Under the pieces are notes generated by a model that had not been told where the DNA came from, searched no databases, and saw only the letters and a list, made by a program, of their open reading frames with translations. Below are positions 1-64,000 of a stretch of 64,000 bases of DNA, piece by piece (the stretch's first letter is position 1; every line of letters begins with the position of its first letter). This DNA is from Meyerozyma guilliermondii. Its lineage: Eukaryota. The stretch lies in the NCBI GenBank assembly GCA_051546255.1, contig CP128817.1, positions 62,001 to 126,000 of the forward strand, read 5' to 3'. The translations under genes and the position numbers were made by a program.

Positions 1-757
1 AAACCTTTTTTCTCAACTCGTTCACCAGGATAAATTGCTCGTTCAAAATGGTGATCAATTGCTGGTTAAACTGGTCCATGATCTTGGAGTCCATGTCAAG
101 ACGAGCGGAGGCAATTTCCACATAGGTGGACGACAATTGGAGCAAAGCGAGCGATATAGCACTATTTTTACTCTTCAATTCTTCGCTGTGTTTCTCGGCA
201 ATTTGAGCCAATTGCCCATACAACGTCTTGGGAACCTTGGCAGAAATGGTTTGCACGTCCACGGTGGATTCTGAGTCGTCTGGGGTGCCTCCCATCAACA
301 CTTTCTCCAATTCCTGCGGTGTCGAGACGTTCTTAAGTTGATTGAATTTTTCACCAATGAGACTCCCCACCTTGGCGTCGCGGATCTTGTTGATGGCGTT
401 GTTAGCGGGAGGGTAATCATAGGAAACTTTGGCAAAAGTATCGTTGGAGAAATGAATCAAGTCAGTATACAATTTGAGAACAAGATCACAATTGGCCTCC
501 AATTGCAAATATTCCGCTGGAAGTTCGCTCACCTCTACACCTGCGTTCCCGGTGTGGATATTTGCCATATGTTGCACTTGCTGGAGCTGAGAAGAGATCA
601 TTTGCGTCGTTTTAGCAGCAAACGGTTGCAACGATTCCCGGAATTGGTCGAGGTTTTTGCCGGCATTCAGCTGGGAAAACGATTTGGAGAGGTTCTCGAA
701 GTCGGGGAGAGACTCCTGGAGCGACTGAAGGTTGAAGGATGGAAATTTGAACGACAT
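1..757 (-). CDS. Gvp36-like BAR-domain protein, 5' part (3' end lies outside the window)
   Basis: Not in the ORF track. ATG at 757 opens a frame running off the window: MSFKFPSFNLQ...SELPAEYLQLEANCD...SYDYPP...PKTLYGQLAQ...IASARLDMDSKIMDQFNQQL. This matches Gvp36-type BAR motifs (LPxEYxxLE, YDYP, PKTL). Confidence 0.75.
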   Translation of the reverse strand, partial: MSFKFPSFNLQSLQESLPDFENLSKSFSQLNAGKNLDQFRESLQPFAAKTTQMISSQLQQVQHMANIHTGNAGVEVSELPAEYLQLEANCDLVLKLYTDLIHFSNDTFAKVSYDYPPANNAINKIRDAKVGSLIGEKFNQLKNVSTPQELEKVLMGGTPDDSESTVDVQTISAKVPKTLYGQLAQIAEKHSEELKSKNSAISLALLQLSSTYVEIASARLDMDSKIMDQFNQQLITILNEQFILVNELRKKV

Positions 758-957
758 GGAGGATCTATAAGGAAGAAAAGTGTTATCGCGCGTGGAAAAG
801 GTACGTGGTGCACTGGTGTGCGACGAGAGAATGAAGAGGAGGCAAGGAAAGGAAGGAAAGGCAATGAAGAGGCAAGGAAGCGACGAGTGATAAAGAGGAG
901 GCAGACTTTGAATAATGGAGTGAATTGAACGCGTGAGTGTTTTCATTTTGAGAATTC

Positions 958-1037
958 ACTTTTCGCTTCATTCCTTTTTTTTTCTTTATTATTCATTCTT
1001 CTTTTTCTTTTTCTTTTTCTTTCTTTTCTTCTTCTTT
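958..1037. repeat. T/C-rich low-complexity tract in the divergent promoter between the Gvp36-like gene and ARL3
   Basis: About 80 bp of near-continuous tttttc/ttc; typical nucleosome-excluding poly(dA:dT)-like element. Confidence 0.7.
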
Positions 1038-1249
1038 GTTAGTACTCTCAGACAATTTCTACTATCTGAACAACTATCTTCATGGGTATCAGTTGTCCCT
1101 ATCGTTGTTCATCACAAAGTACTTACCTTTCTCAATGGTCGCATCGCACAGAAATTCTTTTATACCTAAGGTCGTGTGCCGGCACAGCCCGCCAAGTGCG
1201 CGCGGTGATTTCGCGAGGGCCCGGTAATCGGAGGTCGGCTTCTACCCTA

Positions 1250-1975
1250 ATGTTCCATTTGGCATCCTCGCTCTACACCCAGTACACGAAGCGGGAGCAG
1301 TACAATGTGTTGATCTTGGGATTGGATAATGCGGGCAAAACCACATTTCTTGAGCATCTAAAGCTCCTTTATCCACCCCCAGGTGAACCCCCACGAAAAT
1401 CTCGGAAATCAACCGAGGCTAATTCCGACCAATCTACCATTCAAGCTCTTAAAGCTAAGCGTATTCTTCCAACCGTGGGCCAAAATACAATCACCGTCAA
1501 ATTCGAGGCATCCAAGGAGTCTCAATTATCAACACAATACAACAATATCAATTTGAAATTTTGGGACTTGGGAGGTCAACGATCACTTCGAAGTATGTGG
1601 TCACGTTACTTCACTTCGTGCCATGGCATCATCTTCATTATAGACTCTACAGACACTGAAAGATTTCAAGAATGTTACGATACCCTCATGGAAATTACCC
1701 ATGATCTGTCATGGACAAACCAAGAGAATAATGCGGCAGAAATGGTCAATGTTCCCATATTAATGCTTGCCAACAAACAAGATCTTCCAGAAGCTGTTGA
1801 TTTGGTGGCGTTGAAAACTGGGGTTTTTATTCGGTTGGTCAGCGAGTTGGAGGCTACCGATTCCAAATTGTTACCAGTTTCTGTTCTCGAGAACCAAGGT
1901 CTTGTGGAGAGCCTTGAGTGGCTCGTGACACGACTAGTATATAACAAGCCGAACAAGCAGCCGCAGTATAAATGA
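1250..1975 (+). CDS. ARL3: Arf-like small GTPase Arl3
   Basis: MFHLASSLY start typical of Arl3/ARFRP1; G1 GLDNAGKTT, G3 WDLGGQ, G4 ANKQD. True ATG is 1250, not 1082. Confidence 0.93.
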   Translation: MFHLASSLYTQYTKREQYNVLILGLDNAGKTTFLEHLKLLYPPPGEPPRKSRKSTEANSDQSTIQALKAKRILPTVGQNTITVKFEASKESQLSTQYNNINLKFWDLGGQRSLRSMWSRYFTSCHGIIFIIDSTDTERFQECYDTLMEITHDLSWTNQENNAAEMVNVPILMLANKQDLPEAVDLVALKTGVFIRLVSELEATDSKLLPVSVLENQGLVESLEWLVTRLVYNKPNKQPQYK

Positions 1976-2328
1976 GGAATTTAAAGATGCGAGACAATGA
2001 TAGGAAGTAAAAAGTCGCAGCTTTGCAGCCACCTCAATGCACCACCACGGGTCCAAAGTGACGTCATAGTTGAACAATAAACGTATGCGAGATCGGCTGT
2101 GCGATCAACGACGGGCGCCCATCCATACCGCTAATATGGATTGTCGGCAGCACCATCTGTCCAATAGTGCGCCTCTAGCACGCCTCTAATGCATTATTAC
2201 AACAACGCGGTAATGCACCATTACTGTGGTGCATAACCGCGTTGGGGGCCTTTTGACGTGCCTGGCGCATATGCAGGCTACAGCTTGATGCGAGAGAAGC
2301 ATCCATACACCCAAATTCCACCACATAA

Positions 2329-2355
2329 TGGTTGCTGTGGTTGCTGTGGTTGCTG
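2329..2355. repeat. 9-bp tandem repeat (TGGTTGCTG)x3 upstream of a TATA-like element
   Basis: Read directly; TATAAAA follows at about 2385, roughly 65 bp before the ATG at 2450. Confidence 0.8.
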
Positions 2356-2449
2356 CAGTCATCAATTTCAGCTGCGGGGACAAGTATAAAACTCATCATT
2401 TGCCCAATTGTTTACATTCAATTGATTTCATTGCTACCTAATTCTTGCA

Positions 2450-5400
2450 ATGTCAAATACTGAACCCGAAGAAAAACAGTCCTTTATGGACAAACTAAAA
2501 CATCCCTTCAGAACTCATTCGAGATCTTCCTCGAGTGTCAAGTCGGGAGAATTAGACACCAGCCATCTGCTGTTTGATCACTCCAATCTCGCCAGTTTGA
2601 GTGCTCACGACAAGGGTGTTTTGGAGTCTGCTTACATTGAGGGACAACGCCACGCGGAGAAGAAGTACAACCGGAAAGTGAGCAGGTACGGATTTCCTGT
2701 GATTGGTGCCCTGGGATCAGGAAACCAGGGATCTGGTTCGAATTACGGCTCGACCTATGGTTCGAACCACGGACAATTGAGTTCGGACGACCGCAAGGTG
2801 ATCGATGCCGCCTACATCGAAGGAAAGAACAGCTACCACGCCAATTCCAAAGGAGCCACACACGGAACGGCTGGTGCTGCTGCCGCTGCTGGAGCTGCTT
2901 TAGCGGGCGCTGGCGCTGCTGGGCACACTTCGTCCAAGGGAAGAGTTGTGTCTTCGTCATCAGCTGGAAAAGTCGTCACCGCACCTCCAGAAGTCAGGCG
3001 TGAGCCTGTGGACAGACTTGCGCCGGGCGACTTTGCCAACGAGAAGAATCCCACGGATCTGTCTGTTCTTGGAGGAGCTGGTGGAGCTGCTGCTGCGCAA
3101 CAGCGTGGAGGAGAACTCTCTCAAAATACGAATCCAGTTTACACCAACGATACTGAAGTTCACGAAGGAACCGGAGTTTTTTACAACCCCAAGGATACTC
3201 AGGGAGGAGTTGTGGGCAATGCTGATACTACTAATGAAGCTACTGCTGCTCATCTCGACAAGAACCGCAATTTGAAGACCAAACCTTCTGTCTACGAGCA
3301 ACAGGATAGAGAGCAGGAGATTAAGGACGCAGCTTATGAACATGGTAACAAGGAGGCCAGAAGAGATGCAGCCGAAGGAAACAAGGATTCCAGCAGAGAC
3401 GCTCATGAAGACTCAAAGTCCTCTTCTTCCGGTTCCAAGCACAACCATGAAGATCCCTCCGAGGTTCACCAAACCAACAAGTCTGCTTATAACAATCTGG
3501 GAGTTTCTGGTGTGGTGGATTCGTTGCGTGGAAAGTCCCACAAGAACGACAAGAATGACCAGTACGATCCAAGACAAAGAAACGTTACTGGAACGAGTGC
3601 TCACACCACGGCTCCATTGGATAGCAGCAACCATACCGGTACTGGAGCCGGAGCCGGAGCCACAGGACCTAGCCACGATTCAAGAGGTATTGGTTCTAAT
3701 ACTGGTTCCAATACTGGTTCCGGTTCTCATTCTGGTGGACTCGGTGCTGGAGTTGGCGCTGGAGTTGGCGCTGGAGCTGCTGCCGCTGCCGCTAAAAATG
3801 CCAGCCACAAAAACGACGCTGGCGCTCCTCCTTCGAGCTCCGACTTCGACTACGAGCGTGAGTTCGACGCCTTGAATGCTAAAATTGCTCGTACGGAAAG
3901 AGAGATTGAAAGTCTTGAATCGCTGAAGAAGAACAAGCCCGAGTTCAACGAACAGGCTTCCACCACGGCAGTGTACCATGAGCCATATAGTCCTCCACAC
4001 GAAAGAGAAACCTCGGGAAACTCTGCTGCTTCTTACTTGAAACCAGCAGCATTGGCTGGTGCTGTTGGAGGAGCACTTGGTTTTGGCAGTGCTAGCCATG
4101 GTAAAACCCAGCCAATAGATGATTCGTACAACCAAGGTGTCAAGGCTGGAGCGTACGATAGTGGATCTTCAAAGGCAATTCCATCTGATTTGAACCGTGG
4201 ACTCAAAGGAGGAAGCAAGGACTACGACACTAGTGGAGCTGGTTCCGGTCATGGTACTGGTTATGGTGCTGGTTCCGGTACTGGTATTGATTCCGGTGTT
4301 CATGACGACGGTTCCTCAAAGCCTGGTATTTTGGATGGTGCCAAGGGTGCTCTTGGAGCTGCTGGAGCGGTTGCTGCTGGAGCTTTGGGCTACGGTGCTG
4401 CTGATGCTTCTTCGGTAAAGTCCGAAGCATACCAAGCTGGTCAAGATAAGTTCCACAGAGAGCAAGGAAGAGGCGGAACTGCTTTGGGTGCTGGTTCTCA
4501 CCCTACGGCCCACGGTCATAATGCTACTGGTTCTTCCGGTCACAATGCCACTGGTGCTTCCAGTCATAATGCTACTGGTTCTGACCGTTCTGGCCACACT
4601 AACGCTCTGGCGGTGGCAGGCTCAACCAAGCCCGCAACTTCAGGAAGCCAGAGTGTCGGTGCTTTGGACAACAGCAAGTCTGTGAACACCGAAAATACTG
4701 ACGATTCCGCTTACCACAGAGCCGGCAATGCTGGTGTATTTGGGGCCATTGCTGGTGCCGCTGGCGCTGCCGGTGCTGCCATTGGAATGGGAGGACATGA
4801 AAGAGCTGGAGAGACCAGAGAGGCTGGACACACCGGACACACTGGAAACACTGACAGTCTTGGTCATACTGAACCCGGACAAACTGGCTCTGGAAACACT
4901 GACCGTCTTGGTCACTCTGGCACCGGACACTCTGGAATCAATGATCGTGATATCAGGAACACTTCTGGTGTCTCTGGACCTGGATCTGCCACTGGATCTA
5001 CGACCAGATCTACTGGATCTACTGGGTCCACTCTTGATCCTAAGGCTCATCATGACAAGATTGCTTCTCCTTCTCTCGATAGAGTTGAAGACGATGATGA
5101 TACGAATACCAGTCAATCTTCTGGAATCATTGGTGGAATCACTGGTGCCTTAGGTGGTGCTGCTGCAGCCATTGGACTTGGTGGAAGAAGTGACAGCGAT
5201 GTTTCGAGAACCGATGCTGACAGAGCTCATTCTGGCACAACTGGATCTACTGGCTCCACTGGAATTTCAGGAACTACCAAAACCGCTGGATCTACTGGAT
5301 CTACTAAACCTACTGGAATTTCGGGAACTACCAATACTGGAACCACTGGACCTACTGGTATTTCGGGATCCACCAAACCTGGAAATACTGCAGGGACCTC

Positions 5401-8400
5401 TACCACAAGAAATGAAGGGGAGAAATCTGGTGTCACTGGTGCTCTTGCCAGTGCTGCTGGTGCCGTTGGTTCACTTGGTGCTGCTGGAGCGGCTGCCGCT
5501 GGATTGTCCGGTTCCAACAAAGCATCTAATGAACACAGTTCTTTGATTGAGCCAGCTACTGGCTACGAAGATGTTCGAAACGCACCAAAGCACGCTGGTG
5601 GAAAGTCCACGAAGGACGTGGACGAATCTTCGAATACTGGCGATGGTGTGCAAGGTGTTCCAGGATTGGTACCTTCTACTGGTGACGATGTTAGCTCGAA
5701 GAAGAAGGAGAAATCGGACACTAATGCAAGAAATGTCGAGGCAGAGGTCACCGCCCACAACCGGAAGCACGGAGTGACCGACGACAAGAGATCGTTGATT
5801 GAAATTGCCGAGGGCGTTGATCCAGAAATCAAGGAATTGGGAACCCACAAACAAGGCCCTACTGTAGGCGAAAGCGAGAGTAGCACCGGTGCTGAAGGTG
5901 GAGTTCAAGAGGTTCCTGCTCAAGCCTACGCCAACCAGAACGAGTTTATTCGTTCAGGCGGTAAGCGTGGAGAAATTGAAGGAGGCTCCGGAGCTTCGCA
6001 TGCCACTTCGTCTACTGGTGCTGTAGGAAAGGACAAGTCTTTGAAGCACGACGTTTCCCCAGCACCTGAGGGCAAAAAAAAAAGCTCGTTGATTGAAAGT
6101 GACACTTCTGGCAAAAAAAAAAGTCCAATTGAATCCAACGGACGGGGTTTAGATTCGGCAGACCAATCCACGGCGGAATCCCACCACCGTGATTTGGGCT
6201 ATGGTGCTGCTGCGGTTGGAACCGGTGCTGGTTTGGGTTCAGTCATCCATGCCAAAGACAACAGAGACCACAGAGATCTTGACACGAGACGTGAGGTTGG
6301 AAACCATGGTCATACTGGAACTTCCGAATATGGTCAACCTGGCCATTCTTCTGCTGGTTATGGTCAATCTCATTCTCCTTCTGGTCATACCTCTGGAACT
6401 TCTGCTGGTTATGGCTCTGGCCATTCCGCTGGTAGAGATATCTCAGACGAAGCTTACAACTCTGGAGTTCGTTCTGGAGCCTATGAAGCTGGTAATGTCA
6501 ACTCTGCCAAGGACGTCTCCAGGACCGAAAATGCTGAAGACAACCACCATACTGGAGCTGTTGGAGCTGTTCTTGGTGCTCTTGGAGTTGGTGCTGGTGC
6601 TAAACATGCTCATGACCACCACAATCAAGGTCATCACCAGGACTACAATCAGGACTATAACCAAGGTTACAACCAGGGTCACCAAGGTCACCAAGGATCT
6701 CACTTGGCTTCTGGTTCTACCGGCTATTCAGGTTTGAGTGAGTCGGACAGATCGGCGTTCTATGAAGCTGGAGTTGTGCAAGGTGCAAGAGAAGCGGGAC
6801 ACATTCAAGCTGCTAGAGAACTTAGTGAGAAACCATCGCATCATGGTGCTACTGGAGCTGCTACTGGAGCTGCCGTTGGAGCTGCTGCGGGAACTGCTGG
6901 AGCCTCAGGTTTGGGTCATCGTTCTGCCGCTGGTTCTTCTGCTCCCGGCCTGACTGGAACCGAAACTTTTCAAGTTGAAGTTATCGGTGTGAAGGACAGA
7001 GAGCAGGCATCCAAGATTGCCCATCAAGCGTGCAAGGACCTTGACCAGAAAGGAGTTGATTTGACTTCTGGAAAATTAATTGTGAATGCCGAAACTAATG
7101 AGGTTTACAAGGTTGACGAGACATCTGGTCCTCAGGGCCGTAGGATCGACCAGGCAGGTACCGCAGGTGTTGGTGCTGCTGGTGCTGGTTTGGCTAGTTC
7201 CGGTGTTGGTTCTGGAACCGGTGCTGGAACTGGAACTGGTGTTGGTTCTGGAACTGGAAGAGGAACACATGGTACCAGTGTCAACCAGAATGATGGAAAC
7301 AGAGACATCTCGTCAGGATCTGGTTCTGGTTTTGGTTCTGGTTCTGGTTCTGCTTTAGCTGGTGCCGGACTTGGTGCTGGTGCTGGTGCTGGTGCTGGAA
7401 CTGCCTTTGCTCACCACTCCAAAGGTGTCTCTCAGCCAGACGCTTCCTTCAAAGACGATTTAGAAGAGCCTGATTTGCAGCTGCGTCACAGAGAGCACGA
7501 GAAAGCTAAGGCTAGATTGGCTCACGCTGCCGATGAAGGTGTGTTAGGAAATGTGGCTCCACCTACTGAGCAGCCTGTAAGTGGAAACCATGGAAGAGAA
7601 GCGGCAGTTGGAGGTGGAGCTACTGCTGCTGCTCTTGCTGCTGGAAACTATGCCAAGCATAACCATGAACCAAGACGTGCACAAGATGTTGGACATGGTT
7701 CTGGAAAGGAAGACCGGTTGCAACCATCTGATATTTTGGTTACGGTTCAAGGTACTTCCAACAACTCTGAAGCCACCAAGTTGGCTCATGAGACGGTGAA
7801 TGAACTTCAGGATCAACCAGATGTATTGAAAAATGTCAAGGAAATCCAGATCGACTCACAAACTGGAGTCGTGACAGATGAGAGAGGAAATGTTATTGAG
7901 CATGTCCACGGACAAGGTCAGCATGGAACTAACACTGGTCGTCAAGGTGGTGTTGGCGCTGGAACTGCTGGAGCTGCTGGATCTTCTGCAGCTGCTGCTG
8001 GTTATGGATCTGGAGCAGGTGCTTCTGGATATGGTCAACGTACTGAACCAGGTGTTTCTGGCTCTGGTTACGGTCATGAATCTTCTGCGGGTTCTGGTTA
8101 CGGTCATACTACTGGATCTTCGGCACCAGGTTCTGGCTACGGTCAAAGTACTTCTGGACAAGGTTCTGGACACGGTTACGCTGGTCAAGGTACTGAATCT
8201 GGTTACGGCCATAGCACTGCTACTGGTGCTGCTGTTGGTGCTGCTGCTGGTGCTGCTGGTGCTTATGGCTCTAATATTGGCCATGCAGATAGAAACACTT
8301 CGCTTCCATCAAGTACTGGAGCACATGGTACTTCAGGTCTTTCTGGTTCTCATGGTGCTACTGGTACTTCGGGTGCTTATGGCACCTCAGGTTCTCAAGG

Positions 8401-9046
8401 AACTTCTGGTTCTCATGGAACTTATGGTACTTCAGGTACTACTGGTCCTTCTGGTACTGGTCTTTCTGGTTCTCGTGGTGTTACTGGTACTTCGAGCTCT
8501 CATGGAAGTACTGGCACCCATGGTACATCAGGTGATTATGATACTACTGTCACCTATGGTAATACCGGTATTCATGGTACCTCTGGTGATTATGATACTA
8601 CTGGCACCCATGGTGCTTCTGGTGTTGGTTCTGGTTATGGTGCTTCTGGTCTTTCAGGTGCTGGTGCTGGTGCTGGCACCTACGGCTCAGGTGCAGACCA
8701 TTCTTCAGGCACCGGCTACTCAGACTCCAGAGGACTTGACTATGGTTCTGAGTCCAGAGGAGTCAACTCTCACTCTGGAAGTACTACCGGAGGCAATTTT
8801 GGTGCCTCTGGTGTTTCCGACACCTCTGGTGTTTCTGCCTCAGGTGCTGGATTATCCAAAGAAAATAACATCTCGGGGCTCCGCAACTCGGAACTCGGTT
8901 CGAGCGAATATGGTGAAGGAAGAGGCAGTGGCTATGCCACTTCTGGTGCCAACCGTGGAACTGCTGGTGGCTACAGCAGAACCGGTGATGAGCTCGAAAC
9001 AACCGATGAAGCGGATACATCTCAAATTCCCGGTAGTTTTTTTTAG
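2450..9046 (+). CDS. 2198-aa Gly/Ser/Thr/Ala/His-rich, largely disordered hydrophilin-like protein of unknown function
   Basis: Long ORF with GGT/GCT/TCT/ACT codon bias, no signal peptide or TM segment apparent, no Trp and one Cys seen, internal repeats, C-terminal IPGSFF. Confidence 0.85.
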   Translation: MSNTEPEEKQSFMDKLKHPFRTHSRSSSSVKSGELDTSHLLFDHSNLASLSAHDKGVLESAYIEGQRHAEKKYNRKVSRYGFPVIGALGSGNQGSGSNYGSTYGSNHGQLSSDDRKVIDAAYIEGKNSYHANSKGATHGTAGAAAAAGAALAGAGAAGHTSSKGRVVSSSSAGKVVTAPPEVRREPVDRLAPGDFANEKNPTDLSVLGGAGGAAAAQQRGGELSQNTNPVYTNDTEVHEGTGVFYNPKDTQGGVVGNADTTNEATAAHLDKNRNLKTKPSVYEQQDREQEIKDAAYEHGNKEARRDAAEGNKDSSRDAHEDSKSSSSGSKHNHEDPSEVHQTNKSAYNNLGVSGVVDSLRGKSHKNDKNDQYDPRQRNVTGTSAHTTAPLDSSNHTGTGAGAGATGPSHDSRGIGSNTGSNTGSGSHSGGLGAGVGAGVGAGAAAAAAKNASHKNDAGAPPSSSDFDYEREFDALNAKIARTEREIESLESLKKNKPEFNEQASTTAVYHEPYSPPHERETSGNSAASYLKPAALAGAVGGALGFGSASHGKTQPIDDSYNQGVKAGAYDSGSSKAIPSDLNRGLKGGSKDYDTSGAGSGHGTGYGAGSGTGIDSGVHDDGSSKPGILDGAKGALGAAGAVAAGALGYGAADASSVKSEAYQAGQDKFHREQGRGGTALGAGSHPTAHGHNATGSSGHNATGASSHNATGSDRSGHTNALAVAGSTKPATSGSQSVGALDNSKSVNTENTDDSAYHRAGNAGVFGAIAGAAGAAGAAIGMGGHERAGETREAGHTGHTGNTDSLGHTEPGQTGSGNTDRLGHSGTGHSGINDRDIRNTSGVSGPGSATGSTTRSTGSTGSTLDPKAHHDKIASPSLDRVEDDDDTNTSQSSGIIGGITGALGGAAAAIGLGGRSDSDVSRTDADRAHSGTTGSTGSTGISGTTKTAGSTGSTKPTGISGTTNTGTTGPTGISGSTKPGNTAGTSTTRNEGEKSGVTGALASAAGAVGSLGAAGAAAAGLSGSNKASNEHSSLIEPATGYEDVRNAPKHAGGKSTKDVDESSNTGDGVQGVPGLVPSTGDDVSSKKKEKSDTNARNVEAEVTAHNRKHGVTDDKRSLIEIAEGVDPEIKELGTHKQGPTVGESESSTGAEGGVQEVPAQAYANQNEFIRSGGKRGEIEGGSGASHATSSTGAVGKDKSLKHDVSPAPEGKKKSSLIESDTSGKKKSPIESNGRGLDSADQSTAESHHRDLGYGAAAVGTGAGLGSVIHAKDNRDHRDLDTRREVGNHGHTGTSEYGQPGHSSAGYGQSHSPSGHTSGTSAGYGSGHSAGRDISDEAYNSGVRSGAYEAGNVNSAKDVSRTENAEDNHHTGAVGAVLGALGVGAGAKHAHDHHNQGHHQDYNQDYNQGYNQGHQGHQGSHLASGSTGYSGLSESDRSAFYEAGVVQGAREAGHIQAARELSEKPSHHGATGAATGAAVGAAAGTAGASGLGHRSAAGSSAPGLTGTETFQVEVIGVKDREQASKIAHQACKDLDQKGVDLTSGKLIVNAETNEVYKVDETSGPQGRRIDQAGTAGVGAAGAGLASSGVGSGTGAGTGTGVGSGTGRGTHGTSVNQNDGNRDISSGSGSGFGSGSGSALAGAGLGAGAGAGAGTAFAHHSKGVSQPDASFKDDLEEPDLQLRHREHEKAKARLAHAADEGVLGNVAPPTEQPVSGNHGREAAVGGGATAAALAAGNYAKHNHEPRRAQDVGHGSGKEDRLQPSDILVTVQGTSNNSEATKLAHETVNELQDQPDVLKNVKEIQIDSQTGVVTDERGNVIEHVHGQGQHGTNTGRQGGVGAGTAGAAGSSAAAAGYGSGAGASGYGQRTEPGVSGSGYGHESSAGSGYGHTTGSSAPGSGYGQSTSGQGSGHGYAGQGTESGYGHSTATGAAVGAAAGAAGAYGSNIGHADRNTSLPSSTGAHGTSGLSGSHGATGTSGAYGTSGSQGTSGSHGTYGTSGTTGPSGTGLSGSRGVTGTSSSHGSTGTHGTSGDYDTTVTYGNTGIHGTSGDYDTTGTHGASGVGSGYGASGLSGAGAGAGTYGSGADHSSGTGYSDSRGLDYGSESRGVNSHSGSTTGGNFGASGVSDTSGVSASGAGLSKENNISGLRNSELGSSEYGEGRGSGYATSGANRGTAGGYSRTGDELETTDEADTSQIPGSFF

Positions 9047-9262
9047 TTTGATTATGTTTAAAATTTACTGTGCAATTTGTAGACCGATATGATTGGAGAG
9101 ACAAGAACATAATTTTGAGATAATAACCGGTGTTGAAATCTACACATCTACATAAGGAAAGAAACTTTGTACACCTACCATTATGGGGCCACCGTTTGTA
9201 GTTAAGCTTGACTCGTTGACCTTTGGTTTCTTTGGCGCGATTTGCAACCATTTCCATATCGG

Positions 9263-9286
9263 TCACGTGCTAGGGCTCTGCCCTGG
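9263..9286. promoter_or_regulatory. Cbf1 site plus inverted Tbf1 pair upstream of RPL2
   Basis: TCACGTG at 9263-9269 directly followed by TAGGGCTCTGCCCTGG; this is the known Tbf1/Cbf1 architecture of CTG-clade ribosomal protein promoters. Confidence 0.75.
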
Positions 9287-9370
9287 TGCTTTGTGTAACT
9301 TCTCACAACTGAAAATTTTGTTGCGAACTTCACAGAAAACCCACTCAAGGATCTAACCACACAAGTAGCA

Positions 9371-10202
9371 ATGGGTATGTATATCAAATTCAATCTCATG
9401 GCGTTTGCCACAACACTCCAGACATCCAAACTAACATCCAGGAAGAGTCATTCGTAACCAAAGAAAGGGTGCTGGGTCCATTTTCACCGCCGTCACCAGA
9501 TTGAGACAAGGTGCTGCCAAGTTGAGAACCTTGGATTACGCTGAACGTCATGGATACACCCGTGGTATTGTGAAGCAGATTGTCCACGATTCTGGTAGAG
9601 GAGCTCCTCTTGCCAAGGTTGTTTTCAGAGACCCTTACAAGTACAAATTTAGAGAGGAAACTTTCATCGCCAATGAAGGTGTTTACACTGGACAATTTAT
9701 CTACGCTGGTAAGAAAGCTTCTCTTAACATCGGTAACATCTTGCCTTTGGGTGCTTTGCCTGAAGGTACCATCGTTTCCAACGTTGAAGAGAAGGTTGGT
9801 GACAGAGGTGCATTGGGTAGAACCTCTGGTAACTATGTGATCATTATTGGACACAACCCAGATGAGGGAAAGACCAGAGTTAAGTTGCCATCTGGTGCCA
9901 AGAAGGTTCTTTCTTCCGACGCCAGAGGAGTCATTGGTGTTGTTGCTGGTGGAGGTAGAATCGACAAACCATTGTTGAAGGCTGGTAGAGCTTACCACAA
10001 GTACAAGGCTAAGAGACACTCATGGCCAAAGACTAGAGGTGTGGCTATGAACCCAGTTGATCACCCTCACGGTGGTGGTAACCATCAACATATTGGTAAG
10101 GCTTCTACTATTTCCAGAGGAGCTGTTCCAGGTCAAAAGGTTGGTTTGATTGCTGCCAGAAGAACTGGTTTGTTGCGTGGATCCCAAAAGACCCAGGACT
10201 AG
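9371..10202 (+). CDS. RPL2: 60S ribosomal protein uL2 (L2), join(9371..9374,9442..10202)
   Basis: Splicing restores [14 protein letters not shown]...; contains [16 protein letters not shown]. Confidence 0.97.
9375..9441 (+). other. Spliceosomal intron in RPL2 (67 nt)
   Basis: GTATGT donor, AACTAAC branch site (9429-9435), CAG acceptor; restores the conserved N-terminus. Confidence 0.92.
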
Positions 10203-10455
10203 GTGTATATTGTCATAATAAAGTAAAGACGACCGAGAGTAGAAAACCTAGGAGTACTGATCTCTAAGTAGGAATTTACTAATCTAATCTTAAGAAGGAA
10301 TTTACTAATCTGTCACCTTAAGCAAAGTCAGGTTCACCTACACCTTCCCCTCATACTTTTCTCTAGTTATCCACTCATACTTGTCTCTGGGTCTCTTCTT
10401 GTCTCTCCTTAGTTTGTCTACATTCCATATTATATTCTGTGTATTACCTCCATAA

Positions 10456-10647
10456 CTAAGCAGACTTCTCGGCACGAGCCTTGGCCAATGCTCTGGCAGT
10501 TCCGTGCAAAGCGTATCTGTGGTTACGACGGAACTTGGCGTCAACTCCCTTCAAGGATGGGTACTTGTTGGTTCTTGGCTTCTTGATACCGTTCTTGTGG
10601 GCCTTTTTGTTCTGGTTGTGGTTGGTGTGGTTCTTAGATTTAGCCAT
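10456..10647 (-). CDS. RPL29: 60S ribosomal protein eL29
   Basis: [27 protein letters not shown] at 10647. Confidence 0.96.
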
Positions 10648-10649
10648 TT

Positions 10650-10807
10650 CTGATGTTAGTATGAAATTTTTGAGGTGAATGATGGATTGAAAGGTCAAAA
10701 TTAAATTCAATTAGGCTCTGAAATATCTTCTGGTAGTCGGTAGTATGGTATATAGCCGGAATAACTCGATTCTACATGGCTTTCCCTCAAAAAATTGGCG
10801 TACTTAC
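10650..10807 (-). other. 5'-UTR intron of RPL29 (158 nt)
   Basis: GTAAGT donor at 10807, TACTAAC at 10661-10655, CAG acceptor 2 nt before the ATG. S. cerevisiae RPL29 also has a 5'-UTR intron. Confidence 0.85.
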
Positions 10808-10887
10808 TGCTCTGTTGTGTAACTAGTAACGGACGCTCTCAGATTTCTATGAGACTGCGACACAAAAATTTTCATTACACAAAGCTG

Positions 10888-10909
10888 CACGTGCCGGGCT
10901 CAGCCCTAG
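10888..10909. promoter_or_regulatory. Cbf1-type CACGTG plus inverted Tbf1 pair upstream of RPL29
   Basis: CACGTG at 10888-10893 followed by CCGGGCTCAGCCCTAG; RRPE-like AAAAATTTTCA at about 10864-10874. Confidence 0.7.
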
Positions 10910-10988
10910 AATTGGCTGCGAAATAGTTCATTGCAAGCCTATACTCAAGCCTATACACTCATACTCAATAACTCTCTTTATTCATTAA

Positions 10989-11973
10989 TTACTGAACTGG
11001 CTTAACGTCCATGGTCTTAGCCTTCTTGGCGATCTTATCGTTGGCCTTGGAGCCCATGATACCTCCACCCCAGTGCTTTCTGTTTTCCTCGTATTTGTCA
11101 ATAAAGTTGGCATTGACAGTAGAAATCAACTTGGCCAATTCAGCCTCGTCAGCAGAGTTGACTTCGGTCAAAGCAGCGACAGAAGAGGTCTTCTTGTGAA
11201 CCAAAGTACCCAATCTAGCCTTACCCTTGACAATGGCGTATGGAACACCCATCTTTCTACACAAAGCTGGCAAGAAAACAACCAACTCGATAGGGTCGAC
11301 GTCGTTGGCAATCAAAACCAACTTGGCCTTCTTGTTCTCAACCAAAGAAACAACATGGTTCAATCCGTACTTGACAACAACTGGCTTTGGAGAAGCGTCC
11401 TTAGCAGACTTACCCTCAGCGACGGCAGCAGCCTCCTTGGTCAATCTCTCCTTCTTCTCAGCAGCAGTCTCTGGTCTGTACTTGTTGAACAATTTCAAAG
11501 CTTGAGCAGCGGTATTCTTGTCCAAAGTGTTTTGGAACTGAGAAAGTGCTGGAGGAACCTTCAATCTCAAAGAAAGAATCTTCTTTTGTCTTTGCAATCT
11601 GATGTATTCAGGCCATTTCACAAATCTGGACACATTTCTCTTTGGTTGAACAGATTGACCGATTCCAAAGTTCTTTGGAGTAGACTCAATCAATGGGTTC
11701 TTGGCGGCGGCGGAAGAGCCGGCTGACTTTTTAGATAACGGAGCTGGTGCAACTTTCTTGGCGGGCTGTGTCATTGAGTTAGTACGAGTTCTGGTGCCAG
11801 AACCCTCCTATACTCTACAGTATCTCGAGATACTCAGCCTGTGCAAGAGTGCGGCCTGGATACTATCCAGCCTAACTACGGTACATAGAGCGAGGCCACA
11901 CTCCTGACACAAGATCTAAATCAAAGATATGTAAGCAGGAGGTCCAGCGTCTCTAAAAAGTCAAACTTACCAT
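10989..11973 (-). CDS. RPL8: 60S ribosomal protein eL8 (L7Ae family), join(11973..11971,11765..10989)
   Basis: ATG-only first exon; spliced protein reads [10 protein letters not shown]...[14 protein letters not shown]...[25 protein letters not shown]. Confidence 0.96.
11766..11970 (-). other. Spliceosomal intron in RPL8 (205 nt), highly base-paired
   Basis: ATG|GTAAGT donor, TACTAAC at 11784-11778, CAG acceptor at 11766. Confidence 0.9.
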
Positions 11974-12136
11974 GATGGTGGATTAGATGAAAAAACTAGA
12001 TGAAAAAAAATGCGAAAATTTTTAGTGTTGTTGGTGCACCGATTGACGAACTGCAGATACGCCGAGAGATTTCCTTCCGTACTGCATACGTCTGTTCATC
12101 GACCGACATATCGACGATAAGATTCTCGTTCTCTTT

Positions 12137-13078
12137 ATGTTTGGCCCCTTGATCAATATGGCCGAAGGCGCCTCGAGCGATAACTCTTGGCGCGTAGCTG
12201 TGTCGGGAATAATGGGCTCCAGCTCGTAAGTTCTTTTTTTGTTGTTTTTCCTTGCAATTTACTAATCTAGTTTGGCTTGTTGGATCGTTTTATTAATGCC
12301 CCAATTGATTGAGCAGTGGAGACTTCAATCCGCAGAGGGCATAGCCATCGGGTTCATTTCCATCTGGTTTTTGGGTGATGTTTTGAACCTCATTGGATCC
12401 ATTTGGGCGGGTTTATTACCGGAGGTCATCTTTTTGGCTATCTGGTTTTGCATTGCTGACTCCTTAATGATCTTCTCTTACATTTACTACACCAGGATTT
12501 TCCCCAAGCACCACAGACGCAGATCCTCACACCGTAAACACTCCCATAACTCGTCCCATGAAGTACACGAATCGTCTCTGGGTCAAGAAAATGCTCCACT
12601 TTTGCGCAGAAGATCGTCTACACTCACAGATATCGCCATGGAACAGCCTTACAAAAATGTTTTCGTGAGTTATGTTCTTCCAATTTTGTTTGTCCTCGGT
12701 GCTGGCACCTTGGGTTATTTTCTCTCTGGATCTTCTAGCGGTCCTTCTGAAGACAATAAGCCAATGACATTGGGACCTCAGATCGTGGGATACCTTTCAG
12801 CATTTTTGTATTTGGGTGCCAGAATCCCGCAAATCATACAAAACCACAAGAGAAGGTCTGTGGAAGGGTTGAGTTTACTCTTCTTTCTTTTATCTACTCT
12901 TGGAAATATCACCTATGCGGGACAAATTTTGTTTTACAGAAGCGACTCGCAATATATTTTGCTTAATTTGAGTTGGTTATTGGGGTCAATTGGCACAATT
13001 CTGGAAGATATTTTTATCTTTTTGCAATTCTACATGTACAAGGACTCCAAGCACGAAGCTGTGGCCGGGGATGCTTAG
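12137..13078 (+). CDS. PQ-loop vacuolar basic amino acid transporter (Ypq1/Rtc2 family), join(12137..12225,12271..13078); alternative ATG at 12158
   Basis: Two PQ loops (LLMPQLIEQW, ARIPQIIQNH...SVEGLS). A 45-nt intron at 12226-12270 (GTAAGT, TACTAAT, TAG) restores SGIMGSSSLACW. Confidence 0.88.
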
Positions 13079-13127
13079 GCAATATACGTTTACAATCCGA
13101 AAACGACTTAGTTGCATGTCGTATACA

Positions 13128-14083
13128 TTACTTAATTTTTTCTGTTTGGTCGATAACCTTATTGTCCATATCTGTAAACCATCGAAATACAGTTTGCAAC
13201 CACATAGGCAACACTCGTATCGCTGGAAGTACTGTAGCATAAAGAGGAGCACATAGAACTCCACTTTGGTTTTTTTGAATTCGTTCAACTATTTTGAAAG
13301 CTAGCTTATCGCTGCGAACTATCGGTGCCAATAATTGTTTGGTTGGAACAACATCTTGAAACATAGACGTATTTAATTGCCCTGGTATTACCAATAAAAG
13401 CAGTATCAGGCGATACTCAGACAATTCTTGCCGTAATGATTCATAAATTTGCGTCAATGCCGCTTTGGAACCACAGTATGCGGAGAGGTTTTTTGGTCCC
13501 AATTCGCCGAGAACCGAAGAAATCGACGTTATGAAGAGTCTCTTATGCTTATCAGGTACTGAGCTCTCCGCTAGATGATTCAGCACCAAAGTTTTTATGG
13601 TCCATATATGTGAAAAAGTATTGATGTTGAAAATCCGTCGAATTGAATCGTCTGAAAGATTCATTAGCGACTCCGAATGTCGGATTCCAGCATTATTAAC
13701 GCATATAGTGACTTGTAGCTTTCTTTCAGCCAAATCACGCACCAATTCCGTCAATTTCGACTTCAATTCGTCTTCATTACCAACATCACAATACACATAT
13801 TCAACACCTGCTAGCCTTGTAGAAGGCTCATTGATATCTAAAGCATACACATGTTTCACACCGCGCCTGAGAAGTTCCTGAACAATATTGTGGCCCAAAC
13901 CACGGGACGCCCCGGTCACAAGTGCAACATCATTTTCAGTGAAATTTTTAGTCCTGTTGAAGAATTTTGGCAAGTTGATGAAAAAGAGTATTGACACAAC
14001 AACAAAGAAACTGGGTTAGTACTTGTCACTTTTAAATTACCTAGCTGCATATCCACTTACCATAGTGGTACAGACCACGACAT
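13128..14083 (-). CDS. Membrane-anchored short-chain dehydrogenase/reductase, join(14083..14061,14010..13128)
   Basis: TGASRGLG, NNAG and YCGSK motifs. A 50-nt intron at 14060-14011 (GTAAGT, TACTAAC, CAG) gives the hydrophobic N-terminus MSWSVPLCFFVVVSILFF. Confidence 0.85.
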
Positions 14084-14169
14084 CAACCAAACTTCAACAA
14101 AATCTGAAAGATTGCGAAAATTCAAAATATCACAATTGTGATCCAATGCATTCTATGTATACAGTACAT

Positions 14170-15648
14170 TTATGGATTGAAGTTTGCCAACTTCTTATTA
14201 TCACCTGCTGCTTCCAACATCCAATCGTCCACGCCCGGCCAATTGACCTGGATTTTGCGGGCGTTGGAAAGATCCGTATTCTTGAACAAGTTTTTGCGTT
14301 CTTGTTTCCATTCATCTTGAACATCCATGAACGCAACGTCCCATACCTTGTCATACACCTTTCTTATCTTTGCTTCTTCCTTTTGTCTGACCTCCTCTAG
14401 CGCCATCCACTCCATATGTTTCAAGTCGTCTGACGACGGCTCGTAGATATGCCAAATTACATAGTGCGGTAATCCCACCACAGAGTAACCCATTCGCTTG
14501 GACAATTTCCCAAACGCTTCTGTCTCTGCGTGTTTCTCGAAGGAAAACGCTGGAAAATGAGCACCAGAGCGAAAAACACTGGCTCTGGTCAAAATAGAAA
14601 CACCTCCAATTCCATCCAACTCCATTTCAACTTCAGGGTCTCCATAAGGATCCCGCAAGTATGCAAGATGGGGCCGCCAAGTTTGGTACTCAACGTACCC
14701 TTCCACTATACAAGCGTCCTCATCGAGTTGTTCCGCCAATTGCAATCCTCCGTCGGACTCCTGCCACGAATTCAAGTCATATGGCTGCTGGTTACCCAAC
14801 CAGTCGGGAAGCGGCCGCCAGACATTGGGAACAATAATATCTTTATCATGATGCATCAAGTCTTCGAGAATGGTCGTCGGCACGGTTTCTACATCGGCAT
14901 CACGCCAGTATACGAAGGAATGGTGTGGTTTTATGGCAACTGTCCACAACCAGTTTCTGGCTCGAGCCATCAATTTACGACGAGGGCCCTGGGCAGCAAA
15001 CCCATGTCTGTCAGAGAAGCCCTGACCGATAGCCTGGCCAAAATCCTTCTCGAATATTTCAATCTCGCCAAACCGCGATGCTACATTGGGACTGCTTTGC
15101 ACTTCATTCAAATGCTTTAGTAACGCTCCCATGGTATCATCCGACGAATCACTGACCAAAAAGGCCAAATCAATGAGGTTGTGAGGGTATGTGAGGTTTT
15201 TCATGTGACTGAAGAACATGGGCAAGTGGGCAGCGGCGTCTCGGAGCGGTACACAGAAAAGCACGCGCTCGTCTCGTTGCCAGCCGTCCTTACTGCCTTT
15301 TGAATGGTTGAGATCATAAAATGTCATGCTGGAATCTTCCGAAAAATCAGGAACATAGAGCTTGTTGCCTCCTATATTTGGAGCTAGCACTCCTAATATC
15401 ACTAGTACGGTCACTAGTAGAGAAAGTCCGATTTTCGTTGGCAATGACGTTCGCTTGAAAATACCGTTTTGCCTTTGTTAGTAGTGAAAAGAGAAAACCA
15501 GAAAAAAAGCACACCAAAGAACCAGAGTATAGTAAGCCACGACCAAGTTTTCTTGAAACTTTACCGGTTTTTTCTATCAAAACTTGAACGACGTATTTCA
15601 CGACACTTACTGAGAGGACAGCGAAACAGGAAGCGTTTCTGTTTTCAT
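14170..15648 (-). CDS. ANP1: Mannan polymerase II subunit Anp1 (GT62), join(15648..15611,15472..14170)
   Basis: WRDADV DxD motif, PNVWRPLPDWLG and HIYEPSSDDLKHM are Anp1-specific. A 138-nt intron at 15610-15473 supplies the missing ATG. Confidence 0.92.
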
Positions 15649-15719
15649 GGCCACAAAACTTTATATGTGTAGCTGGAGCCCGTGGTGCTCGTTATATGCG
15701 AGAAAAAAGACACCAAATG

Positions 15720-16006
15720 ACGCGTAAGGATCAAAAGCTATTATAGGGTCTTCAACGTAATTCCCAATCCGATTCAAAACTTTGACGTTTCGCACCACGT
15801 TTGGTACTGCAGACAAGGCAAACAGGAAGGACGATAAGAAAACGCCAAAAATCAGTTCTATGCTTAGAAAAACGACTAGAAATATACTGCCATTGTACAC
15901 AGCCCCAATTTTCTCTTTCAGCTTTTTTTCTCCTCTCCTTCGCCAATTACATTCCCCACCCTCGTGTCCTGCATAAACAACACCCTTTACTTTCGCAGCC
16001 TCGCGT
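15720..16006. promoter_or_regulatory. MCB-type elements in the ANP1/SMC2 divergent promoter
   Basis: ACGCGT at 15720-15725 and TCGCGT at 16001-16006. Confidence 0.45.
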
Positions 16007-16023
16007 AAACAAACACCACTGCA

Positions 16024-19000
16024 ATGAAGGTGGAGGAGTTGATTATAGATGGCTTTAAATCGTATGCAACTCGTACGGTGATCTCAGATTGGGATCCACA
16101 GTTCAATGCAATCACTGGATTGAACGGATCCGGAAAATCAAATATCTTGGACGCAATATGTTTTGTGCTTGGTATCGCCTCGATGACCACGGTTCGAGCT
16201 TCGAATTTACAGGACTTGATTTACAAAAGAGGACAGGCTGGAGTAACCAAGGCGAGTGTGACCATTGTTTTCGACAACAGCGATACCTCCAAGTCTCCTA
16301 TAGGGTTCGAAACTTGCTCCAAAATCAGTGTCACAAGACAGATCATTCTCGGTGGAAGCTCCAAATATTTGGTTAATGGTCACAAAGCTCAACAACAGAC
16401 CGTACTCAATTTATTCCAGTCGGTGCAACTCAACATCAACAACCCCAACTTCCTTATTATGCAAGGTAAAATAACCAAAGTTTTGAACATGAAACCGTCA
16501 GAAATTTTGTCACTCATCGAAGAGGCGGCTGGAACGCGTACTTTCGAAGAACGTAAAGACAAGGCCAAGAAAACTATGGCGAAAAAAGATACAAAACTTG
16601 CTGAGATACGCTCGTTGCTTCAAGAAGAAATCGAACCCAAACTCGAAAAGCTCAGAAACGACAAGCGTACGTTTGTCGAGTACCAACAAGTTCAGACCGA
16701 CCTCGAGAAACTCACCCGCATCATAACTGCCCATGACTATACCACATACAACGAAAAATACAACGACCACAAGAACGGCTTGTCGTCCCAGCGTGAACAA
16801 CGTGATACCTACCAGCGAGAAATGAGCAAAAGGAGCGACGAAATTACCCATTTGAATACAGAACTAGACCATCTCAGGTCGCAGCATGAAGAGGAAATGA
16901 AGAAAGACAACACAATAAAGTCCCTAGAAGCCAGTGAAAACGAAATCACGGAAAAGATCACTCGTCTCAATACCACGAAAGAAATAACTATAGACAACTT
17001 GAAGGAAGAAAAGAAGAAAAAACAAAAACTCCAAGCTCAATACACCAAGGTCGAGCAGCATGTTCTCAATAGTGATGATATCTACAAGAACGCAGAAGCT
17101 GCTTTTAATGATGCTAAACAAAAACTCAACGAAATTAAACAAGAGCATTCCAAGAAAGAAGAACTTTTATCAACATTGTCGACGGGAGTCTCAGCTTCAG
17201 GCGCTACTGATGGTGGATATGTTGCTCTGTTAAAGGAGAGAAAGAAGATGCTTAATGATTCCAGCATACTTATAAAGCAGTCTCAGCTCAAGATTTCCCA
17301 CCTCCGAGAGCAAATCAGTAATGACGAGTCAAAATTGCATGCAGCAAAGCAAGAAACAGCCTCTTTGAAAGATAATATCAAGGTGTACGAGAAGGAAGTC
17401 ACGCTCAAGGAACAGGAGTTGAATAGCTTGGGATATGATACGAGGCGTATCGGGGAGCTCAGAAAGCAAGAGAATGACTTACTGAACGAGTTACACTCCT
17501 TGGACAACCAGTTGAACGCAATAAGAAGAGAAGTGGGAAACATCGACTTTGCATATTCTGATCCCACTCCCAATTTCAATCGAAACTTGGTGCGAGGTGT
17601 TGCGGCACAGTTATTCACGTTGAAAGACTCGGAAACTGAAAAGGCCATGGCACTTCAGGTTTGTGCTGGAGGCCGTCTCTTCAACGTTGTTGTCGATACT
17701 TCTGATGTGGCGTCACAAATTTTGGAAAAGGGTCAGCTCAGAAAAAGGGTGACGATTATACCGCTCGATAAGATATCATCGAAGTCAATTGGTGCCAACA
17801 CCGTCAACACTGCCAAGTCGTTATGCCCCGGAAAGGTCGACCTCGCGATCAACTTGATTGACTTTGAAAATGAGCTCACACAGGCAATGGAATATATATT
17901 TGGGTCAACTTTCATATGCGATGATCCTGATACAGCTAAAAAAGTGACATTTTCCAATCAGATAAGAGCTAGATCGATAACTTTGGAGGGAGATATTTAT
18001 GATCCCGAAGGTAATTTGTCGGGAGGTTCAAGAAGAAACACCTCTTCCATTCTTTTAAACATGCAAAAGTACAACAAGGCGCTCAATCGTATGAACGAGG
18101 TTGCGCAAGAACTTGCTTTTGTACAAGAGGAGTTGGAAAAGTTCAATATTATAGGGAAGCAGACAACTTCTTTGCAAAGCGAGATCAATTTGAAAAAGCA
18201 TGAACTTGGTATTTTACAGAAAAAATTGGATAATAATCCAAGTGCAACCATTCTCCGTAACTACGAAGTCAACCAGAAGGAGATAGTCAACCTCGAAGCA
18301 TCAATTGAGGAAGAGGAGCAAAGATCAGCACAGTATGAAAGCGATATATTGTCCATTGAGCAAGATATGAAAGAGTTCAATAGTGACAAGGGCCTGAAAT
18401 TGAAGCGCATAGAGAAGGAGGTCAACGAATTACGAGAGTTGCTTGTAACTAAGGAGGATGAGATCGAGGCAAAGTCTCAGAAATTTCAGTCAATCGAGCT
18501 TGAAACAGAACAGTACCAAGCAGAACTCAATACTTTAAAGGAAGACTTGGAAACCTGTGAGGCGGCCATAAGAGAGAACGAAAACGAACTGGCTCTGATA
18601 GACAACAAGATTTCTGATTTGTCTACTGAATTAGAAAGTATCAGAGTTCAGCTAGATGAAGAGAGAGCCAATTTGCTCGGACTCAAAGAAGAATTAAATG
18701 CAGTTACGAAAGCTATACAAGAAAAGAAAGATGAAATCAACGAGCTTCAGTTGAACATCCAGAAGTTGGACAATGAACTTGAAAAGTCTACATCTATATC
18801 AAACAACTTGCAGAGCCATATTGACAAGTTGATCGAACTGCATTCTTGGGTGACTGATTCTAACGTTCTCAGAAGCATAATTGATCTGTACCCCAACATT
18901 GATTTAAATGAATGTCGTCTGCAAGTTGCAGTGCTTGAAGAACGGTTTCAAGGAATGAGGCGTAAGGTTAACCCCAATATTATGAGTATGATTGACAATG

Positions 19001-19536
19001 TCGAAAAGAAGGAAGTATCGCTTAGACAAATGATTCGAACCATTGAAAAAGATAAGGCGAAAATAGTCAACACTATTGAAAAGTTGAACGGATACAAACG
19101 GGATACGTTGAATGCAACATACCAGAAGGTATCGGTTGACTTTGGACAAATCTTTGGCGATTTGCTTACCGGTTCATTTGCCAAGTTGGTGCCTGTAGAC
19201 AACGATGATGTCACCAAGGGATTGGAAGTGAAGGTGAAATTAGGACCCGTTTGGAAGGAAAGTTTGGTAGAGTTGTCAGGAGGACAGAGGTCATTGATTG
19301 CCTTATCACTTATTATGGCGCTCTTGCAATTTAAGCCAGCTCCAATGTACATTTTGGACGAGGTGGACGCTGCACTCGATTTGTCACACACCCAAAACAT
19401 CGGACATTTGATCAAAACGAGATTTAAAGGGTCCCAGTTCATTATTGTGTCTCTTAAAGAGGGAATGTTCACCAACGCCAATAGAGTGTTCAGGACGAGA
19501 TTCCAGGACGGAACATCGGTAGTTTCTGTTATGTAA
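16024..19536 (+). CDS. SMC2: Condensin ATPase Smc2
   Basis: Walker A GLNGSGKSN, long coiled coils with hinge, signature LSGGQRS, Walker B ILDEVDAALD. Confidence 0.97.
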   Translation: MKVEELIIDGFKSYATRTVISDWDPQFNAITGLNGSGKSNILDAICFVLGIASMTTVRASNLQDLIYKRGQAGVTKASVTIVFDNSDTSKSPIGFETCSKISVTRQIILGGSSKYLVNGHKAQQQTVLNLFQSVQLNINNPNFLIMQGKITKVLNMKPSEILSLIEEAAGTRTFEERKDKAKKTMAKKDTKLAEIRSLLQEEIEPKLEKLRNDKRTFVEYQQVQTDLEKLTRIITAHDYTTYNEKYNDHKNGLSSQREQRDTYQREMSKRSDEITHLNTELDHLRSQHEEEMKKDNTIKSLEASENEITEKITRLNTTKEITIDNLKEEKKKKQKLQAQYTKVEQHVLNSDDIYKNAEAAFNDAKQKLNEIKQEHSKKEELLSTLSTGVSASGATDGGYVALLKERKKMLNDSSILIKQSQLKISHLREQISNDESKLHAAKQETASLKDNIKVYEKEVTLKEQELNSLGYDTRRIGELRKQENDLLNELHSLDNQLNAIRREVGNIDFAYSDPTPNFNRNLVRGVAAQLFTLKDSETEKAMALQVCAGGRLFNVVVDTSDVASQILEKGQLRKRVTIIPLDKISSKSIGANTVNTAKSLCPGKVDLAINLIDFENELTQAMEYIFGSTFICDDPDTAKKVTFSNQIRARSITLEGDIYDPEGNLSGGSRRNTSSILLNMQKYNKALNRMNEVAQELAFVQEELEKFNIIGKQTTSLQSEINLKKHELGILQKKLDNNPSATILRNYEVNQKEIVNLEASIEEEEQRSAQYESDILSIEQDMKEFNSDKGLKLKRIEKEVNELRELLVTKEDEIEAKSQKFQSIELETEQYQAELNTLKEDLETCEAAIRENENELALIDNKISDLSTELESIRVQLDEERANLLGLKEELNAVTKAIQEKKDEINELQLNIQKLDNELEKSTSISNNLQSHIDKLIELHSWVTDSNVLRSIIDLYPNIDLNECRLQVAVLEERFQGMRRKVNPNIMSMIDNVEKKEVSLRQMIRTIEKDKAKIVNTIEKLNGYKRDTLNATYQKVSVDFGQIFGDLLTGSFAKLVPVDNDDVTKGLEVKVKLGPVWKESLVELSGGQRSLIALSLIMALLQFKPAPMYILDEVDAALDLSHTQNIGHLIKTRFKGSQFIIVSLKEGMFTNANRVFRTRFQDGTSVVSVM

Positions 19537-19597
19537 GTATGTATGGAAAGTTGCAGCCATTGAGCCCGTTGCGCTGTATACAGGAATTTTCAATCCG

Positions 19598-22500
19598 ATG
19601 ATCAGTGCAAGTACGAACATCAACTATATGATTCGGCAACGAATATGGCGTCTTCAAGGCACCAGGCAACTTGCCACGAGTACTAGGACCACCAAGCGAG
19701 ATACCGAACAGCGATATAAACGCGAGAAGGTCTCAAACCAAACAAAACTTTCAAATGAACCCGCAGATACAACTAGAGAGATTTTAGATCAAACCAAAAG
19801 TACATATTATGATCCAGAAAACACCACTTTAAACTTAAACTTACGCAATAAAGAGCTACTTCGGCAGATCAGACAAGCCACAGAAGACAGAATGAAAAAA
19901 CGATACGAAATACCGTCTCTGAATTGGAGTGAATCATTGAAGAAACAGTTCAGCAAAAACTATTCCAAAAAGTTCACCGATCAGCTACAAAGGTGTTTGG
20001 ATAACGCTGCAATATCTCCAGACTCAATAACAAAGCCGCTAGGTGTTGGAGACTTGGTTACACTAAGTGACGATACTATGGAATTATACATAGTAGTTGC
20101 CCAGCCCGAGACAATTGGCTCGAATGCCTATACATTTATCAACAACGAAGGTGAAATAGTGTACGGGTCCAAGTTCATGATTCAAATGCGGTTTCCTGGA
20201 GTAATAGACAAGGAACTTGTGGAGACGCTCAAAACGTTCGTTCAGCTCGAACGCAAGTACGAAAATGTTGCGCCCATAGGAGTGTCTGATGCTTCGTTTT
20301 CTCGATCCGAAGAGTCTGCTCCACCGCTGATGAGGCAGGCTGGGGAAAAGAATACAAAAGAAGATGTAAGCGAGCCAGAAGACTCCGACCTCAACACTGA
20401 ATTTATCGTTGCTCTGGCGTCGTCACAATTGCTCACTAATTCAAATGTGAACACCTTTTTCGTGCCCACTTCAGCTCGTGAACTGTACTCGAAATCCCTT
20501 ACCAGCATATCTTTATCAGCATTTAACCAAGTGCCCCAGATTTCTCGGAGACTTGAGGTTTTGCATCGAGCTCTTCAGTATACGGAAGACGGTGATATCT
20601 TGGATTCTCCCAAGACTGTCTACATTTTTGACATGTTGAGGTACTTGCAACTATTTGATGAGATTGACGTACCACAAGAACCTATGGATACTTTCTGCCG
20701 TAGACTCAAGGCCTCAATTGACGAGAAACTTCACCAATTTGAAGAAGACACTTCTCATTTGGGAAAATTAGTACCAAAGATGAAAGATGTTGTGGACAGA
20801 CCTTTTCATGTTTCTACGTTTCTCGCTTCAATTATAGCTATGAGGACCCAGGGTCGTCTTTGGAAGGTGAACCAGCAAGGTTCAAGTAATCCTCCATTGA
20901 GTGTAACCGTCTTACCCTTGAAAGATGCACAACTTATTGAGTCTACGTTGGCTCTTCTCATGAGCAGCAATGGAGAAAGCGCATTTGCAGCTGATTTTGT
21001 GGGTGTAGTCAACGGTAAGAAGTCTATGAGTTCCAAGTTTTTGGGAGTAATTCAGCTTTTTCGAGACTATGTGGCTGGAAATTTCACCAATGATACTGCA
21101 ATCGAGGCAAAATTGGTCCTGGTGATTCGTTTAATTGACAAGCAGTTGCACCGCCGTGAAGATGATGTTCCTCTTTTATATGAATACTCGCGGGCTCGAT
21201 GCTACGAATTGCTACAGCAATATGAGTCCGTTGACAAAAGCTGGATCGAGAACCCGTCCGCATGGAATGCTTCGCTTTTGTCTTCAAGTCCAGGAATTCT
21301 GTTGAAATCAGACCTCAATTCTGACTTTTACAACTATCTAAGTGCGACTGCTTTAAATCAGCAAAGAGTTGAAGAAATTGAAGACACAGAGTTTCAAACG
21401 GAAGATCCGCTTGTGCTGCACCGTGAGTCCTTTGGACCCGTTCCCATCTACTGTATAGACTCGGAACATGCCCACGAAATTGACGACGGAATTGCAATCA
21501 CCAGCGATGAGAACAACTACAAGATTCTGGTTCATGTTGCCGATCCCACGTCGTATGTTCGGCTATTTTCCAACCTCAGCAACGTTGCATTTGAAAAAGG
21601 TACAACCACATATCTTCCTGAGGGCCCCATAATGATGCTTCCCAAGTTTGTTTCTGAAATTTGTGGTCTTGGGTCGACAAACGAAACAAGAACGTTTGTT
21701 GTAGAATTCGAGATTTCAAAGAGCCTTTTGCAAGAGTTTCGAAACCCGCAGAGCCACGGCGACCAAATACAAAGTGTGCTTGAAGCGGTCGCAAATCAGG
21801 TCAAGACCAGCTCCAATGTTCGATATTGCACCGCAACCAATTTCCCTCAAAAGTTTACATATTCCAAGGTGAACGAGGTGCTCAACTCGCCAACTTTAAG
21901 TGACGACACCAAAAGCTGTGAGCATGCCAAGAACTTGGTCAACTTGTACGATGTAGCCCGGCTCCTCCATAATGCTCGGGTATACACCGGAAACGCAATT
22001 GACACAGATATACCGAGGTCTTCAGTTCTGGTGAGTTATGCCCAAAAAGGCAAGCCAGGGCTTGTGGAGTCAGAACATGGATACGAAATGACGCTCCAGC
22101 ACACCCATGGCGATAAAGGGTACCCAGTCATTAGCATTGGAACAAATCCCGACCAAGCAGCAGACTCCAAGTCGCAGACTCTAGTTTCCAATTTGATGGT
22201 TGCAGCCAACACTGCCGCTTCCCAGTTTGCATCCAGTCATGGAATCGAGCTAGTTCATCGAGCGCAAGAAATCAGTTTGGAAAAGAGCGTCTTGGAACAG
22301 TTGCAAAATCTCACCAGAAGAAGATATGAAACAGCGACGCCATTGTCAGTCGAGGAAACGAGTCAAGTATTGTCGGTGCTAACGTCAGCCAAGTACAAAG
22401 TGGGAAGAGATCGGCATGAGGCGTTGGGAGTGGAAGGCTACGCCACAGTTACGTCTCCATTACGGAGGTACGTAGATATGGTCAACCACTGGAAATTCCA

Positions 22501-22885
22501 AGAGTATTTTTTGGGCAAGCCATTGTTACTGTTGGAACAACTACACTACATTTGCCATCATCTACAAGCCCGGGAACTCATTAATAAGCAGGTTCAAGTT
22601 GCTTCGAGCAAGTTTTGGGAGGGTATTTTTTTCCGGGAATATACGCGGGAACAGCGCCAGAAAATTAATTTCCAGCTATTACTACGAAGTCACCCCCAAT
22701 TTGGCGTTGTCCGCGTCAACGTGGTGGGGTTTAACAATCTTCGAGCCAAATTGGAACCGACACCAAACCTTATTCAAAAGTTTAAAGATGGCACATTTAC
22801 GGTGGGAAAGGTGGCTGAAGGACCATTTGAGATATCCAAACTCGATCTTATCGAAGATGAAGTGTGCTTCAGGTTGAGTGAGTAA
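19598..22885 (+). CDS. DSS1: Mitochondrial degradosome exoribonuclease (RNase II/RNB family); start may be 19628
   Basis: Arg-rich presequence, catalytic IDSEHAHEIDDGI, HVADP, TTYLPE, TSPLRRYVD. Confidence 0.85.
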   Translation: MISASTNINYMIRQRIWRLQGTRQLATSTRTTKRDTEQRYKREKVSNQTKLSNEPADTTREILDQTKSTYYDPENTTLNLNLRNKELLRQIRQATEDRMKKRYEIPSLNWSESLKKQFSKNYSKKFTDQLQRCLDNAAISPDSITKPLGVGDLVTLSDDTMELYIVVAQPETIGSNAYTFINNEGEIVYGSKFMIQMRFPGVIDKELVETLKTFVQLERKYENVAPIGVSDASFSRSEESAPPLMRQAGEKNTKEDVSEPEDSDLNTEFIVALASSQLLTNSNVNTFFVPTSARELYSKSLTSISLSAFNQVPQISRRLEVLHRALQYTEDGDILDSPKTVYIFDMLRYLQLFDEIDVPQEPMDTFCRRLKASIDEKLHQFEEDTSHLGKLVPKMKDVVDRPFHVSTFLASIIAMRTQGRLWKVNQQGSSNPPLSVTVLPLKDAQLIESTLALLMSSNGESAFAADFVGVVNGKKSMSSKFLGVIQLFRDYVAGNFTNDTAIEAKLVLVIRLIDKQLHRREDDVPLLYEYSRARCYELLQQYESVDKSWIENPSAWNASLLSSSPGILLKSDLNSDFYNYLSATALNQQRVEEIEDTEFQTEDPLVLHRESFGPVPIYCIDSEHAHEIDDGIAITSDENNYKILVHVADPTSYVRLFSNLSNVAFEKGTTTYLPEGPIMMLPKFVSEICGLGSTNETRTFVVEFEISKSLLQEFRNPQSHGDQIQSVLEAVANQVKTSSNVRYCTATNFPQKFTYSKVNEVLNSPTLSDDTKSCEHAKNLVNLYDVARLLHNARVYTGNAIDTDIPRSSVLVSYAQKGKPGLVESEHGYEMTLQHTHGDKGYPVISIGTNPDQAADSKSQTLVSNLMVAANTAASQFASSHGIELVHRAQEISLEKSVLEQLQNLTRRRYETATPLSVEETSQVLSVLTSAKYKVGRDRHEALGVEGYATVTSPLRRYVDMVNHWKFQEYFLGKPLLLLEQLHYICHHLQARELINKQVQVASSKFWEGIFFREYTREQRQKINFQLLLRSHPQFGVVRVNVVGFNNLRAKLEPTPNLIQKFKDGTFTVGKVAEGPFEISKLDLIEDEVCFRLSE

Positions 22886-23754
22886 AAGGGAACATTCCAC
22901 TTTGCGGTACCTTTTCTTTTTTGCATGTATATAGATAGGCTCGATTGCATATTTAACAATAGAGAGTAATTATAATTTTAGCGCAACGGTTGCGAGCATG
23001 GAAAATGAGTGAAGGGGTTATCGGAGATGAGTGGGGTGATATTTTCCAGGAGATAACGACGTTCGCAAGATGTTGTCCCTTCCTAATTTGATTATTATGA
23101 AATTGAGGCCAAGCTAAAAACGGCCAAAGTATTTTTTAGCTTGACGCGAAAGTGCATGAATTGACGTGAAAAGCATGCGTAATTATTATGGCCAAAACCC
23201 GCGTTATCCTGCTCGCAAATCAAGGGCAAACAAGTCCGTAATACGAAGGTACGGACCTCGCCCCCGCCAAGTGTTGGTGAAGTGTGGGCTCAAGTCCATT
23301 TACGGTAATCATTACTCCTTTTTATGCACGTCGTATTTTTGCATCTCGCGGTTTATGCACAACGTGCATGGGTACCCGTGCGGCCCTTAATCCGAGCCAG
23401 CCTTTCACGGCTTAGTACAAAAAAAGCTTCAACGAAGGTGGCACACAAACAAGACGTCAGAGGCTGAAAATGGATTAAGCTTTAAACAATGAACACTCCA
23501 GAAAATTAGACTGCAACAATAGCTGACCATATTTCATCAGTGGTAACTTTTCGCGATTTCAACGGATATGATGTTGCGCAGTCCCAAATGGGCCGATTTC
23601 GGGCGGTACGCCCCACCGACTGCGTCACAACGTTTTTGCCATGGCTGGTTTGGTTGCGAATTCGTTAACACGAAAATAAATGCAGATCGGACAATATATA
23701 TATCTGCGGATTTAGGGCAGCCCCGTACATTGTAAACCTTCACTCGCTTCAACT

Positions 23755-24981
23755 ATGGTTTCATTGTTTTCGAAGACTGTTGCAGTCGCCGCTTTAATTG
23801 GAGGTTCCGTGGCTAAGGATGTTGCCTGTGCCGTTGGAGGTGTTCAACAGTCCATTGTTGACTTGGACACTGGGTCCTGTAGCTTTAACATTCCTGCCTC
23901 CCAGCCTGCTATCTGGGAATACTCGTCTCCAGAGGACTATACTGCTGAGTTTTACTTCGCCGTAGTTGACACGGTAAGATACTTCACCGACATCACTGGT
24001 GCTGGCCGCAGCATCGTGATTCCTGCCAGATTCTTATATGGCCTTGGAGACTTCCCGCTCTTCCAGATCTTCTCGCAGCAAAACTCTCCCTCAAACAGTA
24101 CCGGAGCTTTGCGCAAGAGATTCGCAGCCATTCCTACTCTTGACCAAAGAGATGAGGAAAGCGACTTGGTTGCGCACTTGAAGACTCTCGAGGGAACCGA
24201 AATTCCAAGCTTGGCTTTCGCTGTTGTGGACCCTGCTGTAGCTTCAAGCAGCGGCACTGAAGCTACCACCACTTCTGGAGCCACTTCTACTGAGACCAAC
24301 ACTTCCACTGACATTGTCACCATCACCTCGTGCTCCGACAACGTATGCCACGAGACCACCGTTCCTGCTCCTACTGTTACCGTGGAGTCCACCACCATCG
24401 TCACCATCACCTCGTGTAGCGAGAACAAATGTTCCAAGACCGCAGTTCCTGCTACTTTGGGTGAAACCACCGCTACTGTTGGCGGAGAAGTCACTTCTTA
24501 CACCACCTGGTGCCCAGTTTCCGAGAGTGAAAAGACTAAATGGGTCACTGTCACTTCATGCCACGAAGACAAGTGCCACTCCACCGTTGCCCCTGCCACT
24601 CACGGATGGACCACCACCGAAATTGAGGGCACCGTCACCTCGTATGTCACCTGGTGTCCAGTCACCGAGACTGCTCCAACAGGCACAGCCACCAAAGCTG
24701 CCACTACCGGAACAGTCACTAAGGCTACCCAGGCTGCTTCTACCGGCAAAGTTACCGTTGTTCTGACCGCACCTGGTGGAGAGGTCGTCACCATTGTCAC
24801 CAAGGCCCCAACTGTAGCCGGTCAATCTACCGGTGTTGCCACCAAGGCACCAACCGTTGCTGGCCAGTCCACCTCCGCTGCCACCACCGCAGCTTCCGTT
24901 TCCACGTTCGAGGCTTCTGGAAGCTTCATCGGAGCCTCGTTGCTTTCCGTGTTGTTGATGCCCTTGTTGGCTTTGATTTAG
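23755..24981 (+). CDS. YWP1: Ywp1-like GPI cell wall protein, paralog 1
   Basis: Signal peptide, DVAC...VDLDTGSC N-terminal domain as in C. albicans Ywp1, NST sequon before RKR, Cys-containing TITSCxxNxC repeats, hydrophobic GPI tail. Confidence 0.8.
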   Translation: MVSLFSKTVAVAALIGGSVAKDVACAVGGVQQSIVDLDTGSCSFNIPASQPAIWEYSSPEDYTAEFYFAVVDTVRYFTDITGAGRSIVIPARFLYGLGDFPLFQIFSQQNSPSNSTGALRKRFAAIPTLDQRDEESDLVAHLKTLEGTEIPSLAFAVVDPAVASSSGTEATTTSGATSTETNTSTDIVTITSCSDNVCHETTVPAPTVTVESTTIVTITSCSENKCSKTAVPATLGETTATVGGEVTSYTTWCPVSESEKTKWVTVTSCHEDKCHSTVAPATHGWTTTEIEGTVTSYVTWCPVTETAPTGTATKAATTGTVTKATQAASTGKVTVVLTAPGGEVVTIVTKAPTVAGQSTGVATKAPTVAGQSTSAATTAASVSTFEASGSFIGASLLSVLLMPLLALI

Positions 24982-25714
24982 GTTCGGTTGATCCTGTACA
25001 ATTTTCATTTCGGTTATGATATCATTCTTCTAAAAGTCCTTTCCTAGCTACGGCTTAATTTCCTAGGCATTGTCTCTTCGGTTCCGGTTTTACTTTTACG
25101 TTCTAATACATATATACCCAGAAGTTGTAGAAGCAAAATAGTAAGTTCGCATTCGCATTTCGCATTTCGCAGCCACCGTGGTGCTGCGGCCTGCCAAGTC
25201 CGACTACGGTTTTGGCGCGAAGCCCACGTGAACCAAGACGAGGAACGCTTCTGAGGAAGGAGTCAAACGCGGATGAATTTCCCCCGGAAACAAACAAACT
25301 TTGACTCCGAAACCGGAGGTAAACAAATAAATAAACAAATCTCATCGGCCACAATGGTCCGTAACCGATGCACAACGTTCCTAATAATGGCCCTTATTAC
25401 TTCTGGAATTCATCTCGTGCTTCCCCTTTAACAATGGCCTGACACCGCACTACTGCAAAATTTCAGGTACAATTTCTCGTCAATCGCCCGTTCGGCGCGC
25501 TAAAACGCGAAAACAAGGGGGACTCGCGCACCCAGTGCGGCGGCGTGCCGAGAGATTTCGCGTTGTGCAGCAATTTGCAGCCAACCGGCGCATCTGTTTC
25601 ATCGGTCGGTATTTAATGCGGTGGCGGCGTCCTCAACCCTCAGTTTTTCTCACCTAGTCATTCTTTACTACTAGCGTTTTTGCACACTTTCTTTAAAACC
25701 AGCAAAAATTCAAA

Positions 25715-27112
25715 ATGAGATTTTCTTCCGTGGTGGCCCTCGCTACCTCTGCTGCTGTTGCCGCCGCTAAAGATGTGGCCTGTGTTGTTGATGGTACTGC
25801 CGTTTCTACCGTCGACCTCGACACTGGTGACTGTCAATTCCCAATTCCTGACTCGTTGCCAGTCAGCTTTGAGTACACTTCTCCTGAAGAGTACAAGACT
25901 GACTTCTACTACACCATTGCTCAAAACTTTAGATACTTCAACGACATTGTCAATGCCGGCCGTATCATCTCCGTGCCTGCCAAATCTTTGTACGGTTCTG
26001 ACGCGGCTCCTTTGTACCACGTCCACGCCGAGAAGTCCCCAGCTTCCAACTCTACCTTGAAGAGAAGACTCGATGCCTACAAGAGAGATGGAGCCTCCGA
26101 TTTGGCTGACTCGTTGAAGACTTTGGACGGTACTCCAGTCGATGGTCACAAGTTCCAGGTGCTTGACATTTCCTCCGCCTCTGGTTCTAGCGTGACTGCT
26201 GCTCCTGCCACCTCCACCGCTACTGAAACTAACACTCTTATTGTTACCATCACTTCTTGTTCCGACAACAAGTGTTCTGAGACTGTTGTTCCAGGTAAGG
26301 AGACCGTTACCACCGTCACTGTCAATGACGAGGTCACTTCTTACACCACCGTTTGTCCTCTTACCGAGGAGGCTACTTCCACCAAAATTGTGACCATCAC
26401 CTCTTGTAACGAGGACAAGTGTGTCGAGACCGCCGTTCCAGGTAAGGAAACTCTCACCACTGTCACCGTCAATGGTGAAGTCACCTCTTACACTACCGTC
26501 TGCCCACTCACCGAGGAGGGTACCAGCACCGAAGTTGAAGGTACTAGCACCGTCTTTGTTACCGTGACTTCTTGTGCCGACAACAAGTGCTCTGAAACCG
26601 TTGTTCCAGGTAAGGAAACCCTTACCACCGTCACTATTAACGGCGAGGTTACCGCTTACACCACTGTGTGCCCGGTTTCTGAGGAGAAGGAGAGCACTGT
26701 CTACGTTACCGTCACCTCTTGTGAAGGCAACAAGTGTGCTACCTCCATCATCCCGTCCACCGTGGCCCCAGTGACCGTCCCAACCGGTTTCACCAACAGC
26801 TCCACCCCAGCCACTGCTGCTCCAGCTACTGAGACTCCAACTACTTTGGCTCCTGCCACCGTTGCCCCAAGCACCGGTGCTCCAGCCACTAAGGCTCCAG
26901 CTACCTCAGCTCCAGGTACCTCTGCTCCAGCCACCAAGGCTCCTGCCACTGAGGCTCCTGAACAGGACACCACTTCTACCGTCATTGCTACCGTTCACCA
27001 AAGCTCTGCCGCTGCTGAAGCCTCCTCAGTTTCCACCTACGAGGCTGCCGCTGCTGGTATGTCCAAGTCTTTCTTGGCTTTGGCCTTGATTCCATTGGTT
27101 GGACTCTTCTAA
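25715..27112 (+). CDS. YWP1: Ywp1-like GPI cell wall protein, paralog 2
   Basis: Same architecture: DVACVVDG...VDLDTGDC, NST-LKRR...KRD, about four TSCxxxKC/YTTVCP repeats, APAT repeats, GPI tail. Confidence 0.82.
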   Translation: MRFSSVVALATSAAVAAAKDVACVVDGTAVSTVDLDTGDCQFPIPDSLPVSFEYTSPEEYKTDFYYTIAQNFRYFNDIVNAGRIISVPAKSLYGSDAAPLYHVHAEKSPASNSTLKRRLDAYKRDGASDLADSLKTLDGTPVDGHKFQVLDISSASGSSVTAAPATSTATETNTLIVTITSCSDNKCSETVVPGKETVTTVTVNDEVTSYTTVCPLTEEATSTKIVTITSCNEDKCVETAVPGKETLTTVTVNGEVTSYTTVCPLTEEGTSTEVEGTSTVFVTVTSCADNKCSETVVPGKETLTTVTINGEVTAYTTVCPVSEEKESTVYVTVTSCEGNKCATSIIPSTVAPVTVPTGFTNSSTPATAAPATETPTTLAPATVAPSTGAPATKAPATSAPGTSAPATKAPATEAPEQDTTSTVIATVHQSSAAAEASSVSTYEAAAAGMSKSFLALALIPLVGLF

Positions 27113-27284
27113 TTTTGATACCTTTATGATAGATTCTTCGCTCCTACAACATTAGTGAGCAACTATGTTATTCTATGCCACCTTCAGTAGGCTTGATTTC
27201 ATATCCTTACAGGATTTACAATGTACTATATTCATTGTACCATAAAACAATTTATTTCGAATACACTTAGACTTTGTACTCCAT

Positions 27285-30200
27285 CTAGTAAACTTCTAAA
27301 ATGTAACGTCCTTCTTCCTTCAACTCCTCAACAACCTTGGCCACTTCCTTGACTTCTGTTCCATTCTTGCGGGCTCCGTTCGTCACAATGTCTTGAAGAC
27401 AAGCGGTGATATCAGGAACTGGCCATGTTGGACCACACAAATAAAACGAACCATTTTTCTCAACAAACGCTTCGGTAAGTGGCTCAATTGATTCTCTAAT
27501 TTTGTCTTGAATGTAGATTTTTTGAGGTTGATCTCTCGAGAAAGCAGCTCCAATATGGGTCAACACTCCAGCATCTTTATATGCCTCCCAAAGTTCACCG
27601 TAAAGATATTCTTCTTTCTTGTGGCGAGATCCCATGTACAAGTAAATTTCACCAATTTCCATACCTTGCTGCTTTTGCCAGATTTTTTCTTCAATAAATG
27701 CCTTGAATGGAGCAAGTCCAGTACCCAAACCGGACATGATGATAGGCTGAGTGGACAAAGGTGGTAACTTCATAACCGAAGGTTTAACACTAACCACCAA
27801 TTCGTCTCCAATTTTCAAATCTGACAAGTATTTGGAAGCATGTCCATATCTCAAACGGCCCTTAGGATCAACCCAGTCGACAACCACAATTAACAAATGA
27901 ACTGCGTTGGGATGAAGCTTTTGCGACGAGGCAATGGAGTATTCTCTTCTCTTCAAAGGAGGAATGATTCTCACCAACTCCGAGAATGATGGTCTTGCCG
28001 AGGGAAATTCTTCAAGAATATCCACAAAGGTATCGAAATCGACATCCTGTCTTTTCTTCAACTCTTCAGCACCCTCAGAACTTGCCAATTTCTCCAAGTG
28101 GGCTTTTTCCTTCTCGTTGGTAGCATGCTCTGCCAATGCCTCATAGAAACGCTTGGGAGGCTTTCCTAAGAAATCAACGTTGTCGTATAACGCCTGTCTA
28201 GCTGAGCGAACTTCAAGAACCGAGGCATTCTCCTTGCTTGTGACTTGCACGATAGAATCACCATCAACGCCATAAAACTCAAGGAACTTTTCAACGGCTT
28301 CAGAATTGTTTCTGCCGTGAATTCCCAACGCTTCACCGATATCATAGGTCAACCCAGTACCACTAATGTCAAATTCAATGTGGAAAATATTTCTCGAGTA
28401 CTCAGCAGGAGTCAATCTTCTGTTCTCCTGGACCTTGACCACGAAATTCTTGACAGGCAAGTCAGGACGAAGATCGGTCTTCACATCGTAAGCTTCAGCA
28501 AAAGTGAACTTTTTAGCCAAATCCGAAGCGGTACCGTCAACAGTTTCCTCAGCGTCTTCAGTGACAATGCGTGGGTTAGGAAAGAAGGACGATTCAGTAG
28601 GGAAAAATGGAAGCTGTTCAGGCTCTTCTTTTTGTTCTTCCTCCTTTTCTTTTTGTTCCTCCTCCTTTTCAGCGACTTCATCTTGTAAGTTGCCCCATTC
28701 CTTGGCAACTTCAACTGGCTTCAAGCCTTGCTTCTCATCGACCGTAGCAATAAATTTGTCAAGCACAGCAGCCAACAATTCGAAACTGTTACCATTTGCT
28801 TGCAAAAGCTTGTTGACAATGAACCCATTCAATTCTGGATATGCGGATCGCCAGAAACCAACCTGGGTCAAGAAGTCCTCAGAGAATCCCTTTGTTGAGT
28901 CACTGATCTGATCAAGATCGTCCACAATCGAGAAGTCTATCAAAACCAACTTGTTGTGGTTCTTTGCCAAACCACGCTTGAAACCGGTTGGAAGTTTAGG
29001 AACCACATCTTCCTCAATAGAGGTCTTGATAGGTTTCTTGTTACCAAGTAAAATGGTAGCACCAGGCTTTGCCGTGGCCAAAACATCGTAGTTGGCAAGA
29101 ACAGAAACATCTTCGACCAAAATTACATCGGCAGAATCCACGGTAGAGGCTCCAACAACCTTGGGAGCACAAGTAATCTGGGCCTGGAACAAGCCACCAC
29201 CACGGGAATTGTCAAATTTATTTCTGATCAACACCTTTTTCTTCTCATCCAAAGATAACGACAAGGCAACCTTGTTAGAAACTTCGACAAACGTTCCATT
29301 GTCGTGTCCCCATACCAAGTACTTTCCTTCTGGAGAAGTATTGGCAGTAATGTTTTCGTCTTTAAAGTAATCTGGCTCAACCAAAGCAGCAGCTGGGTTC
29401 CATGAAGAATCATATTCAGCAAAAAGCTTGGCAATTGTGACTGGACTCCAAACAAAATCTAAAGGATATGAAAATCCGTCCACAGCCAAAGTGTGATAAC
29501 GACCACTCAAAAACAAAGCCGAAGTCACATCAGCTTTCAACGAAGTAGACACATTCTTGGAGACGTTGTGTTGACTCAAAACCACCAACTTTTTAGTTGA
29601 CGAAGGAACCACAGATGCAAATTTGGCTGCGTTGAAAGGTAAAGGTACCCTGACTTTGATGAGACCAATCTTTGCAATGTTTCCAACACGGTCCACAACG
29701 GAGGAGAGCTGAGTAGCTTCGTGTGCACCGTACACGACGTATACCACGTTTGGGGAGATGGAACCGGAGTACTCGAATTGGGAGTAGGAAGTGCCTGCGA
29801 TGGTATTCAATCTGTCCAAAGCGTAACCAACAAGATCCGAGGATTCGGCATTTGCACCTGCCAACAAGTTTTGGTAGAGAGAGCCCAAATCAGAGTACGG
29901 CAACAAGCCATCGAATCTGGTAAAAGTCTTGGAAAATTCAGGTCCATCGGCCAATAAAATCGATGGGTTTCCAGACATCGCGGCGATAAAGTGGTTCAAT
30001 ACTGTCAAATGTTGCAATTCCAAACCATTGGTTGAGTCCACAGGACTGATAACTGGGTACTCCAACGACCGGGCCACAGACAAGGCGCTAATATAATTGG
30101 ATACAAGCGAATTGGTCTGTTCATCGTAATCAATGGCACTCACATTGAGAGACAATGGAAGGTCACCAGACCTCGAAGTGGTCAAAGTTGGTCTCATGTA

Positions 30201-30608
30201 CACCAAAGCATTGGCAGGAACAACCGTAGACAATGGTTGACCCGAGGTTCCATTTTTACTGTAGTATCCCAAAATAGCATTCGCAGCTCCAGATCTAACC
30301 TGGAACTTGTGGAAAAAAGGAACCACTCCAAAAGCATTCTGACGACCATAATGTTGGGACCAAAGCTGCAAATGGGCATCCAACAAGTTTTCCGCACCTG
30401 GTGCCTCGTAACTGAAAATCTTGCTACTAATGGCATACAAACTCTGATTTATGATTGTCGATGCAGACAAATAACTCGAGTTTTGCACCAGAGATGGATC
30501 GGCCACGGCACCAAAAGGATTGCTCTTGACTGTCGCGAACGAGGAGCTCACAGAAACCTTGCTTCCATGCTCACTGGATGCACTCGAAGCGAGGGCATGG
30601 GGACTCAT
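27285..30608 (-). CDS. MET10: Sulfite reductase flavoprotein (alpha) subunit
   Basis: PFOR-like N-terminus plus FNR module: RREYSIASS, GLGTGLAPF, AFSRDQ, YLCGP, EGRYILEVY. Confidence 0.95.
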   Translation of the reverse strand: MSPHALASSASSEHGSKVSVSSSFATVKSNPFGAVADPSLVQNSSYLSASTIINQSLYAISSKIFSYEAPGAENLLDAHLQLWSQHYGRQNAFGVVPFFHKFQVRSGAANAILGYYSKNGTSGQPLSTVVPANALVYMRPTLTTSRSGDLPLSLNVSAIDYDEQTNSLVSNYISALSVARSLEYPVISPVDSTNGLELQHLTVLNHFIAAMSGNPSILLADGPEFSKTFTRFDGLLPYSDLGSLYQNLLAGANAESSDLVGYALDRLNTIAGTSYSQFEYSGSISPNVVYVVYGAHEATQLSSVVDRVGNIAKIGLIKVRVPLPFNAAKFASVVPSSTKKLVVLSQHNVSKNVSTSLKADVTSALFLSGRYHTLAVDGFSYPLDFVWSPVTIAKLFAEYDSSWNPAAALVEPDYFKDENITANTSPEGKYLVWGHDNGTFVEVSNKVALSLSLDEKKKVLIRNKFDNSRGGGLFQAQITCAPKVVGASTVDSADVILVEDVSVLANYDVLATAKPGATILLGNKKPIKTSIEEDVVPKLPTGFKRGLAKNHNKLVLIDFSIVDDLDQISDSTKGFSEDFLTQVGFWRSAYPELNGFIVNKLLQANGNSFELLAAVLDKFIATVDEKQGLKPVEVAKEWGNLQDEVAEKEEEQKEKEEEQKEEPEQLPFFPTESSFFPNPRIVTEDAEETVDGTASDLAKKFTFAEAYDVKTDLRPDLPVKNFVVKVQENRRLTPAEYSRNIFHIEFDISGTGLTYDIGEALGIHGRNNSEAVEKFLEFYGVDGDSIVQVTSKENASVLEVRSARQALYDNVDFLGKPPKRFYEALAEHATNEKEKAHLEKLASSEGAEELKKRQDVDFDTFVDILEEFPSARPSFSELVRIIPPLKRREYSIASSQKLHPNAVHLLIVVVDWVDPKGRLRYGHASKYLSDLKIGDELVVSVKPSVMKLPPLSTQPIIMSGLGTGLAPFKAFIEEKIWQKQQGMEIGEIYLYMGSRHKKEEYLYGELWEAYKDAGVLTHIGAAFSRDQPQKIYIQDKIRESIEPLTEAFVEKNGSFYLCGPTWPVPDITACLQDIVTNGARKNGTEVKEVAKVVEELKEEGRYILEVY

Positions 30609-30660
30609 GTTGTAGTTGAAGAGATAGAAATTGGCTGTGAAAAATAATCGTTATCAATTT

Positions 30661-30728
30661 TCACGTGACATGAGATGATTCCCGCTTATGTAACCGATCC
30701 GGATCTTATGTCAAGGTTGTACTGTGGC
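30661..30728. promoter_or_regulatory. Cbf1 site and Met31/32-like site in the MET10/DLD1 divergent promoter
   Basis: TCACGTGA at 30661-30668 and ACTGTGGC at 30721-30728, the standard sulfur-regulon pair. Confidence 0.7.
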
Positions 30729-30756
30729 TGATGTCACCATCTCTTTTTCATCCATT

Positions 30757-32523
30757 ATGCTTTTCAGGGGTAATCGGATACTTTCCCGGCATTTGAGACA
30801 TAAATTAACTTTTGGACGCGGAATTTCAGGTACGGGACTTAAAAGTGGTGTCCAGCTGAACCGTGCAGTATTTTTCGCAGCCATTGGTGGGGCATTTATT
30901 GGGGCTGCAACTGTATTTGCAACTACTACTAAAAACCATGAAAAGAACAAACCACCTCAACTTTCAACGAGTCCAATTGACACGGTGGAGCCAGTGGTGT
31001 ATGCTGATAACAATGACTTTGAATTGGCGGTCGAAAAAATGAAAAAAGTAGTAGGCGAGAACAATGTTAGTACTGATGAAGCAGAATTGAAAGCCCAATC
31101 AGATTCATTCTTTAGCACTCATCATCCACCCGATCCTTTGAAACAGAAACCAAAAGCATTAGTGTATCCGCTGTCAACAGAAGAGGTTGCTGAACTAGTG
31201 AAAATTGCCCATGAGTATCGGGTACCTGTGATTGCAACTTCCGGATTTACTTCACTTGAAGGCCAGGCAATGCACACAAGAGGACCCAATAGCATTGCTA
31301 TCTCCTTTGCCAACATGCACAAAATCTTGAAAATACACCCAGAAGATCTTGACATGACGGTAGAAGCTGGTACAAGTTGGCAAGATATTGATCAATATCT
31401 TTTAAGCAATGACGATACCAGCCATTTGATGTTTGGTCCCGACCCAGGAATGGGTGCTTGCATTGCAGGGATGGTTTCGACTTCAGCTAGTGGCACCAAT
31501 GCATACAAATATGGAACCATGAAAGAAAATGTCGTCAACTTGACGGTGGTTTTGGCCGATGGAACTATTATCAAAACCAAGCAACGGCCTCGCAAAACCA
31601 GTGCCGGTTACGACATCACCAGGCTCTTTATTGGAGCCGAGGGCACACTAGGAATCATCACTGAAATCACCGTAAAATTGCATGTTCGACCAGTTGTTGA
31701 ATTCGTAACCTTGGCTTCGTTTCCCACTATTAAAGATGCCGCCGCCACGGCTCTGGAGATCATTTCCAAGAGCGGCTTGCAACCCAATGCCATTGAGATA
31801 TTGAACGAAGCTATGGTATCATTTGTCAACTCGAGTCAAGGACAAAATGATCATAAATTTTTGGAGAAACCAACACTTCTCTTCAAATTTGGCGGTCCCA
31901 CTAAAAAGGACGTTGATACCCAGGTTGAAGTTGCAAGGAAAATTGCATCGAAAAACCTGCTCATCAACTTGGAAACATCTAGTAATCGTGAAGATAACGA
32001 CACCTTATGGACAGCTCGTCGAGCAGGACTTTGGTCTACCTACGAATATGGTTCCAAAGTGCTAGAAAACAAAGATGATGTTCAAGTTTGGACCACAGAC
32101 ATTGCCGTACCCATTTCAAAATTGGCTCAGGTGATTTCAGAGACAAATGACGATATTCGAGCTCTGGGATTTGGAGACAAGTTCTCGATCATGGGCCACA
32201 TTGGAGATGGAAACTGCCATTTTCTCATCCTCTACAACTCTCCTGACTACAAAAAAGTACAGAAAGTGGTCGACAGAATGGTATACCGAGCAATTGACCT
32301 CGAGGGAACCTGTACTGGTGAGCATGGAGTTGGAATAGGAAAGAGAAAATATTTGAACAAAGAGCTCGGAAAAGAAACCGTTGATTTGATGAGACACCTC
32401 AAACTCCTGATGGATCCAAGAAGAATCCTAAACCCTGATAAGATTTTCCGTGTAGACCCTTCGGACACTTTGGATGCTCAATTTGATGCGGCACACATCC
32501 ATGATCATGGATGTTGTAGTTAG
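30757..32523 (+). CDS. DLD1: Mitochondrial D-lactate dehydrogenase (cytochrome), FAD-linked oxidase
   Basis: Presequence from ATG 30757, PDPG, RPRKTSAGYD, HIGDGNCH, TGEHGVGIGK, ILNPDKIF. Confidence 0.88.
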   Translation: MLFRGNRILSRHLRHKLTFGRGISGTGLKSGVQLNRAVFFAAIGGAFIGAATVFATTTKNHEKNKPPQLSTSPIDTVEPVVYADNNDFELAVEKMKKVVGENNVSTDEAELKAQSDSFFSTHHPPDPLKQKPKALVYPLSTEEVAELVKIAHEYRVPVIATSGFTSLEGQAMHTRGPNSIAISFANMHKILKIHPEDLDMTVEAGTSWQDIDQYLLSNDDTSHLMFGPDPGMGACIAGMVSTSASGTNAYKYGTMKENVVNLTVVLADGTIIKTKQRPRKTSAGYDITRLFIGAEGTLGIITEITVKLHVRPVVEFVTLASFPTIKDAAATALEIISKSGLQPNAIEILNEAMVSFVNSSQGQNDHKFLEKPTLLFKFGGPTKKDVDTQVEVARKIASKNLLINLETSSNREDNDTLWTARRAGLWSTYEYGSKVLENKDDVQVWTTDIAVPISKLAQVISETNDDIRALGFGDKFSIMGHIGDGNCHFLILYNSPDYKKVQKVVDRMVYRAIDLEGTCTGEHGVGIGKRKYLNKELGKETVDLMRHLKLLMDPRRILNPDKIFRVDPSDTLDAQFDAAHIHDHGCCS

Positions 32524-32713
32524 CTATATGAACCCTCAATCCAATATAGAATGAAAGAGTAAAGCACCCTCTTTTAAAAAATCGATTGGTCAGTGACTTG
32601 CAACTATTTCGAAGTCCAAACAAGTTCTATGCTAATCGATTAAACCGTCCCATGTATATGTCAGTACCTGCATATACCCACTCAATAAATTTCACTCAAT
32701 CTACTATCTAGCC

Positions 32714-33118
32714 ATGGTTTCTCTGCAAGCACAAGCTCCTGGCGCCGTGGATCTCCAGGCCCAATCTGATATATGCACCAAGGTCCATAGCTTCAAAAAC
32801 CCAAACAGACCACCTCCAGGAGGTGCACGAAGGTTTAAGCCAGCACGTCAGATGTTGGGAGACGAAATCAAGTACCTTCAAAGCAAACTGAATATAAAGT
32901 TCGATACCCCTACATACGTCTCTGTGGCTGCTCCACCCAGCTTGAAGCCTGCAAAGCATTATTGTGACATTACAGGACTTCCTGCTCGTTACAAAAATCC
33001 CAGTAACGGATTGAGGTTTTACAATGTTGAAATATACCAAGAAGTAATCAAGCATATGCCACCTGGAGTGGACCAGGAGTACTTGAGTTTGCGTGGAGCC
33101 AACGTTGTATTGAAGTGA
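32714..33118 (+). CDS. IES6: INO80 complex subunit Ies6
   Basis: YL1-C domain: APPSLKPAKHYCDITGLPARY...YLSLRGANVVLK. Confidence 0.92.
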   Translation: MVSLQAQAPGAVDLQAQSDICTKVHSFKNPNRPPPGGARRFKPARQMLGDEIKYLQSKLNIKFDTPTYVSVAAPPSLKPAKHYCDITGLPARYKNPSNGLRFYNVEIYQEVIKHMPPGVDQEYLSLRGANVVLK

Positions 33119-33356
33119 TGAAAAGAAGAATCAATATACAAGAATAACTTACATTGATACTAGTGTAGATTTCACCGAAAAAAGTAATGAAGTAAAGTAC
33201 AGTGTTCACGTTGCTGAAGGTTCTGGTAAAGTTCTGGTGATGGTTCTAGTGAAGTGCAATTGGTTGAAACTTGAAGAAAGGACTTGGTTTCCAAAGGAGG
33301 TATGTGACGTAGTCTGAGGTGTTTTCTGATGAGTTCTGGTTTTGAGTATTCTGAGT

Positions 33357-33911
33357 TTAGTTGTGTGTCAGTGCTTCAGCTTCGCCTTGCCCATTCCACT
33401 GCTCCACAATCTCCCGTATGCTATTGTCAAACTTGGGTCCTTGGAGCACAGATGCCAGATCGTTCTGGTCGATGCAACTGAACGGATTACAAACTATGCG
33501 AAGATAACATCGTAAAATGCGAGAAAAAAGGTCATTAAAACTCTGTTTTACCGTCTCACCCTCCTCCTCAACAGTTTCTGTAGTTGTTCCTACTATTATT
33601 TTGAGACCAGTGCTGGTTTCATTACCATATACTGTGACATCATCTTGAACAAAAAGAAGAGTAGCACCACCCAAATCAAGTTCTGCCAGCCGTTGCTCCT
33701 GCTGCTGCTGCTCGTGCAACGATAATGTCATCGGCGAGGCAAAAATATCAAGCGCCATGTGTGAAAGAAAATTATACTTGAGAAACCGATTGGCATTGAC
33801 AGTGTCTTCACCAGTTACGTTTTTGGGTAAGTCAAATGCCTGGATATAAAGGGGCGAGTCATCTCGCGAAACGAGTGACACAAAGCAGATCCGACACGCC
33901 CTGGACCTCAT
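33357..33911 (-). CDS. TCA17: TRAPP sedlin-like subunit Tca17
   Basis: FVSLVSRDDSPLYI, LKYNFLSHMALDIF, ETSTGLKIIVG, CNPF. Confidence 0.8.
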   Translation of the reverse strand: MRSRACRICFVSLVSRDDSPLYIQAFDLPKNVTGEDTVNANRFLKYNFLSHMALDIFASPMTLSLHEQQQQEQRLAELDLGGATLLFVQDDVTVYGNETSTGLKIIVGTTTETVEEEGETVKQSFNDLFSRILRCYLRIVCNPFSCIDQNDLASVLQGPKFDNSIREIVEQWNGQGEAEALTHN

Positions 33912-34464
33912 AAATGCAATTGTGGACTGTGAATGTGGGAATAGTGAGTCTCTGGTCCACTATCGCCAGAAACCTAGGTGATCGGGCGCTTACGTAATCA
34001 CCAATCCATACGGCTCGATTCAATTAGACGTGAGCTGTAGAGATGTTTTCCACAAGAAGTCCGCATTGCAAGCCTGATTCAGGTATGATTGGATGATTTT
34101 GCAATTCGCAAAGTGAAATCAGAATTTTGATAGTAAGATACGATATCATTGTAGTATTTTTGTCATTAATTTCTGGTGCGGAGAATACAGTGGAAACGCC
34201 CAGCTAATATACACCAAGTTCTTGTTATAGTTTTGCAGCGATCGACTAGCACATGCCTTCTCTTGCCGAATCCATCTAGCATTTTGAACTTTTCGCAATC
34301 AAAGCTATCTGATTATCGCGCAACTTTCACCGCTAGTATAAATTTTTGGGGAAGTACTAGAAATGGGCGATAAGTAAGTAGGCAGATAGAGAGATAATTA
34401 ATTGCTTAAGCCAACTCTCTTCAATGGCTGCTGTCGGAGTATTGACGGTAACATCGTACCGAGT

Positions 34465-34488
34465 TTCGGCAAAACACGAAAATGCCGA
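34465..34488. promoter_or_regulatory. Cluster element copy 1 (TCGG-N15-CCGA), putative Zn2Cys6 site
   Basis: TTCGGCAAAACACGAAAATGCCGA; CGG at 34467-69, CCG at 34485-87; TATAAAT at about 34504. Confidence 0.75.
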
Positions 34489-34553
34489 TCGAAGCATGGG
34501 AGCTATAAATTGCCGGTGCTGCCAAAATGGAAATCGTAAGATTAAATCAAAGG

Positions 34554-35867
34554 ATGAGTGTGCCTACAATTGACTACGAACAGTTGTGGGAAGATATCAC
34601 AGTCAAGACTTGCCAATGGAGTCAATTGAAGGAAAATTCTTCCGGTATCAGTAGACTATCGTTATCTGAGGAAGACAAAAAAGTACGCGATTGGTTCGTT
34701 GCCGAATGCAAGTTGTTGGGATGTGAGATAAAAGTTGACCGAGTGGGAAACATATTTGCGGTATACACCGATGTGTTGCATCCGGAATTGAGTCCGATCG
34801 GTATGGGAAGTCATTTAGATACTCAACCCATGGGAGGACGCTTCGATGGAATCTTGGGTGTGGTGTCTGCCTTAGGAGTATTACGAGCTATCAAGCGTAG
34901 TGGTTACAAACCGTACTTTCCACTAGCTGCTGTAAATTGGACTAATGAAGAAGGAGCTCGATATCTGAAAATGTGCATGGGCTCTGGCGTTTGGTGTGGG
35001 CAATTATCGCCTGATGAGATTCTCAAACTTAAAGATATCGATGGAAAAAAAGTCCTGCTGGAATTGGAGGCTATTGGGTACAATGGACCCATAGCGCCTG
35101 ATCACAAGGTTAACAAATTGAGTGCTCACTTTGAATTGCATATTGAGCAGGGTCCAAAACTCGAGGAGATGTTGGCGCATGAAGGCGGCAGTATTGGTAT
35201 AGGAATCGTACAAGGAATCCAAGCCATGAGATGGTACCAAGTTGAAATAGAGGGACAAGAAGGACATGCTGGAGCGCTCGAAATGGTCAGAAGACACGAT
35301 GCATTGGTTGCAGCTTCTAGATTAGTCTTGGACCTCGATGAGGCAGCTAGAGCGACGCAAAGTGTTGCAACCGTTGGTAGGCTCATACCAAAGACGATCG
35401 CTCCAAACACAATAGTGGGAAAGGTTGACTTGATATTCGACTGTAGGGCAATTAAAGAGTCCCAGTTAGACTCGATCATTCAAAAGGTTGAAAGTACAAT
35501 TAAATCACTATCGCAAGATGGAGGTTATCATATTGAAATGCGTCAAATTTGGGCCCACAAAGCTGTAACTTTCAACGAAGATTGCATTGCAGCAGTTGAG
35601 GAAGTACTTGAAACAAGACCAGACATCCCAACATTAAAAATGTTTAGCGCTGCTGGTCATGATAGCGCATCAACGGCTTCTGTAGTTCCCACTACAATGA
35701 TCTTCGTGCCTTCTGTGGGGGGAATTTCCCATAATCCTGCCGAGTTCACAACTAAGGATCAATGTAAAGCTGGTGCAGAAGTCTTACTCGAATCAGTGTT
35801 GGGCTACGACAAAAAACTAAAAGCATCGATGGAGGCACCGGGAAATCAGATTGAGAAAGGTACATAA
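34554..35867 (+). CDS. M20-family N-carbamoyl-amino-acid amidohydrolase (beta-ureidopropionase/Pyd3-like); alternative ATG at 34527
   Basis: GSHLDTQP, DGILGV, WTNEEGAR, HFELHIEQGP, GHAG, SAAGHD, SHNPAE. Confidence 0.9.
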   Translation: MSVPTIDYEQLWEDITVKTCQWSQLKENSSGISRLSLSEEDKKVRDWFVAECKLLGCEIKVDRVGNIFAVYTDVLHPELSPIGMGSHLDTQPMGGRFDGILGVVSALGVLRAIKRSGYKPYFPLAAVNWTNEEGARYLKMCMGSGVWCGQLSPDEILKLKDIDGKKVLLELEAIGYNGPIAPDHKVNKLSAHFELHIEQGPKLEEMLAHEGGSIGIGIVQGIQAMRWYQVEIEGQEGHAGALEMVRRHDALVAASRLVLDLDEAARATQSVATVGRLIPKTIAPNTIVGKVDLIFDCRAIKESQLDSIIQKVESTIKSLSQDGGYHIEMRQIWAHKAVTFNEDCIAAVEEVLETRPDIPTLKMFSAAGHDSASTASVVPTTMIFVPSVGGISHNPAEFTTKDQCKAGAEVLLESVLGYDKKLKASMEAPGNQIEKGT

Positions 35868-35900
35868 AAGGATTCATAGATTTTGTCGAGCATTCTATAT

Positions 35901-37515
35901 CTATTCGTTAATCGATACTATTTGAAAAAACGAGTTCAAGTCATTACTAATTGACCGGGCAGCCATGTTTCCACACGCAGATTGAAATTGGAGAATTGAC
36001 AAAGGTTCTAATATTTCATAAAAGCCTTTCCGGCCCTTCATTATGTTACTGATAAGAACTATCAGAATGGCAGAATACAAGTAATTTGAGTCGTAAAACC
36101 CTAATTTTGATATCAATTGATTATCTTTGCAAAACTTCATTAGTTTGATGATGCTTGTAGCAGCAGCAAGTCCTGTTATGACTGGTTGCGACGACCAAAT
36201 TGTGTCATTGAATTTTGGAGAATTCATAGACGCTAAATTGAAATAGTACAAAAAAACTGGGCGTAGTGCCAAAATGGTCGTCTGGTTGTAAAACAAAAGT
36301 AACGATGCGTCCTTTCTTTCTTTAACAGTGGATGTTTCAAGTGAGGGTCTAATAGCAGCAGGTAGCTCTTTTTTAAACTGCTCGAGACTATCCAAGACAG
36401 AAAAGATTTGCAGCATGTCTTTGGCGATATTAAAGGATTTGGCATAGATGGTCGAGAGTATTTTCGACGTAATAACCGCCAACTTGATGTTCAAAGTAAA
36501 GTAAGTGTGATCGAAAAAGAGTCCTTCCTCGTCTGTTCCTAGCTGCGTCCTTGAAGGTAACGGAACATCCACATGGTCAACGCATATATGCTGCGGGGTG
36601 CCCAAGAGCGAAACACAAAACATTTCCATAACAAATGCCGTCCACCATGTTCGTGATCTATGTTCCTTTACTACTGGACTGACGTTTGACCCAGGCAGTT
36701 TGTGAAGGCCGATATGGAGGGCTTTTCTTACGGCACACGCACTATGAATTGAAGCAAGTCCTCTCTGATTGAGGATAAGGAGGTACCACGCAAATAGGAT
36801 GTGGGTTTGTATTGCAATCAAGGAGAAACTCGAGTTAACTTCATGCAGATACTTGAGGGCCAATTTGAAGTACAGATAGCCCGGAAAATCGTCCGTGACA
36901 ATCGTATTTTTATCGTACACAGCTCCCAAGGACATCACTAGACAGAATTGCGATACAACCATAGGATGATTTCGATCTATACCGTTAGAGTAAATAGAAT
37001 CGATGTTCAATAGGAGCTCGTCGTATAAAAAAAAGTGATAGTCATATTGCAAAAAACTCAAAAACTTTTTAAGGTTGTCCACAACTGCCACGCCAGCGGG
37101 AAGTGTCGCATCGTCATCGACATCAATATTTGGGGTGTCAAGCTCTTCGCTATTGAATTTTAATGCCAGATCTGGGTCGATCACATTAGCGACTCTGGCT
37201 AAGAATTCTTGCGTGTTGCTAGAAAGGAGCGGCTCGAAATGAGCAGTAGAGTCAAATTCTTTCGGCAGAGGACTCTGGCTATCTTCAAAAAGTCGTAATC
37301 TTTCTCGCAAACCCTCAAGTTCTCGAAGACTTATGTTAATTCGCCGATCCTTGCCCAGGTAGACACAGCGTACATTTCGAGCAGCACAAGACCGGCAAGA
37401 CGGACGTTCACCGGAGCATTTTGTTTTCGACTTGTGGCACCTGTTACACCTACATCTGTTAATAATGGGCCCCGGATTTCATTTTGGTCACAACTTACGC
37501 TGCCGATGTCCTCAT
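35901..37515 (-). CDS. Zn(II)2Cys6 transcription factor, join(37515..37499,37449..35901)
   Basis: A 49-nt intron at 37498-37450 (GTAAGT, TATTAAC, TAG) yields MRTSAACNRCHKSKTKCSGERPSCRSCAARNVRCVY with six Cys. Middle-homology region reads IGLHK...EHRSRTWWT...LGTP. The ORF track misses the DNA-binding domain. Confidence 0.9.
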
Positions 37516-37593
37516 AGATTAATTGCAGTCAAGGCAATTTTGCGTGAAAGAACCCGATCTAATATCGTATTTTTGTGCGGCTCATCATGCGAG

Positions 37594-37617
37594 TTCGGCA
37601 ACTATCCAAAATGCCGA
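37594..37617. promoter_or_regulatory. Cluster element copy 2 (TCGG-N15-CCGA) in the TF/permease divergent promoter
   Basis: TTCGGCAACTATCCAAAATGCCGA; CGG at 37596-98, CCG at 37614-16; TATAAAA at about 37661. Confidence 0.75.
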
Positions 37618-37713
37618 TCTGTATCGCTCGCTCGAACCGCTCCAACAGATGTCTCAAAGTTATAAAAGAGAGGTGCTTTGGTCCATTAAGGACCACGGTA
37701 CAGGGAAGGAGAC

Positions 37714-39174
37714 ATGATGGAAAAGCTGGAGTTCTCAGAAAGTGTTCTTAAAAGTGAAGAGTTGAGCACTCACGAGGAACAAGATCAAGAGTTCAAGAAC
37801 ATCGAGAAGAGAGTATTAAGAAAATTTGATTTCATCATCATGCCATGTCTTTGCCTAGCCTATCTCTTCTCCACCTTGGACAAGGCAAATATTGGGAATG
37901 CTAAGGTGGCTGGTATGAGTGACGACTTGGGATTGAGTGGTAATCAATTTGGAAATGTTGTAAGTTTACTTTATATCACCTATGTGATAGTTGAAACGCC
38001 ATTGGCACTCATTCTCAAGTTTGTTGGAGCAAAGTATGTTTTGTCAGTCTTGTGTTTTCTTTTCGGTATATGCTGCTTGTGTACTGCCCTTGCAACCGAC
38101 TACCATTCCCTCTTGGCATGCAGAATGTTAGTGGGACTTTTCGAAGCAGGTATAATTCCTTGCATCAATGTGTACTTGAGTATGTTGTACACAAAAAAAG
38201 AAGTTGCAAAAAGATGTGCAGCCGTTTACTCTGCTGGTGCCGTCTCTGGAGCGTTTGGAGGTTTATTGGCTTATGGGTTGACTAAGATTAACACCGACAA
38301 ATGGTCCGGATGGCAGTTCTTGTTCGCCGTGGAAGGTGGTTTGACCATTTTGGCAGCTCCAGTAATAATTCTTCTTCTTCCTCGTAACGTAAGGGAAGCT
38401 TGGTGGCTCAATAAGGAAGAGAGAAAAGTATTGACCACACGATTGGCAACTTACTCTGATTTTCACCAAGATGAGAAATTCATGTGGTCTGAGGTTGTTA
38501 GAGGATTAAAGGATATCAACACAGTTGTGGTATGCCTCTATCAGTTTTGTGTGGATGTCACTTTGTTTGGAATATCAACTTTTTTACCCTCGATTATTCT
38601 TGGTATGGGCTACGATTCGTATAAGACTCAGCTTATGACGATCCCATTCTATGTGGTTGCCCTTCTTAGTTTTGCAACAACCTGTTACTTTTCGGACAAG
38701 ACAGGTAATCGAGGGTTCTTTATTGCTGGAGGAGTGGTTTGTGAAATTATTGGTTATATCATTTTGATTGCTAGTAACCCGCTTGGCTCCAGATATTTCG
38801 GTTGTTTGATGATCGGCCTAGGAATCTACATCTGTTCAGGTTTAAGTGTTATGTGGATTAACAACAACAATGCTGGACATTATAAGAGAGCTACAGCCGC
38901 AGGTATGTGTACCACTATTGGAAATATCGCTGGTGTACTCGCAGGTCAAATTTACACAGCAGATACGGCTCCACGTTATTTTAAAGGATTGAAGATTGCG
39001 CTAGGAATGACATGTGCAGCTTTGGTGTTTTGTTCACTTATGATCTATAATTATTACCTGATGAATAAGAAGAAAGAGAGAATTATAGCCGCTATGAGTG
39101 CTGAGGAGATTGACCAAATGAATGCCAATTTGGCTCATAAAGATACTGATTTAACTTTCAAGCTTTTACTTTAA
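37714..39174 (+). CDS. MFS anion:cation symporter, Dal5/Tna1 family
   Basis: RKFDFIIMP, LDKANIGNAK, GLFEAG, GWQFLFAVEG, AGHYKRA, APRY; about 12 hydrophobic segments. Confidence 0.88.
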   Translation: MMEKLEFSESVLKSEELSTHEEQDQEFKNIEKRVLRKFDFIIMPCLCLAYLFSTLDKANIGNAKVAGMSDDLGLSGNQFGNVVSLLYITYVIVETPLALILKFVGAKYVLSVLCFLFGICCLCTALATDYHSLLACRMLVGLFEAGIIPCINVYLSMLYTKKEVAKRCAAVYSAGAVSGAFGGLLAYGLTKINTDKWSGWQFLFAVEGGLTILAAPVIILLLPRNVREAWWLNKEERKVLTTRLATYSDFHQDEKFMWSEVVRGLKDINTVVVCLYQFCVDVTLFGISTFLPSIILGMGYDSYKTQLMTIPFYVVALLSFATTCYFSDKTGNRGFFIAGGVVCEIIGYIILIASNPLGSRYFGCLMIGLGIYICSGLSVMWINNNNAGHYKRATAAGMCTTIGNIAGVLAGQIYTADTAPRYFKGLKIALGMTCAALVFCSLMIYNYYLMNKKKERIIAAMSAEEIDQMNANLAHKDTDLTFKLLL

Positions 39175-39334
39175 ACTCTTTACATAGATTAGAATTGCAT
39201 AGATATGTTTCTTGGGTTAAGTTATCATTACGAAGCATGAGCTTTGTTATATAGAAGTAAATAGAAAAGCAAACTTTTATCTCATAACAGTACTATGTTT
39301 GTAAACTGCTCTAATCTCACAACACTTACATTTA

Positions 39335-40878
39335 CTACATATAAGATGGTCTCCACTCAGATATCCACTTGTTAGTTGGAACAGCCAACTGACTCTTACC
39401 TCTAGGTACGAATGCGCCAGATTTGGATGCATCATCGGTGAATTTGCCTTCCTCAAAGACAACCTTACCCTTCAAAATATTGTAACGGGGCCAGTTATGG
39501 ATATTAAAACCTTCAAAAGGCGTATAGTCACACTCAGTATGCAAATTCTTGGAAGAGATCGAATTTTTGTAAGTTCCTTCAGGATACCAAATAACAATGT
39601 CCGCGTCCGACACACCCGGGTTCAAAGTGCCTTTTTGTGGGTATAACCCATAAAGTTTGGCAGGGTTAATGCAATTAAGCTCAACAAATTTGGTCCATGA
39701 AATCTTCTTTTCTAGAACTCCGAAGCTTGCGAGAAGAGCTAACCTTGTTTCAACACCAGGGCAGCCATTAGGGATCCACTTGAACTCACCGTTGTGGCCG
39801 TTCTTGAAAGCGATACGCTTTCCATCTTCACTGTGATATTTGGTAGGACAGTGATCTGACGAGAAAATAGTAATGGAATTATCCTCGAGTCCGTTCCATA
39901 CCGCTTGTTGGTCCTTTTCGCTATGGCGGGGTGGTGGCGAGCAAAGGTATTTAGCACCTTCAAAAGGATCGTGACAATGTATCCGCTTCAAGTCCTCAGC
40001 TTTGAGAAGGAGATACTGAGGACATGTTTCCGCAAATACACTTAAGCCTCTGGAGCGTGCTTCTCTAATTGATCTTATAGCCTCTGGTGCTGAAACATGG
40101 ACGAAGAGCACGGGAGAATCCATTGCTTCAGACATAACAATTGCCCTGTTCGTTGCTTCTCCCTCAAAGATAGAAGGACGAGAAATCGCATGATAATAGG
40201 GTTCTGTGTGACCCTGTTCCTCCAACGAGTCGATCATCCACTGGATCATATCCCCATTTTCGGCGTGCAACATGACCGTGATTCCACACTTCCTGGCATA
40301 ATAGAGTACTGTCATCAAATCATAATCCCTCATTTGCAACTTGGGGTAGGTCATAAACAACTTAATGCTCGTCACTTTCCCCTCCTCTGCCAATAAAGTC
40401 AATTGTTGCTCAAGACAGTCTTTCTCAATTTTATACATGACTAAATGCAATGAATAATCACAATAAAGCATGTCTCCACACTTTTCTTGACACTTTTTTA
40501 TAGTTCGGATTAGAGCTTCGGCGCCCAGGTCATTTGGATCTTGTGATGCAAATGCAATGATAGTTGTTGTTCCTCCCGCAGCTGCGCTTCGGGTTCCCAG
40601 TTCGAAGTCGTCCGAAATTTTTCCAAAGAGATCTAATGGCTCTTTTAGGTGAACATGAGCATCTACACCACCTGGAGTAACTATTGCACCCTCCGCATCG
40701 ATCACTTTTCTTGACGTCGCTTTTGACAAGTCCCCAATTTTTGCTATCTTTCCATCTTGCACACCGATATCGGCCCTCCTTAAATACTCGGTGCACACAA
40801 ATCCATTCTAGTTGTTAGAGAAACATTTGATTCAACAAAGCACCTTTGGTTACTTACCGTAATTATTAAATCGAACAT
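39335..40878 (-). CDS. Dihydropyrimidinase/hydantoinase (Pyd2-like cyclic amidohydrolase), join(40878..40858,40807..39335)
   Basis: A 50-nt intron at 40857-40808 (GTAAGT, CTCTAAC, TAG) gives MFDLIITNG. Metal motifs DAHVH, SIKLFMTY (carbamylated Lys), LHAEN, FVHVS, SDHC. C-terminal EWRPxY as in Lachancea kluyveri Pyd2. Confidence 0.92.
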
Positions 40879-40940
40879 CTTTTTTGTTAGTTGCGGATTG
40901 TAAGAAGCTTTTATTGATTTTGCAGCCATACAGGCTTACT

Positions 40941-41010
40941 TTCGGCACGCGCCTTAATTGATCGGTGGTTGCGAAAAATGCCGAACTTGCATTCGGCATG
41001 AGATGCCGAA
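40941..41010. promoter_or_regulatory. Cluster element copy 3 plus three extra TTCGGCA half-sites in the hydantoinase/monooxygenase divergent promoter
   Basis: TCGGTGGTTGCGAAAAATGCCGA (CGG 40963-65, CCG 40981-83). Half-sites at 40941-47, 40992-99 and 41003-10; TATAAA at 41021. Confidence 0.78.
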
Positions 41011-41058
41011 GTGATTTCAATATAAATTGAAGGGTACCGCCTCCATTGAAATCAGGAA

Positions 41059-42333
41059 ATGACGCACGATAGATTGGATATAGTTGTGGTTGGTGGCGGA
41101 ATTGCTGGTTTATCAGCAGCCATTTCTATCGCATTAAATGGCCACAACGCAATTGTCTTAGAAGCCGCAAAGGAAGTTAAAGAAGTGGGTGCAGGTATCC
41201 AAATCTCCAGTAATTCAACAAAAATCTTGAAAAGATGGGGCATTTGGGATACCTTAGAGCCGAAGGCTAACATCCCACTCTTCACTGATTTCAGACATTA
41301 TAAAACAAATGAAATTTACTCGGTAGCAGATCATACTTTGATGGCTGAGCTCTATGGAGGCCCATTCGGGAATCTTCACAGAGCTACATTACATCAGCTG
41401 TTGTTGGATAAAGCTTTGTCTCTTGGTGTAGTTGTGCAACCCAACTCACGGGTACATAGCATTAATTTTGACGAACCGTCAGTAACACTCGAGAATCAAA
41501 TTGTGGTTAGAGGTGATTTTATTGTTGGTGCAGACGGTTACAAGTCAAAGTGCTCGGAAAATTTTAGGGGAGCTCATGATAAGCCAAAGTTTTCAGGGGA
41601 TATGGCATACCGGATTATTGTCGATTTTGACGACGTTAGTCAAGATGTGCTCTTGGAGGATATAGCAAACGACAACTGTATCCACTACTGGATGGGCCCA
41701 GATACTCACTTTGTATCTTATGCCTGCGACAATAATAGATATTATAACGTTGTTATCCTCACCAAGTGTGACCGAGAACCAGATTTCGGGACGTCATCAA
41801 GTGAAGCTGACTTACAGGAGATGTGCGCCAAATTCAAAGATTGGCATCCACTTCTTCAACAAATGTTAACAAAGGTGAAAGCAACCTCTACTTGGCAATT
41901 GTGGATGAGGGATACGGCATCTGAATGGTCCCATGCTAACGGACAATTTACCTTAGCGGGAGATGCTGCTCATGTAACTGTCCCATATATAGGTCAAGGA
42001 GCCGGAATGGGCATTGAGGACGGGTGTGTTATAGGTGAGGCGCTTGGCAGAATCAAATCAAAAAAGGACTTGGCAACGGCAGTTCAAGCGTACGACAAAG
42101 TCAGAATCGAAAGATGCGCCAGAATTGTTCAGATGAGCAGAGACATGGGTGTCATAATGCACTTGCAGGATGGTCCAGCAGCCGAGAGCAGAAACGAGAT
42201 TATGAAGTTGCCCTTTCCTCTCAAAGGTGACCCAAATCTCTGGAGAGACCCTTCCAATGCAGAGTGGCTATATGGTTTCGATCCCTTCAAGGCAACGGAA
42301 GAAGCATTCAATAACTGCAGTCATAATCTGTAA
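41059..42333 (+). CDS. Group A FAD-dependent monooxygenase (salicylate hydroxylase/Mnx1/HxnX-like)
   Basis: GGGIAG, EVGAGIQ, HRATL, GADG, GDAAH...GQGAGMGIEDG, C-terminal HLQDGP...WLYGFD. Confidence 0.9.
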   Translation: MTHDRLDIVVVGGGIAGLSAAISIALNGHNAIVLEAAKEVKEVGAGIQISSNSTKILKRWGIWDTLEPKANIPLFTDFRHYKTNEIYSVADHTLMAELYGGPFGNLHRATLHQLLLDKALSLGVVVQPNSRVHSINFDEPSVTLENQIVVRGDFIVGADGYKSKCSENFRGAHDKPKFSGDMAYRIIVDFDDVSQDVLLEDIANDNCIHYWMGPDTHFVSYACDNNRYYNVVILTKCDREPDFGTSSSEADLQEMCAKFKDWHPLLQQMLTKVKATSTWQLWMRDTASEWSHANGQFTLAGDAAHVTVPYIGQGAGMGIEDGCVIGEALGRIKSKKDLATAVQAYDKVRIERCARIVQMSRDMGVIMHLQDGPAAESRNEIMKLPFPLKGDPNLWRDPSNAEWLYGFDPFKATEEAFNNCSHNL

Positions 42334-42591
42334 ACGACTATTATAATCCAGAATTTGACATTTTGAGCCCTATTAAGCTATCAGTAGTCAAACGCTTTAT
42401 AATATACCGAATTTACAACGGCGACTCTGCGACTTTGGAACGTCGGCCCGCGAATTTAAAAGCTTCAAGATAAGGAATTTTTGTGGAAAATACTGTACCT
42501 AAAGTGATTTGAGTGATCAGAACTTGAATCGATGATACACGGGTGAAATCATATCAATAAGAAGCACAGAAGAATAAAACATAGTAGAAAT

Positions 42592-44166
42592 ATGACTTCC
42601 CTCTATTCACATAAAGAAGGATCACCTCCGCCATTGCCCAGTCGACGTCAGCAAGCTCCTCCAAAACCACCAAAACTTCCTCAAAGAAGATACCAAAACG
42701 ACGAGGAAGAGGCTCCACCCTTGCCCAGGAGAAGCCAGTCACCTTTTGAGGTGAATTTGGTCACACCAGTCATTCGAAAACGAGAACCTCCAATAAAACC
42801 GAAAGCATCAAAACCAACATTAAACGCTGAAAAGAGACCACAATATGGTGCTAACGACACAAAAGTGGTCAATGATGATCGCAAATTGAAAACGAACGAA
42901 AGTGACGCTGAAACTACTAAAAAGACATTTAACAATACATCGTTTGGGACTAAACCAGCTACCAAGTACAAGTCTTTTCTCGATCTTGAACAGCAAATAA
43001 AGACAGGACAACGAATTGGCGAGTCAAATGAAAAGACACCCAAACCGACTGCCCCGAAAAAACCTGCCAAAATTGCACACACACCTCTGGAAGAACAGAA
43101 GCCTGAGAAAGCCACGAAAGAGCCTGCAAATGGTCCTTTAAAAGGTCCTGGGTTTATTGCGAAGTCATTCACGAAAATCACAAGCCCAGCTCGTGCCTCC
43201 GAGACAGAAAAACCTATAGATTCTGAAAATTTCAGAGGGTCAGAACCACCAGAATCCAAAGAACCACCCAAAGAGCCAGTAAAAGGGCCCGGATTCATTG
43301 CAATGTCCTTCACCAAAGAAAGTCTTCCTCACAAACCAAGACCTCATGTGGGTCCCAAGCCTGACATAAAAGAAAGTTCCACATCACAACCTTCTGAAAC
43401 CACAGAACAGAAACCACCAAAGCCAAAACCTAGAATTGGAGCCAAGCCTCCACTGAAGACAAGTGAAGCACCAACAGCAGAAAAAGGCCCTGGGTTTATT
43501 GTAATGCCGTTTACCAAAGTTGCGGCTCCCAGCAATCAAGAAAGACCACTGAAACCCCAGCCTTTGACTTCGAAATCTCAGCCATTGGCTCCCAAGACAC
43601 CTCCAAAACCATCGAAACCAGCATCCCCTGCTGCCTTAAAGACTCGTTCCATTTCAATCGGAGCACTGGCACCAACTAACACCGAAGCAATTGGTGCACT
43701 CTCAAGACTCAAACCTACCAAACCAGTCCAGAATTCGAGCAAGCATATCACTCTAAATGAGAACAAATCTAGTGACAGTGTCAATTCCAAATCATCGTTA
43801 TCATTCAATGATCATCTTTCGTCGCTTCTCAAAACCAACACTTTGCCAAGCCTTTCTGCTGCAGAGAAGCCGCAACCACCTCAAAGGTCTACAACTTTAC
43901 CCGACATTACTGGTCCTGCAAAAATCACCCACGCAAACAAGAAGAGGGCAAAGGGCCCCAAGAGAAGACTTCCTGGTAAATCCTCGTCAAATACTTCTAA
44001 AGGGTCAATTTCTTCCTTGTCATCTACACCAACGTTGCTGCAAAAAGCACCATTAGCAACATTGAAAAAAACATCACCAGTGGTCAAAAAAACACCTCCG
44101 CCCGTCAACAAGGCTTCTAAACCTAAGGTTGCATCCAAACCAGACCCCATTGTCGTAAATAACTAA
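42592..44166 (+). CDS. BSP1: Pro/Lys-rich endocytic adaptor, Bsp1-like, with a capping-protein-interaction (CPI) motif
   Basis: Many PPxLPxR/PxKPxK SH3-ligand motifs; ITHANKKRAKGPKRRLP at about 43924-43974 resembles the Bsp1 CPI motif. Confidence 0.6.
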   Translation: MTSLYSHKEGSPPPLPSRRQQAPPKPPKLPQRRYQNDEEEAPPLPRRSQSPFEVNLVTPVIRKREPPIKPKASKPTLNAEKRPQYGANDTKVVNDDRKLKTNESDAETTKKTFNNTSFGTKPATKYKSFLDLEQQIKTGQRIGESNEKTPKPTAPKKPAKIAHTPLEEQKPEKATKEPANGPLKGPGFIAKSFTKITSPARASETEKPIDSENFRGSEPPESKEPPKEPVKGPGFIAMSFTKESLPHKPRPHVGPKPDIKESSTSQPSETTEQKPPKPKPRIGAKPPLKTSEAPTAEKGPGFIVMPFTKVAAPSNQERPLKPQPLTSKSQPLAPKTPPKPSKPASPAALKTRSISIGALAPTNTEAIGALSRLKPTKPVQNSSKHITLNENKSSDSVNSKSSLSFNDHLSSLLKTNTLPSLSAAEKPQPPQRSTTLPDITGPAKITHANKKRAKGPKRRLPGKSSSNTSKGSISSLSSTPTLLQKAPLATLKKTSPVVKKTPPPVNKASKPKVASKPDPIVVNN

Positions 44167-44261
44167 TCAAGTCATTCTTCCCATTGGTAGCAACAATTCG
44201 CATGATTTTGTGTCACTTTGCCTTGTCGCATTTCACAGCCGTGGAAACGAAATTTGAACAA

Positions 44262-44870
44262 ATGGCATTCTCTGACACCATCACAGAAACCTGGGCACAC
44301 ATTGTGGGTCAGTTCTCTAACCAAAATAATGATATATGGAGCACTTTGCACAGTTTAAAGTCACGTATAGGTGCTCAAAGTGAGTTGTTCATTCATGAGC
44401 TTAAAAGTGCCAATTCTGATTCAGTGTTGCAAGATGTCAAGGGACTTAAAATCACCCCTGTGACGGTAACATTGGCTGCCGTGGTGCTCACTACATTGGT
44501 GATTGTCGGTAGTGTTGCTGGTGGTAATTCCAGCAATCAATCGCAAGGGAAAAAGAAGAAGAAACCAAAAAAGAAAGTGTCTCGTGCCCAGAAAGCTAAC
44601 CATGAAATACAAAAAGTTTTGGATTATGTGGAGGACAATTACGTGCCTCAGATCGACGAGTACTTGTCTGAGTACAAGTCCATGAAACCGGAAGATGTGC
44701 AATACAAGTACAAGTACTTTGAAGAGATGCTTCTTAAAGAGCTCATGAAACTCGACGGTATCGATGTTACAGGCAACGAAGTATTGCGAGAGAACAGGAG
44801 AAAGGTGATCAAGTTTGTTCAGGACCACCAAAAGAGATTGGACAAGTTTAAAAGGGAGGCCAAGTTCTAG
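44262..44870 (+). CDS. SNL1: Membrane-anchored BAG-domain Hsp70 co-chaperone
   Basis: One TM segment, Lys-rich KKKKKPKKK patch, BAG motif EEMLLKELMKLDGID...RENRRKVIK. Confidence 0.82.
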   Translation: MAFSDTITETWAHIVGQFSNQNNDIWSTLHSLKSRIGAQSELFIHELKSANSDSVLQDVKGLKITPVTVTLAAVVLTTLVIVGSVAGGNSSNQSQGKKKKKPKKKVSRAQKANHEIQKVLDYVEDNYVPQIDEYLSEYKSMKPEDVQYKYKYFEEMLLKELMKLDGIDVTGNEVLRENRRKVIKFVQDHQKRLDKFKREAKF

Positions 44871-45004
44871 AAATATTTATCAATGGATCTGTAACCGGTG
44901 TAGAATTGTCAGAAATCTACATTAACATTGTTCTACTTTCCGTCTATTGGATCTGTGCTGATCTTCTCCTGGCACTTCTGTGCTATCTCTCTTCGTCCTC
45001 TTTC

Positions 45005-45520
45005 TTATTTTCTTCTCTCATCAAACTCCTGCGCTGTGAGCCTCTTTCCGCCTGGTACTCCGAATTCTGGAATACCTTTGTCAACGTTGCTAAAAACGCT
45101 TTCAATTATAGGCAATGGTTTACCGAGCCATAATGCCCGGGAAGTATGATCCAAGAGATCCTCACCGGTTTGAGGGTGAATCAACACCGAGAGAGTGCCA
45201 TGGTACAACTGGAACCATGAAAGTAACCTAACAAATATTTTAGGCCGAACAACATCAACTTCCCAAAAATGGGTCACATGGGGCCCAATGACATTGTCAT
45301 TTTTCAATTTCTTCACTATTATGGATCCTTCCTTGCCTTCTTCTTCGAATTCTTTGAGTAACTTGTTGCGAAGTTTGGTAGCTTCAGCAACCGATTGCGA
45401 ATTATGTCCTACATAATATACGTGGAAATCATAGTATTTTACAGGGTGAGCGTACTCAAGGCCGTAGATACTTGTATAGGCCTTTGAGGTATCTTTTGGT
45501 AAACTTGTCAAGTACTCCAT
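45005..45520 (-). CDS. DOPA 4,5-dioxygenase family protein (fungal/bacterial type)
   Basis: YDFHVYY, IGPH, LSVLIHPQTG, DHTSRALWLGKPLP. Confidence 0.82.
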   Translation of the reverse strand: MEYLTSLPKDTSKAYTSIYGLEYAHPVKYYDFHVYYVGHNSQSVAEATKLRNKLLKEFEEEGKEGSIIVKKLKNDNVIGPHVTHFWEVDVVRPKIFVRLLSWFQLYHGTLSVLIHPQTGEDLLDHTSRALWLGKPLPIIESVFSNVDKGIPEFGVPGGKRLTAQEFDERRK

Positions 45521-45587
45521 GAAGAATATGTGAGGTTCCGTTTCTCAGCAGGTTCCACAATTTCTCCGTACAGGATGTGAGCCACAA

Positions 45588-47483
45588 CTAGCTATCAAGA
45601 CCCAAATCTTTTCTGACCATTGCTTTGCATATGGGGTGATATCGGGACTCAAATTTCCTGAATGTGGCAATTGCAAGATCCTTGTCAACGTAATCCTTTA
45701 AAAGTTTGTAACCTGGTCGAGCAAATTTCATTCTTCCCACTGTACCAAGCCAGGTTGCAAAATTTTGAACAATTTTGTCCAGTGGCTTGAAATTTTCAGA
45801 TTTGAGAAGAAGATCGTTCCAGCTGGCAATAATCTCACAATTGCTTGCCTCGGAGTACTGATGGTATACTTTGCGGAGTTCTTCGTACACTTCTGGAGCT
45901 GGTTTCTTGTTGCTGAACAATTCAGTCAAGGTACCAAGAAACAATAAATGCTGGTTTACTTCAAAGTGTTCAATATCAGAAGCACTGAATTGACCCTTGT
46001 TTTGCTCATAAGCAGCCCATTTGTCTCTCAAATGGTAACATTCGTCCGCAAGACGAGTATCGTACTTTGGAGTAAAAGGAGGAACTCCTTCTCCATAGAG
46101 CCAGGTATTCCAGTCTACCGAATCCAAAACGTCTTTTTTACCCTTTGGTTCAAAGAACTCGTAAAGAGTATCGATAAACTGGTAAGAATCGAGCGATTTG
46201 TAGCGGTATTTCTTGAAATAATGTTTCATGAATGGGTCAAATTCGTCGGTCCCACCCAATACCGTCTCGAGATAAAACAAGAAACTAAACCCTTTTTCGT
46301 AGGGTATTTTGGAAAACGCATCATCAGGAGTGACAGTCTTCAAGTCCCATACTAACCGGGTATACTGAGATGGAATTGTTTTGACTGTATCGACAAGATC
46401 ATTCCAACCAAGAATGGCTGCAAAATGTCTGACTTTTTCACCAGCATCAACGTAATCCTTTTCACCTCTCTGCTTAGCTTCGTAGCTGGCCACTCCTCCA
46501 AGAATACGCCGTTCCAAGTACACCGTCCAACCTTCATTTAACCAGAAATGTTCCCAAGTACAGTTGGTAACCAAGTTTCCTGACCATGAGTGCGCGAGCT
46601 CATGAGCCATCACCTTGACTTGCGACCTGTCTTTGCTGATAAGAGTAGGTGTTGCAAAAGTTATGTTGGGATTCTCCATTCCTCCATAAGGGAAACTCAG
46701 CGGAAGAATCAATGCGTCATACTTGAGCCATTCATACTTGTATATGAGGTCCTCAGCAACAACCAAAAAGTTTTCCATATCTTTTTCAAATTCCCACTGG
46801 CACGCTTTTAAGTTTGGAGGTTCAGTATACACAGTCGAACGAGGTCCAATGGGCGCTCCTGCCAAGTTACCAGAAGCAATTGCAACGAGATAAGAAGGAA
46901 TTGGAATCGGTTGTTCAAATCGGTAAGTATTTTCCTCAGAACACTCGACTGGTCTTCCCGACATCAAGGTGTATGAAGGTGATTTGACATGAAATGAATA
47001 AGGACTTTTCACCGCTGGAGTGTCGAAACATGGAAACAAACTACGAGCATGAATAGCCTGGCACTGTGAGAACAAATAGTCGCAAACCTTACTGTCTGTG
47101 GCTTCTTTGTCAATAAATTGAAGTGCACTGCAATTTTCAGTGGTAGCGAATTTGATTGAAATTTTCAACTTTTCTACAACATTTGCAAGTTTTATCACCA
47201 AAGGAGACCCAAAAGGCTCTTTTCTAGCTTCAAGTTTGAAGTCCACAGCCTTTTCATCCACAAAAGCTTGTTCAATGTCTAAAAACGAAGTATCAAGAAC
47301 AACTTCAGTTGTCGACTTGAGATTTTTCAATTCATAAGTTACTGTTCCCGACACATTTTTCTTTTCGAACGAAACATTCAAGTCCAATGAAGACTGCACT
47401 ACCTCGAAACCACGGTAATTGGACAATGTACAGGGATCTTGTTCCTGAGACGCAGCCCGGGACCGCAATTCGTTAACGTTCAT
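45588..47483 (-). CDS. LAP2: Leukotriene A4 hydrolase-like M1 aminopeptidase
   Basis: [21 protein letters not shown]...WLNEG, PYEKG, GRMKF; ATG at 47483. Confidence 0.93.
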
Positions 47484-47539
47484 TGCCAATAGAGTGTACA
47501 GAGTCAGTGAAAAGTACGCGGTGTATGGATTCAACAAAA

Positions 47540-47616
47540 AAGTAGAAAGGAAGTAGAAAGGAAGTAGAAAGGAAGTAGAATGAAAGTAGATTGGAATTAG
47601 AGTGGAAGTAGAAGGG
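47540..47616. repeat. 11-bp minisatellite, (AAGTAGAAAGG)x3 perfect plus 4 degenerate copies
   Basis: Read directly, immediately upstream of LAP2. Confidence 0.88.
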
Positions 47617-47750
47617 TCTAATTACGAGGCTAATGAATACCGAGTTATAGATATGCTGGATAGAAATTAGATGGAATGTGTCAAGCCCTCTTCTCTACCG
47701 TCTTATTCTACATCTCGGTCCTTGTAGCGTTGCTAGTATTATGTTCTGGT

Positions 47751-49274
47751 CTAGTTGTTAGTTTGGCTCTCTGGGGCTTCTTGAGTCTTGTAGTTTCTCT
47801 TTTCTCGTTTCTTGCTGGCAGTAGCAACAATTTCCTCAAAAACTCTTGCTTCTTCGTCCTCCTCTTCAGTTCGGGTAATTTTACTAAACACATCGCCGAT
47901 GATTCGGGGTCCGTTAGCCTGTGCTATCCTTTTGTCCAATGGTACATCTTTGTTGTACAAGATGTTATCACAAACTCCACGCACGGTTCCCTGGATCTCG
48001 AACTTAGAACCCGACCAAGCAGCAGCGAGAACTTTGGCAAGTAAATACCTTTCCATGTCTTCTAATTCTTCCTTGGAATGCTTCTGGGGAATGACTTCAG
48101 CCTTGGCTCCTTTCTTTTCTGTGACATCACCTTCTTTCTTCTGCTCTTCTTCTTCTGCTAATACGCGAATCTCTTCCAACTTCTTGGAAATATCGTTCAT
48201 ATCCTTGGTAGCTTGTTCCTTTGCTTCCTTTGCTGCTTTGTCGTCGGTTTCAGACTCAGAATTTGTTCCAGCCGCGTTCTTAGCCTCTTCTTCTTCCTTC
48301 TTGGCATGGTACTCGTTATCTTCTTGCATCTTTGCGTACTCTTGCATTGTCAGCTGAGCGTCTAAAGCGGTGGTGATGGTACTGAACGTCTCCTTAACCA
48401 TACCTCCCTTCTCTTTCATTGACCACCAAAGACCTCCAAGGCCCATAAAAGTTTGCTTTTTCAAAAAAATCTTCAGTTTCGATTTGTAAATCAGCCCCAA
48501 AGTATGGAGGATTTCGAGGCCAAAACTCTCCATCTTGAGCGACTCGGCTTCATAATGCAATTTCTGTCTAAACGACTCAACAACGTCCGGCTTCATGTCT
48601 GTTTCAGTGAAAAGTGAAAGCTTGTCCACCAAATTCTTGGTGAGTTCTTTCCGGGTCTCGATTTTCTTCTGAGCACATTCTTCTTCAAACTTTTCGAGTT
48701 CTTCCTTTCTTCGTTGCTCTTCCTTCTCCTTCTGGGTGAGTTCCTTGTCGGCATTGACGGTGGCTACTTTGTCATCATTTTTTTCGCCAGAACCTTCACC
48801 GACCACTTCACTTTTGTCTGCTTCGTGCAGAATAAATAATCTCGTTTTTTCGTCACGATTCATACCAGGATCCTCTCCTGTGCTCTCTCCACCAGTCTTA
48901 GTCGCCTCGTCTTCACCATACCCCGATAACTCTGCCGATTTGGTTAGTTCTTGGATCAATGAAAGTTCACCAATCCATGGACGAAAAGCTTCTCCACCAA
49001 AAATCGCTGAGAAAAACTCTGATGGGTCCTCAAAACCTTCAGAAGGAATTGACTCTTGTTTTCCGTGTTTGTCGTACTTGGACCTCAAGTTGTCGTCGGA
49101 TAAAACTTGATAGGCTTCGCCGACTTCTTGAAACTTTGCTGCTGCTTGAGGATCATCTGGATTTTTATCAGGATGGAGTCTAATGGCAGCTTTTCTGTAA
49201 GCCTTCTTGATTTCAAGGGAGGTTGCATCGGTAGCTACCCCTAGCAAGTCATAGTAAGTGGTATCAACGACCAT
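47751..49274 (-). CDS. DJP1: J-domain protein of the Djp1/Caj1 family
   Basis: J domain with HPDKNP; DnaJ-X motifs LKMESFGLEILHTLG, SMKEKGG and AAWSGSKFEI look closer to Djp1 than Caj1. Confidence 0.72.
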   Translation of the reverse strand: MVVDTTYYDLLGVATDATSLEIKKAYRKAAIRLHPDKNPDDPQAAAKFQEVGEAYQVLSDDNLRSKYDKHGKQESIPSEGFEDPSEFFSAIFGGEAFRPWIGELSLIQELTKSAELSGYGEDEATKTGGESTGEDPGMNRDEKTRLFILHEADKSEVVGEGSGEKNDDKVATVNADKELTQKEKEEQRRKEELEKFEEECAQKKIETRKELTKNLVDKLSLFTETDMKPDVVESFRQKLHYEAESLKMESFGLEILHTLGLIYKSKLKIFLKKQTFMGLGGLWWSMKEKGGMVKETFSTITTALDAQLTMQEYAKMQEDNEYHAKKEEEEAKNAAGTNSESETDDKAAKEAKEQATKDMNDISKKLEEIRVLAEEEEQKKEGDVTEKKGAKAEVIPQKHSKEELEDMERYLLAKVLAAAWSGSKFEIQGTVRGVCDNILYNKDVPLDKRIAQANGPRIIGDVFSKITRTEEEDEEARVFEEIVATASKKREKRNYKTQEAPESQTNN

Positions 49275-49637
49275 GTTTGTGGCAAGAAGTTGTGAGCTTA
49301 TCTGAAGAAGAATTAGGTAATCTGCATATGACGAGAAGAGCAGTGCGAACAGAGTGCGAAATCGTGCAAAGGTAGCGCGAACTTAGTGAGACATCGGCGT
49401 GAGGTGGGGAGACATTAGTGCGAAACTACTGAGACACTTAGCGAGATGCGGGAGAAGTAGTGAGAAATCGCGAAAAGATACCGCGAATTTAGTGAGAAAG
49501 AAAATTTTAGAGAGAGGAGCGAGCACGAAGAACCAGAATAGAAGACAAGGGCAAGGTCTTCATACATAAGAGTCGAGGAAAGGCAAAATTCAGTTAGTTT
49601 TCATCAGTACAGTTCACTACTTCCAATTCTATGTACA

Positions 49638-50621
49638 TTATGCCGAGTAGTATACCTTACGCAAGTCTACCAATTTCTTACCACGACCGGCTGCAAGATC
49701 TTCAATGGTTCTTTGTTTGGTGAGTGCCTCCACGAAACCCTTGACCACGTTCATGGAATTTCTGGACTTGTAGATTTTGCCTCGTAAATCCTTGATACCG
49801 GCAGCCTGACAAACCTCAAAAATATTCGAGTTGACTCTCAAGCCAAAACCACTGGGTGCCGATTTGATGAAAAGTTTTACGGCATGAAATTTGTATTCGA
49901 TTTCGCCAAGAACAGTTCTGTTCTCATACAATGGAATCGGCGTCAAGTTCTTAACGGCATTCCAGTGCGCCTTAACCAACGCCGTTCTCATTCCGTCTCT
50001 GGACTTACCTTCACCCAAACCAATCATTCCATTTTTGTCTCCCACAACCGTCAAAGCGTAAAAGTTGGGGATCTTACCCTTGGATGTCTGGCACGAAACT
50101 CGCTTCATAACGATGGGTCTCACGTACAAATTGGAAATATAACGTTGATCCAAGCCAGTCAATTTGGAAAGCCCTTCAGCAATTTCTCTTTTTCCCTTCA
50201 ATGGGGATCTTTTCTTGGCAGCACTGACATCAGGCTTGAACCTCAACACCAAGTCGGTTCTATCGGCTGCCTGGATCTGAGGAATAGGTGCATATGGTGA
50301 TCGTTCATTGGCTTGATTGGGGTAAAGTATAGGCTCATCCCATTGAGGATCGCTGGTCGAATAGTCAAAAGACTTGTTCTTAGGGGCAACTCGGGACCGC
50401 AACCTTTTTTCCTTGAGCTCTAGCATCGTCGAGGGTTTTACCAAAGACTCAGTTATTTGTACACTTTCGAGTAATTCTGGAGTATAAAATTTGGATAAAA
50501 ATTCCATATGTTTGGCGGTTTTGTCTGCTTCTTTCATCGTGCGGGTCGCCGACGAGAACGTACGCACACCAAATGCGGCTCGAGTGGATCGACACCACCC
50601 GCTGAAACCGGTCTTTATCAT
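49638..50621 (-). CDS. MRPS5: Mitochondrial ribosomal protein uS5m
   Basis: Presequence; VVGDKNGMIGLGEGKS, APSGFGLRVN, AAGIKDL, DLRKVYYS. Confidence 0.92.
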   Translation of the reverse strand: MIKTGFSGWCRSTRAAFGVRTFSSATRTMKEADKTAKHMEFLSKFYTPELLESVQITESLVKPSTMLELKEKRLRSRVAPKNKSFDYSTSDPQWDEPILYPNQANERSPYAPIPQIQAADRTDLVLRFKPDVSAAKKRSPLKGKREIAEGLSKLTGLDQRYISNLYVRPIVMKRVSCQTSKGKIPNFYALTVVGDKNGMIGLGEGKSRDGMRTALVKAHWNAVKNLTPIPLYENRTVLGEIEYKFHAVKLFIKSAPSGFGLRVNSNIFEVCQAAGIKDLRGKIYKSRNSMNVVKGFVEALTKQRTIEDLAAGRGKKLVDLRKVYYSA

Positions 50622-50743
50622 GGCTCAACTAGTGTTTCTCACGAAAAAGTGAAAATTTCAACATAATATCCGCGGACTGCAGATAGTCCAGAGAAGGTCT
50701 ATAGAGTCTCTGATTTTACAAATGGTTATATTGTTCGTGATAG

Positions 50744-52162
50744 CTATGGCTTGATATGTTCCACTTCTACGCCCGAGGCAGTAGCCTGGTCCACGGCTTG
50801 TTTAGCTTGCTCAGTAGCCTCCGCTTGTACTGTGGCTTGCTGAACCTGATCTTTCTTCAGCTGCAAATCCTCCACTTCCTTCTTCAATTTCTTGACTTCT
50901 TTTTCGAACCGTTTGCCGAAAACGTCGATGTAGTAAGTAGCACCATTGTACGACGCCATCACAAAGATAAACGCCATGAATGTTCCGCAGGCATGCTTGT
51001 ATTTGAACCAGATGGGCACCGGTGCCATGGTGAGAATTTGGTAAAAGTACTGGATCAAGGTAAAGGCGGTGACTTGCATCCAAGTGTATGGCAACGAGTT
51101 GACAAATCTACCAAGAATGGTGGAAGAATTCTTGTTTTTGAGATAAGTGAATGAGGTGACCTTACCCTTGGCGATTTTCTCTCGGCGTCTGATAGTGATG
51201 AAGTAATGGTATGAAACCTGCCATACCGTATAGTAGAAAGAAGTCCATAAAATGCCGTTAATAAAGTTCCAGTGGTCAATAGCAGCTGCGCCTGGAAATC
51301 TCAATGCTCTGTATTCAAAGGGCACTTCGTGAACAATAACGAATAAAGCAATAGGAGGCATTATATGGATGAACGAACTGGTGGTCTTTTCGATCAGGTG
51401 TAACACAAGAGAGTTTCTCCATGTGATGACAGCAAATGACAAGGTTCCCATTGCTAGCGAGAACACCGAGATGAAAAGGGTCATGGAGTTGGGGAACCAC
51501 CATATGAATGCCACCAATAAGAGGTTGACATAGTAGCACAAGTCTGCCAAATAGTACAGAAACGACATCTTAAAGTAGGTGTAGAAGCGGATAGGCATAA
51601 GCACACAGAAAAGTCCGGTGTAGAAAACGTGAAACCATTGTGGATACTTGCCAATGACGAACCCGGCGGCAGCAATGAGGAAAACCGCAAGGGCATAGAA
51701 GAGCTTTTCAGTAGCGGAAGATTGAAGATTTCGATGGACTCTCTGGTCAAATTTAGCCAACCGAGCATTCAACGTGTCCTGTAGTTTCAAGATATCGGCG
51801 TTGGTATCGATAATTCGTCTGTCGTCCTTGAATTTCTTGAAGGTTTTTTGGGTCTTCAACTTCATATCATTGAACCGTTTTTTGGTGGAATCTCCAAGCT
51901 CTAGACCACGCCCAAAGTCAAAATCGGGCAAGAAGGTGAGCCGAGACAAGTCTATGAACGGAACAGACGAGCTGGAGTCGGTTCTGCGTAAAGTATAGTA
52001 GTCAGCAGACGTGGAGGAGAGACTAATATCGTCGGGCAAATCGTCATCATCTGTGTAAGATGCAATGGAATTGTTTTTTGACGGATTCCTAGTTATGGTA
52101 GTTTCCTGGTTCTTCAAGTTCTCCTCCAGAAGCGGAGGTAGCTCAGATTCTGGTTCTCCCAT
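50744..52162 (-). CDS. GPC1: Glycerophosphocholine acyltransferase (DUF2838)
   Basis: YYLADLCYYVN, ITWRNSLVLH(S)IEKTTSSFIHIMPP, SYNGATYYIDVFGKRF. Confidence 0.85.
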   Translation of the reverse strand: MGEPESELPPLLEENLKNQETTITRNPSKNNSIASYTDDDDLPDDISLSSTSADYYTLRRTDSSSSVPFIDLSRLTFLPDFDFGRGLELGDSTKKRFNDMKLKTQKTFKKFKDDRRIIDTNADILKLQDTLNARLAKFDQRVHRNLQSSATEKLFYALAVFLIAAAGFVIGKYPQWFHVFYTGLFCVLMPIRFYTYFKMSFLYYLADLCYYVNLLLVAFIWWFPNSMTLFISVFSLAMGTLSFAVITWRNSLVLHLIEKTTSSFIHIMPPIALFVIVHEVPFEYRALRFPGAAAIDHWNFINGILWTSFYYTVWQVSYHYFITIRRREKIAKGKVTSFTYLKNKNSSTILGRFVNSLPYTWMQVTAFTLIQYFYQILTMAPVPIWFKYKHACGTFMAFIFVMASYNGATYYIDVFGKRFEKEVKKLKKEVEDLQLKKDQVQQATVQAEATEQAKQAVDQATASGVEVEHIKP

Positions 52163-52656
52163 TGCTAGAGAAGAAACAATTTGAATTTGTGCGATTCGCG
52201 CGTTGAGATAACGAATTGTGGAGCTGAGCAGAAAAGGTCAAAAAAGGCTATGGGGAGGTGGGATTAAGTGAGGGTGTAGAAGGGATGATGTGTGCTAGGA
52301 GAAATAATACCTTGTTTCGAATTGTTGATAGAAATGTTTTTGATAAGAATTAGGGACGAGCACGTGGCAGTGGTAATAATGTAATCTAATATAAGGTCAC
52401 ACCTCAAAACACAATGGTGAATTGTGACAATATAAATTGAATAGATCTTCCCAAATTCACTCTTACAACCACATTTGCTTATTCCACTGATTTGTCCATA
52501 GCATCGTTCCTGCATCAGGCACGGTCCGGTCGGAGAAGCCGCATGCAACAAACGACTATTTTCGCATTAACCTGACATAACTGACACAACCCAACTTTAT
52601 CAATAGTAAATTTCCTTGCAAGTTTTCTTCAAAAAACCCAGCTTTGAGTACTCACC

Positions 52657-54129
52657 ATGCCTTACTCAGCTGTAAACTATATCACCTTCAACTTTAGTGC
52701 CTTTGCTTGCATAGCTTTTGTTGTATTTCTATCATCTTCGCAACCATACTTTCTTGACCAGGTGATCAATTTGGACCCAGATCGAATAGGATCGGCCATA
52801 GGGACGTTGGGGGCGGCCGACGAGCTCACAGCTATCATTTCAGCACCTCTTGTTGGAGCTTTATGCGATAAAATTAATGTTTGGTCTTCAAGCCCATCGT
52901 CTCGGTTGCAACTAGGCGGAACAAAACTGGTGGTTCTGGTGAGTTTTTTCGTCATAGCTCTTGCTCTCGTTGGTTACGGTAAAGTGGCTCACCACCTTGT
53001 GCCCGATGTGATTTTTTTCCGGTGTATTTTTGCGGTTGGTGTCACCGCTGCTATGAGCATGGTTCCTGTAATGTTGAACGAGGTCACCAGTGCCGGGTTT
53101 CAGTTCAAACAACTCAAAGTGTGGAAAAACCGTTCCCCGGCATCGTCGCCGCTCCTTGATGCTCCGACGAACCACCGCAATGGAAAAAGCTCGGCGTTGG
53201 TTGGGGTTTTTACTGGCTTGGGTGCCATTTTCTCGGTGTCGTTTTTTTTAACAATGCCTGTCAAATTGTCGGAAAAGTTTAGTCTCACCATGGAAACTGC
53301 TATCAGGTACTCCTACTGTGCCATTGGAATCGTGGCTGCCGTGGTTGGCGTCACAGCATCGTTGTTCCTCTACAATTCCGCTACGTCTCCATCGCACCTG
53401 CCCGAACAGGTTCACTCCGAGGAAGTGGGTTACCTTCGTCTCCTCTACAACGGTCTCAAAGTATCCAGATATAACCGCCGTGTACGCTTGGCATACGTGG
53501 GATCGTTTGTGGCTCGCTCAACCACAGTGGCTACTTCGGTTTTCATCCCATTGGTGGTATACAACTACTACATCAAACAAGGCAATTGTGGATCTCGCAC
53601 CAACCTGTCCCATGACTTGCCGTCTAAACAGTCGTGTTACGATGCGTACATATTCTCGGCCATTCTCACTGGAGTAGCGCAAACCGTGGCTCTTGTATCG
53701 TCTCCTTTATGGGGCTTCATGATCGACCATGTCCGTGTGGGCCGCCATAAGACCTTGGGTGCGAGCTCATTATGTGGACTACTTGGTTGTATTGGCCTTT
53801 GCTTAGATGCCAGTCTGGTAGTACACTATTCGGAATCAGCCGTGTACGACCCAAGATCCACAACTTGCTTTTTGTTCGTCAGTTTAATTGGTCTTTCTCA
53901 GATCGGAACCATTATTGCAAGCATGAGTCTTGTCAGCAGTCTCTCGCGCGAGTTTGACAGACAATCTATGGGCAGTATTGGGGGACTCTACAGCTTGAGT
54001 GGTGGAGTAGGTATCCTAATAATTACTAAATTAGGAGGAGCTTGGAGCGATAGTTGGATCATGGGACCATTTTTCATATTGGGTGGGTTCAATGCCATAC
54101 TAATGGCGTGCTCCATGACACAGAATTGA
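52657..54129 (+). CDS. Uncharacterised multi-pass membrane protein, MFS-like
   Basis: About 11-12 hydrophobic segments in two halves; GALCDKI loop motif. Confidence 0.7.
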   Translation: MPYSAVNYITFNFSAFACIAFVVFLSSSQPYFLDQVINLDPDRIGSAIGTLGAADELTAIISAPLVGALCDKINVWSSSPSSRLQLGGTKLVVLVSFFVIALALVGYGKVAHHLVPDVIFFRCIFAVGVTAAMSMVPVMLNEVTSAGFQFKQLKVWKNRSPASSPLLDAPTNHRNGKSSALVGVFTGLGAIFSVSFFLTMPVKLSEKFSLTMETAIRYSYCAIGIVAAVVGVTASLFLYNSATSPSHLPEQVHSEEVGYLRLLYNGLKVSRYNRRVRLAYVGSFVARSTTVATSVFIPLVVYNYYIKQGNCGSRTNLSHDLPSKQSCYDAYIFSAILTGVAQTVALVSSPLWGFMIDHVRVGRHKTLGASSLCGLLGCIGLCLDASLVVHYSESAVYDPRSTTCFLFVSLIGLSQIGTIIASMSLVSSLSREFDRQSMGSIGGLYSLSGGVGILIITKLGGAWSDSWIMGPFFILGGFNAILMACSMTQN

Positions 54130-54303
54130 GTACAAAAGCAGCATGACAGACACGACAAGAAGCATTCCGACTAGTAAGTAGCCATTATAATTTATGATCC
54201 TGCATTTTTCTCTATATTTTTCATTTTCCTCTTTATTTTTAATCTGGTTCATCTGCTTCCCCAGAGTCGCGAAAACGAAAATTTCTTGTCGCCAACCATA
54301 GAC

Positions 54304-56505
54304 ATGATAGAGGCACTTTTGACAGTGCTTCCGTCGATATGTTGGATTCTATACCGGTGTTTCAAGCTCTTGCGACGCCCAGTAGAACAGCTAGTGGAAG
54401 ACCTTCACATGGAAATTCCTCATGCTCCCACAATATGTATCGATTCTGTGACAGAAACTTCGGTGGTGATCCATTGGGACATAGAAACAAGAAACAACGA
54501 GTATCTTTACTACGTGGTGCTCATTAACAACAAGGAGGCAGCCACGGTGGGCACCACCAGCTGCACGCTAGAAAATCTATTGGAGAAAAAATTGTACCAA
54601 TTGCAAATTCTCGCTGTTAACGCCAACAACAATTATCGCTCTCAGTCAGCTCCAGTGTACATCCAGACGCTAGGAAAGTCCCATCTGTTTCCCTTCGATG
54701 GTCAGGACAAACCCATACCGTTGGAAGTGGATGGAATCGTCAATGGCCTGTCTTTGGACATCACTCCCGACCAAGTGAAAAATATAGAATCCGATCAACT
54801 TCTCGGCCAATATTTAGCCAAATTCCAGTCGGAGGTGGTCAAGCTTTCTGCCGAGGTTAAAGAGTACGAGGAGCAGTGTGCGAAGGATATCAGTCTGTTG
54901 ACGGCGGAAATACATCAGTACAAAAAGGAGTACGAAAGTGAGGCCGATTCAAAGCACAAAAAAGATGTGTGTGTTAAGGATTTGGAGAAAAAGAAAGATC
55001 AGTTGGTGTATCAGAAGATGAAACTATGGAACCAGCTCAAAGGCTACAAGTCGTCAGAGACCATTTACAAATCCAAGCTCGAAGATTTGGCCACAAAATA
55101 CCGAAAACTCAAAGAGAGACAGGCCCAAATTGTACATAGTGAGGCCAGCGAAAGAGCCAAAATTGAAGCACAAATTGCTGAAGAAAGAGAGAAAATTCTG
55201 GATATCAAGCAGCAGATATCGGCGGCATCAGAAGGCATCAAAAATCTTACTCATGAAAAACGGGAAATCATGCAAACATCGAAAAAGGTGAGCGAGCTCG
55301 TGCTCACGTTCATGGACTCAGATACGGTCGTCAACAAAGATGGTACACTCAATGGACACACCCTAGATGCGCTCGTGAAGATTTTCGAAGTGAAACCAGA
55401 CTGGCAAGCCGAGGTAATGACTGAGCTTCTGGCACTTCAAGGTGCTGAATTGGAATGGAAAGCGACGTTTAAGGCAGCCATCAAGAAGTATGTGGCGCTA
55501 TACAACAGTTTGGAGATTGCCAAAGCGAACAAACATCCGGATTATGTGCCCAATCGACTCACTGAATTCCAAGCAAGTATCGAATTTGGAGGCTTCAGTA
55601 ATGCTCTTCCCAAACCACAAAGAGGCCGTCGAACCACCTCTGGAGGTAGCCATACGAAAGTGTCTCCATCCCCGGAACCTGAGTATGCTGTCGATGCTAG
55701 TGGTATCCGAAACATGTACGCAAGACAAACAAACGACTCAGATCTGGAGCCTTTGAGAGACGAGTTTATGCAACCGTACATGTACCGCAACGGAACACCG
55801 CCAATTGAAATGCTCGAAGTACCGCTTCAGTCAGAATCAGTCCAGTCTATCGAAAACCGGCTTGACAATCGTCTTGAAAATCGTCAGCCTGCTGTTCGGC
55901 CTGCTGTTCAGCTTGATCGTCTTGATCGTCTCGAAAATCTTCCACTTGACATGTTCAGTCCCGAGCCCATGCAACCGTTGCTCAATCCCGAACAGTCTTT
56001 CTACAACTTTCCCCAACCACCAATCGTGCACTCGGCAATCCAACCATCGTTGTCGCCGGTTCCACTGGTTCCACTGGTTCCACCAATGCTGCATTTGCAA
56101 CGAGGAATTGCACCCACGCCAATGTGGAACGATAGCAGCAATTTGGCGCCTCATTTGTCCAACAACAGTACTTCCAGTTTGAACACAGACATGCCGGGAT
56201 CGAGGTTTGGATTTGCACGGAACCTCAGTCCCTACAATGCCAATGCTATGCAAACTTCAATTTCTACAGGTCCTGCTACTTCAATGGATACAAATGCTTT
56301 TGCACAGCAGCGCACAAACCCATTGCTCTCCCAGCCTTTTGAAATGAGTTCTACTCTATGGAATAATGATAGGATGTATGCTCACTCACGAGATGGAAGT
56401 ACCAATAATTCGCAAATATGGCGCCACGAACCAGCAACTTTATCTAAGGAGTTTCTGCCCTTCCCGGGTAGAAGAAACAGCGACGGAGAAAACTGGACTA
56501 GCTAG
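54304..56505 (+). CDS. N-terminal TM + fibronectin type III + coiled-coil protein (possibly Gta1/YEL043W-like)
   Basis: Hydrophobic N-terminus, FN3-like SVVIHWD...YYVVLIN...LENL...YQLQILAVN, long coiled coil, disordered tail; neighbour of GLY1. Confidence 0.65.
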   Translation: MIEALLTVLPSICWILYRCFKLLRRPVEQLVEDLHMEIPHAPTICIDSVTETSVVIHWDIETRNNEYLYYVVLINNKEAATVGTTSCTLENLLEKKLYQLQILAVNANNNYRSQSAPVYIQTLGKSHLFPFDGQDKPIPLEVDGIVNGLSLDITPDQVKNIESDQLLGQYLAKFQSEVVKLSAEVKEYEEQCAKDISLLTAEIHQYKKEYESEADSKHKKDVCVKDLEKKKDQLVYQKMKLWNQLKGYKSSETIYKSKLEDLATKYRKLKERQAQIVHSEASERAKIEAQIAEEREKILDIKQQISAASEGIKNLTHEKREIMQTSKKVSELVLTFMDSDTVVNKDGTLNGHTLDALVKIFEVKPDWQAEVMTELLALQGAELEWKATFKAAIKKYVALYNSLEIAKANKHPDYVPNRLTEFQASIEFGGFSNALPKPQRGRRTTSGGSHTKVSPSPEPEYAVDASGIRNMYARQTNDSDLEPLRDEFMQPYMYRNGTPPIEMLEVPLQSESVQSIENRLDNRLENRQPAVRPAVQLDRLDRLENLPLDMFSPEPMQPLLNPEQSFYNFPQPPIVHSAIQPSLSPVPLVPLVPPMLHLQRGIAPTPMWNDSSNLAPHLSNNSTSSLNTDMPGSRFGFARNLSPYNANAMQTSISTGPATSMDTNAFAQQRTNPLLSQPFEMSSTLWNNDRMYAHSRDGSTNNSQIWRHEPATLSKEFLPFPGRRNSDGENWTS

Positions 56506-56943
56506 AATATATAATTTTGACTCTGTCTCGCCCAAACCTGCCATATACCATTTCCCCACACCCACCACTTAATCGGTTATTCACGGCCCTTGCCCTGCAC
56601 GTAACCCTGTCACCGCGAGCAATTTGTGCCCAACGAGACCCTCGTGCGACGCCAACGGTGTGGCTTCGGTACGAATGTGCGGGTGCACGGGTGCTCCGCT
56701 TCCGAGACTGAGAGATGTGTGCGGCATTTGACTCGCAGGTTGCGGCAAACGGTAGCGATGAGCCGCGACATTTCTTTTGTCATGCTGTAAATTAAATAGT
56801 CATAACTTTCTTGCTGTTTTGGTACTTCTGATACGTTTTGCTTTTACAGATTTCGTCCGGATTGTCTGGACTTTATTTTAATCAACCCTGAACAACTATA
56901 TAAACCTTTGAGGCTTCGGAGTTGCAAATAGTCTCATTCCGTC

Positions 56944-58071
56944 ATGACCATTGAAAACGAAGAAACCATCTTTCCCACCCATAATGAATTTCGCTCAGAT
57001 ACGTTCACCGTGCCCACACGGAGCATGATGGAGGCAGCTTGGAACAACGCTACGTTTGGAGACTCTGTTTATAAGGAAGATGCCATCACTCTTCAACTCG
57101 AACAAAAAATGTGCGACCTTACTGGGAAAGAAGCTGCTCTTTTTTGTGTCAGTGGAACCCTTTCCAACCAGATTGGTCTCCGAGCCAACTTGGTGCAACC
57201 TCCCTACTCAATCCTCTGTGATTATCGTGCCCATGTATTCATTCACGAAGCTGGTGGATTAGCCACCTTGTCGCAGGCTATGGTGCACCCGGTTCATCCC
57301 GCAAATGGAAATTACTTGACGCTTGAAGATATCGAAGAACACTGGACTGCGGACGATGGAGATATCCATAGCGCACCCACTAAAGTCATCTCGTTGGAAA
57401 ACACTCTCCACGGAATAATTACGCCAATTGAAGAAATCAGACGAATTAGTCAGTTTGCCAAAAAAAATAATCTCAAACTTCATCTCGATGGTGCTCGCTT
57501 ATGGAATGCCAGTGCTGCTACCGGTGTCTCCATTAAGGAGTACTGCTCGTACTTTGATTCAGTTTCATTGTGCTTGTCAAAATCTCTCGGTGCTCCAATG
57601 GGGTCCATTTTGGTTGGTACCAAAAAATTCATTGAAAAAAGTAATCACTTCAAAAAACAAAACGGTGGTGGTATAAGGCAAGCCGGTATCATGTCCAGCA
57701 TGGCCATAACGGCTATTGACGAAAACTTTTCCAAACTCAAGCGTTCGCATGCATTAGCCAAACAAGTGGGCGACTTTTGCGTCGAAAATGGAATCAAACT
57801 CGAATCTCCCGTCGATACCAACTTTGTTTTCATCGACTTGAAGGCTAACCGTATGGATGATGGGCTTCTAGTAAGCAAGGGTGTTGAGCATGGATTAAAG
57901 TTGATGGGTGGTCGTATTGCATTCCACTATCAATTGAGCCAAGAAAGCGTTGACAAAGTCAAACAGGTGATTTTGGAATGCTACCATGCAGCCCTTAAGA
58001 ACCCCGCAAAACATGCCAAGAACAGAATGTACAACTACGATATGATGAGTGCTGCTGTCGGCAGCGTATAA
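56944..58071 (+). CDS. GLY1: Low-specificity L-threonine aldolase
   Basis: EFRSDTFTVPT, HEAGG, LENT, HLDGARLWNA, PLP-lysine LSKSLGAP. Confidence 0.94.
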   Translation: MTIENEETIFPTHNEFRSDTFTVPTRSMMEAAWNNATFGDSVYKEDAITLQLEQKMCDLTGKEAALFCVSGTLSNQIGLRANLVQPPYSILCDYRAHVFIHEAGGLATLSQAMVHPVHPANGNYLTLEDIEEHWTADDGDIHSAPTKVISLENTLHGIITPIEEIRRISQFAKKNNLKLHLDGARLWNASAATGVSIKEYCSYFDSVSLCLSKSLGAPMGSILVGTKKFIEKSNHFKKQNGGGIRQAGIMSSMAITAIDENFSKLKRSHALAKQVGDFCVENGIKLESPVDTNFVFIDLKANRMDDGLLVSKGVEHGLKLMGGRIAFHYQLSQESVDKVKQVILECYHAALKNPAKHAKNRMYNYDMMSAAVGSV

Positions 58072-58535
58072 CAATATAGCATTAACACAATAGAAATAGT
58101 TACAATAGAAATTTTCATAATAAAAACAACATCAGTAAACAACGCCAAAGTCCGAATCAACACTGTTCCCAAATACAGCTTTACACTATAAAAGTTTACG
58201 CAACTGGTCGCCCAAAAGAAACATTTGCACCCAAAATAGTCCGCAAATCCGTGGCACAACATCCGAGCCGCATCCCGGAACCATCCGCGCACTGCACATA
58301 AGCACGGATACATGCGAGCTTGAGCGTCTTTTGCATCCGAATCGGCGTCGGACACAGCCAATACTAGCGCGCTCACGTGACCTGCACCGAATATCCGGCG
58401 GTTACCTTTCCCAAAAAAGCAACTGTCAGCCGCGTCGATCGTGATCGATGCAGCAAGCCGGAACCCGGCTGCAACCATGACACCATATATAAGGGGCATG
58501 ATTGCTGCAACTTTTGACATCATAAAAAAATAATC

Positions 58536-60287
58536 ATGAGTAGCTCAGATGAAGCATCTATTGCATCAGAGGATATTCCTCAAGCATATAATCAACCAGA
58601 GAATCCTGTAGCTCTTACAAAAACAGAAACTGCAGCAACTTTACATCAATTAGGACTTTCTCAAGTACCGTCTGTGTCTGGTCCGGATTTGACCAATCCA
58701 CCAGTAGAAGATCCCATTTTCCCAGAAGAGTATACTCTCGAAACTGACACCGGACTTGTCCCCGTAAGAACTTTACAATCGATTGGAAGAGTCAAGTCTC
58801 GGATTCTGGAAGAGGCTTCTCGTCAAAGTACTAGGCAAAGTTTTCTCGCGGAAAAGAATAATGAAGAAGGTGAAAAGGATATTGACCCAGATATTGAATT
58901 TGTGACCTTTGTCAAGGGTGATCCCGAAAATCCTCATAATTGGAACGAAACTTTGAAATGGTTCTACACATTTTTGTTCTCCATTTTCGTCATTAGTGCT
59001 GCCTATGGCTCCTCCTCATTGGCCGGCGGACTTCCATTGATCAACGAAAAATTTGGAGTATCTACAGAAGTCTCCACATTATCTGTGTCGTTGATGGTTC
59101 TTGGATTCTCTGTAGGTCCCTTGATTTGGGCACCATTGTCTGAACAAATTGGAAGACGTCCCGTCTACATCATCTCGTACGGTTTGTACGTCATTTTCAA
59201 CATTCCTTGTGCCGTCGCAAAAAATATTGGTACTGTCTTGGTGTGTCGTTTCCTTTGTGGAGTTTTCTCGTCTTCTGCCTTAACCAATGTTGGTGCCAGT
59301 TTGGTGGATCTTCATAGGGAATCCAGAGGGTTAGCCATTGCCTTTTTCAGTTTCAGTCCTTACTCTGGACCTGTCTTTGGAGGTATTGTTAATGGATTCA
59401 TCAGTGTCGGTTCTGGAAGGTACGACCTTATGGTTTGGGTCAATATGGCGTTCGCAGGAGTGATGTGGATCGTTATTGGTTTGATTCCCGAAACTTACTC
59501 GCCAGTCATTTTGAAAAATAGGGCAAAGAGACTTAGAAAAGAAACAGGAAACAACAAAATCATGACTGAACAAGAAGCCACTCCATTATCTTTCAAAGAA
59601 ATGCTCAACAACAATTTGTATCGTCCACTTAAATTTGTGATTCAAGAACCTGTTCTTGATCTTGTTTGTGGTTTCGTTGCCCTCATCTATTCGTTGTTGT
59701 ATGCATTTTTCTTTGCATATCCGGTAATCTTCATGGACTTGTATGGTTACAAAGATAACTTGATCGGATTGATGTACGTTCCAATTTTAATCGGTGCGTT
59801 GTTGGCTCTTGTTACCACTCCAATATTGGAAAAGAGATATCAAGCACTCTGCAAAAGACGTACTCCAGTCCCAGAAGATAGACTTGTTGGTGCTATGGTT
59901 GGTGCCCCATTCCCTTGTATTGCATTGTTCATTTTGGGTGCTACCTCGTATAAGCACATTATTTGGGTTGGTCCGGCCTCCAGTGGTATTGCTTTTGGAT
60001 ATGGTATGGTGTTGATTTACTATTCGTTGAACAACTATATCATTGACACTTACGCCAAGTATGCTGCCAGTGCCTTGGCTACCAAAGTTTTCTTAAGATC
60101 AGCTGGTGGTGCTGCTTTCCCACTTTTCGTCACCCAAATGTACCATGGCCTTGGTCTCCAATGGGCCAGTTGGTTGCTTGCATTTGTTTCCTTGGCAATG
60201 GTTCTCATTCCATTCAGTTTCTACCGTTTTGGTGGGGCTGTGAGAGCCAAGCTTTGTAAGGAAGATTATACCATTCACTACGACTAA
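58536..60287 (+). CDS. TPO3: MFS DHA1 polyamine/drug:H+ antiporter, Tpo2/Tpo3-like
   Basis: EEYTLETDTGLVP, DPENPHNW, WAPLSEQIGRR, PETYSPVIL, PEDRL, YAASALA. Confidence 0.82.
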   Translation: MSSSDEASIASEDIPQAYNQPENPVALTKTETAATLHQLGLSQVPSVSGPDLTNPPVEDPIFPEEYTLETDTGLVPVRTLQSIGRVKSRILEEASRQSTRQSFLAEKNNEEGEKDIDPDIEFVTFVKGDPENPHNWNETLKWFYTFLFSIFVISAAYGSSSLAGGLPLINEKFGVSTEVSTLSVSLMVLGFSVGPLIWAPLSEQIGRRPVYIISYGLYVIFNIPCAVAKNIGTVLVCRFLCGVFSSSALTNVGASLVDLHRESRGLAIAFFSFSPYSGPVFGGIVNGFISVGSGRYDLMVWVNMAFAGVMWIVIGLIPETYSPVILKNRAKRLRKETGNNKIMTEQEATPLSFKEMLNNNLYRPLKFVIQEPVLDLVCGFVALIYSLLYAFFFAYPVIFMDLYGYKDNLIGLMYVPILIGALLALVTTPILEKRYQALCKRRTPVPEDRLVGAMVGAPFPCIALFILGATSYKHIIWVGPASSGIAFGYGMVLIYYSLNNYIIDTYAKYAASALATKVFLRSAGGAAFPLFVTQMYHGLGLQWASWLLAFVSLAMVLIPFSFYRFGGAVRAKLCKEDYTIHYD

Positions 60288-60318
60288 CGGTCAGATTTAA
60301 TAGAGTTGCATAATATAT

Positions 60319-61935
60319 TTAATACGAATTCGCATGTAGGTCGCCTTTCAAACGCACTTCAGATTGTGCTGAGGGAGAATGCTTGGTATCCTTGATTAAC
60401 TCGGTGACTTTTTTCAAATCGACATTGGTGATTTTTTGCATAAAGGCGCCAATCTCGATGTTTTCGTGGTTTCCAAGAAGTCCACTGTACGGTTGCGACT
60501 GCAATAACTGGCGTCTAATTCTCTCAGAGTTGGTGTGGGCATAAATGTTGACATCCACGGCAGAGTGGCCATGCGTCGTCCAGCCAGTTTGCGATCTGAG
60601 GGAAATCATATTGTTGAGAACATACAACAAGTTTGCTGGATTATTGGCCGATTGTTTTATCAACGAAACCTCCTCGTTGGTGTAGTCGTAAATTCCCATG
60701 TCACCTTCTAACACTTCTTTGATGAGAAACGACTCGAACGAATGAGCATCTTTGAAGTTGGTAATCTTATTCGCCAAGTACTCTCCGGAATGAGTGCAGT
60801 TCAACAAAACTCCAGGATACCACAAGTAGTCTGGATACGTGGGAGACACCTGTCTTGCAGTCACAAGGCCACCGGTCTCATGATCTGAGGTGGAAATGGC
60901 AATAGTTTCCGTATCAGAATTGTCGATGAATTTGATAACCTCTGCGAATGCCTCGTCGTAAGCCAAAACCTCACGCACCTGAGCAGCTGGATCATTCATA
61001 TGTCCAGCATGGTCGATCAAAGATCCTTCTATCATCAAGAAAAATCCCTTGTCTGAATTTTCAGTGGCTTTGGATAATGCGGTCAATGCGGTCTTCACTT
61101 GCTCAGCAAGCGATGGGTGTTCTTTGGAATCACGATCGATATCAAAAGGAATATCACGAGGAGCCAACAACGCCAACAAAGGAAGAGACACATTGTTTCC
61201 ACCGTCCAATTGGTCAAACTCCTTTCTATTTCCCACATAGTTCCACGAACCATTTTTTTGCACCTCTTCAATCAAGTTGCGGGAGTCGGTTCTGCATCCA
61301 TCCTCTTCTGAGGTAGGCAAATAATGACATCTTCCACCGCCAATCATCAAGTCAAGAGTCCTTCCCAATGGATATTCTCCCAACTGCTGCTCGGCAATCA
61401 AATCCTCCTGGAACCTGTAGTCGACATGAGTACTGAAAGCGGCAGGAGTAGCATCGGTGATGAGAGTGGTCACCACAAGACCGGTGAGATACCCTTCAAG
61501 TTTCAAAGCTTCCAAGATTGTACCGCACGGATTCTTCGAGGGATCCACTCCAATGGCTCCATTGTAAGATTTGAGTCCACAAGAAAAAGCGGTAGCTCCA
61601 GCGGCCGAGTCCGTCACCAAAGACGAACTGGACCGAGTTCTCGACGAACCAATCAAGTATTTATCAAGCAACAACGTATCGTCAATGGGCAACTTGTCTC
61701 TGTACTGTCTAAATGAGCGAGTGAGCGAAAGGGAAGCCGGTCCCATGCCATCGGTGACCATCATTATGACGTTAGTTTTCGATTTGGGACTCGCAACGAT
61801 GGTTGGGGAAATCAATCTAGTTCCAGAAATGATAGTCAAAACTCCTAGCACTACAAGTAGAAGCACTTCCATTGTGCGCCTGGCAGGCAGCTTGCGTGGA
61901 TGTCCACGGCCAGTGGAAAGGGGTAATTTCTCCAT
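60319..61935 (-). CDS. PHO8: Vacuolar alkaline phosphatase
   Basis: Type II TM anchor, TDGMG, VTDSAAGATA (phospho-Ser), DATPA, IDHAGH, SDHETGG, TTHGHSAVDV. Confidence 0.94.
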   Translation of the reverse strand: MEKLPLSTGRGHPRKLPARRTMEVLLLVVLGVLTIISGTRLISPTIVASPKSKTNVIMMVTDGMGPASLSLTRSFRQYRDKLPIDDTLLLDKYLIGSSRTRSSSSLVTDSAAGATAFSCGLKSYNGAIGVDPSKNPCGTILEALKLEGYLTGLVVTTLITDATPAAFSTHVDYRFQEDLIAEQQLGEYPLGRTLDLMIGGGRCHYLPTSEEDGCRTDSRNLIEEVQKNGSWNYVGNRKEFDQLDGGNNVSLPLLALLAPRDIPFDIDRDSKEHPSLAEQVKTALTALSKATENSDKGFFLMIEGSLIDHAGHMNDPAAQVREVLAYDEAFAEVIKFIDNSDTETIAISTSDHETGGLVTARQVSPTYPDYLWYPGVLLNCTHSGEYLANKITNFKDAHSFESFLIKEVLEGDMGIYDYTNEEVSLIKQSANNPANLLYVLNNMISLRSQTGWTTHGHSAVDVNIYAHTNSERIRRQLLQSQPYSGLLGNHENIEIGAFMQKITNVDLKKVTELIKDTKHSPSAQSEVRLKGDLHANSY

Positions 61936-62075
61936 ACTGACACTAATTGTAAAACCGAACCACGTTCAAAGCGCAGTGAAATGGACGACCGATAAGACAC
62001 ATGCAGGATCGTATACTGGACCAACTAGAACCATTGTGTCGTGGTGTACTCAGGAACTTTGTATGTAAGCTTGGT

Positions 62076-63119
62076 CTAAAAACCATCGAATGTGGTTCCC
62101 GTGCTTCCAATAAGCATCTTTGCCACCACTAGGTCCATATTGGACATTCCCACGATTTTTTGCACAACGATGTTTTCTGCCATAGTAAAGTCTTGTCTAT
62201 CAGTTTTCAGCAACTGTGCCAATTCTACCATTTGCGAGCGAGACAAACCAGCATCCGCCACTTCTCCTGCTTCCTCGAAAACCCCCTCAGCTGTGTCTAC
62301 CACCAATTTCTTTCCGGAAGCCTTGAGAGCACTCAAGTCGAGCTCTCGCATGGTGGGCTTATAAGAGCCAATTAAAGATACAAATACTGGCACTTTGGGG
62401 TCCTTATTGAGCGCCGAAAAGTCAATGGCAGGCAGGGTGCTCGGAAGACATCCAAAGACGACACAACTCCCGGATAACTTTTGATTGATAATTTCTGTGT
62501 GTGTAGCAACTTGATACAGATAGGCATTTACCGTAGCAATATTTGTACCAAAATCCTTCTTCAATTCTTTCGCAAACTCTTGGGCTTTTTCGTAGCTTCG
62601 GTTTACAACAGTGACACTTTTGATGTTAGGAAACAAAATGAGTGTCAACTTTACGTGCCAGTAAGCTTGCGGTCCAACTCCAAACACAGTCAAGCTCGAT
62701 GTCATGGTCTCGGGCACATTTAAAGGGTCAATTGCATTGACTAAGCCTATAGAACTAGCCAATGCTGTTCGAAAGGGAGTAACTGTTTTGGCATTCACCA
62801 CCCCAGTTAATGTTCCATCGATGTCATCAACAGTAGCAATAAAGCCCTGAAACCCTAAACCTTTTTGTGAGTTTGACGGACCTCCGCTGATGATCTTCAC
62901 GCCTGTGGCATCGGGTGCAACGCAGGGCATAAAGAGATGAGTCAAATCGGAGTTTTTGGTAGTTGTTGATCTCACCGTTCGAGGAGGAACAATTTCTGGA
63001 TTGTGCTGGTAATCACGAAGGCTGCCAAGGAGTGCTGGTTGGTAATGGTTTAGTATGGAGTCTCTGGTGAGCGATTTGTCTAGAAACTCGTGGACATTTT
63101 GGTCACTAACTATCTTCAT
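62076..63119 (-). CDS. Ornithine cyclodeaminase/mu-crystallin family protein
   Basis: HLFMP, GVKII, TPFRTALAS, FGVGPQAYWH, IGSYKPTMRELD, EAGE, KIVGMSNMD. Confidence 0.85.
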   Translation of the reverse strand: MKIVSDQNVHEFLDKSLTRDSILNHYQPALLGSLRDYQHNPEIVPPRTVRSTTTKNSDLTHLFMPCVAPDATGVKIISGGPSNSQKGLGFQGFIATVDDIDGTLTGVVNAKTVTPFRTALASSIGLVNAIDPLNVPETMTSSLTVFGVGPQAYWHVKLTLILFPNIKSVTVVNRSYEKAQEFAKELKKDFGTNIATVNAYLYQVATHTEIINQKLSGSCVVFGCLPSTLPAIDFSALNKDPKVPVFVSLIGSYKPTMRELDLSALKASGKKLVVDTAEGVFEEAGEVADAGLSRSQMVELAQLLKTDRQDFTMAENIVVQKIVGMSNMDLVVAKMLIGSTGTTFDGF

Positions 63120-63310
63120 GGTTGATTGAATCAGAAAGAAATTGAGATCAAGCTGCGAAATTTCGGCAAATAGAATGAAAATGAAGTTGAGATTGAAGAT
63201 AGAGACTAATACGCCAGTCTGATTCTGAGCATTATTGCGGTCACTTTTTACAGTTTCGTTGCTTTATTTATATCTTTTATCGTTATCTTTTATCGTTATC
63301 GTGTCTCGTA

Positions 63311-64000
63311 TCAAGCAGGCATGAATATCCACTCTTCGTTGGGTGTGGAAGAGTCTCGTAAGTTTCTTACTTTTTTCAACAACTCTTCGATGCCAGCCAC
63401 TGTTATCAACAACTTTTCCATACTAGAACACACCTGCTGAGTCACCATGTCTCTCTCACCAGTGCCAAACTTATCTGGCAAATGTAAAGCATGCAATTTG
63501 TTCTTGATCGATATATGCTTAAGTTGGCCAACTATCCGAACTTGATCTGACCGTGATAAATTGTTCTGTTGCAGTACACTCGAACATATCTCAAAGATTA
63601 TGCGTTGCAATGGTACCAATTGCTTGTCTTTGGACAATTTGACCGCAAGAGTATAATTGTCATTGGTAGCTTCCCATAGCAAAATCTCAGACTTGATACT
63701 ACGCAAGCCACTGTTGTTTGTCTGCAGCTTGAAGTATTCATGGTGAAACTTCCAGATTATTCGTTCGTAAAACGGAGAAATCGTCCCTTGCTGGATACTT
63801 GGCAAGTAGCTTTTTTCAAAGTGTTCTTTGAGATTCTTGACAATTTGGAGCGGCTTCTTCTGGTCATAATACTTCTTCAACATGATGACATTCCACCTCA
63901 AAAACGATTCCTCGGGCCAGTACGGAAGTGCTTCGGGCGATAGCCTATTTACATCAACTGGTAACTTTTCTAGATGAAGGAGATTTTTATTGAGCACCAA
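63311..64000 (-). CDS. 3' part of an unidentified protein (start lies outside the window)
   Basis: 229 open codons to the window edge with protein-like composition; family not recognised. Confidence 0.6.
   Translation of the reverse strand: MVLNKNLLHLEKLPVDVNRLSPEALPYWPEESFLRWNVIMLKKYYDQKKPLQIVKNLKEHFEKSYLPSIQQGTISPFYERIIWKFHHEYFKLQTNNSGLRSIKSEILLWEATNDNYTLAVKLSKDKQLVPLQRIIFEICSSVLQQNNLSRSDQVRIVGQLKHISIKNKLHALHLPDKFGTGERDMVTQQVCSSMEKLLITVAGIEELLKKVRNLRDSSTPNEEWIFMPA

Follow-up and report, generated by a model that had tools for sequence, protein, structure and literature searches.

An inverted-CGG element with a 15-nt spacer shared by the three promoters of a PYD2/PYD3-like gene cluster of Meyerozyma guilliermondii

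The gene cluster and its promoters

The window, that is, the whole stretch of 64,000 nucleotides that was analysed (Meyerozyma guilliermondii, GCA_051546255.1 CP128817.1:62001-126000), contains a compact cluster of five genes. The first one, on the plus strand at 34527..35867 and with a second in-frame ATG at 34554, encodes an M20 amidohydrolase (PF01546, PF07687) of the beta-alanine synthase / N-carbamoyl-amino-acid hydrolase family, which we call PYD3-like. Its best solved relative is the beta-alanine synthase 2v8g (E 5e-81). As the score of this yeast enzyme barely beats that of bacterial carbamoylases and deacylases (E 2e-74), the substrate of the PYD3-like protein is less certain. It is followed on the minus strand by a Zn2Cys6 transcription factor (35901..37515, PF04082) and on the plus strand by an MFS transporter of the anion:cation symporter type, Dal5/Vht1-like (37714..39174, PF07690), whose best solved relative is a D-galactonate transporter and whose nearest named Atlas clusters include 'Vitamin h protein'. 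PYD2, encoding dihydropyrimidinase, lies on the minus strand (39335..40929). Its exon 1, which starts at the ATG at 40878 or at the in-frame ATG at 40929, ends at 40858 and is separated from exon 2 (40807-39335) by a 50-nt intron (40857-40808). The protein matches the dihydropyrimidinase 2fty (E 2e-127) and shares 48% identity with its Lachancea kluyveri counterpart (E 3e-154). Finally, the plus strand encodes at 41059..42333 an FAD monooxygenase (PF01494) of group A, salicylate-hydroxylase / decarboxylative-hydroxylase class. It matches 8gsm (E 8e-93), and among its relatives of solved structure are decarboxylative hydroxylases for 4-hydroxybenzoate and vanillate, 6-hydroxynicotinate 3-monooxygenase and the flavoprotein monooxygenase 3rp8, presumably the urate hydroxylase HpxO. 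The cluster holds both a dihydropyrimidinase and a beta-ureidopropionase homologue, as expected for reductive pyrimidine catabolism.

The cluster has only three promoter regions. One of them, at 33912-34526, serves the PYD3-like gene. The other two are divergent: that at 37516-37713 (198 bp), between the ATG of the factor (37515, minus strand) and that of the MFS gene (37714), is common to both genes, and that at 40930-41058 is common to PYD2 (ATG at 40929 or 40878, minus strand) and the monooxygenase (ATG at 41059), so that its length is 129-180 bp. The PYD3-like promoter carries in addition three GATA motifs on the plus strand (GATAAG, GATAGA and GATAAT, within 34369..34397), which may place this gene under nitrogen-catabolite control; the other two promoters have no GATA motif outside S2, one of the sites described below.

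The association of these genes extends to other yeasts. In Priceomyces carsonii, the relatives of the monooxygenase (PRCAT00002472001, 66%), of PYD2 (PRCAT00002473001, 73%) and of the factor (PRCAT00002475001, 53%) are on one contig of 1,972,668 bp. The same 6,061-bp Logan contig is listed for the relatives of PYD2 (96%) and of the monooxygenase (94%), and 19,120 bp is the length of the longest contig listed for relatives of both the factor (65%) and PYD2 (81%). Moreover, the factor and the monooxygenase are found in the same narrow range, their next relatives being at 25% and 38% identity, respectively. These data show enzyme and regulator genes kept together in related species, as in a catabolic cluster.

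An inverted-CGG element common to the three promoters

Each of the three promoters contains, on the plus strand, one 23-base site with two inverted CGG triplets. S1 (34466..34488), in the PYD3-like promoter, and S2 (37595..37617), in the divergent region of the factor and the MFS gene, have the form TCGGCA-N11-TGCCGA, while S3 (40962..40984), in the divergent region of PYD2 and the monooxygenase, has a degenerate left half, TCGGTG-N11-TGCCGA. The spacing is CGG-N15-CCG in the three sites, as had been claimed, and the 26-mers quoted in the earlier note were found in the window at 34465, 37594 and 40961. The element is composed of two inverted half-sites with consensus WTGCCGAW, the right one extended by an A-tract to give AAAATGCCGA. 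This 10-mer is invariant in S1-S3, whereas the left half varies (TCGGCA, TCGGCA and TCGGTG). As the offset of TCGG from the 10-mer is identical in the three sites, the left half belongs to the element. Counted by hand, 14 bp separate CCGA from the following plus-strand TATA at S1 (TATAAAT at 34503), 43 bp at S2 (TATAAAAG at 37661) and 37 bp at S3 (TATAAAT at 41022), in agreement with the 15-45 bp given in the earlier note; the ATG of the PYD3-like gene is 39 bp downstream of S1. The gene map also agrees that the sites reach all five genes, that of the factor included, since the three promoters are upstream of all of them.

The statistics of the element were studied in the whole window. TCGG-N15-CCGA occurs three times in the 64 kb, both strands considered, against a mean of 0.44 in shuffled sequences, and three matches are reached by 1 of 100 shuffles. 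TCGG-N21-CCGA is also found three times, once at 34434, just upstream of S1. Thus, N15 does not stand out by the mere number of TCGG-Nx-CCGA matches, and the strength of the observation is in the position of the sites and in the 10-mer that they share. The three exact matches of AAAATGCCGA in the window are those within S1-S3. With up to one mismatch there are 10 matches for 5.68 expected, a number reached by 10 of 100 shuffles, so that only the exact word is enriched. The composite TCGG-N9-AAAATGCCGA, with 14 positions, has three exact matches in the window, none with one or two mismatches and four with three mismatches, one of these being S2 on the opposite strand. In 200 block shuffles no exact match was obtained, and the mean number of matches was 0.03 with up to one mismatch and 0.38 with up to two. 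In addition, AAAATGCCGA is the only 10-mer common to the three promoters, and a common word of at least 10 bases was found in 3 of 3000 random triples of window segments length-matched to them. No alignment or homology was found among the three promoters in the flanks of S1-S3, and therefore we are not dealing with a duplicated promoter. All three sites lie within the cluster promoters, that is, within 1.5% of the window. The analysis confirms a shared promoter element that is real and non-random, and in which the CGG triplets are inverted, as expected of a site for a Zn2Cys6 dimer.

The promoter of PYD2 and the monooxygenase has more to offer, as it contains five half-sites. Next to S3 lies S4 (40992..41010), a perfect palindrome TTCGGCAT-GAG-ATGCCGAA with the same half-site as S1-S3 and a different spacing, CGG-N9-CCG. 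Among the 23 perfect inverted repeats listed for the window (8-bp arms, spacer of 0-20 bp), it is the only one flagged for a CGG in its left arm, and an everted repeat with 8-bp arms, starting at 40978, is formed between it and the right half of S3. A further TCGGCA half-site is found at 40942..40947 on the plus strand. S4, the other half-sites and the PYD2/PYD3 identity of the cluster were absent from the earlier note. In the 942 bp of cluster promoters are located 8 of the 17 WTGCCGAW words and 9 of the 42 TGCCGA words of the window, an enrichment that is post hoc, as the word was taken from S1-S3 themselves. The half-sites of S4 are better than any others, yet their spacing is N9. A rigid dimer is not expected to accommodate N9 as well as N15, which would imply a second binding mode or a second protein.

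The embedded factor as candidate reader of the element

The factor encoded within the cluster is a protein of around 520 residues. Its gene has a short exon 1 (37515-37499), a 43-nt intron (37498-37456, GTAAGT...AACAG) and an exon 2 (37455-35901) that opens with the six-cysteine cluster C-X2-C-X6-C-X6-C-X2-C-X6-C. The orthologues have PF00172 and PF04082, and the zinc cluster from CHKSK to CVYL is unchanged in the one at 83%. The DNA-binding domain, which comprises the zinc cluster, the linker and the following helix, aligns without gaps to Gal4 10-65 and also aligns to Ppr1, Lac9 and Put3. Thus, the cluster encodes a Zn2Cys6 protein, which would be available to read an inverted-CGG site. The Gal4-like gapless domain, also absent from the earlier note, alone would suggest a spacing nearer N11, and it is not self-evident that such a geometry would reach N15.

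On balance, we think it somewhat probable that S1-S3 are a shared upstream regulatory element read by a dimer of the embedded factor, with co-activation of the five genes and autoregulation. Both the autoregulation and the five-gene regulon are reasonable to propose, as the element has the inverted-CGG form and the embedded Zn2Cys6 factor has S2 in its own divergent promoter. In the proposed mechanism the three sites, in one unidirectional and two divergent promoters and 14-43 bp upstream of a plus-strand TATA, would turn on all five genes together, and the factor would switch on its own gene through S2 in a positive autoregulation. The trigger might be a dihydropyrimidine or ureido-acid substrate, and the GATA sites might add nitrogen control at the PYD3-like gene. 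Further points against this proposal are the poor left half of S3 and the location of S1-S3, which is closer to TATA (14 bp in the case of S1) than is usual in upstream activating sequences of yeast. In the earlier note S3 was also used as independent evidence that the monooxygenase belongs to the regulon, which it is not, because the region is also the promoter of PYD2. That the monooxygenase and PYD2 genes are neighbours both in Priceomyces carsonii and on a Logan contig is better evidence of the proposed membership.

Other readings of the same sites should be weighed. The element could be functional while its reader is encoded by an unlinked gene, such as one for a Ppr1/UaY-type zinc-cluster protein favouring T-CGG...CCG-A flanks, or is a heterodimer, with the embedded factor binding elsewhere (for example at S4) or acting only as a partner. 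The flanks TTCGG...CCGAA are reminiscent of Ppr1 sites, the Gal4-like linker of the embedded factor suits N9-N11 better than N15, and S4 offers perfect 8-bp arms at N9. In the same direction points the asymmetry of S1-S3, where one half alone has an A-tract, as this is reminiscent of sites for heterodimers like the oleate response element (PMC2784042). Against this, cluster-embedded zinc-cluster factors usually bind the promoters of their own cluster. In addition, S4 is present in only one of the three promoters and could not account for a co-regulation of five genes, and S2 is in the factor's own promoter. Thus, we consider an unlinked reader unlikely.

We find it quite improbable that the functional unit is the asymmetric 10-mer AAAATGCCGA alone, read by a monomer or by a protein other than a zinc-cluster one, with the left TCGG as incidental. 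The constancy of the 10-mer beside a variable left half fits this idea, and monomeric binding is known for zinc-cluster proteins (PMC10954478). Nevertheless, by our own arithmetic the chance of finding TCGG at one fixed offset in three of three sites is roughly (1/256)^3, and both S4 and the half-site at 40942 keep TGCCGA without the A-tract. Even harder to believe is that the three sites are a coincidence, or the remnant of a duplication or mobile element, with no regulatory role. The shuffle that reaches three TCGG-N15-CCGA matches and the equal count for N21 would allow it, but the absence of exact composite matches over 200 shuffles, the rarity of a common word in random triples, the confinement of the sites to the cluster promoters and the flanks without homology speak against it.

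The three-promoter motif is, then, most likely the docking site of the cluster-encoded zinc-cluster regulator. This would be an ordinary kind of fungal gene control in an undescribed cluster, and the general picture of fungal cluster regulation would be unchanged. Should this be borne out, the site would open an unstudied regulon to analysis through a 23-bp operator and a small regulator, and the monooxygenase would be predicted to be co-induced with PYD2 and PYD3. N15 would be a further example of long half-site spacing in zinc-cluster proteins, and its combination with a Gal4-length linker is relevant to the way in which spacing is determined by linker and dimer geometry. More tentatively, and with considerable doubt on our side, element and regulator could form a hitherto undescribed regulon responsive to a dihydropyrimidine or ureide in a small Debaryomycetaceae-like yeast clade. 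The monooxygenase would then be a true pathway enzyme that modifies the ring oxidatively ahead of PYD2/PYD3, and the regulator would read the unusually long CGG-N15-CCG despite its Gal4-length linker. If true, pyrimidine or hydantoin rings would be broken down by way of an entry that belongs to none of the known reductive, URC and Rut pathways.

Comparison with known systems

The sites of Put3 and Ppr1 have spacings of N10 and N6, the Ppr1/UaY-type site being TCGG-N6-CCGA. The cluster sites resemble those of Gal4/Lac9, Put3 and Ppr1 in having inverted CGG triplets at a fixed spacing in the promoters of pathway genes, and differ from them in the N15 spacing, in the asymmetry given by an invariant A-tract on one half, and in the second palindrome, at N9, added in one promoter. 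TCGG-N6-CCGA is found just once in the window, at 4412, which is not within the cluster, and TCGG-N11-CCGA, with the Gal4 spacing, has no match in the window, the sites being N15 and, for S4, N9. In general, the CGG triplets recognized by zinc-cluster proteins are arranged at a fixed spacing in inverted, direct or everted orientation (PMC10954478). The earlier note regarded N15 as unusually long, and it is long when compared to the CGG-N11-CCG site of Gal4 (PMC10954478), but it is within the range of N14-18 spanned by the oleate response element consensus CGGN3TNA/RN8-12CCG (PMC2784042).

The likeness to this element, the site of Oaf1-Pip2, is in the long spacing, which includes N15, and in the asymmetric extension three bases inside one CGG (PMC2784042). 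Oleate response elements work in both directions from shared promoters, so that a bidirectional action of S2 and S3 would have a precedent (PMC2784042). The consensus as given there is not matched, as the conserved half reads CGG-CAT-TTT and the A/R position is T in the three sites (PMC2784042). The genes also differ, since those of the cluster are for breakdown of nitrogen compounds and not for peroxisomal functions. A kinship of the factor to Oaf1/Pip2 is not visible, the nearest relatives beyond its own orthologues being unnamed proteins at 25% identity.

At the level of gene organization, the locus is like other fungal catabolic clusters with an embedded zinc-cluster activator: enzymes, transporter and regulator are adjacent, with divergent promoters, and a CGG-type motif is repeated in every promoter, including that of the regulator. 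It differs from them in its content, that is, PYD2, a PYD3-like gene, a Dal5/Vht1-type transporter and an FAD monooxygenase. Neither a description of such a cluster nor a regulator of yeast PYD genes was found in the literature searched. The closest reference for the enzymes is PYD2/PYD3 of Lachancea kluyveri, in view of the identity of PYD2 given above and of the best solved relative of the M20 enzyme, as we take 2v8g and related entries to be the beta-alanine synthase of this yeast. In contrast to L. kluyveri, the PYD genes have here a regulator, a transporter and a monooxygenase gene as neighbours within one cluster.

The N15 element and its surroundings

Exactly three copies of TCGG-N15-CCGA are present in the 64-kb window, at 34466–34488 (S1), 37595–37617 (S2) and 40962–40984 (S3), always in the + orientation, compared with a mean of 0.44 in shuffled sequence, where one of 100 shuffles gets to three. 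One site lies in each of the three promoter regions of the cluster, P1 (33912–34526), P2 (37516–37713, divergent) and P3 (40930–41058, divergent), so that all five genes are covered, as the earlier note had claimed. The 26-mers that it placed at 34465, 37594 and 40961 are indeed found there, and the observation is stronger than was stated. The finding is solid because of the position of the sites and the extension that they share, not because of the bare count; by bare count the N15 spacing is not unique, TCGG-N21-CCGA being also found three times in the window, once at 34434. The shared extension is the 10-mer AAAATGCCGA, whose three copies in the window are all within S1–S3 and which is the sole 10-mer common to P1, P2 and P3. 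When random window segments of equal lengths were taken, only 3 of 3000 triples had a word of at least ten bases common to all three segments. With one mismatch allowed, AAAATGCCGA occurs 10 times in the window vs 5.68 expected, which is not above chance (10 of 100 shuffles reach 10). The composite TCGG-N9-AAAATGCCGA, with 14 specified positions, gives three exact matches in the window. No match differs at one or two positions; four differ at three, and one of these four is S2 on the opposite strand. The mean number of exact matches in 200 block shuffles was 0.

S1 and S2 can be written as TCGGCA-N11-TGCCGA, whereas the left half of S3 is weaker (TCGGTG); the right half, with AAAA just before it, is identical in the three sites. 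A + strand TATA box lies 14, 43 and 37 bp downstream of S1, S2 and S3, respectively, as counted by hand. P3 also holds S4 (40992–41010), which is absent from the earlier note: a perfect palindrome, TTCGGCAT-GAG-ATGCCGAA, with CGG-N9-CCG geometry. Among 23 listed perfect inverted repeats (8-bp arms, 0–20 bp spacer), no other was flagged for CGG in the left arm. An everted repeat with 8-bp arms at 40978 combines the S3 right half with the S4 left half, and there is an extra TCGGCA half-site in P3 at 40942. The half-site consensus WTGCCGAW has 8 of its 17 window occurrences within the 942 bp of cluster promoters (1.5% of the window), as do 9 of the 42 TGCCGA words; this enrichment is post hoc, S1–S3 themselves being the source of the word.

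Other features of the promoter regions were also considered. A TCGG-N21-CCGA pair (34434–34462) lies directly upstream of S1, and CGG/CCG triplets reach about 47 per kb in P3 and in the final 150 bp of P1, vs 18 per kb window-wide; both may be extra weak half-sites or chance. An RNA hairpin in the 5' leader was rejected because the sites lie upstream of the + strand TATA boxes and of the minus-strand start codons. Comparison by eye with consensus sequences gave no Abf1, Reb1 or Cbf1 general-factor match common to S1–S3. GATA motifs are clustered upstream of the PYD3-like gene only (GATAAG, GATAGA and GATAAT at 34369–34397), which suggests that this gene may be under nitrogen-catabolite control. 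Two more GATA motifs are on the opposite strand, and the GATA cluster also covers 34305–34318.

Genes of the cluster and conservation of the unit

The gene map was obtained from Pfam and solved-structure searches together with translations. The PYD3-like gene (34527–35867, + strand) encodes an M20 amidohydrolase whose best solved relative is beta-alanine synthase 2v8g (E 5e-81), followed by bacterial carbamoylases from E 2e-74; it has in-frame ATGs at 34527 and 34554, and a TATA box only 24 bp before the first. The Zn2Cys6 factor gene (35901–37515, minus strand), recognized by the six-cysteine spacing of exon 2, has a first exon of 17 nt (37515–37499), a 43-nt intron (37498–37456) with GTAAGT and AACAG ends, and a second exon that starts with C-X2-C-X6-C-X6-C-X2-C-X6-C. 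The factor query (P0001) included five N-terminal residues from the intron end, which left the matches unaffected. A TGCCGA/TCGGCA half-site is found at 37501–37506, inside the factor's own first exon. The MFS transporter (37714–39174, + strand) has a D-galactonate transporter as its best solved relative and 'Vitamin h protein' among its nearest named Atlas clusters, and is therefore of the Dal5/Vht1 anion:cation symporter type. PYD2 (39335–40929, minus strand) encodes a dihydropyrimidinase (2fty, E 2e-127) with 48% identity to the Lachancea kluyveri enzyme; it contains a 50-nt intron (40857–40808) and in-frame start candidates at 40929 and 40878, and the N-terminus from the second of these ATGs matches hydantoinases. 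The last gene (41059–42333, + strand) encodes a group-A FAD monooxygenase, which matches 8gsm with E 8e-93; 6-hydroxynicotinate 3-monooxygenase and the flavoprotein monooxygenase 3rp8 are further relatives.

The earlier note took the site as independent evidence that the monooxygenase belongs to the regulon. This goes too far, because S3 lies in a region of 129–180 bp that serves PYD2 as well and cannot assign the monooxygenase by itself; independent support for including this gene as a putative part of the unit comes from gene order in relatives. The Priceomyces carsonii orthologues of the monooxygenase (PRCAT00002472001, 66% identity), PYD2 (PRCAT00002473001, 73%) and the factor (PRCAT00002475001, 53%) are entries that all give a contig of 1,972,668 bp. 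A contig of 6,061 bp is given for both a 96% PYD2 relative and a 94% monooxygenase relative, and the longest contig is 19,120 bp for both a 65% factor relative and an 81% PYD2 relative. Whereas PYD2 is widespread in fungi, the range of the factor and of the monooxygenase is very narrow, their next relatives being at 25% and 38% identity, respectively. A search of metagenome DNA for the orthologous cluster gave 290 pattern matches, none of which encodes a factor relative.

No link to the pathway was seen for the flanking genes, which are a Sedlin-family gene upstream (33357–33911, minus strand) and, directly downstream of the monooxygenase, a Pro/Lys-rich ORF of 524 residues (42592–44166, + strand). 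The latter has three KGPGFI..FTK-like repeats, no Pfam match and a fitting strong A-skew, and probably lies outside the cluster. Elsewhere in the window, the composition profile has a strong A-over-T skew (0.20–0.22) at 16001–20000, and a FAD-linked oxidase gene, D-lactate dehydrogenase-like (30757–32523), contains two perfect palindromes of 20 bp centred on GATC (31382–31401 and 32495–32514).

Candidate reader of the sites

The CGG triplets recognized by zinc-cluster proteins are arranged as inverted, direct or everted repeats, with specificity arising from the spacing, and Gal4 reads N11 (passages of PMC10954478). The DNA-binding domain of the factor aligns with those of Gal4, Ppr1, Lac9 and Put3, and its stretch from CHKSK to CVYL is fully shared with an 83% orthologue. 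In the proposed mechanism, a dimer of the embedded factor would bind S1–S3, and once bound it would drive the two genes flanking each divergent promoter, as well as its own gene. Oleate response elements offer a precedent for a long-spaced zinc-cluster site acting bidirectionally in shared promoters (PMC2784042, in part). A homodimer prediction for residues 6–85 of the exon-2 translation gave a score of 0.03 and a mark of 0.32; it weighs on neither side of the dimerization question and is not used as evidence. We think that S1–S3 are almost certainly a functional shared cis-element, and that the full chain, from binding to autoregulation, is somewhat probable. The interpretation of the earlier note is supported in part: that the embedded factor may bind the sites is plausible and fits the textbook pattern.

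Linker length and spacing leave room for another way of binding, for a second protein as partner, or for a different regulator. The factor aligns without a gap to residues 10–65 of Gal4, and therefore has a linker of Gal4 length, while S4 has the best half-sites with N9, six bp shorter than N15; both spacings should not suit one rigid dimer. We regard these options as rather unlikely. That the 10-mer AAAATGCCGA alone matters is quite improbable, because TCGG stands at the same offset from it in S1, S2 and S3. Least credible of all is an origin by chance or duplication, which we consider extremely unlikely: P1–P3 align with one another at the site itself only, so they are not copies of each other, and a duplicated promoter or mobile remnant was rejected.

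Comparison with known zinc-cluster sites

Put3 reads CGG triplets at N10 and Ppr1 at N6, so that the N15 found here exceeds both of these and also the N11 of Gal4. The description of N15 as unusually long therefore holds against these three proteins, but not in general, since the oleate response element CGGN3TNA/RN8-12CCG spans N14–18 (PMC2784042, in part) and N15 falls within that range. S1–S3 are nevertheless not true oleate response elements, because the A/R position of that consensus is T in all three. Our literature search found no paper on a zinc-cluster site in N15–N17 notation, and, in listings and abstracts, no description of a regulator or cluster of yeast PYD genes, the excerpts of PMC9585004 included, with the L. 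kluyveri PYD/URC work in subscription journals lying outside the search. We regard the element as a putative zinc-cluster operator specific to one pathway, of a type known from catabolic clusters of fungi, and think that its moderate interest lies in the conserved monooxygenase adjoining PYD2 and in the long N15 spacing coupled with a linker of Gal4 length.

Follow-up and report, generated by a model that had tools for sequence, protein, structure and literature searches.

Why should a Group A FAD monooxygenase lie among genes for the hydrolysis of cyclic ureides in a yeast? The locus lies in a 64-kb window (the whole stretch of DNA analysed, 64,000 nucleotides, whose numbering is used here), where adjacent genes encode an M20 carbamoylase, a Zn2Cys6 transcription factor, a permease, a PYD2-family dihydropyrimidinase and the monooxygenase. 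The cluster is real and conserved, and the five-gene observation as such is confirmed by a reading-frame check of the window sequence: each of the five is there with an open reading frame, and, as had been noted originally, the catalytic residues are intact, in all three of the enzymes. The reading adopted here, which we rate slightly better than even, is of a compact nitrogen-scavenging cluster in a budding yeast, probably one of the CUG-Ser clade, with a hydrolytic pyrimidine-catabolism core and its own Zn2Cys6 activator, of which the monooxygenase is a genuine member.

The gene models needed some correction. The main ORFs of the regulator and the dihydropyrimidinase have no ATG (the stop-to-stop ORF of the former has none ahead of its zinc cluster), and each requires a short 5′ intron of the type GTAAGT...TAAC..AG. 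The minus-strand regulator gene (35901..37515, about 523 aa, Pfam Zn_clus and Fungal_trans) has exon 1 at 37515-37499, an intron at 37498-37456 and exon 2 at 37455-35901, with splice signals in the sequence; the dihydropyrimidinase gene, also on the minus strand (39335..40878, 497 aa, Pfam Amidohydro_1), has exon 1 at 40878-40858 (MFDLIIT), an intron at 40857-40808 and exon 2 at 40807-39335. On the plus strand are the carbamoylase (34527..35867), the permease (37714..39174, 486 aa, Pfam MFS_1) and the monooxygenase (41059..42333, 424 aa, Pfam FAD_binding_3). The carbamoylase ORF opens at 34527, only 23 bp after a TATAAA box, and homologues begin at its Met10, so that 34554, the start chosen originally, is probably the right one. 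Four of the genes form two divergent pairs, regulator with permease and dihydropyrimidinase with monooxygenase, just as described before. The flanking genes had been called TCA17 and BSP1-like: a Sedlin_N domain, identified by Pfam in the left neighbour, fits TCA17, or else TRS20, but the right neighbour has no Pfam match. A reductase, noted as missing from the cluster, is found neither there nor anywhere else in the window.

The carbamoylase (Pfam M20 and M20_dimer) is of the N-carbamoyl-amino-acid amidohydrolase, beta-ureidopropionase or beta-alanine-synthase, type, scoring 355 bits with TIGR01879, above the cut-off of 204. Its best solved relative is the beta-alanine synthase of S. kluyveri (276 bits), all of whose catalytic and substrate residues it retains (H114, D125, E159, E160, H226, Q229, H262, N309, R322, H397 and H421; roles from PMC12169670), yet it scores higher with proteins of filamentous fungi and bacteria, its nearest kin, which are of the N-carbamoyl-L-amino-acid hydrolase type (347-399 bits). 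A dihydropyrimidinase homologue is present in 29 of the 80 nearest bacterial carbamoylase loci, and among eight bacterial loci scanned with Pfam a PreT/PreA-type dihydropyrimidine dehydrogenase adjoins the pair in three and a RutR-like regulator in three. Against 2fty, the solved dihydropyrimidinase of S. kluyveri, the dihydropyrimidinase scores 529 bits, with solved allantoinases reaching only 123-133 bits; it exceeds the TIGR02033 cut-off (423 bits against 393) and nests in a budding-yeast clade of 100% support with L. kluyveri PYD2. None of the 83 invariant fungal columns is altered in it, H62, H64, K167, Y172, H199, H255 and D358 (S. kluyveri numbering) among them, and it has only two cluster-specific columns; the column comparison gives no sign of re-specialisation, nor anything suggesting adaptation to an oxidised ring. 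With the invariant columns and the beta-alanine-synthase substrate residues kept, the hydrolases appear to be ordinary enzymes acting on dihydrouracil and beta-ureidopropionate, in agreement with their first description as Pyd2/Pyd3-like. It is very likely that the pair acts on ureides of dihydropyrimidine or hydantoin type, and the cluster probably breaks down those of dihydropyrimidine type.

The best solved relatives of the monooxygenase are 8gsm (315 bits) and 8x38 (256 bits). Five of the seven pocket residues of PcMNX1, whose roles are taken from PMC13559804, are kept: Gln79, the catalytic His247, Tyr251, Leu264 and Pro337, with Tyr134 changed to Phe and Phe395 to Met; the orthologue in Priceomyces carsonii has identical states at all seven positions. 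The residues that bind carboxylate and phenol are among those retained. At position 337 proline is the decarboxylating state, in contrast to the glutamine of 3-hydroxybenzoate 6-hydroxylase (PMC13559804). The enzyme thus keeps the Gln, His, Tyr, Pro chemistry set of MNX1, the decarboxylating 4-hydroxybenzoate/vanillate hydroxylase, and by its residues is of the MNX1-like, decarboxylating-hydroxylase type, in keeping with the hydroxylation, often with decarboxylation, proposed for it. Its close relatives are 94% and 66% identical, the latter being the P. carsonii protein PRCAT00002472001; every other is at most 38% identical, and among 1.84 billion representatives it makes up just one cluster at 50% identity. 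As so isolated a lineage, it is a divergent enzyme of that type and no standard MNX1 orthologue. The proposal that its substrate is an N-heteroaromatic finds nothing to show it, all its closest characterised relatives using carbocyclic acids (4-hydroxybenzoate, vanillate and syringate).

The permease had been assigned to a Dal5/Tna1 type, which is right only as far as the anion:cation-symporter MFS family, with 192 bits against TIGR00893 being below the cut-off of 395. Among named Atlas clusters the nearest is 'Vitamin h protein', and the permease scores 118 bits with HpaX. The allantoate permease Dal5 is a member of the family.

A CGG-N15-CCG site occurs once in each of the three cluster promoters and at no other place in the 64 kb: TCGGCAAAACACGAAAATGCCGA ahead of the carbamoylase (34466..34488, plus strand, with TATAAA following at 34504), TCGGCAACTATCCAAAATGCCGA in the divergent regulator/permease promoter (37595..37617, plus strand, TATAAA at 37661) and TCGGTGGTTGCGAAAAATGCCGA in the 180-bp divergent promoter common to dihydropyrimidinase and monooxygenase (40962..40984, plus strand, TATAAA at 41021). 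The last also holds, at 40993..41009, a palindrome of the same half-site, TCGGCAT-GAG-ATGCCGA (CGG-N9-CCG). All three plus-strand genes have the identical order of site, TATAAA and ATG. The full 23-bp form, TCGG-N10-AAATGCCGA, has three matches in the window, one per cluster promoter, against 0.03 expected, a figure to be read in the light of the motif having been found post hoc; AAAATGCCGA has three against 0.26. A fairer control is given by random sets of three regions, of the same lengths as the cluster promoters, which shared a k-mer of at least 10 in 31 of 2000 cases when drawn from other intergenic DNA and in 6 of 2000 when the whole window was sampled. The cluster's own Zn2Cys6 activator, described from the outset as its regulator, thus appears from this site to control all three promoters, and the five genes probably share the one regulator; from the DNA alone we infer both its binding of the 23-bp site and co-induction of the genes.

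In P. carsonii, matches to the monooxygenase (PRCAT00002472001, 66%), dihydropyrimidinase (2473001, 73%) and carbamoylase (PRCAT00002476001, 59%) are all on one contig of 1,972,668 bp, and the spacing of tags 2472, 2473 and 2476, with two intervening (2474 and 2475), matches the gene order of the window, keeping in mind that three proteins were matched and the two middle genes are read from tag numbering alone. The single-contig tags support the five genes forming a conserved unit, and recurrence of the order there, with the 23-bp site in all three promoters, points to an arrangement that is more than chance. In the relative with 94-96% identity, monooxygenase and dihydropyrimidinase are each assigned to a 6,061-nt contig, in all probability a shared one. 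A further species has the dihydropyrimidinase (82%) and carbamoylase (70%), each assigned to a contig of 19,120 nt, and no monooxygenase match, so that the monooxygenase may be dispensable, or may be off that contig. The conservation search proposed originally has a divided outcome: the monooxygenase is linked to the hydrolases in P. carsonii, but its best match and that of the carbamoylase are on different contigs in both of the checkable filamentous fungi, Lindgomyces and Massarina, and a homologue (26% identity) is nearby in only one of the 80 bacterial loci. The link is, in the genomes compared, seen only in a small yeast group.

That restricted distribution, and the species of the 19,120-nt contig, would suit a monooxygenase that is a chance or historical neighbour with no functional or regulatory tie to a PYD-type cluster. 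This is very improbable given the adjacency in P. carsonii, where protein identity is down to 66%, a 180-bp promoter holding both the cluster site and the extra palindrome, and a site-TATA-ATG layout the same as that of the carbamoylase and permease genes; membership of the monooxygenase in the regulon is likely. Under one regulator there could still be two functions, with the hydrolases and permease serving dihydrouracil, dihydrothymine and beta-ureidopropionate, and the monooxygenase independently serving a carbocyclic para-hydroxy or para-amino benzoate (4-hydroxybenzoate, vanillate or 4-aminobenzoate) by way of a product that never meets the hydrolases. The nearest characterised relatives, 4-hydroxybenzoate and vanillate 1-hydroxylases, the retained carboxylate- and phenol-binding residues and the lack of re-specialisation in the hydrolases all speak for it, as does the permease with its HpaX score, PMC5566891 describing aromatic acids as also carried by anion:cation-symporter MFS transporters. 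Nevertheless it is hard to see why a carbon-catabolic step should have a 180-bp divergent promoter and a cluster-specific site in common with nitrogen-releasing hydrolases, or why the adjacency should persist despite the divergence (66%); Pfam reveals no ring-cleavage dioxygenase for the hydroquinone product in the cluster, and the enzyme, a lone lineage, differs from a standard MNX1 orthologue. We regard such a division as rather unlikely.

Quite improbable is a 'hydantoinase process', in which 5-substituted hydantoins rather than dihydropyrimidines yield L-alpha-amino acids and the monooxygenase turns an imidazol(on)e acid into the hydantoin; an example would be hydantoin-5-propionate passing through N-carbamoyl-L-glutamate to glutamate. 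The process corresponds to the first candidate of the original prediction, which ran from 2-imidazolone-4-carboxylate by way of hydantoin to glycine. The leaning of the carbamoylase to N-carbamoyl-L-amino-acid hydrolases over beta-alanine synthase (347-399 bits against 276) is in its favor, an anion-symporter-related permease suits an anionic hydantoin, and two enzymes that act on the ergothioneine/hydantoin-propionate route, ErtE (293 bits) and ErtD (200 bits), are matched weakly, but these scores are far under cut-offs of 520 and 650. Against it also are a dihydropyrimidinase in the PYD2 clade with unchanged residues, the kin of the carbamoylase in reductive pyrimidine operons (the three of eight bacterial loci with dihydropyrimidine dehydrogenase), and the poor fit of a five-membered ring to the para geometry of MNX1-type enzymes. 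Another candidate, from urate or methylurates to allantoin-type products via an HpxO-like urate hydroxylase, allantoinase and M20 allantoate amidohydrolase, is extremely improbable: all three enzyme families are distant relatives, the permease family takes in Dal5, and NF006771 'allantoate amidohydrolase' reaches 377 bits against its cut-off of 399, but HpxO (143 against 500), allantoinase TIGR03178 (216 against 358) and AllC TIGR03176 (214 against 598) all fall far short, solved allantoinases are remote (123-133 bits against 529 for dihydropyrimidinase), and the pocket of the monooxygenase is a carboxylate-binding one of MNX1 type. Overall, the original prediction is partly supported: in the unit, its probable shared regulation and the gene families. 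Nothing shows an N-heterocyclic substrate, and the urate/allantoin route is disfavoured.

With a nitrogen-scavenging cluster as the preferred reading, each of the substrates is a predicted one. The anion imported by the permease would be an N-carbamoyl amino acid or else the acid used by the monooxygenase; the dihydropyrimidinase would open a cyclic ureide of dihydrouracil, dihydrothymine or hydantoin type; and the carbamoylase would strip off carbamoyl, leaving a beta- or alpha-amino acid and releasing NH3 and CO2. The monooxygenase would most likely use NAD(P)H and O2 to hydroxylate, at the ipso position and with release of CO2, an aromatic or heteroaromatic acid whose carboxylate has an oxo or hydroxy substituent in the para position. 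That its product feeds the hydrolases is possible, though on the doubtful side; the serial route preferred would start from a 2-oxo-pyrimidine-5-carboxylate, for instance 5-carboxyuracil, which would give 5-hydroxyuracil for the hydrolases, though 5-carboxyuracil specifically is an unlikely choice of acid. If true, such a route would be an oxidative entry to the pyrimidine branch for yeasts without dihydropyrimidine dehydrogenase.

All five genes of the cluster (window 34527-42333) are present and intact. The other genes of the 64-kb window are of housekeeping type with no further pyrimidine-catabolic gene among them, and the cluster is a compact island within it. The plus-strand carbamoylase gene (Pfam Peptidase_M20 and M20_dimer) has an open reading frame from 34527. 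Because its homologues begin at what is Met10 of the window protein and a TATAAA box is positioned 23 bp before 34527, translation probably starts at 34554, as the original prediction had it. On the minus strand, the long ORFs of the regulator and the dihydropyrimidinase have no ATG at their heads, and reading of the DNA reveals for each a short 5′ exon followed by an intron of the form GTAAGT...TAAC...AG. For the regulator (Pfam Zn_clus and Fungal_trans) exon 1 is 37515-37499, the intron 37498-37456 and exon 2 37455-35901; for the dihydropyrimidinase (Pfam Amidohydro_1) exon 1, encoding MFDLIIT, is 40878-40858, the intron 40857-40808 and exon 2 40807-39335. The permease has a Pfam MFS_1 domain and the monooxygenase FAD_binding_3.

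Residues, model score and tree all point to the dihydropyrimidinase being of the PYD2 family (EC 3.5.2.2). It scores 529 bits against the solved dihydropyrimidinase of S. kluyveri, and its 423 bits against TIGR02033 are above the equivalog cut-off of 393. In a 33-row tree it is in a fully supported five-member group within a budding-yeast clade (21 rows, SH-aLRT 100) that also holds L. kluyveri PYD2, to which it is 48% identical. It has kept all 83 columns that are invariant across the 33 fungal sequences, and the signature of a binuclear metal site (HxH, the carboxylated Lys, two His and Asp) is present with the catalytic Tyr, the metal ligands and that tyrosine being H62, H64, K167, Y172, H199, H255 and D358 in S. 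kluyveri numbering. Only two columns set the cluster-type dihydropyrimidinases apart from the rest.

The carbamoylase, aligned to 2v8g, keeps H114, D125, E159, E160, H226, Q229, H262, N309, R322, H397 and H421, which in S. kluyveri beta-alanine synthase are, according to PMC12169670, the zinc ligands, the catalytic Glu159 and a Gln, an Asn, an Arg and two His that anchor the substrate. It scores 276 bits against that enzyme and 347-399 bits against Pezizomycotina ‘amidases’ and bacterial carbamoylases. In a tree without a yeast PYD3 row, it and two yeast orthologues form a long-stemmed clade among Pezizomycotina rows. It is thus not evidently an orthologue of PYD3 and, judged by these comparisons, its ancestry appears to be different from that of the dihydropyrimidinase.

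Bacterial kin of the carbamoylase offer a view of its usual company. Within 8 kb at 80 fetched loci, a dihydropyrimidinase homologue is found at 29, a monooxygenase homologue at one and a permease homologue at none. The one monooxygenase, of the FAD_binding_3 type and 26% identical to the window enzyme, is at positions 10312-11319 (minus strand) of locus L042, where it adjoins an alpha/beta hydrolase and a PnrA-like ABC binding protein and where no dihydropyrimidinase occurs within 8 kb. A Pfam scan covering 53 of 92 ORFs, from eight of nine chosen bacterial loci, found a PreT/PreA-type dihydropyrimidine dehydrogenase at three of the eight and a RutR-like regulator at three, with an NCS1 permease in one and a class-III aminotransferase in one. 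Since the dehydrogenase is present there, the bacterial relatives at three loci look like beta-ureidopropionases of the reductive pathway.

The monooxygenase belongs to a very rare lineage, as an exhaustive HMMER search of 1.84 billion representatives yielded just one protein with more than 38% identity, that of P. carsonii at 667 bits; the next best match scored 278 bits, and the enzyme constitutes a single 50%-identity cluster in that collection. Of solved structures the best is 8gsm, named ‘4-hydroxybenzoate decarboxylase’ (315 bits), followed by 8x38, ‘Decarboxylative Vanillate 1-Hydroxylase’ (256 bits), and 8r2t, GsMNX1 (218 bits). The 3-hydroxybenzoate 6-hydroxylase structures 4bk1, 4bk2, 4bk3 and 4bjy score about 135-140 bits, and NicC (5eow and 8uiq) about 125 bits (124-127). 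In a 24-row tree the enzyme and its yeast relatives form a long-stemmed clade among Pezizomycotina rows, the same pattern as for the carbamoylase. Such nesting could have come about through transfer from a filamentous ascomycete or equally through widespread loss among yeasts.

The pocket of PcMNX1, as described in PMC13559804, has His247 as base, Gln79 and Tyr251 as carboxylate ligands, Tyr134 in support of Gln79 and Leu264 in the cavity, while Pro337 (Gln in 3-hydroxybenzoate 6-hydroxylase) and the pocket-wall residue Phe395 (Trp there) switch the reaction to decarboxylation. With an offset of three between the numbering of PMC13559804 and the 8x38 chain, Gln79, His247, Tyr251, Leu264 and Pro337 are seen to be kept both in the window enzyme and in that of P. 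carsonii. The motifs GAGIQ, THFVSY and TVPY occur in these two and in P0001, a further protein aligned alongside them. Tyr134 is replaced by Phe (PFGNLHRA) and Phe395 by Met (IMHLQDGP) in the window enzyme and likewise in the P. carsonii protein, and the loop after the GAGIQ glutamine has Ser-Ser in the window enzyme where relatives have Pro-Pro. These residues suggest an enzyme built for ipso-hydroxylation with loss of CO2, its substrate being an aryl carboxylate with a para hydroxy (or oxo) group and its pocket having changed somewhat.

The permease and the regulator can be assigned at the level of family. Against TIGR00893, the model for anion:cation symporters, the permease scores 192 bits, below the cut-off of 395, and the closest Atlas cluster to carry a name, at family level only, is ‘Vitamin h protein’. 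A place for the permease in that symporter class, the Dal5, Tna1 and Vht1 group, was thus judged by family models and is tentative. Among solved structures the regulator matches only the generic zinc clusters of Gal4, Ppr1 and Put3, at 20-24 bits, which is not diagnostic.

A 23-bp site, TCGG-N10-AAATGCCGA, is present in all three cluster promoters, at 34466-34488 upstream of the carbamoylase, at 37595-37617 between the divergent regulator and permease genes, and at 40962-40984 between the divergent dihydropyrimidinase and monooxygenase genes. It is an inverted CGG-N15-CCG, the kind of site bound by Zn2Cys6 dimers. On both strands of the 64 kb, with one mismatch allowed, there are three matches where 0.03 are expected, all of them in the cluster promoters, though as the pattern was built from these three sites themselves a control with random triples was added. 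The longest k-mer common to the three promoters is 10 bases, and random triples of the same lengths shared one of at least 10 bases 31 times in 2000 when drawn from intergenic DNA elsewhere in the window and 6 times in 2000 when drawn from the whole of it; beyond that control, support comes from the upstream TCGG, which has exactly the same spacing in each of the three sites. Upstream of the carbamoylase, permease and monooxygenase, all on the plus strand, the order is site, TATAAA, ATG, and the 180-bp promoter shared by the monooxygenase and the dihydropyrimidinase carries an extra palindrome of the same half-site. Of the evidence at hand, these features, which are at the level of DNA, speak most strongly for the monooxygenase being part of the regulon.

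Several other genes of the window deserve mention. A 171-amino-acid protein of the DOPA 4,5-dioxygenase family (Pfam PF08883, E 1.8e-34) is encoded at 45005-45520 on the minus strand, 2.7 kb beyond the monooxygenase with two unrelated genes between. An extradiol-type dioxygenase so close to a monooxygenase of hydroquinone-forming type is noteworthy, but the gene has no copy of the promoter site and for that reason was left out of the cluster. Two genes for amino-acid metabolism downstream of the cluster, one of the beta-eliminating lyase family (threonine-aldolase-like; 56944-58071, plus strand) and one of the ornithine cyclodeaminase/mu-crystallin family (62076-63119, minus strand), are likewise not tied to it by the site. 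Two tandem genes whose products contain flocculin type 3 repeats (Pfam PF13928; 23755-24981 and 25715-27112, plus strand) are in a stretch with a raised GC content of 0.48-0.51, and a 2198-amino-acid ORF at 2450-9046 (plus strand), with no Pfam match at E <= 1e-6, is in the GC-richest part of the window (0.50-0.52).

Codon usage suggests that the host is a yeast of the CUG-Ser clade. In eight genes with 4697 codons CTG occurs 26 times. The three enzymes (carbamoylase, dihydropyrimidinase and monooxygenase) have seven CTG codons, and where these fall homologues show Ser, Thr, Ala or a charged residue and never a conserved Leu, which is consistent with P. carsonii being the nearest named relative. 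A scan for tRNA genes found none in the window, and hence no tRNA-Ser(CAG). CUG-Ser decoding alters two or three residues in each enzyme and affects no conclusion.

Gene order is conserved between the window and P. carsonii, judged from three proteins and the spacing of their locus tags. The monooxygenase (PRCAT00002472001, 66% identity), dihydropyrimidinase (PRCAT00002473001, 73%) and carbamoylase (PRCAT00002476001, 59%) of that species were all found by homologue searches on one contig of 1,972,668 bp, and the tag spacing implies that the two tags between the last two (2474 and 2475) fill the slot occupied in the window by the permease and the regulator. In a relative with 94-96% identity the monooxygenase and the dihydropyrimidinase are each reported with a contig of 6,061 nt. 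In another species the dihydropyrimidinase (82%) and carbamoylase (70%) are each reported with a contig of 19,120 nt; the homologue search returned no monooxygenase from it, and the enzyme may be absent there. In the sequences compared, no link of the monooxygenase to the hydrolase pair was seen beyond this group of yeasts, and in this one relative inside it the link may be missing too.

The cluster has the same two enzyme families and the same order of reactions as the PYD2/PYD3 branch of L. kluyveri, and neither is accompanied by a dihydropyrimidine dehydrogenase. To our knowledge, budding yeasts lack PYD1, the gene for that enzyme, even where PYD2 and PYD3 are present. Unlike the L. kluyveri genes, those for the window hydrolases have a permease, a regulator of their own and a monooxygenase as cluster partners. 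Reductive pyrimidine operons of bacteria (PreT/PreA or PydA, dihydropyrimidinase, beta-ureidopropionase and a RutR-like repressor) share with the yeast cluster the hydrolase pair, a transporter and a dedicated regulator, though the transporter and regulator families are different; their entry enzyme is an Fe-S/flavin reductase (at three of the eight loci scanned), whereas the yeast cluster has none and has a monooxygenase instead. With the MNX1 types (Candida parapsilosis Mnx1, PcMNX1 and GsMNX1; 8gsm, 8x38 and 8r2t) the window monooxygenase has in common the fold of group A flavoproteins, the catalytic His with a Tyr four positions further on, the glutamine of GAGIQ and the Pro that favors decarboxylation over simple hydroxylation. 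However, P. carsonii and the other close relatives aside, its identity to the nearest proteins in two collection searches is at most 38%, and its genomic partners are ureide hydrolases and not dioxygenases for hydroquinone or hydroxyquinol.

The component families were already known. What appears new is that PYD2 shares a cluster with a carbamoylase that seems not to descend from PYD3, that the cluster has its own regulator and a defined candidate operator and, most of all, that an orphan monooxygenase of MNX1-like type is conserved as their partner. Full-text searches that did not extend to subscription journals found no description of a regulated PYD2/PYD3 yeast cluster and nothing relevant to a flavin-dependent iso-orotate step.

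That the genes form a cluster under one regulator with PYD-type ureide hydrolysis as its core is highly probable. Read most simply, the yeast pair would open dihydrouracil or dihydrothymine to an N-carbamoyl-beta-amino acid and cleave this to a beta-amino acid, NH3 and CO2. The monooxygenase is probably a true member of the cluster, and for it to be a chance neighbor, with a promoter site in common and a gene order retained in P. carsonii, is highly improbable. That its product enters the hydrolases is rather doubtful. The hydrolases are unaltered, all characterized relatives of the monooxygenase use carbocyclic substrates, and the link between them has the restricted distribution already described. 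The main rival, also unlikely, has the monooxygenase acting in parallel on a carbocyclic acid, as the substrates of those relatives would lead one to expect; the cluster has no ring-cleavage dioxygenase for a hydroquinone product. A reading in which the hydrolases serve hydantoins and L-amino acids is very unlikely, the dihydropyrimidinase being an enzyme of the PYD2 clade with unchanged residues. The original prediction also had urate giving allantoin-type products among its candidates. This has been discarded on the scores of the HpxO, allantoinase and AllC models (NF033623, 143 bits against a cut-off of 500; TIGR03178, 216 against 358; TIGR03176, 214 against 598) and is now extremely improbable; the loosely named subfamily NF006771 gave 377 bits against a cut-off of 399.

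If the monooxygenase does feed the hydrolases, its best-fitting chemistry would be decarboxylative hydroxylation of a 2-oxo-pyrimidine-5-carboxylate, which is proposed because of the ring geometry and the state of Pro337. 5-Carboxyuracil is a diaza analogue of 2,4-dihydroxybenzoate and of 6-hydroxynicotinate, and the product, 5-hydroxyuracil, has a 5-oxo-dihydro tautomer, in formal terms a dihydropyrimidine. The 6-hydroxynicotinate 3-monooxygenase NicC and Aspergillus HxnX, homologous decarboxylating hydroxylases of nicotinate catabolism that act on an N-heteroaromatic acid though much more distant than MNX1, may serve as chemical precedent; the nicotinate clusters use other ring-opening enzymes. 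A nicotinate-type function itself was set aside by reasoning: the product 2,5-dihydroxypyridine is not a ureide that a dihydropyrimidinase could open, and the window cluster has neither a nicotinate hydroxylase nor a dioxygenase. The full oxidative entry, in which the monooxygenase would turn a pyrimidine carboxylate, for instance 5-carboxyuracil derived from thymine, into a 5-hydroxy or 5-oxo pyrimidine for the hydrolases to open and strip of its nitrogen, is quite unlikely as it stands.

Although PYD2 and PYD3 of yeasts were described more than twenty years ago, the source of their substrate in species that lack the reductase is still a question. With five genes, one candidate operator and one orphan monooxygenase, the locus makes that question testable. 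Should the monooxygenase not feed the hydrolases, there is still a clean PYD-type nitrogen cluster with a defined candidate regulator site, together with a divergent decarboxylating hydroxylase that might find use in biocatalysis. Should it do so, this would be a new oxidative entry to pyrimidine or ureide catabolism and a new class of substrate for MNX1-type enzymes, and oxidative entry of this kind would add to the reductive and URC routes a third way for eukaryotes to break down the pyrimidine ring, one not described before.
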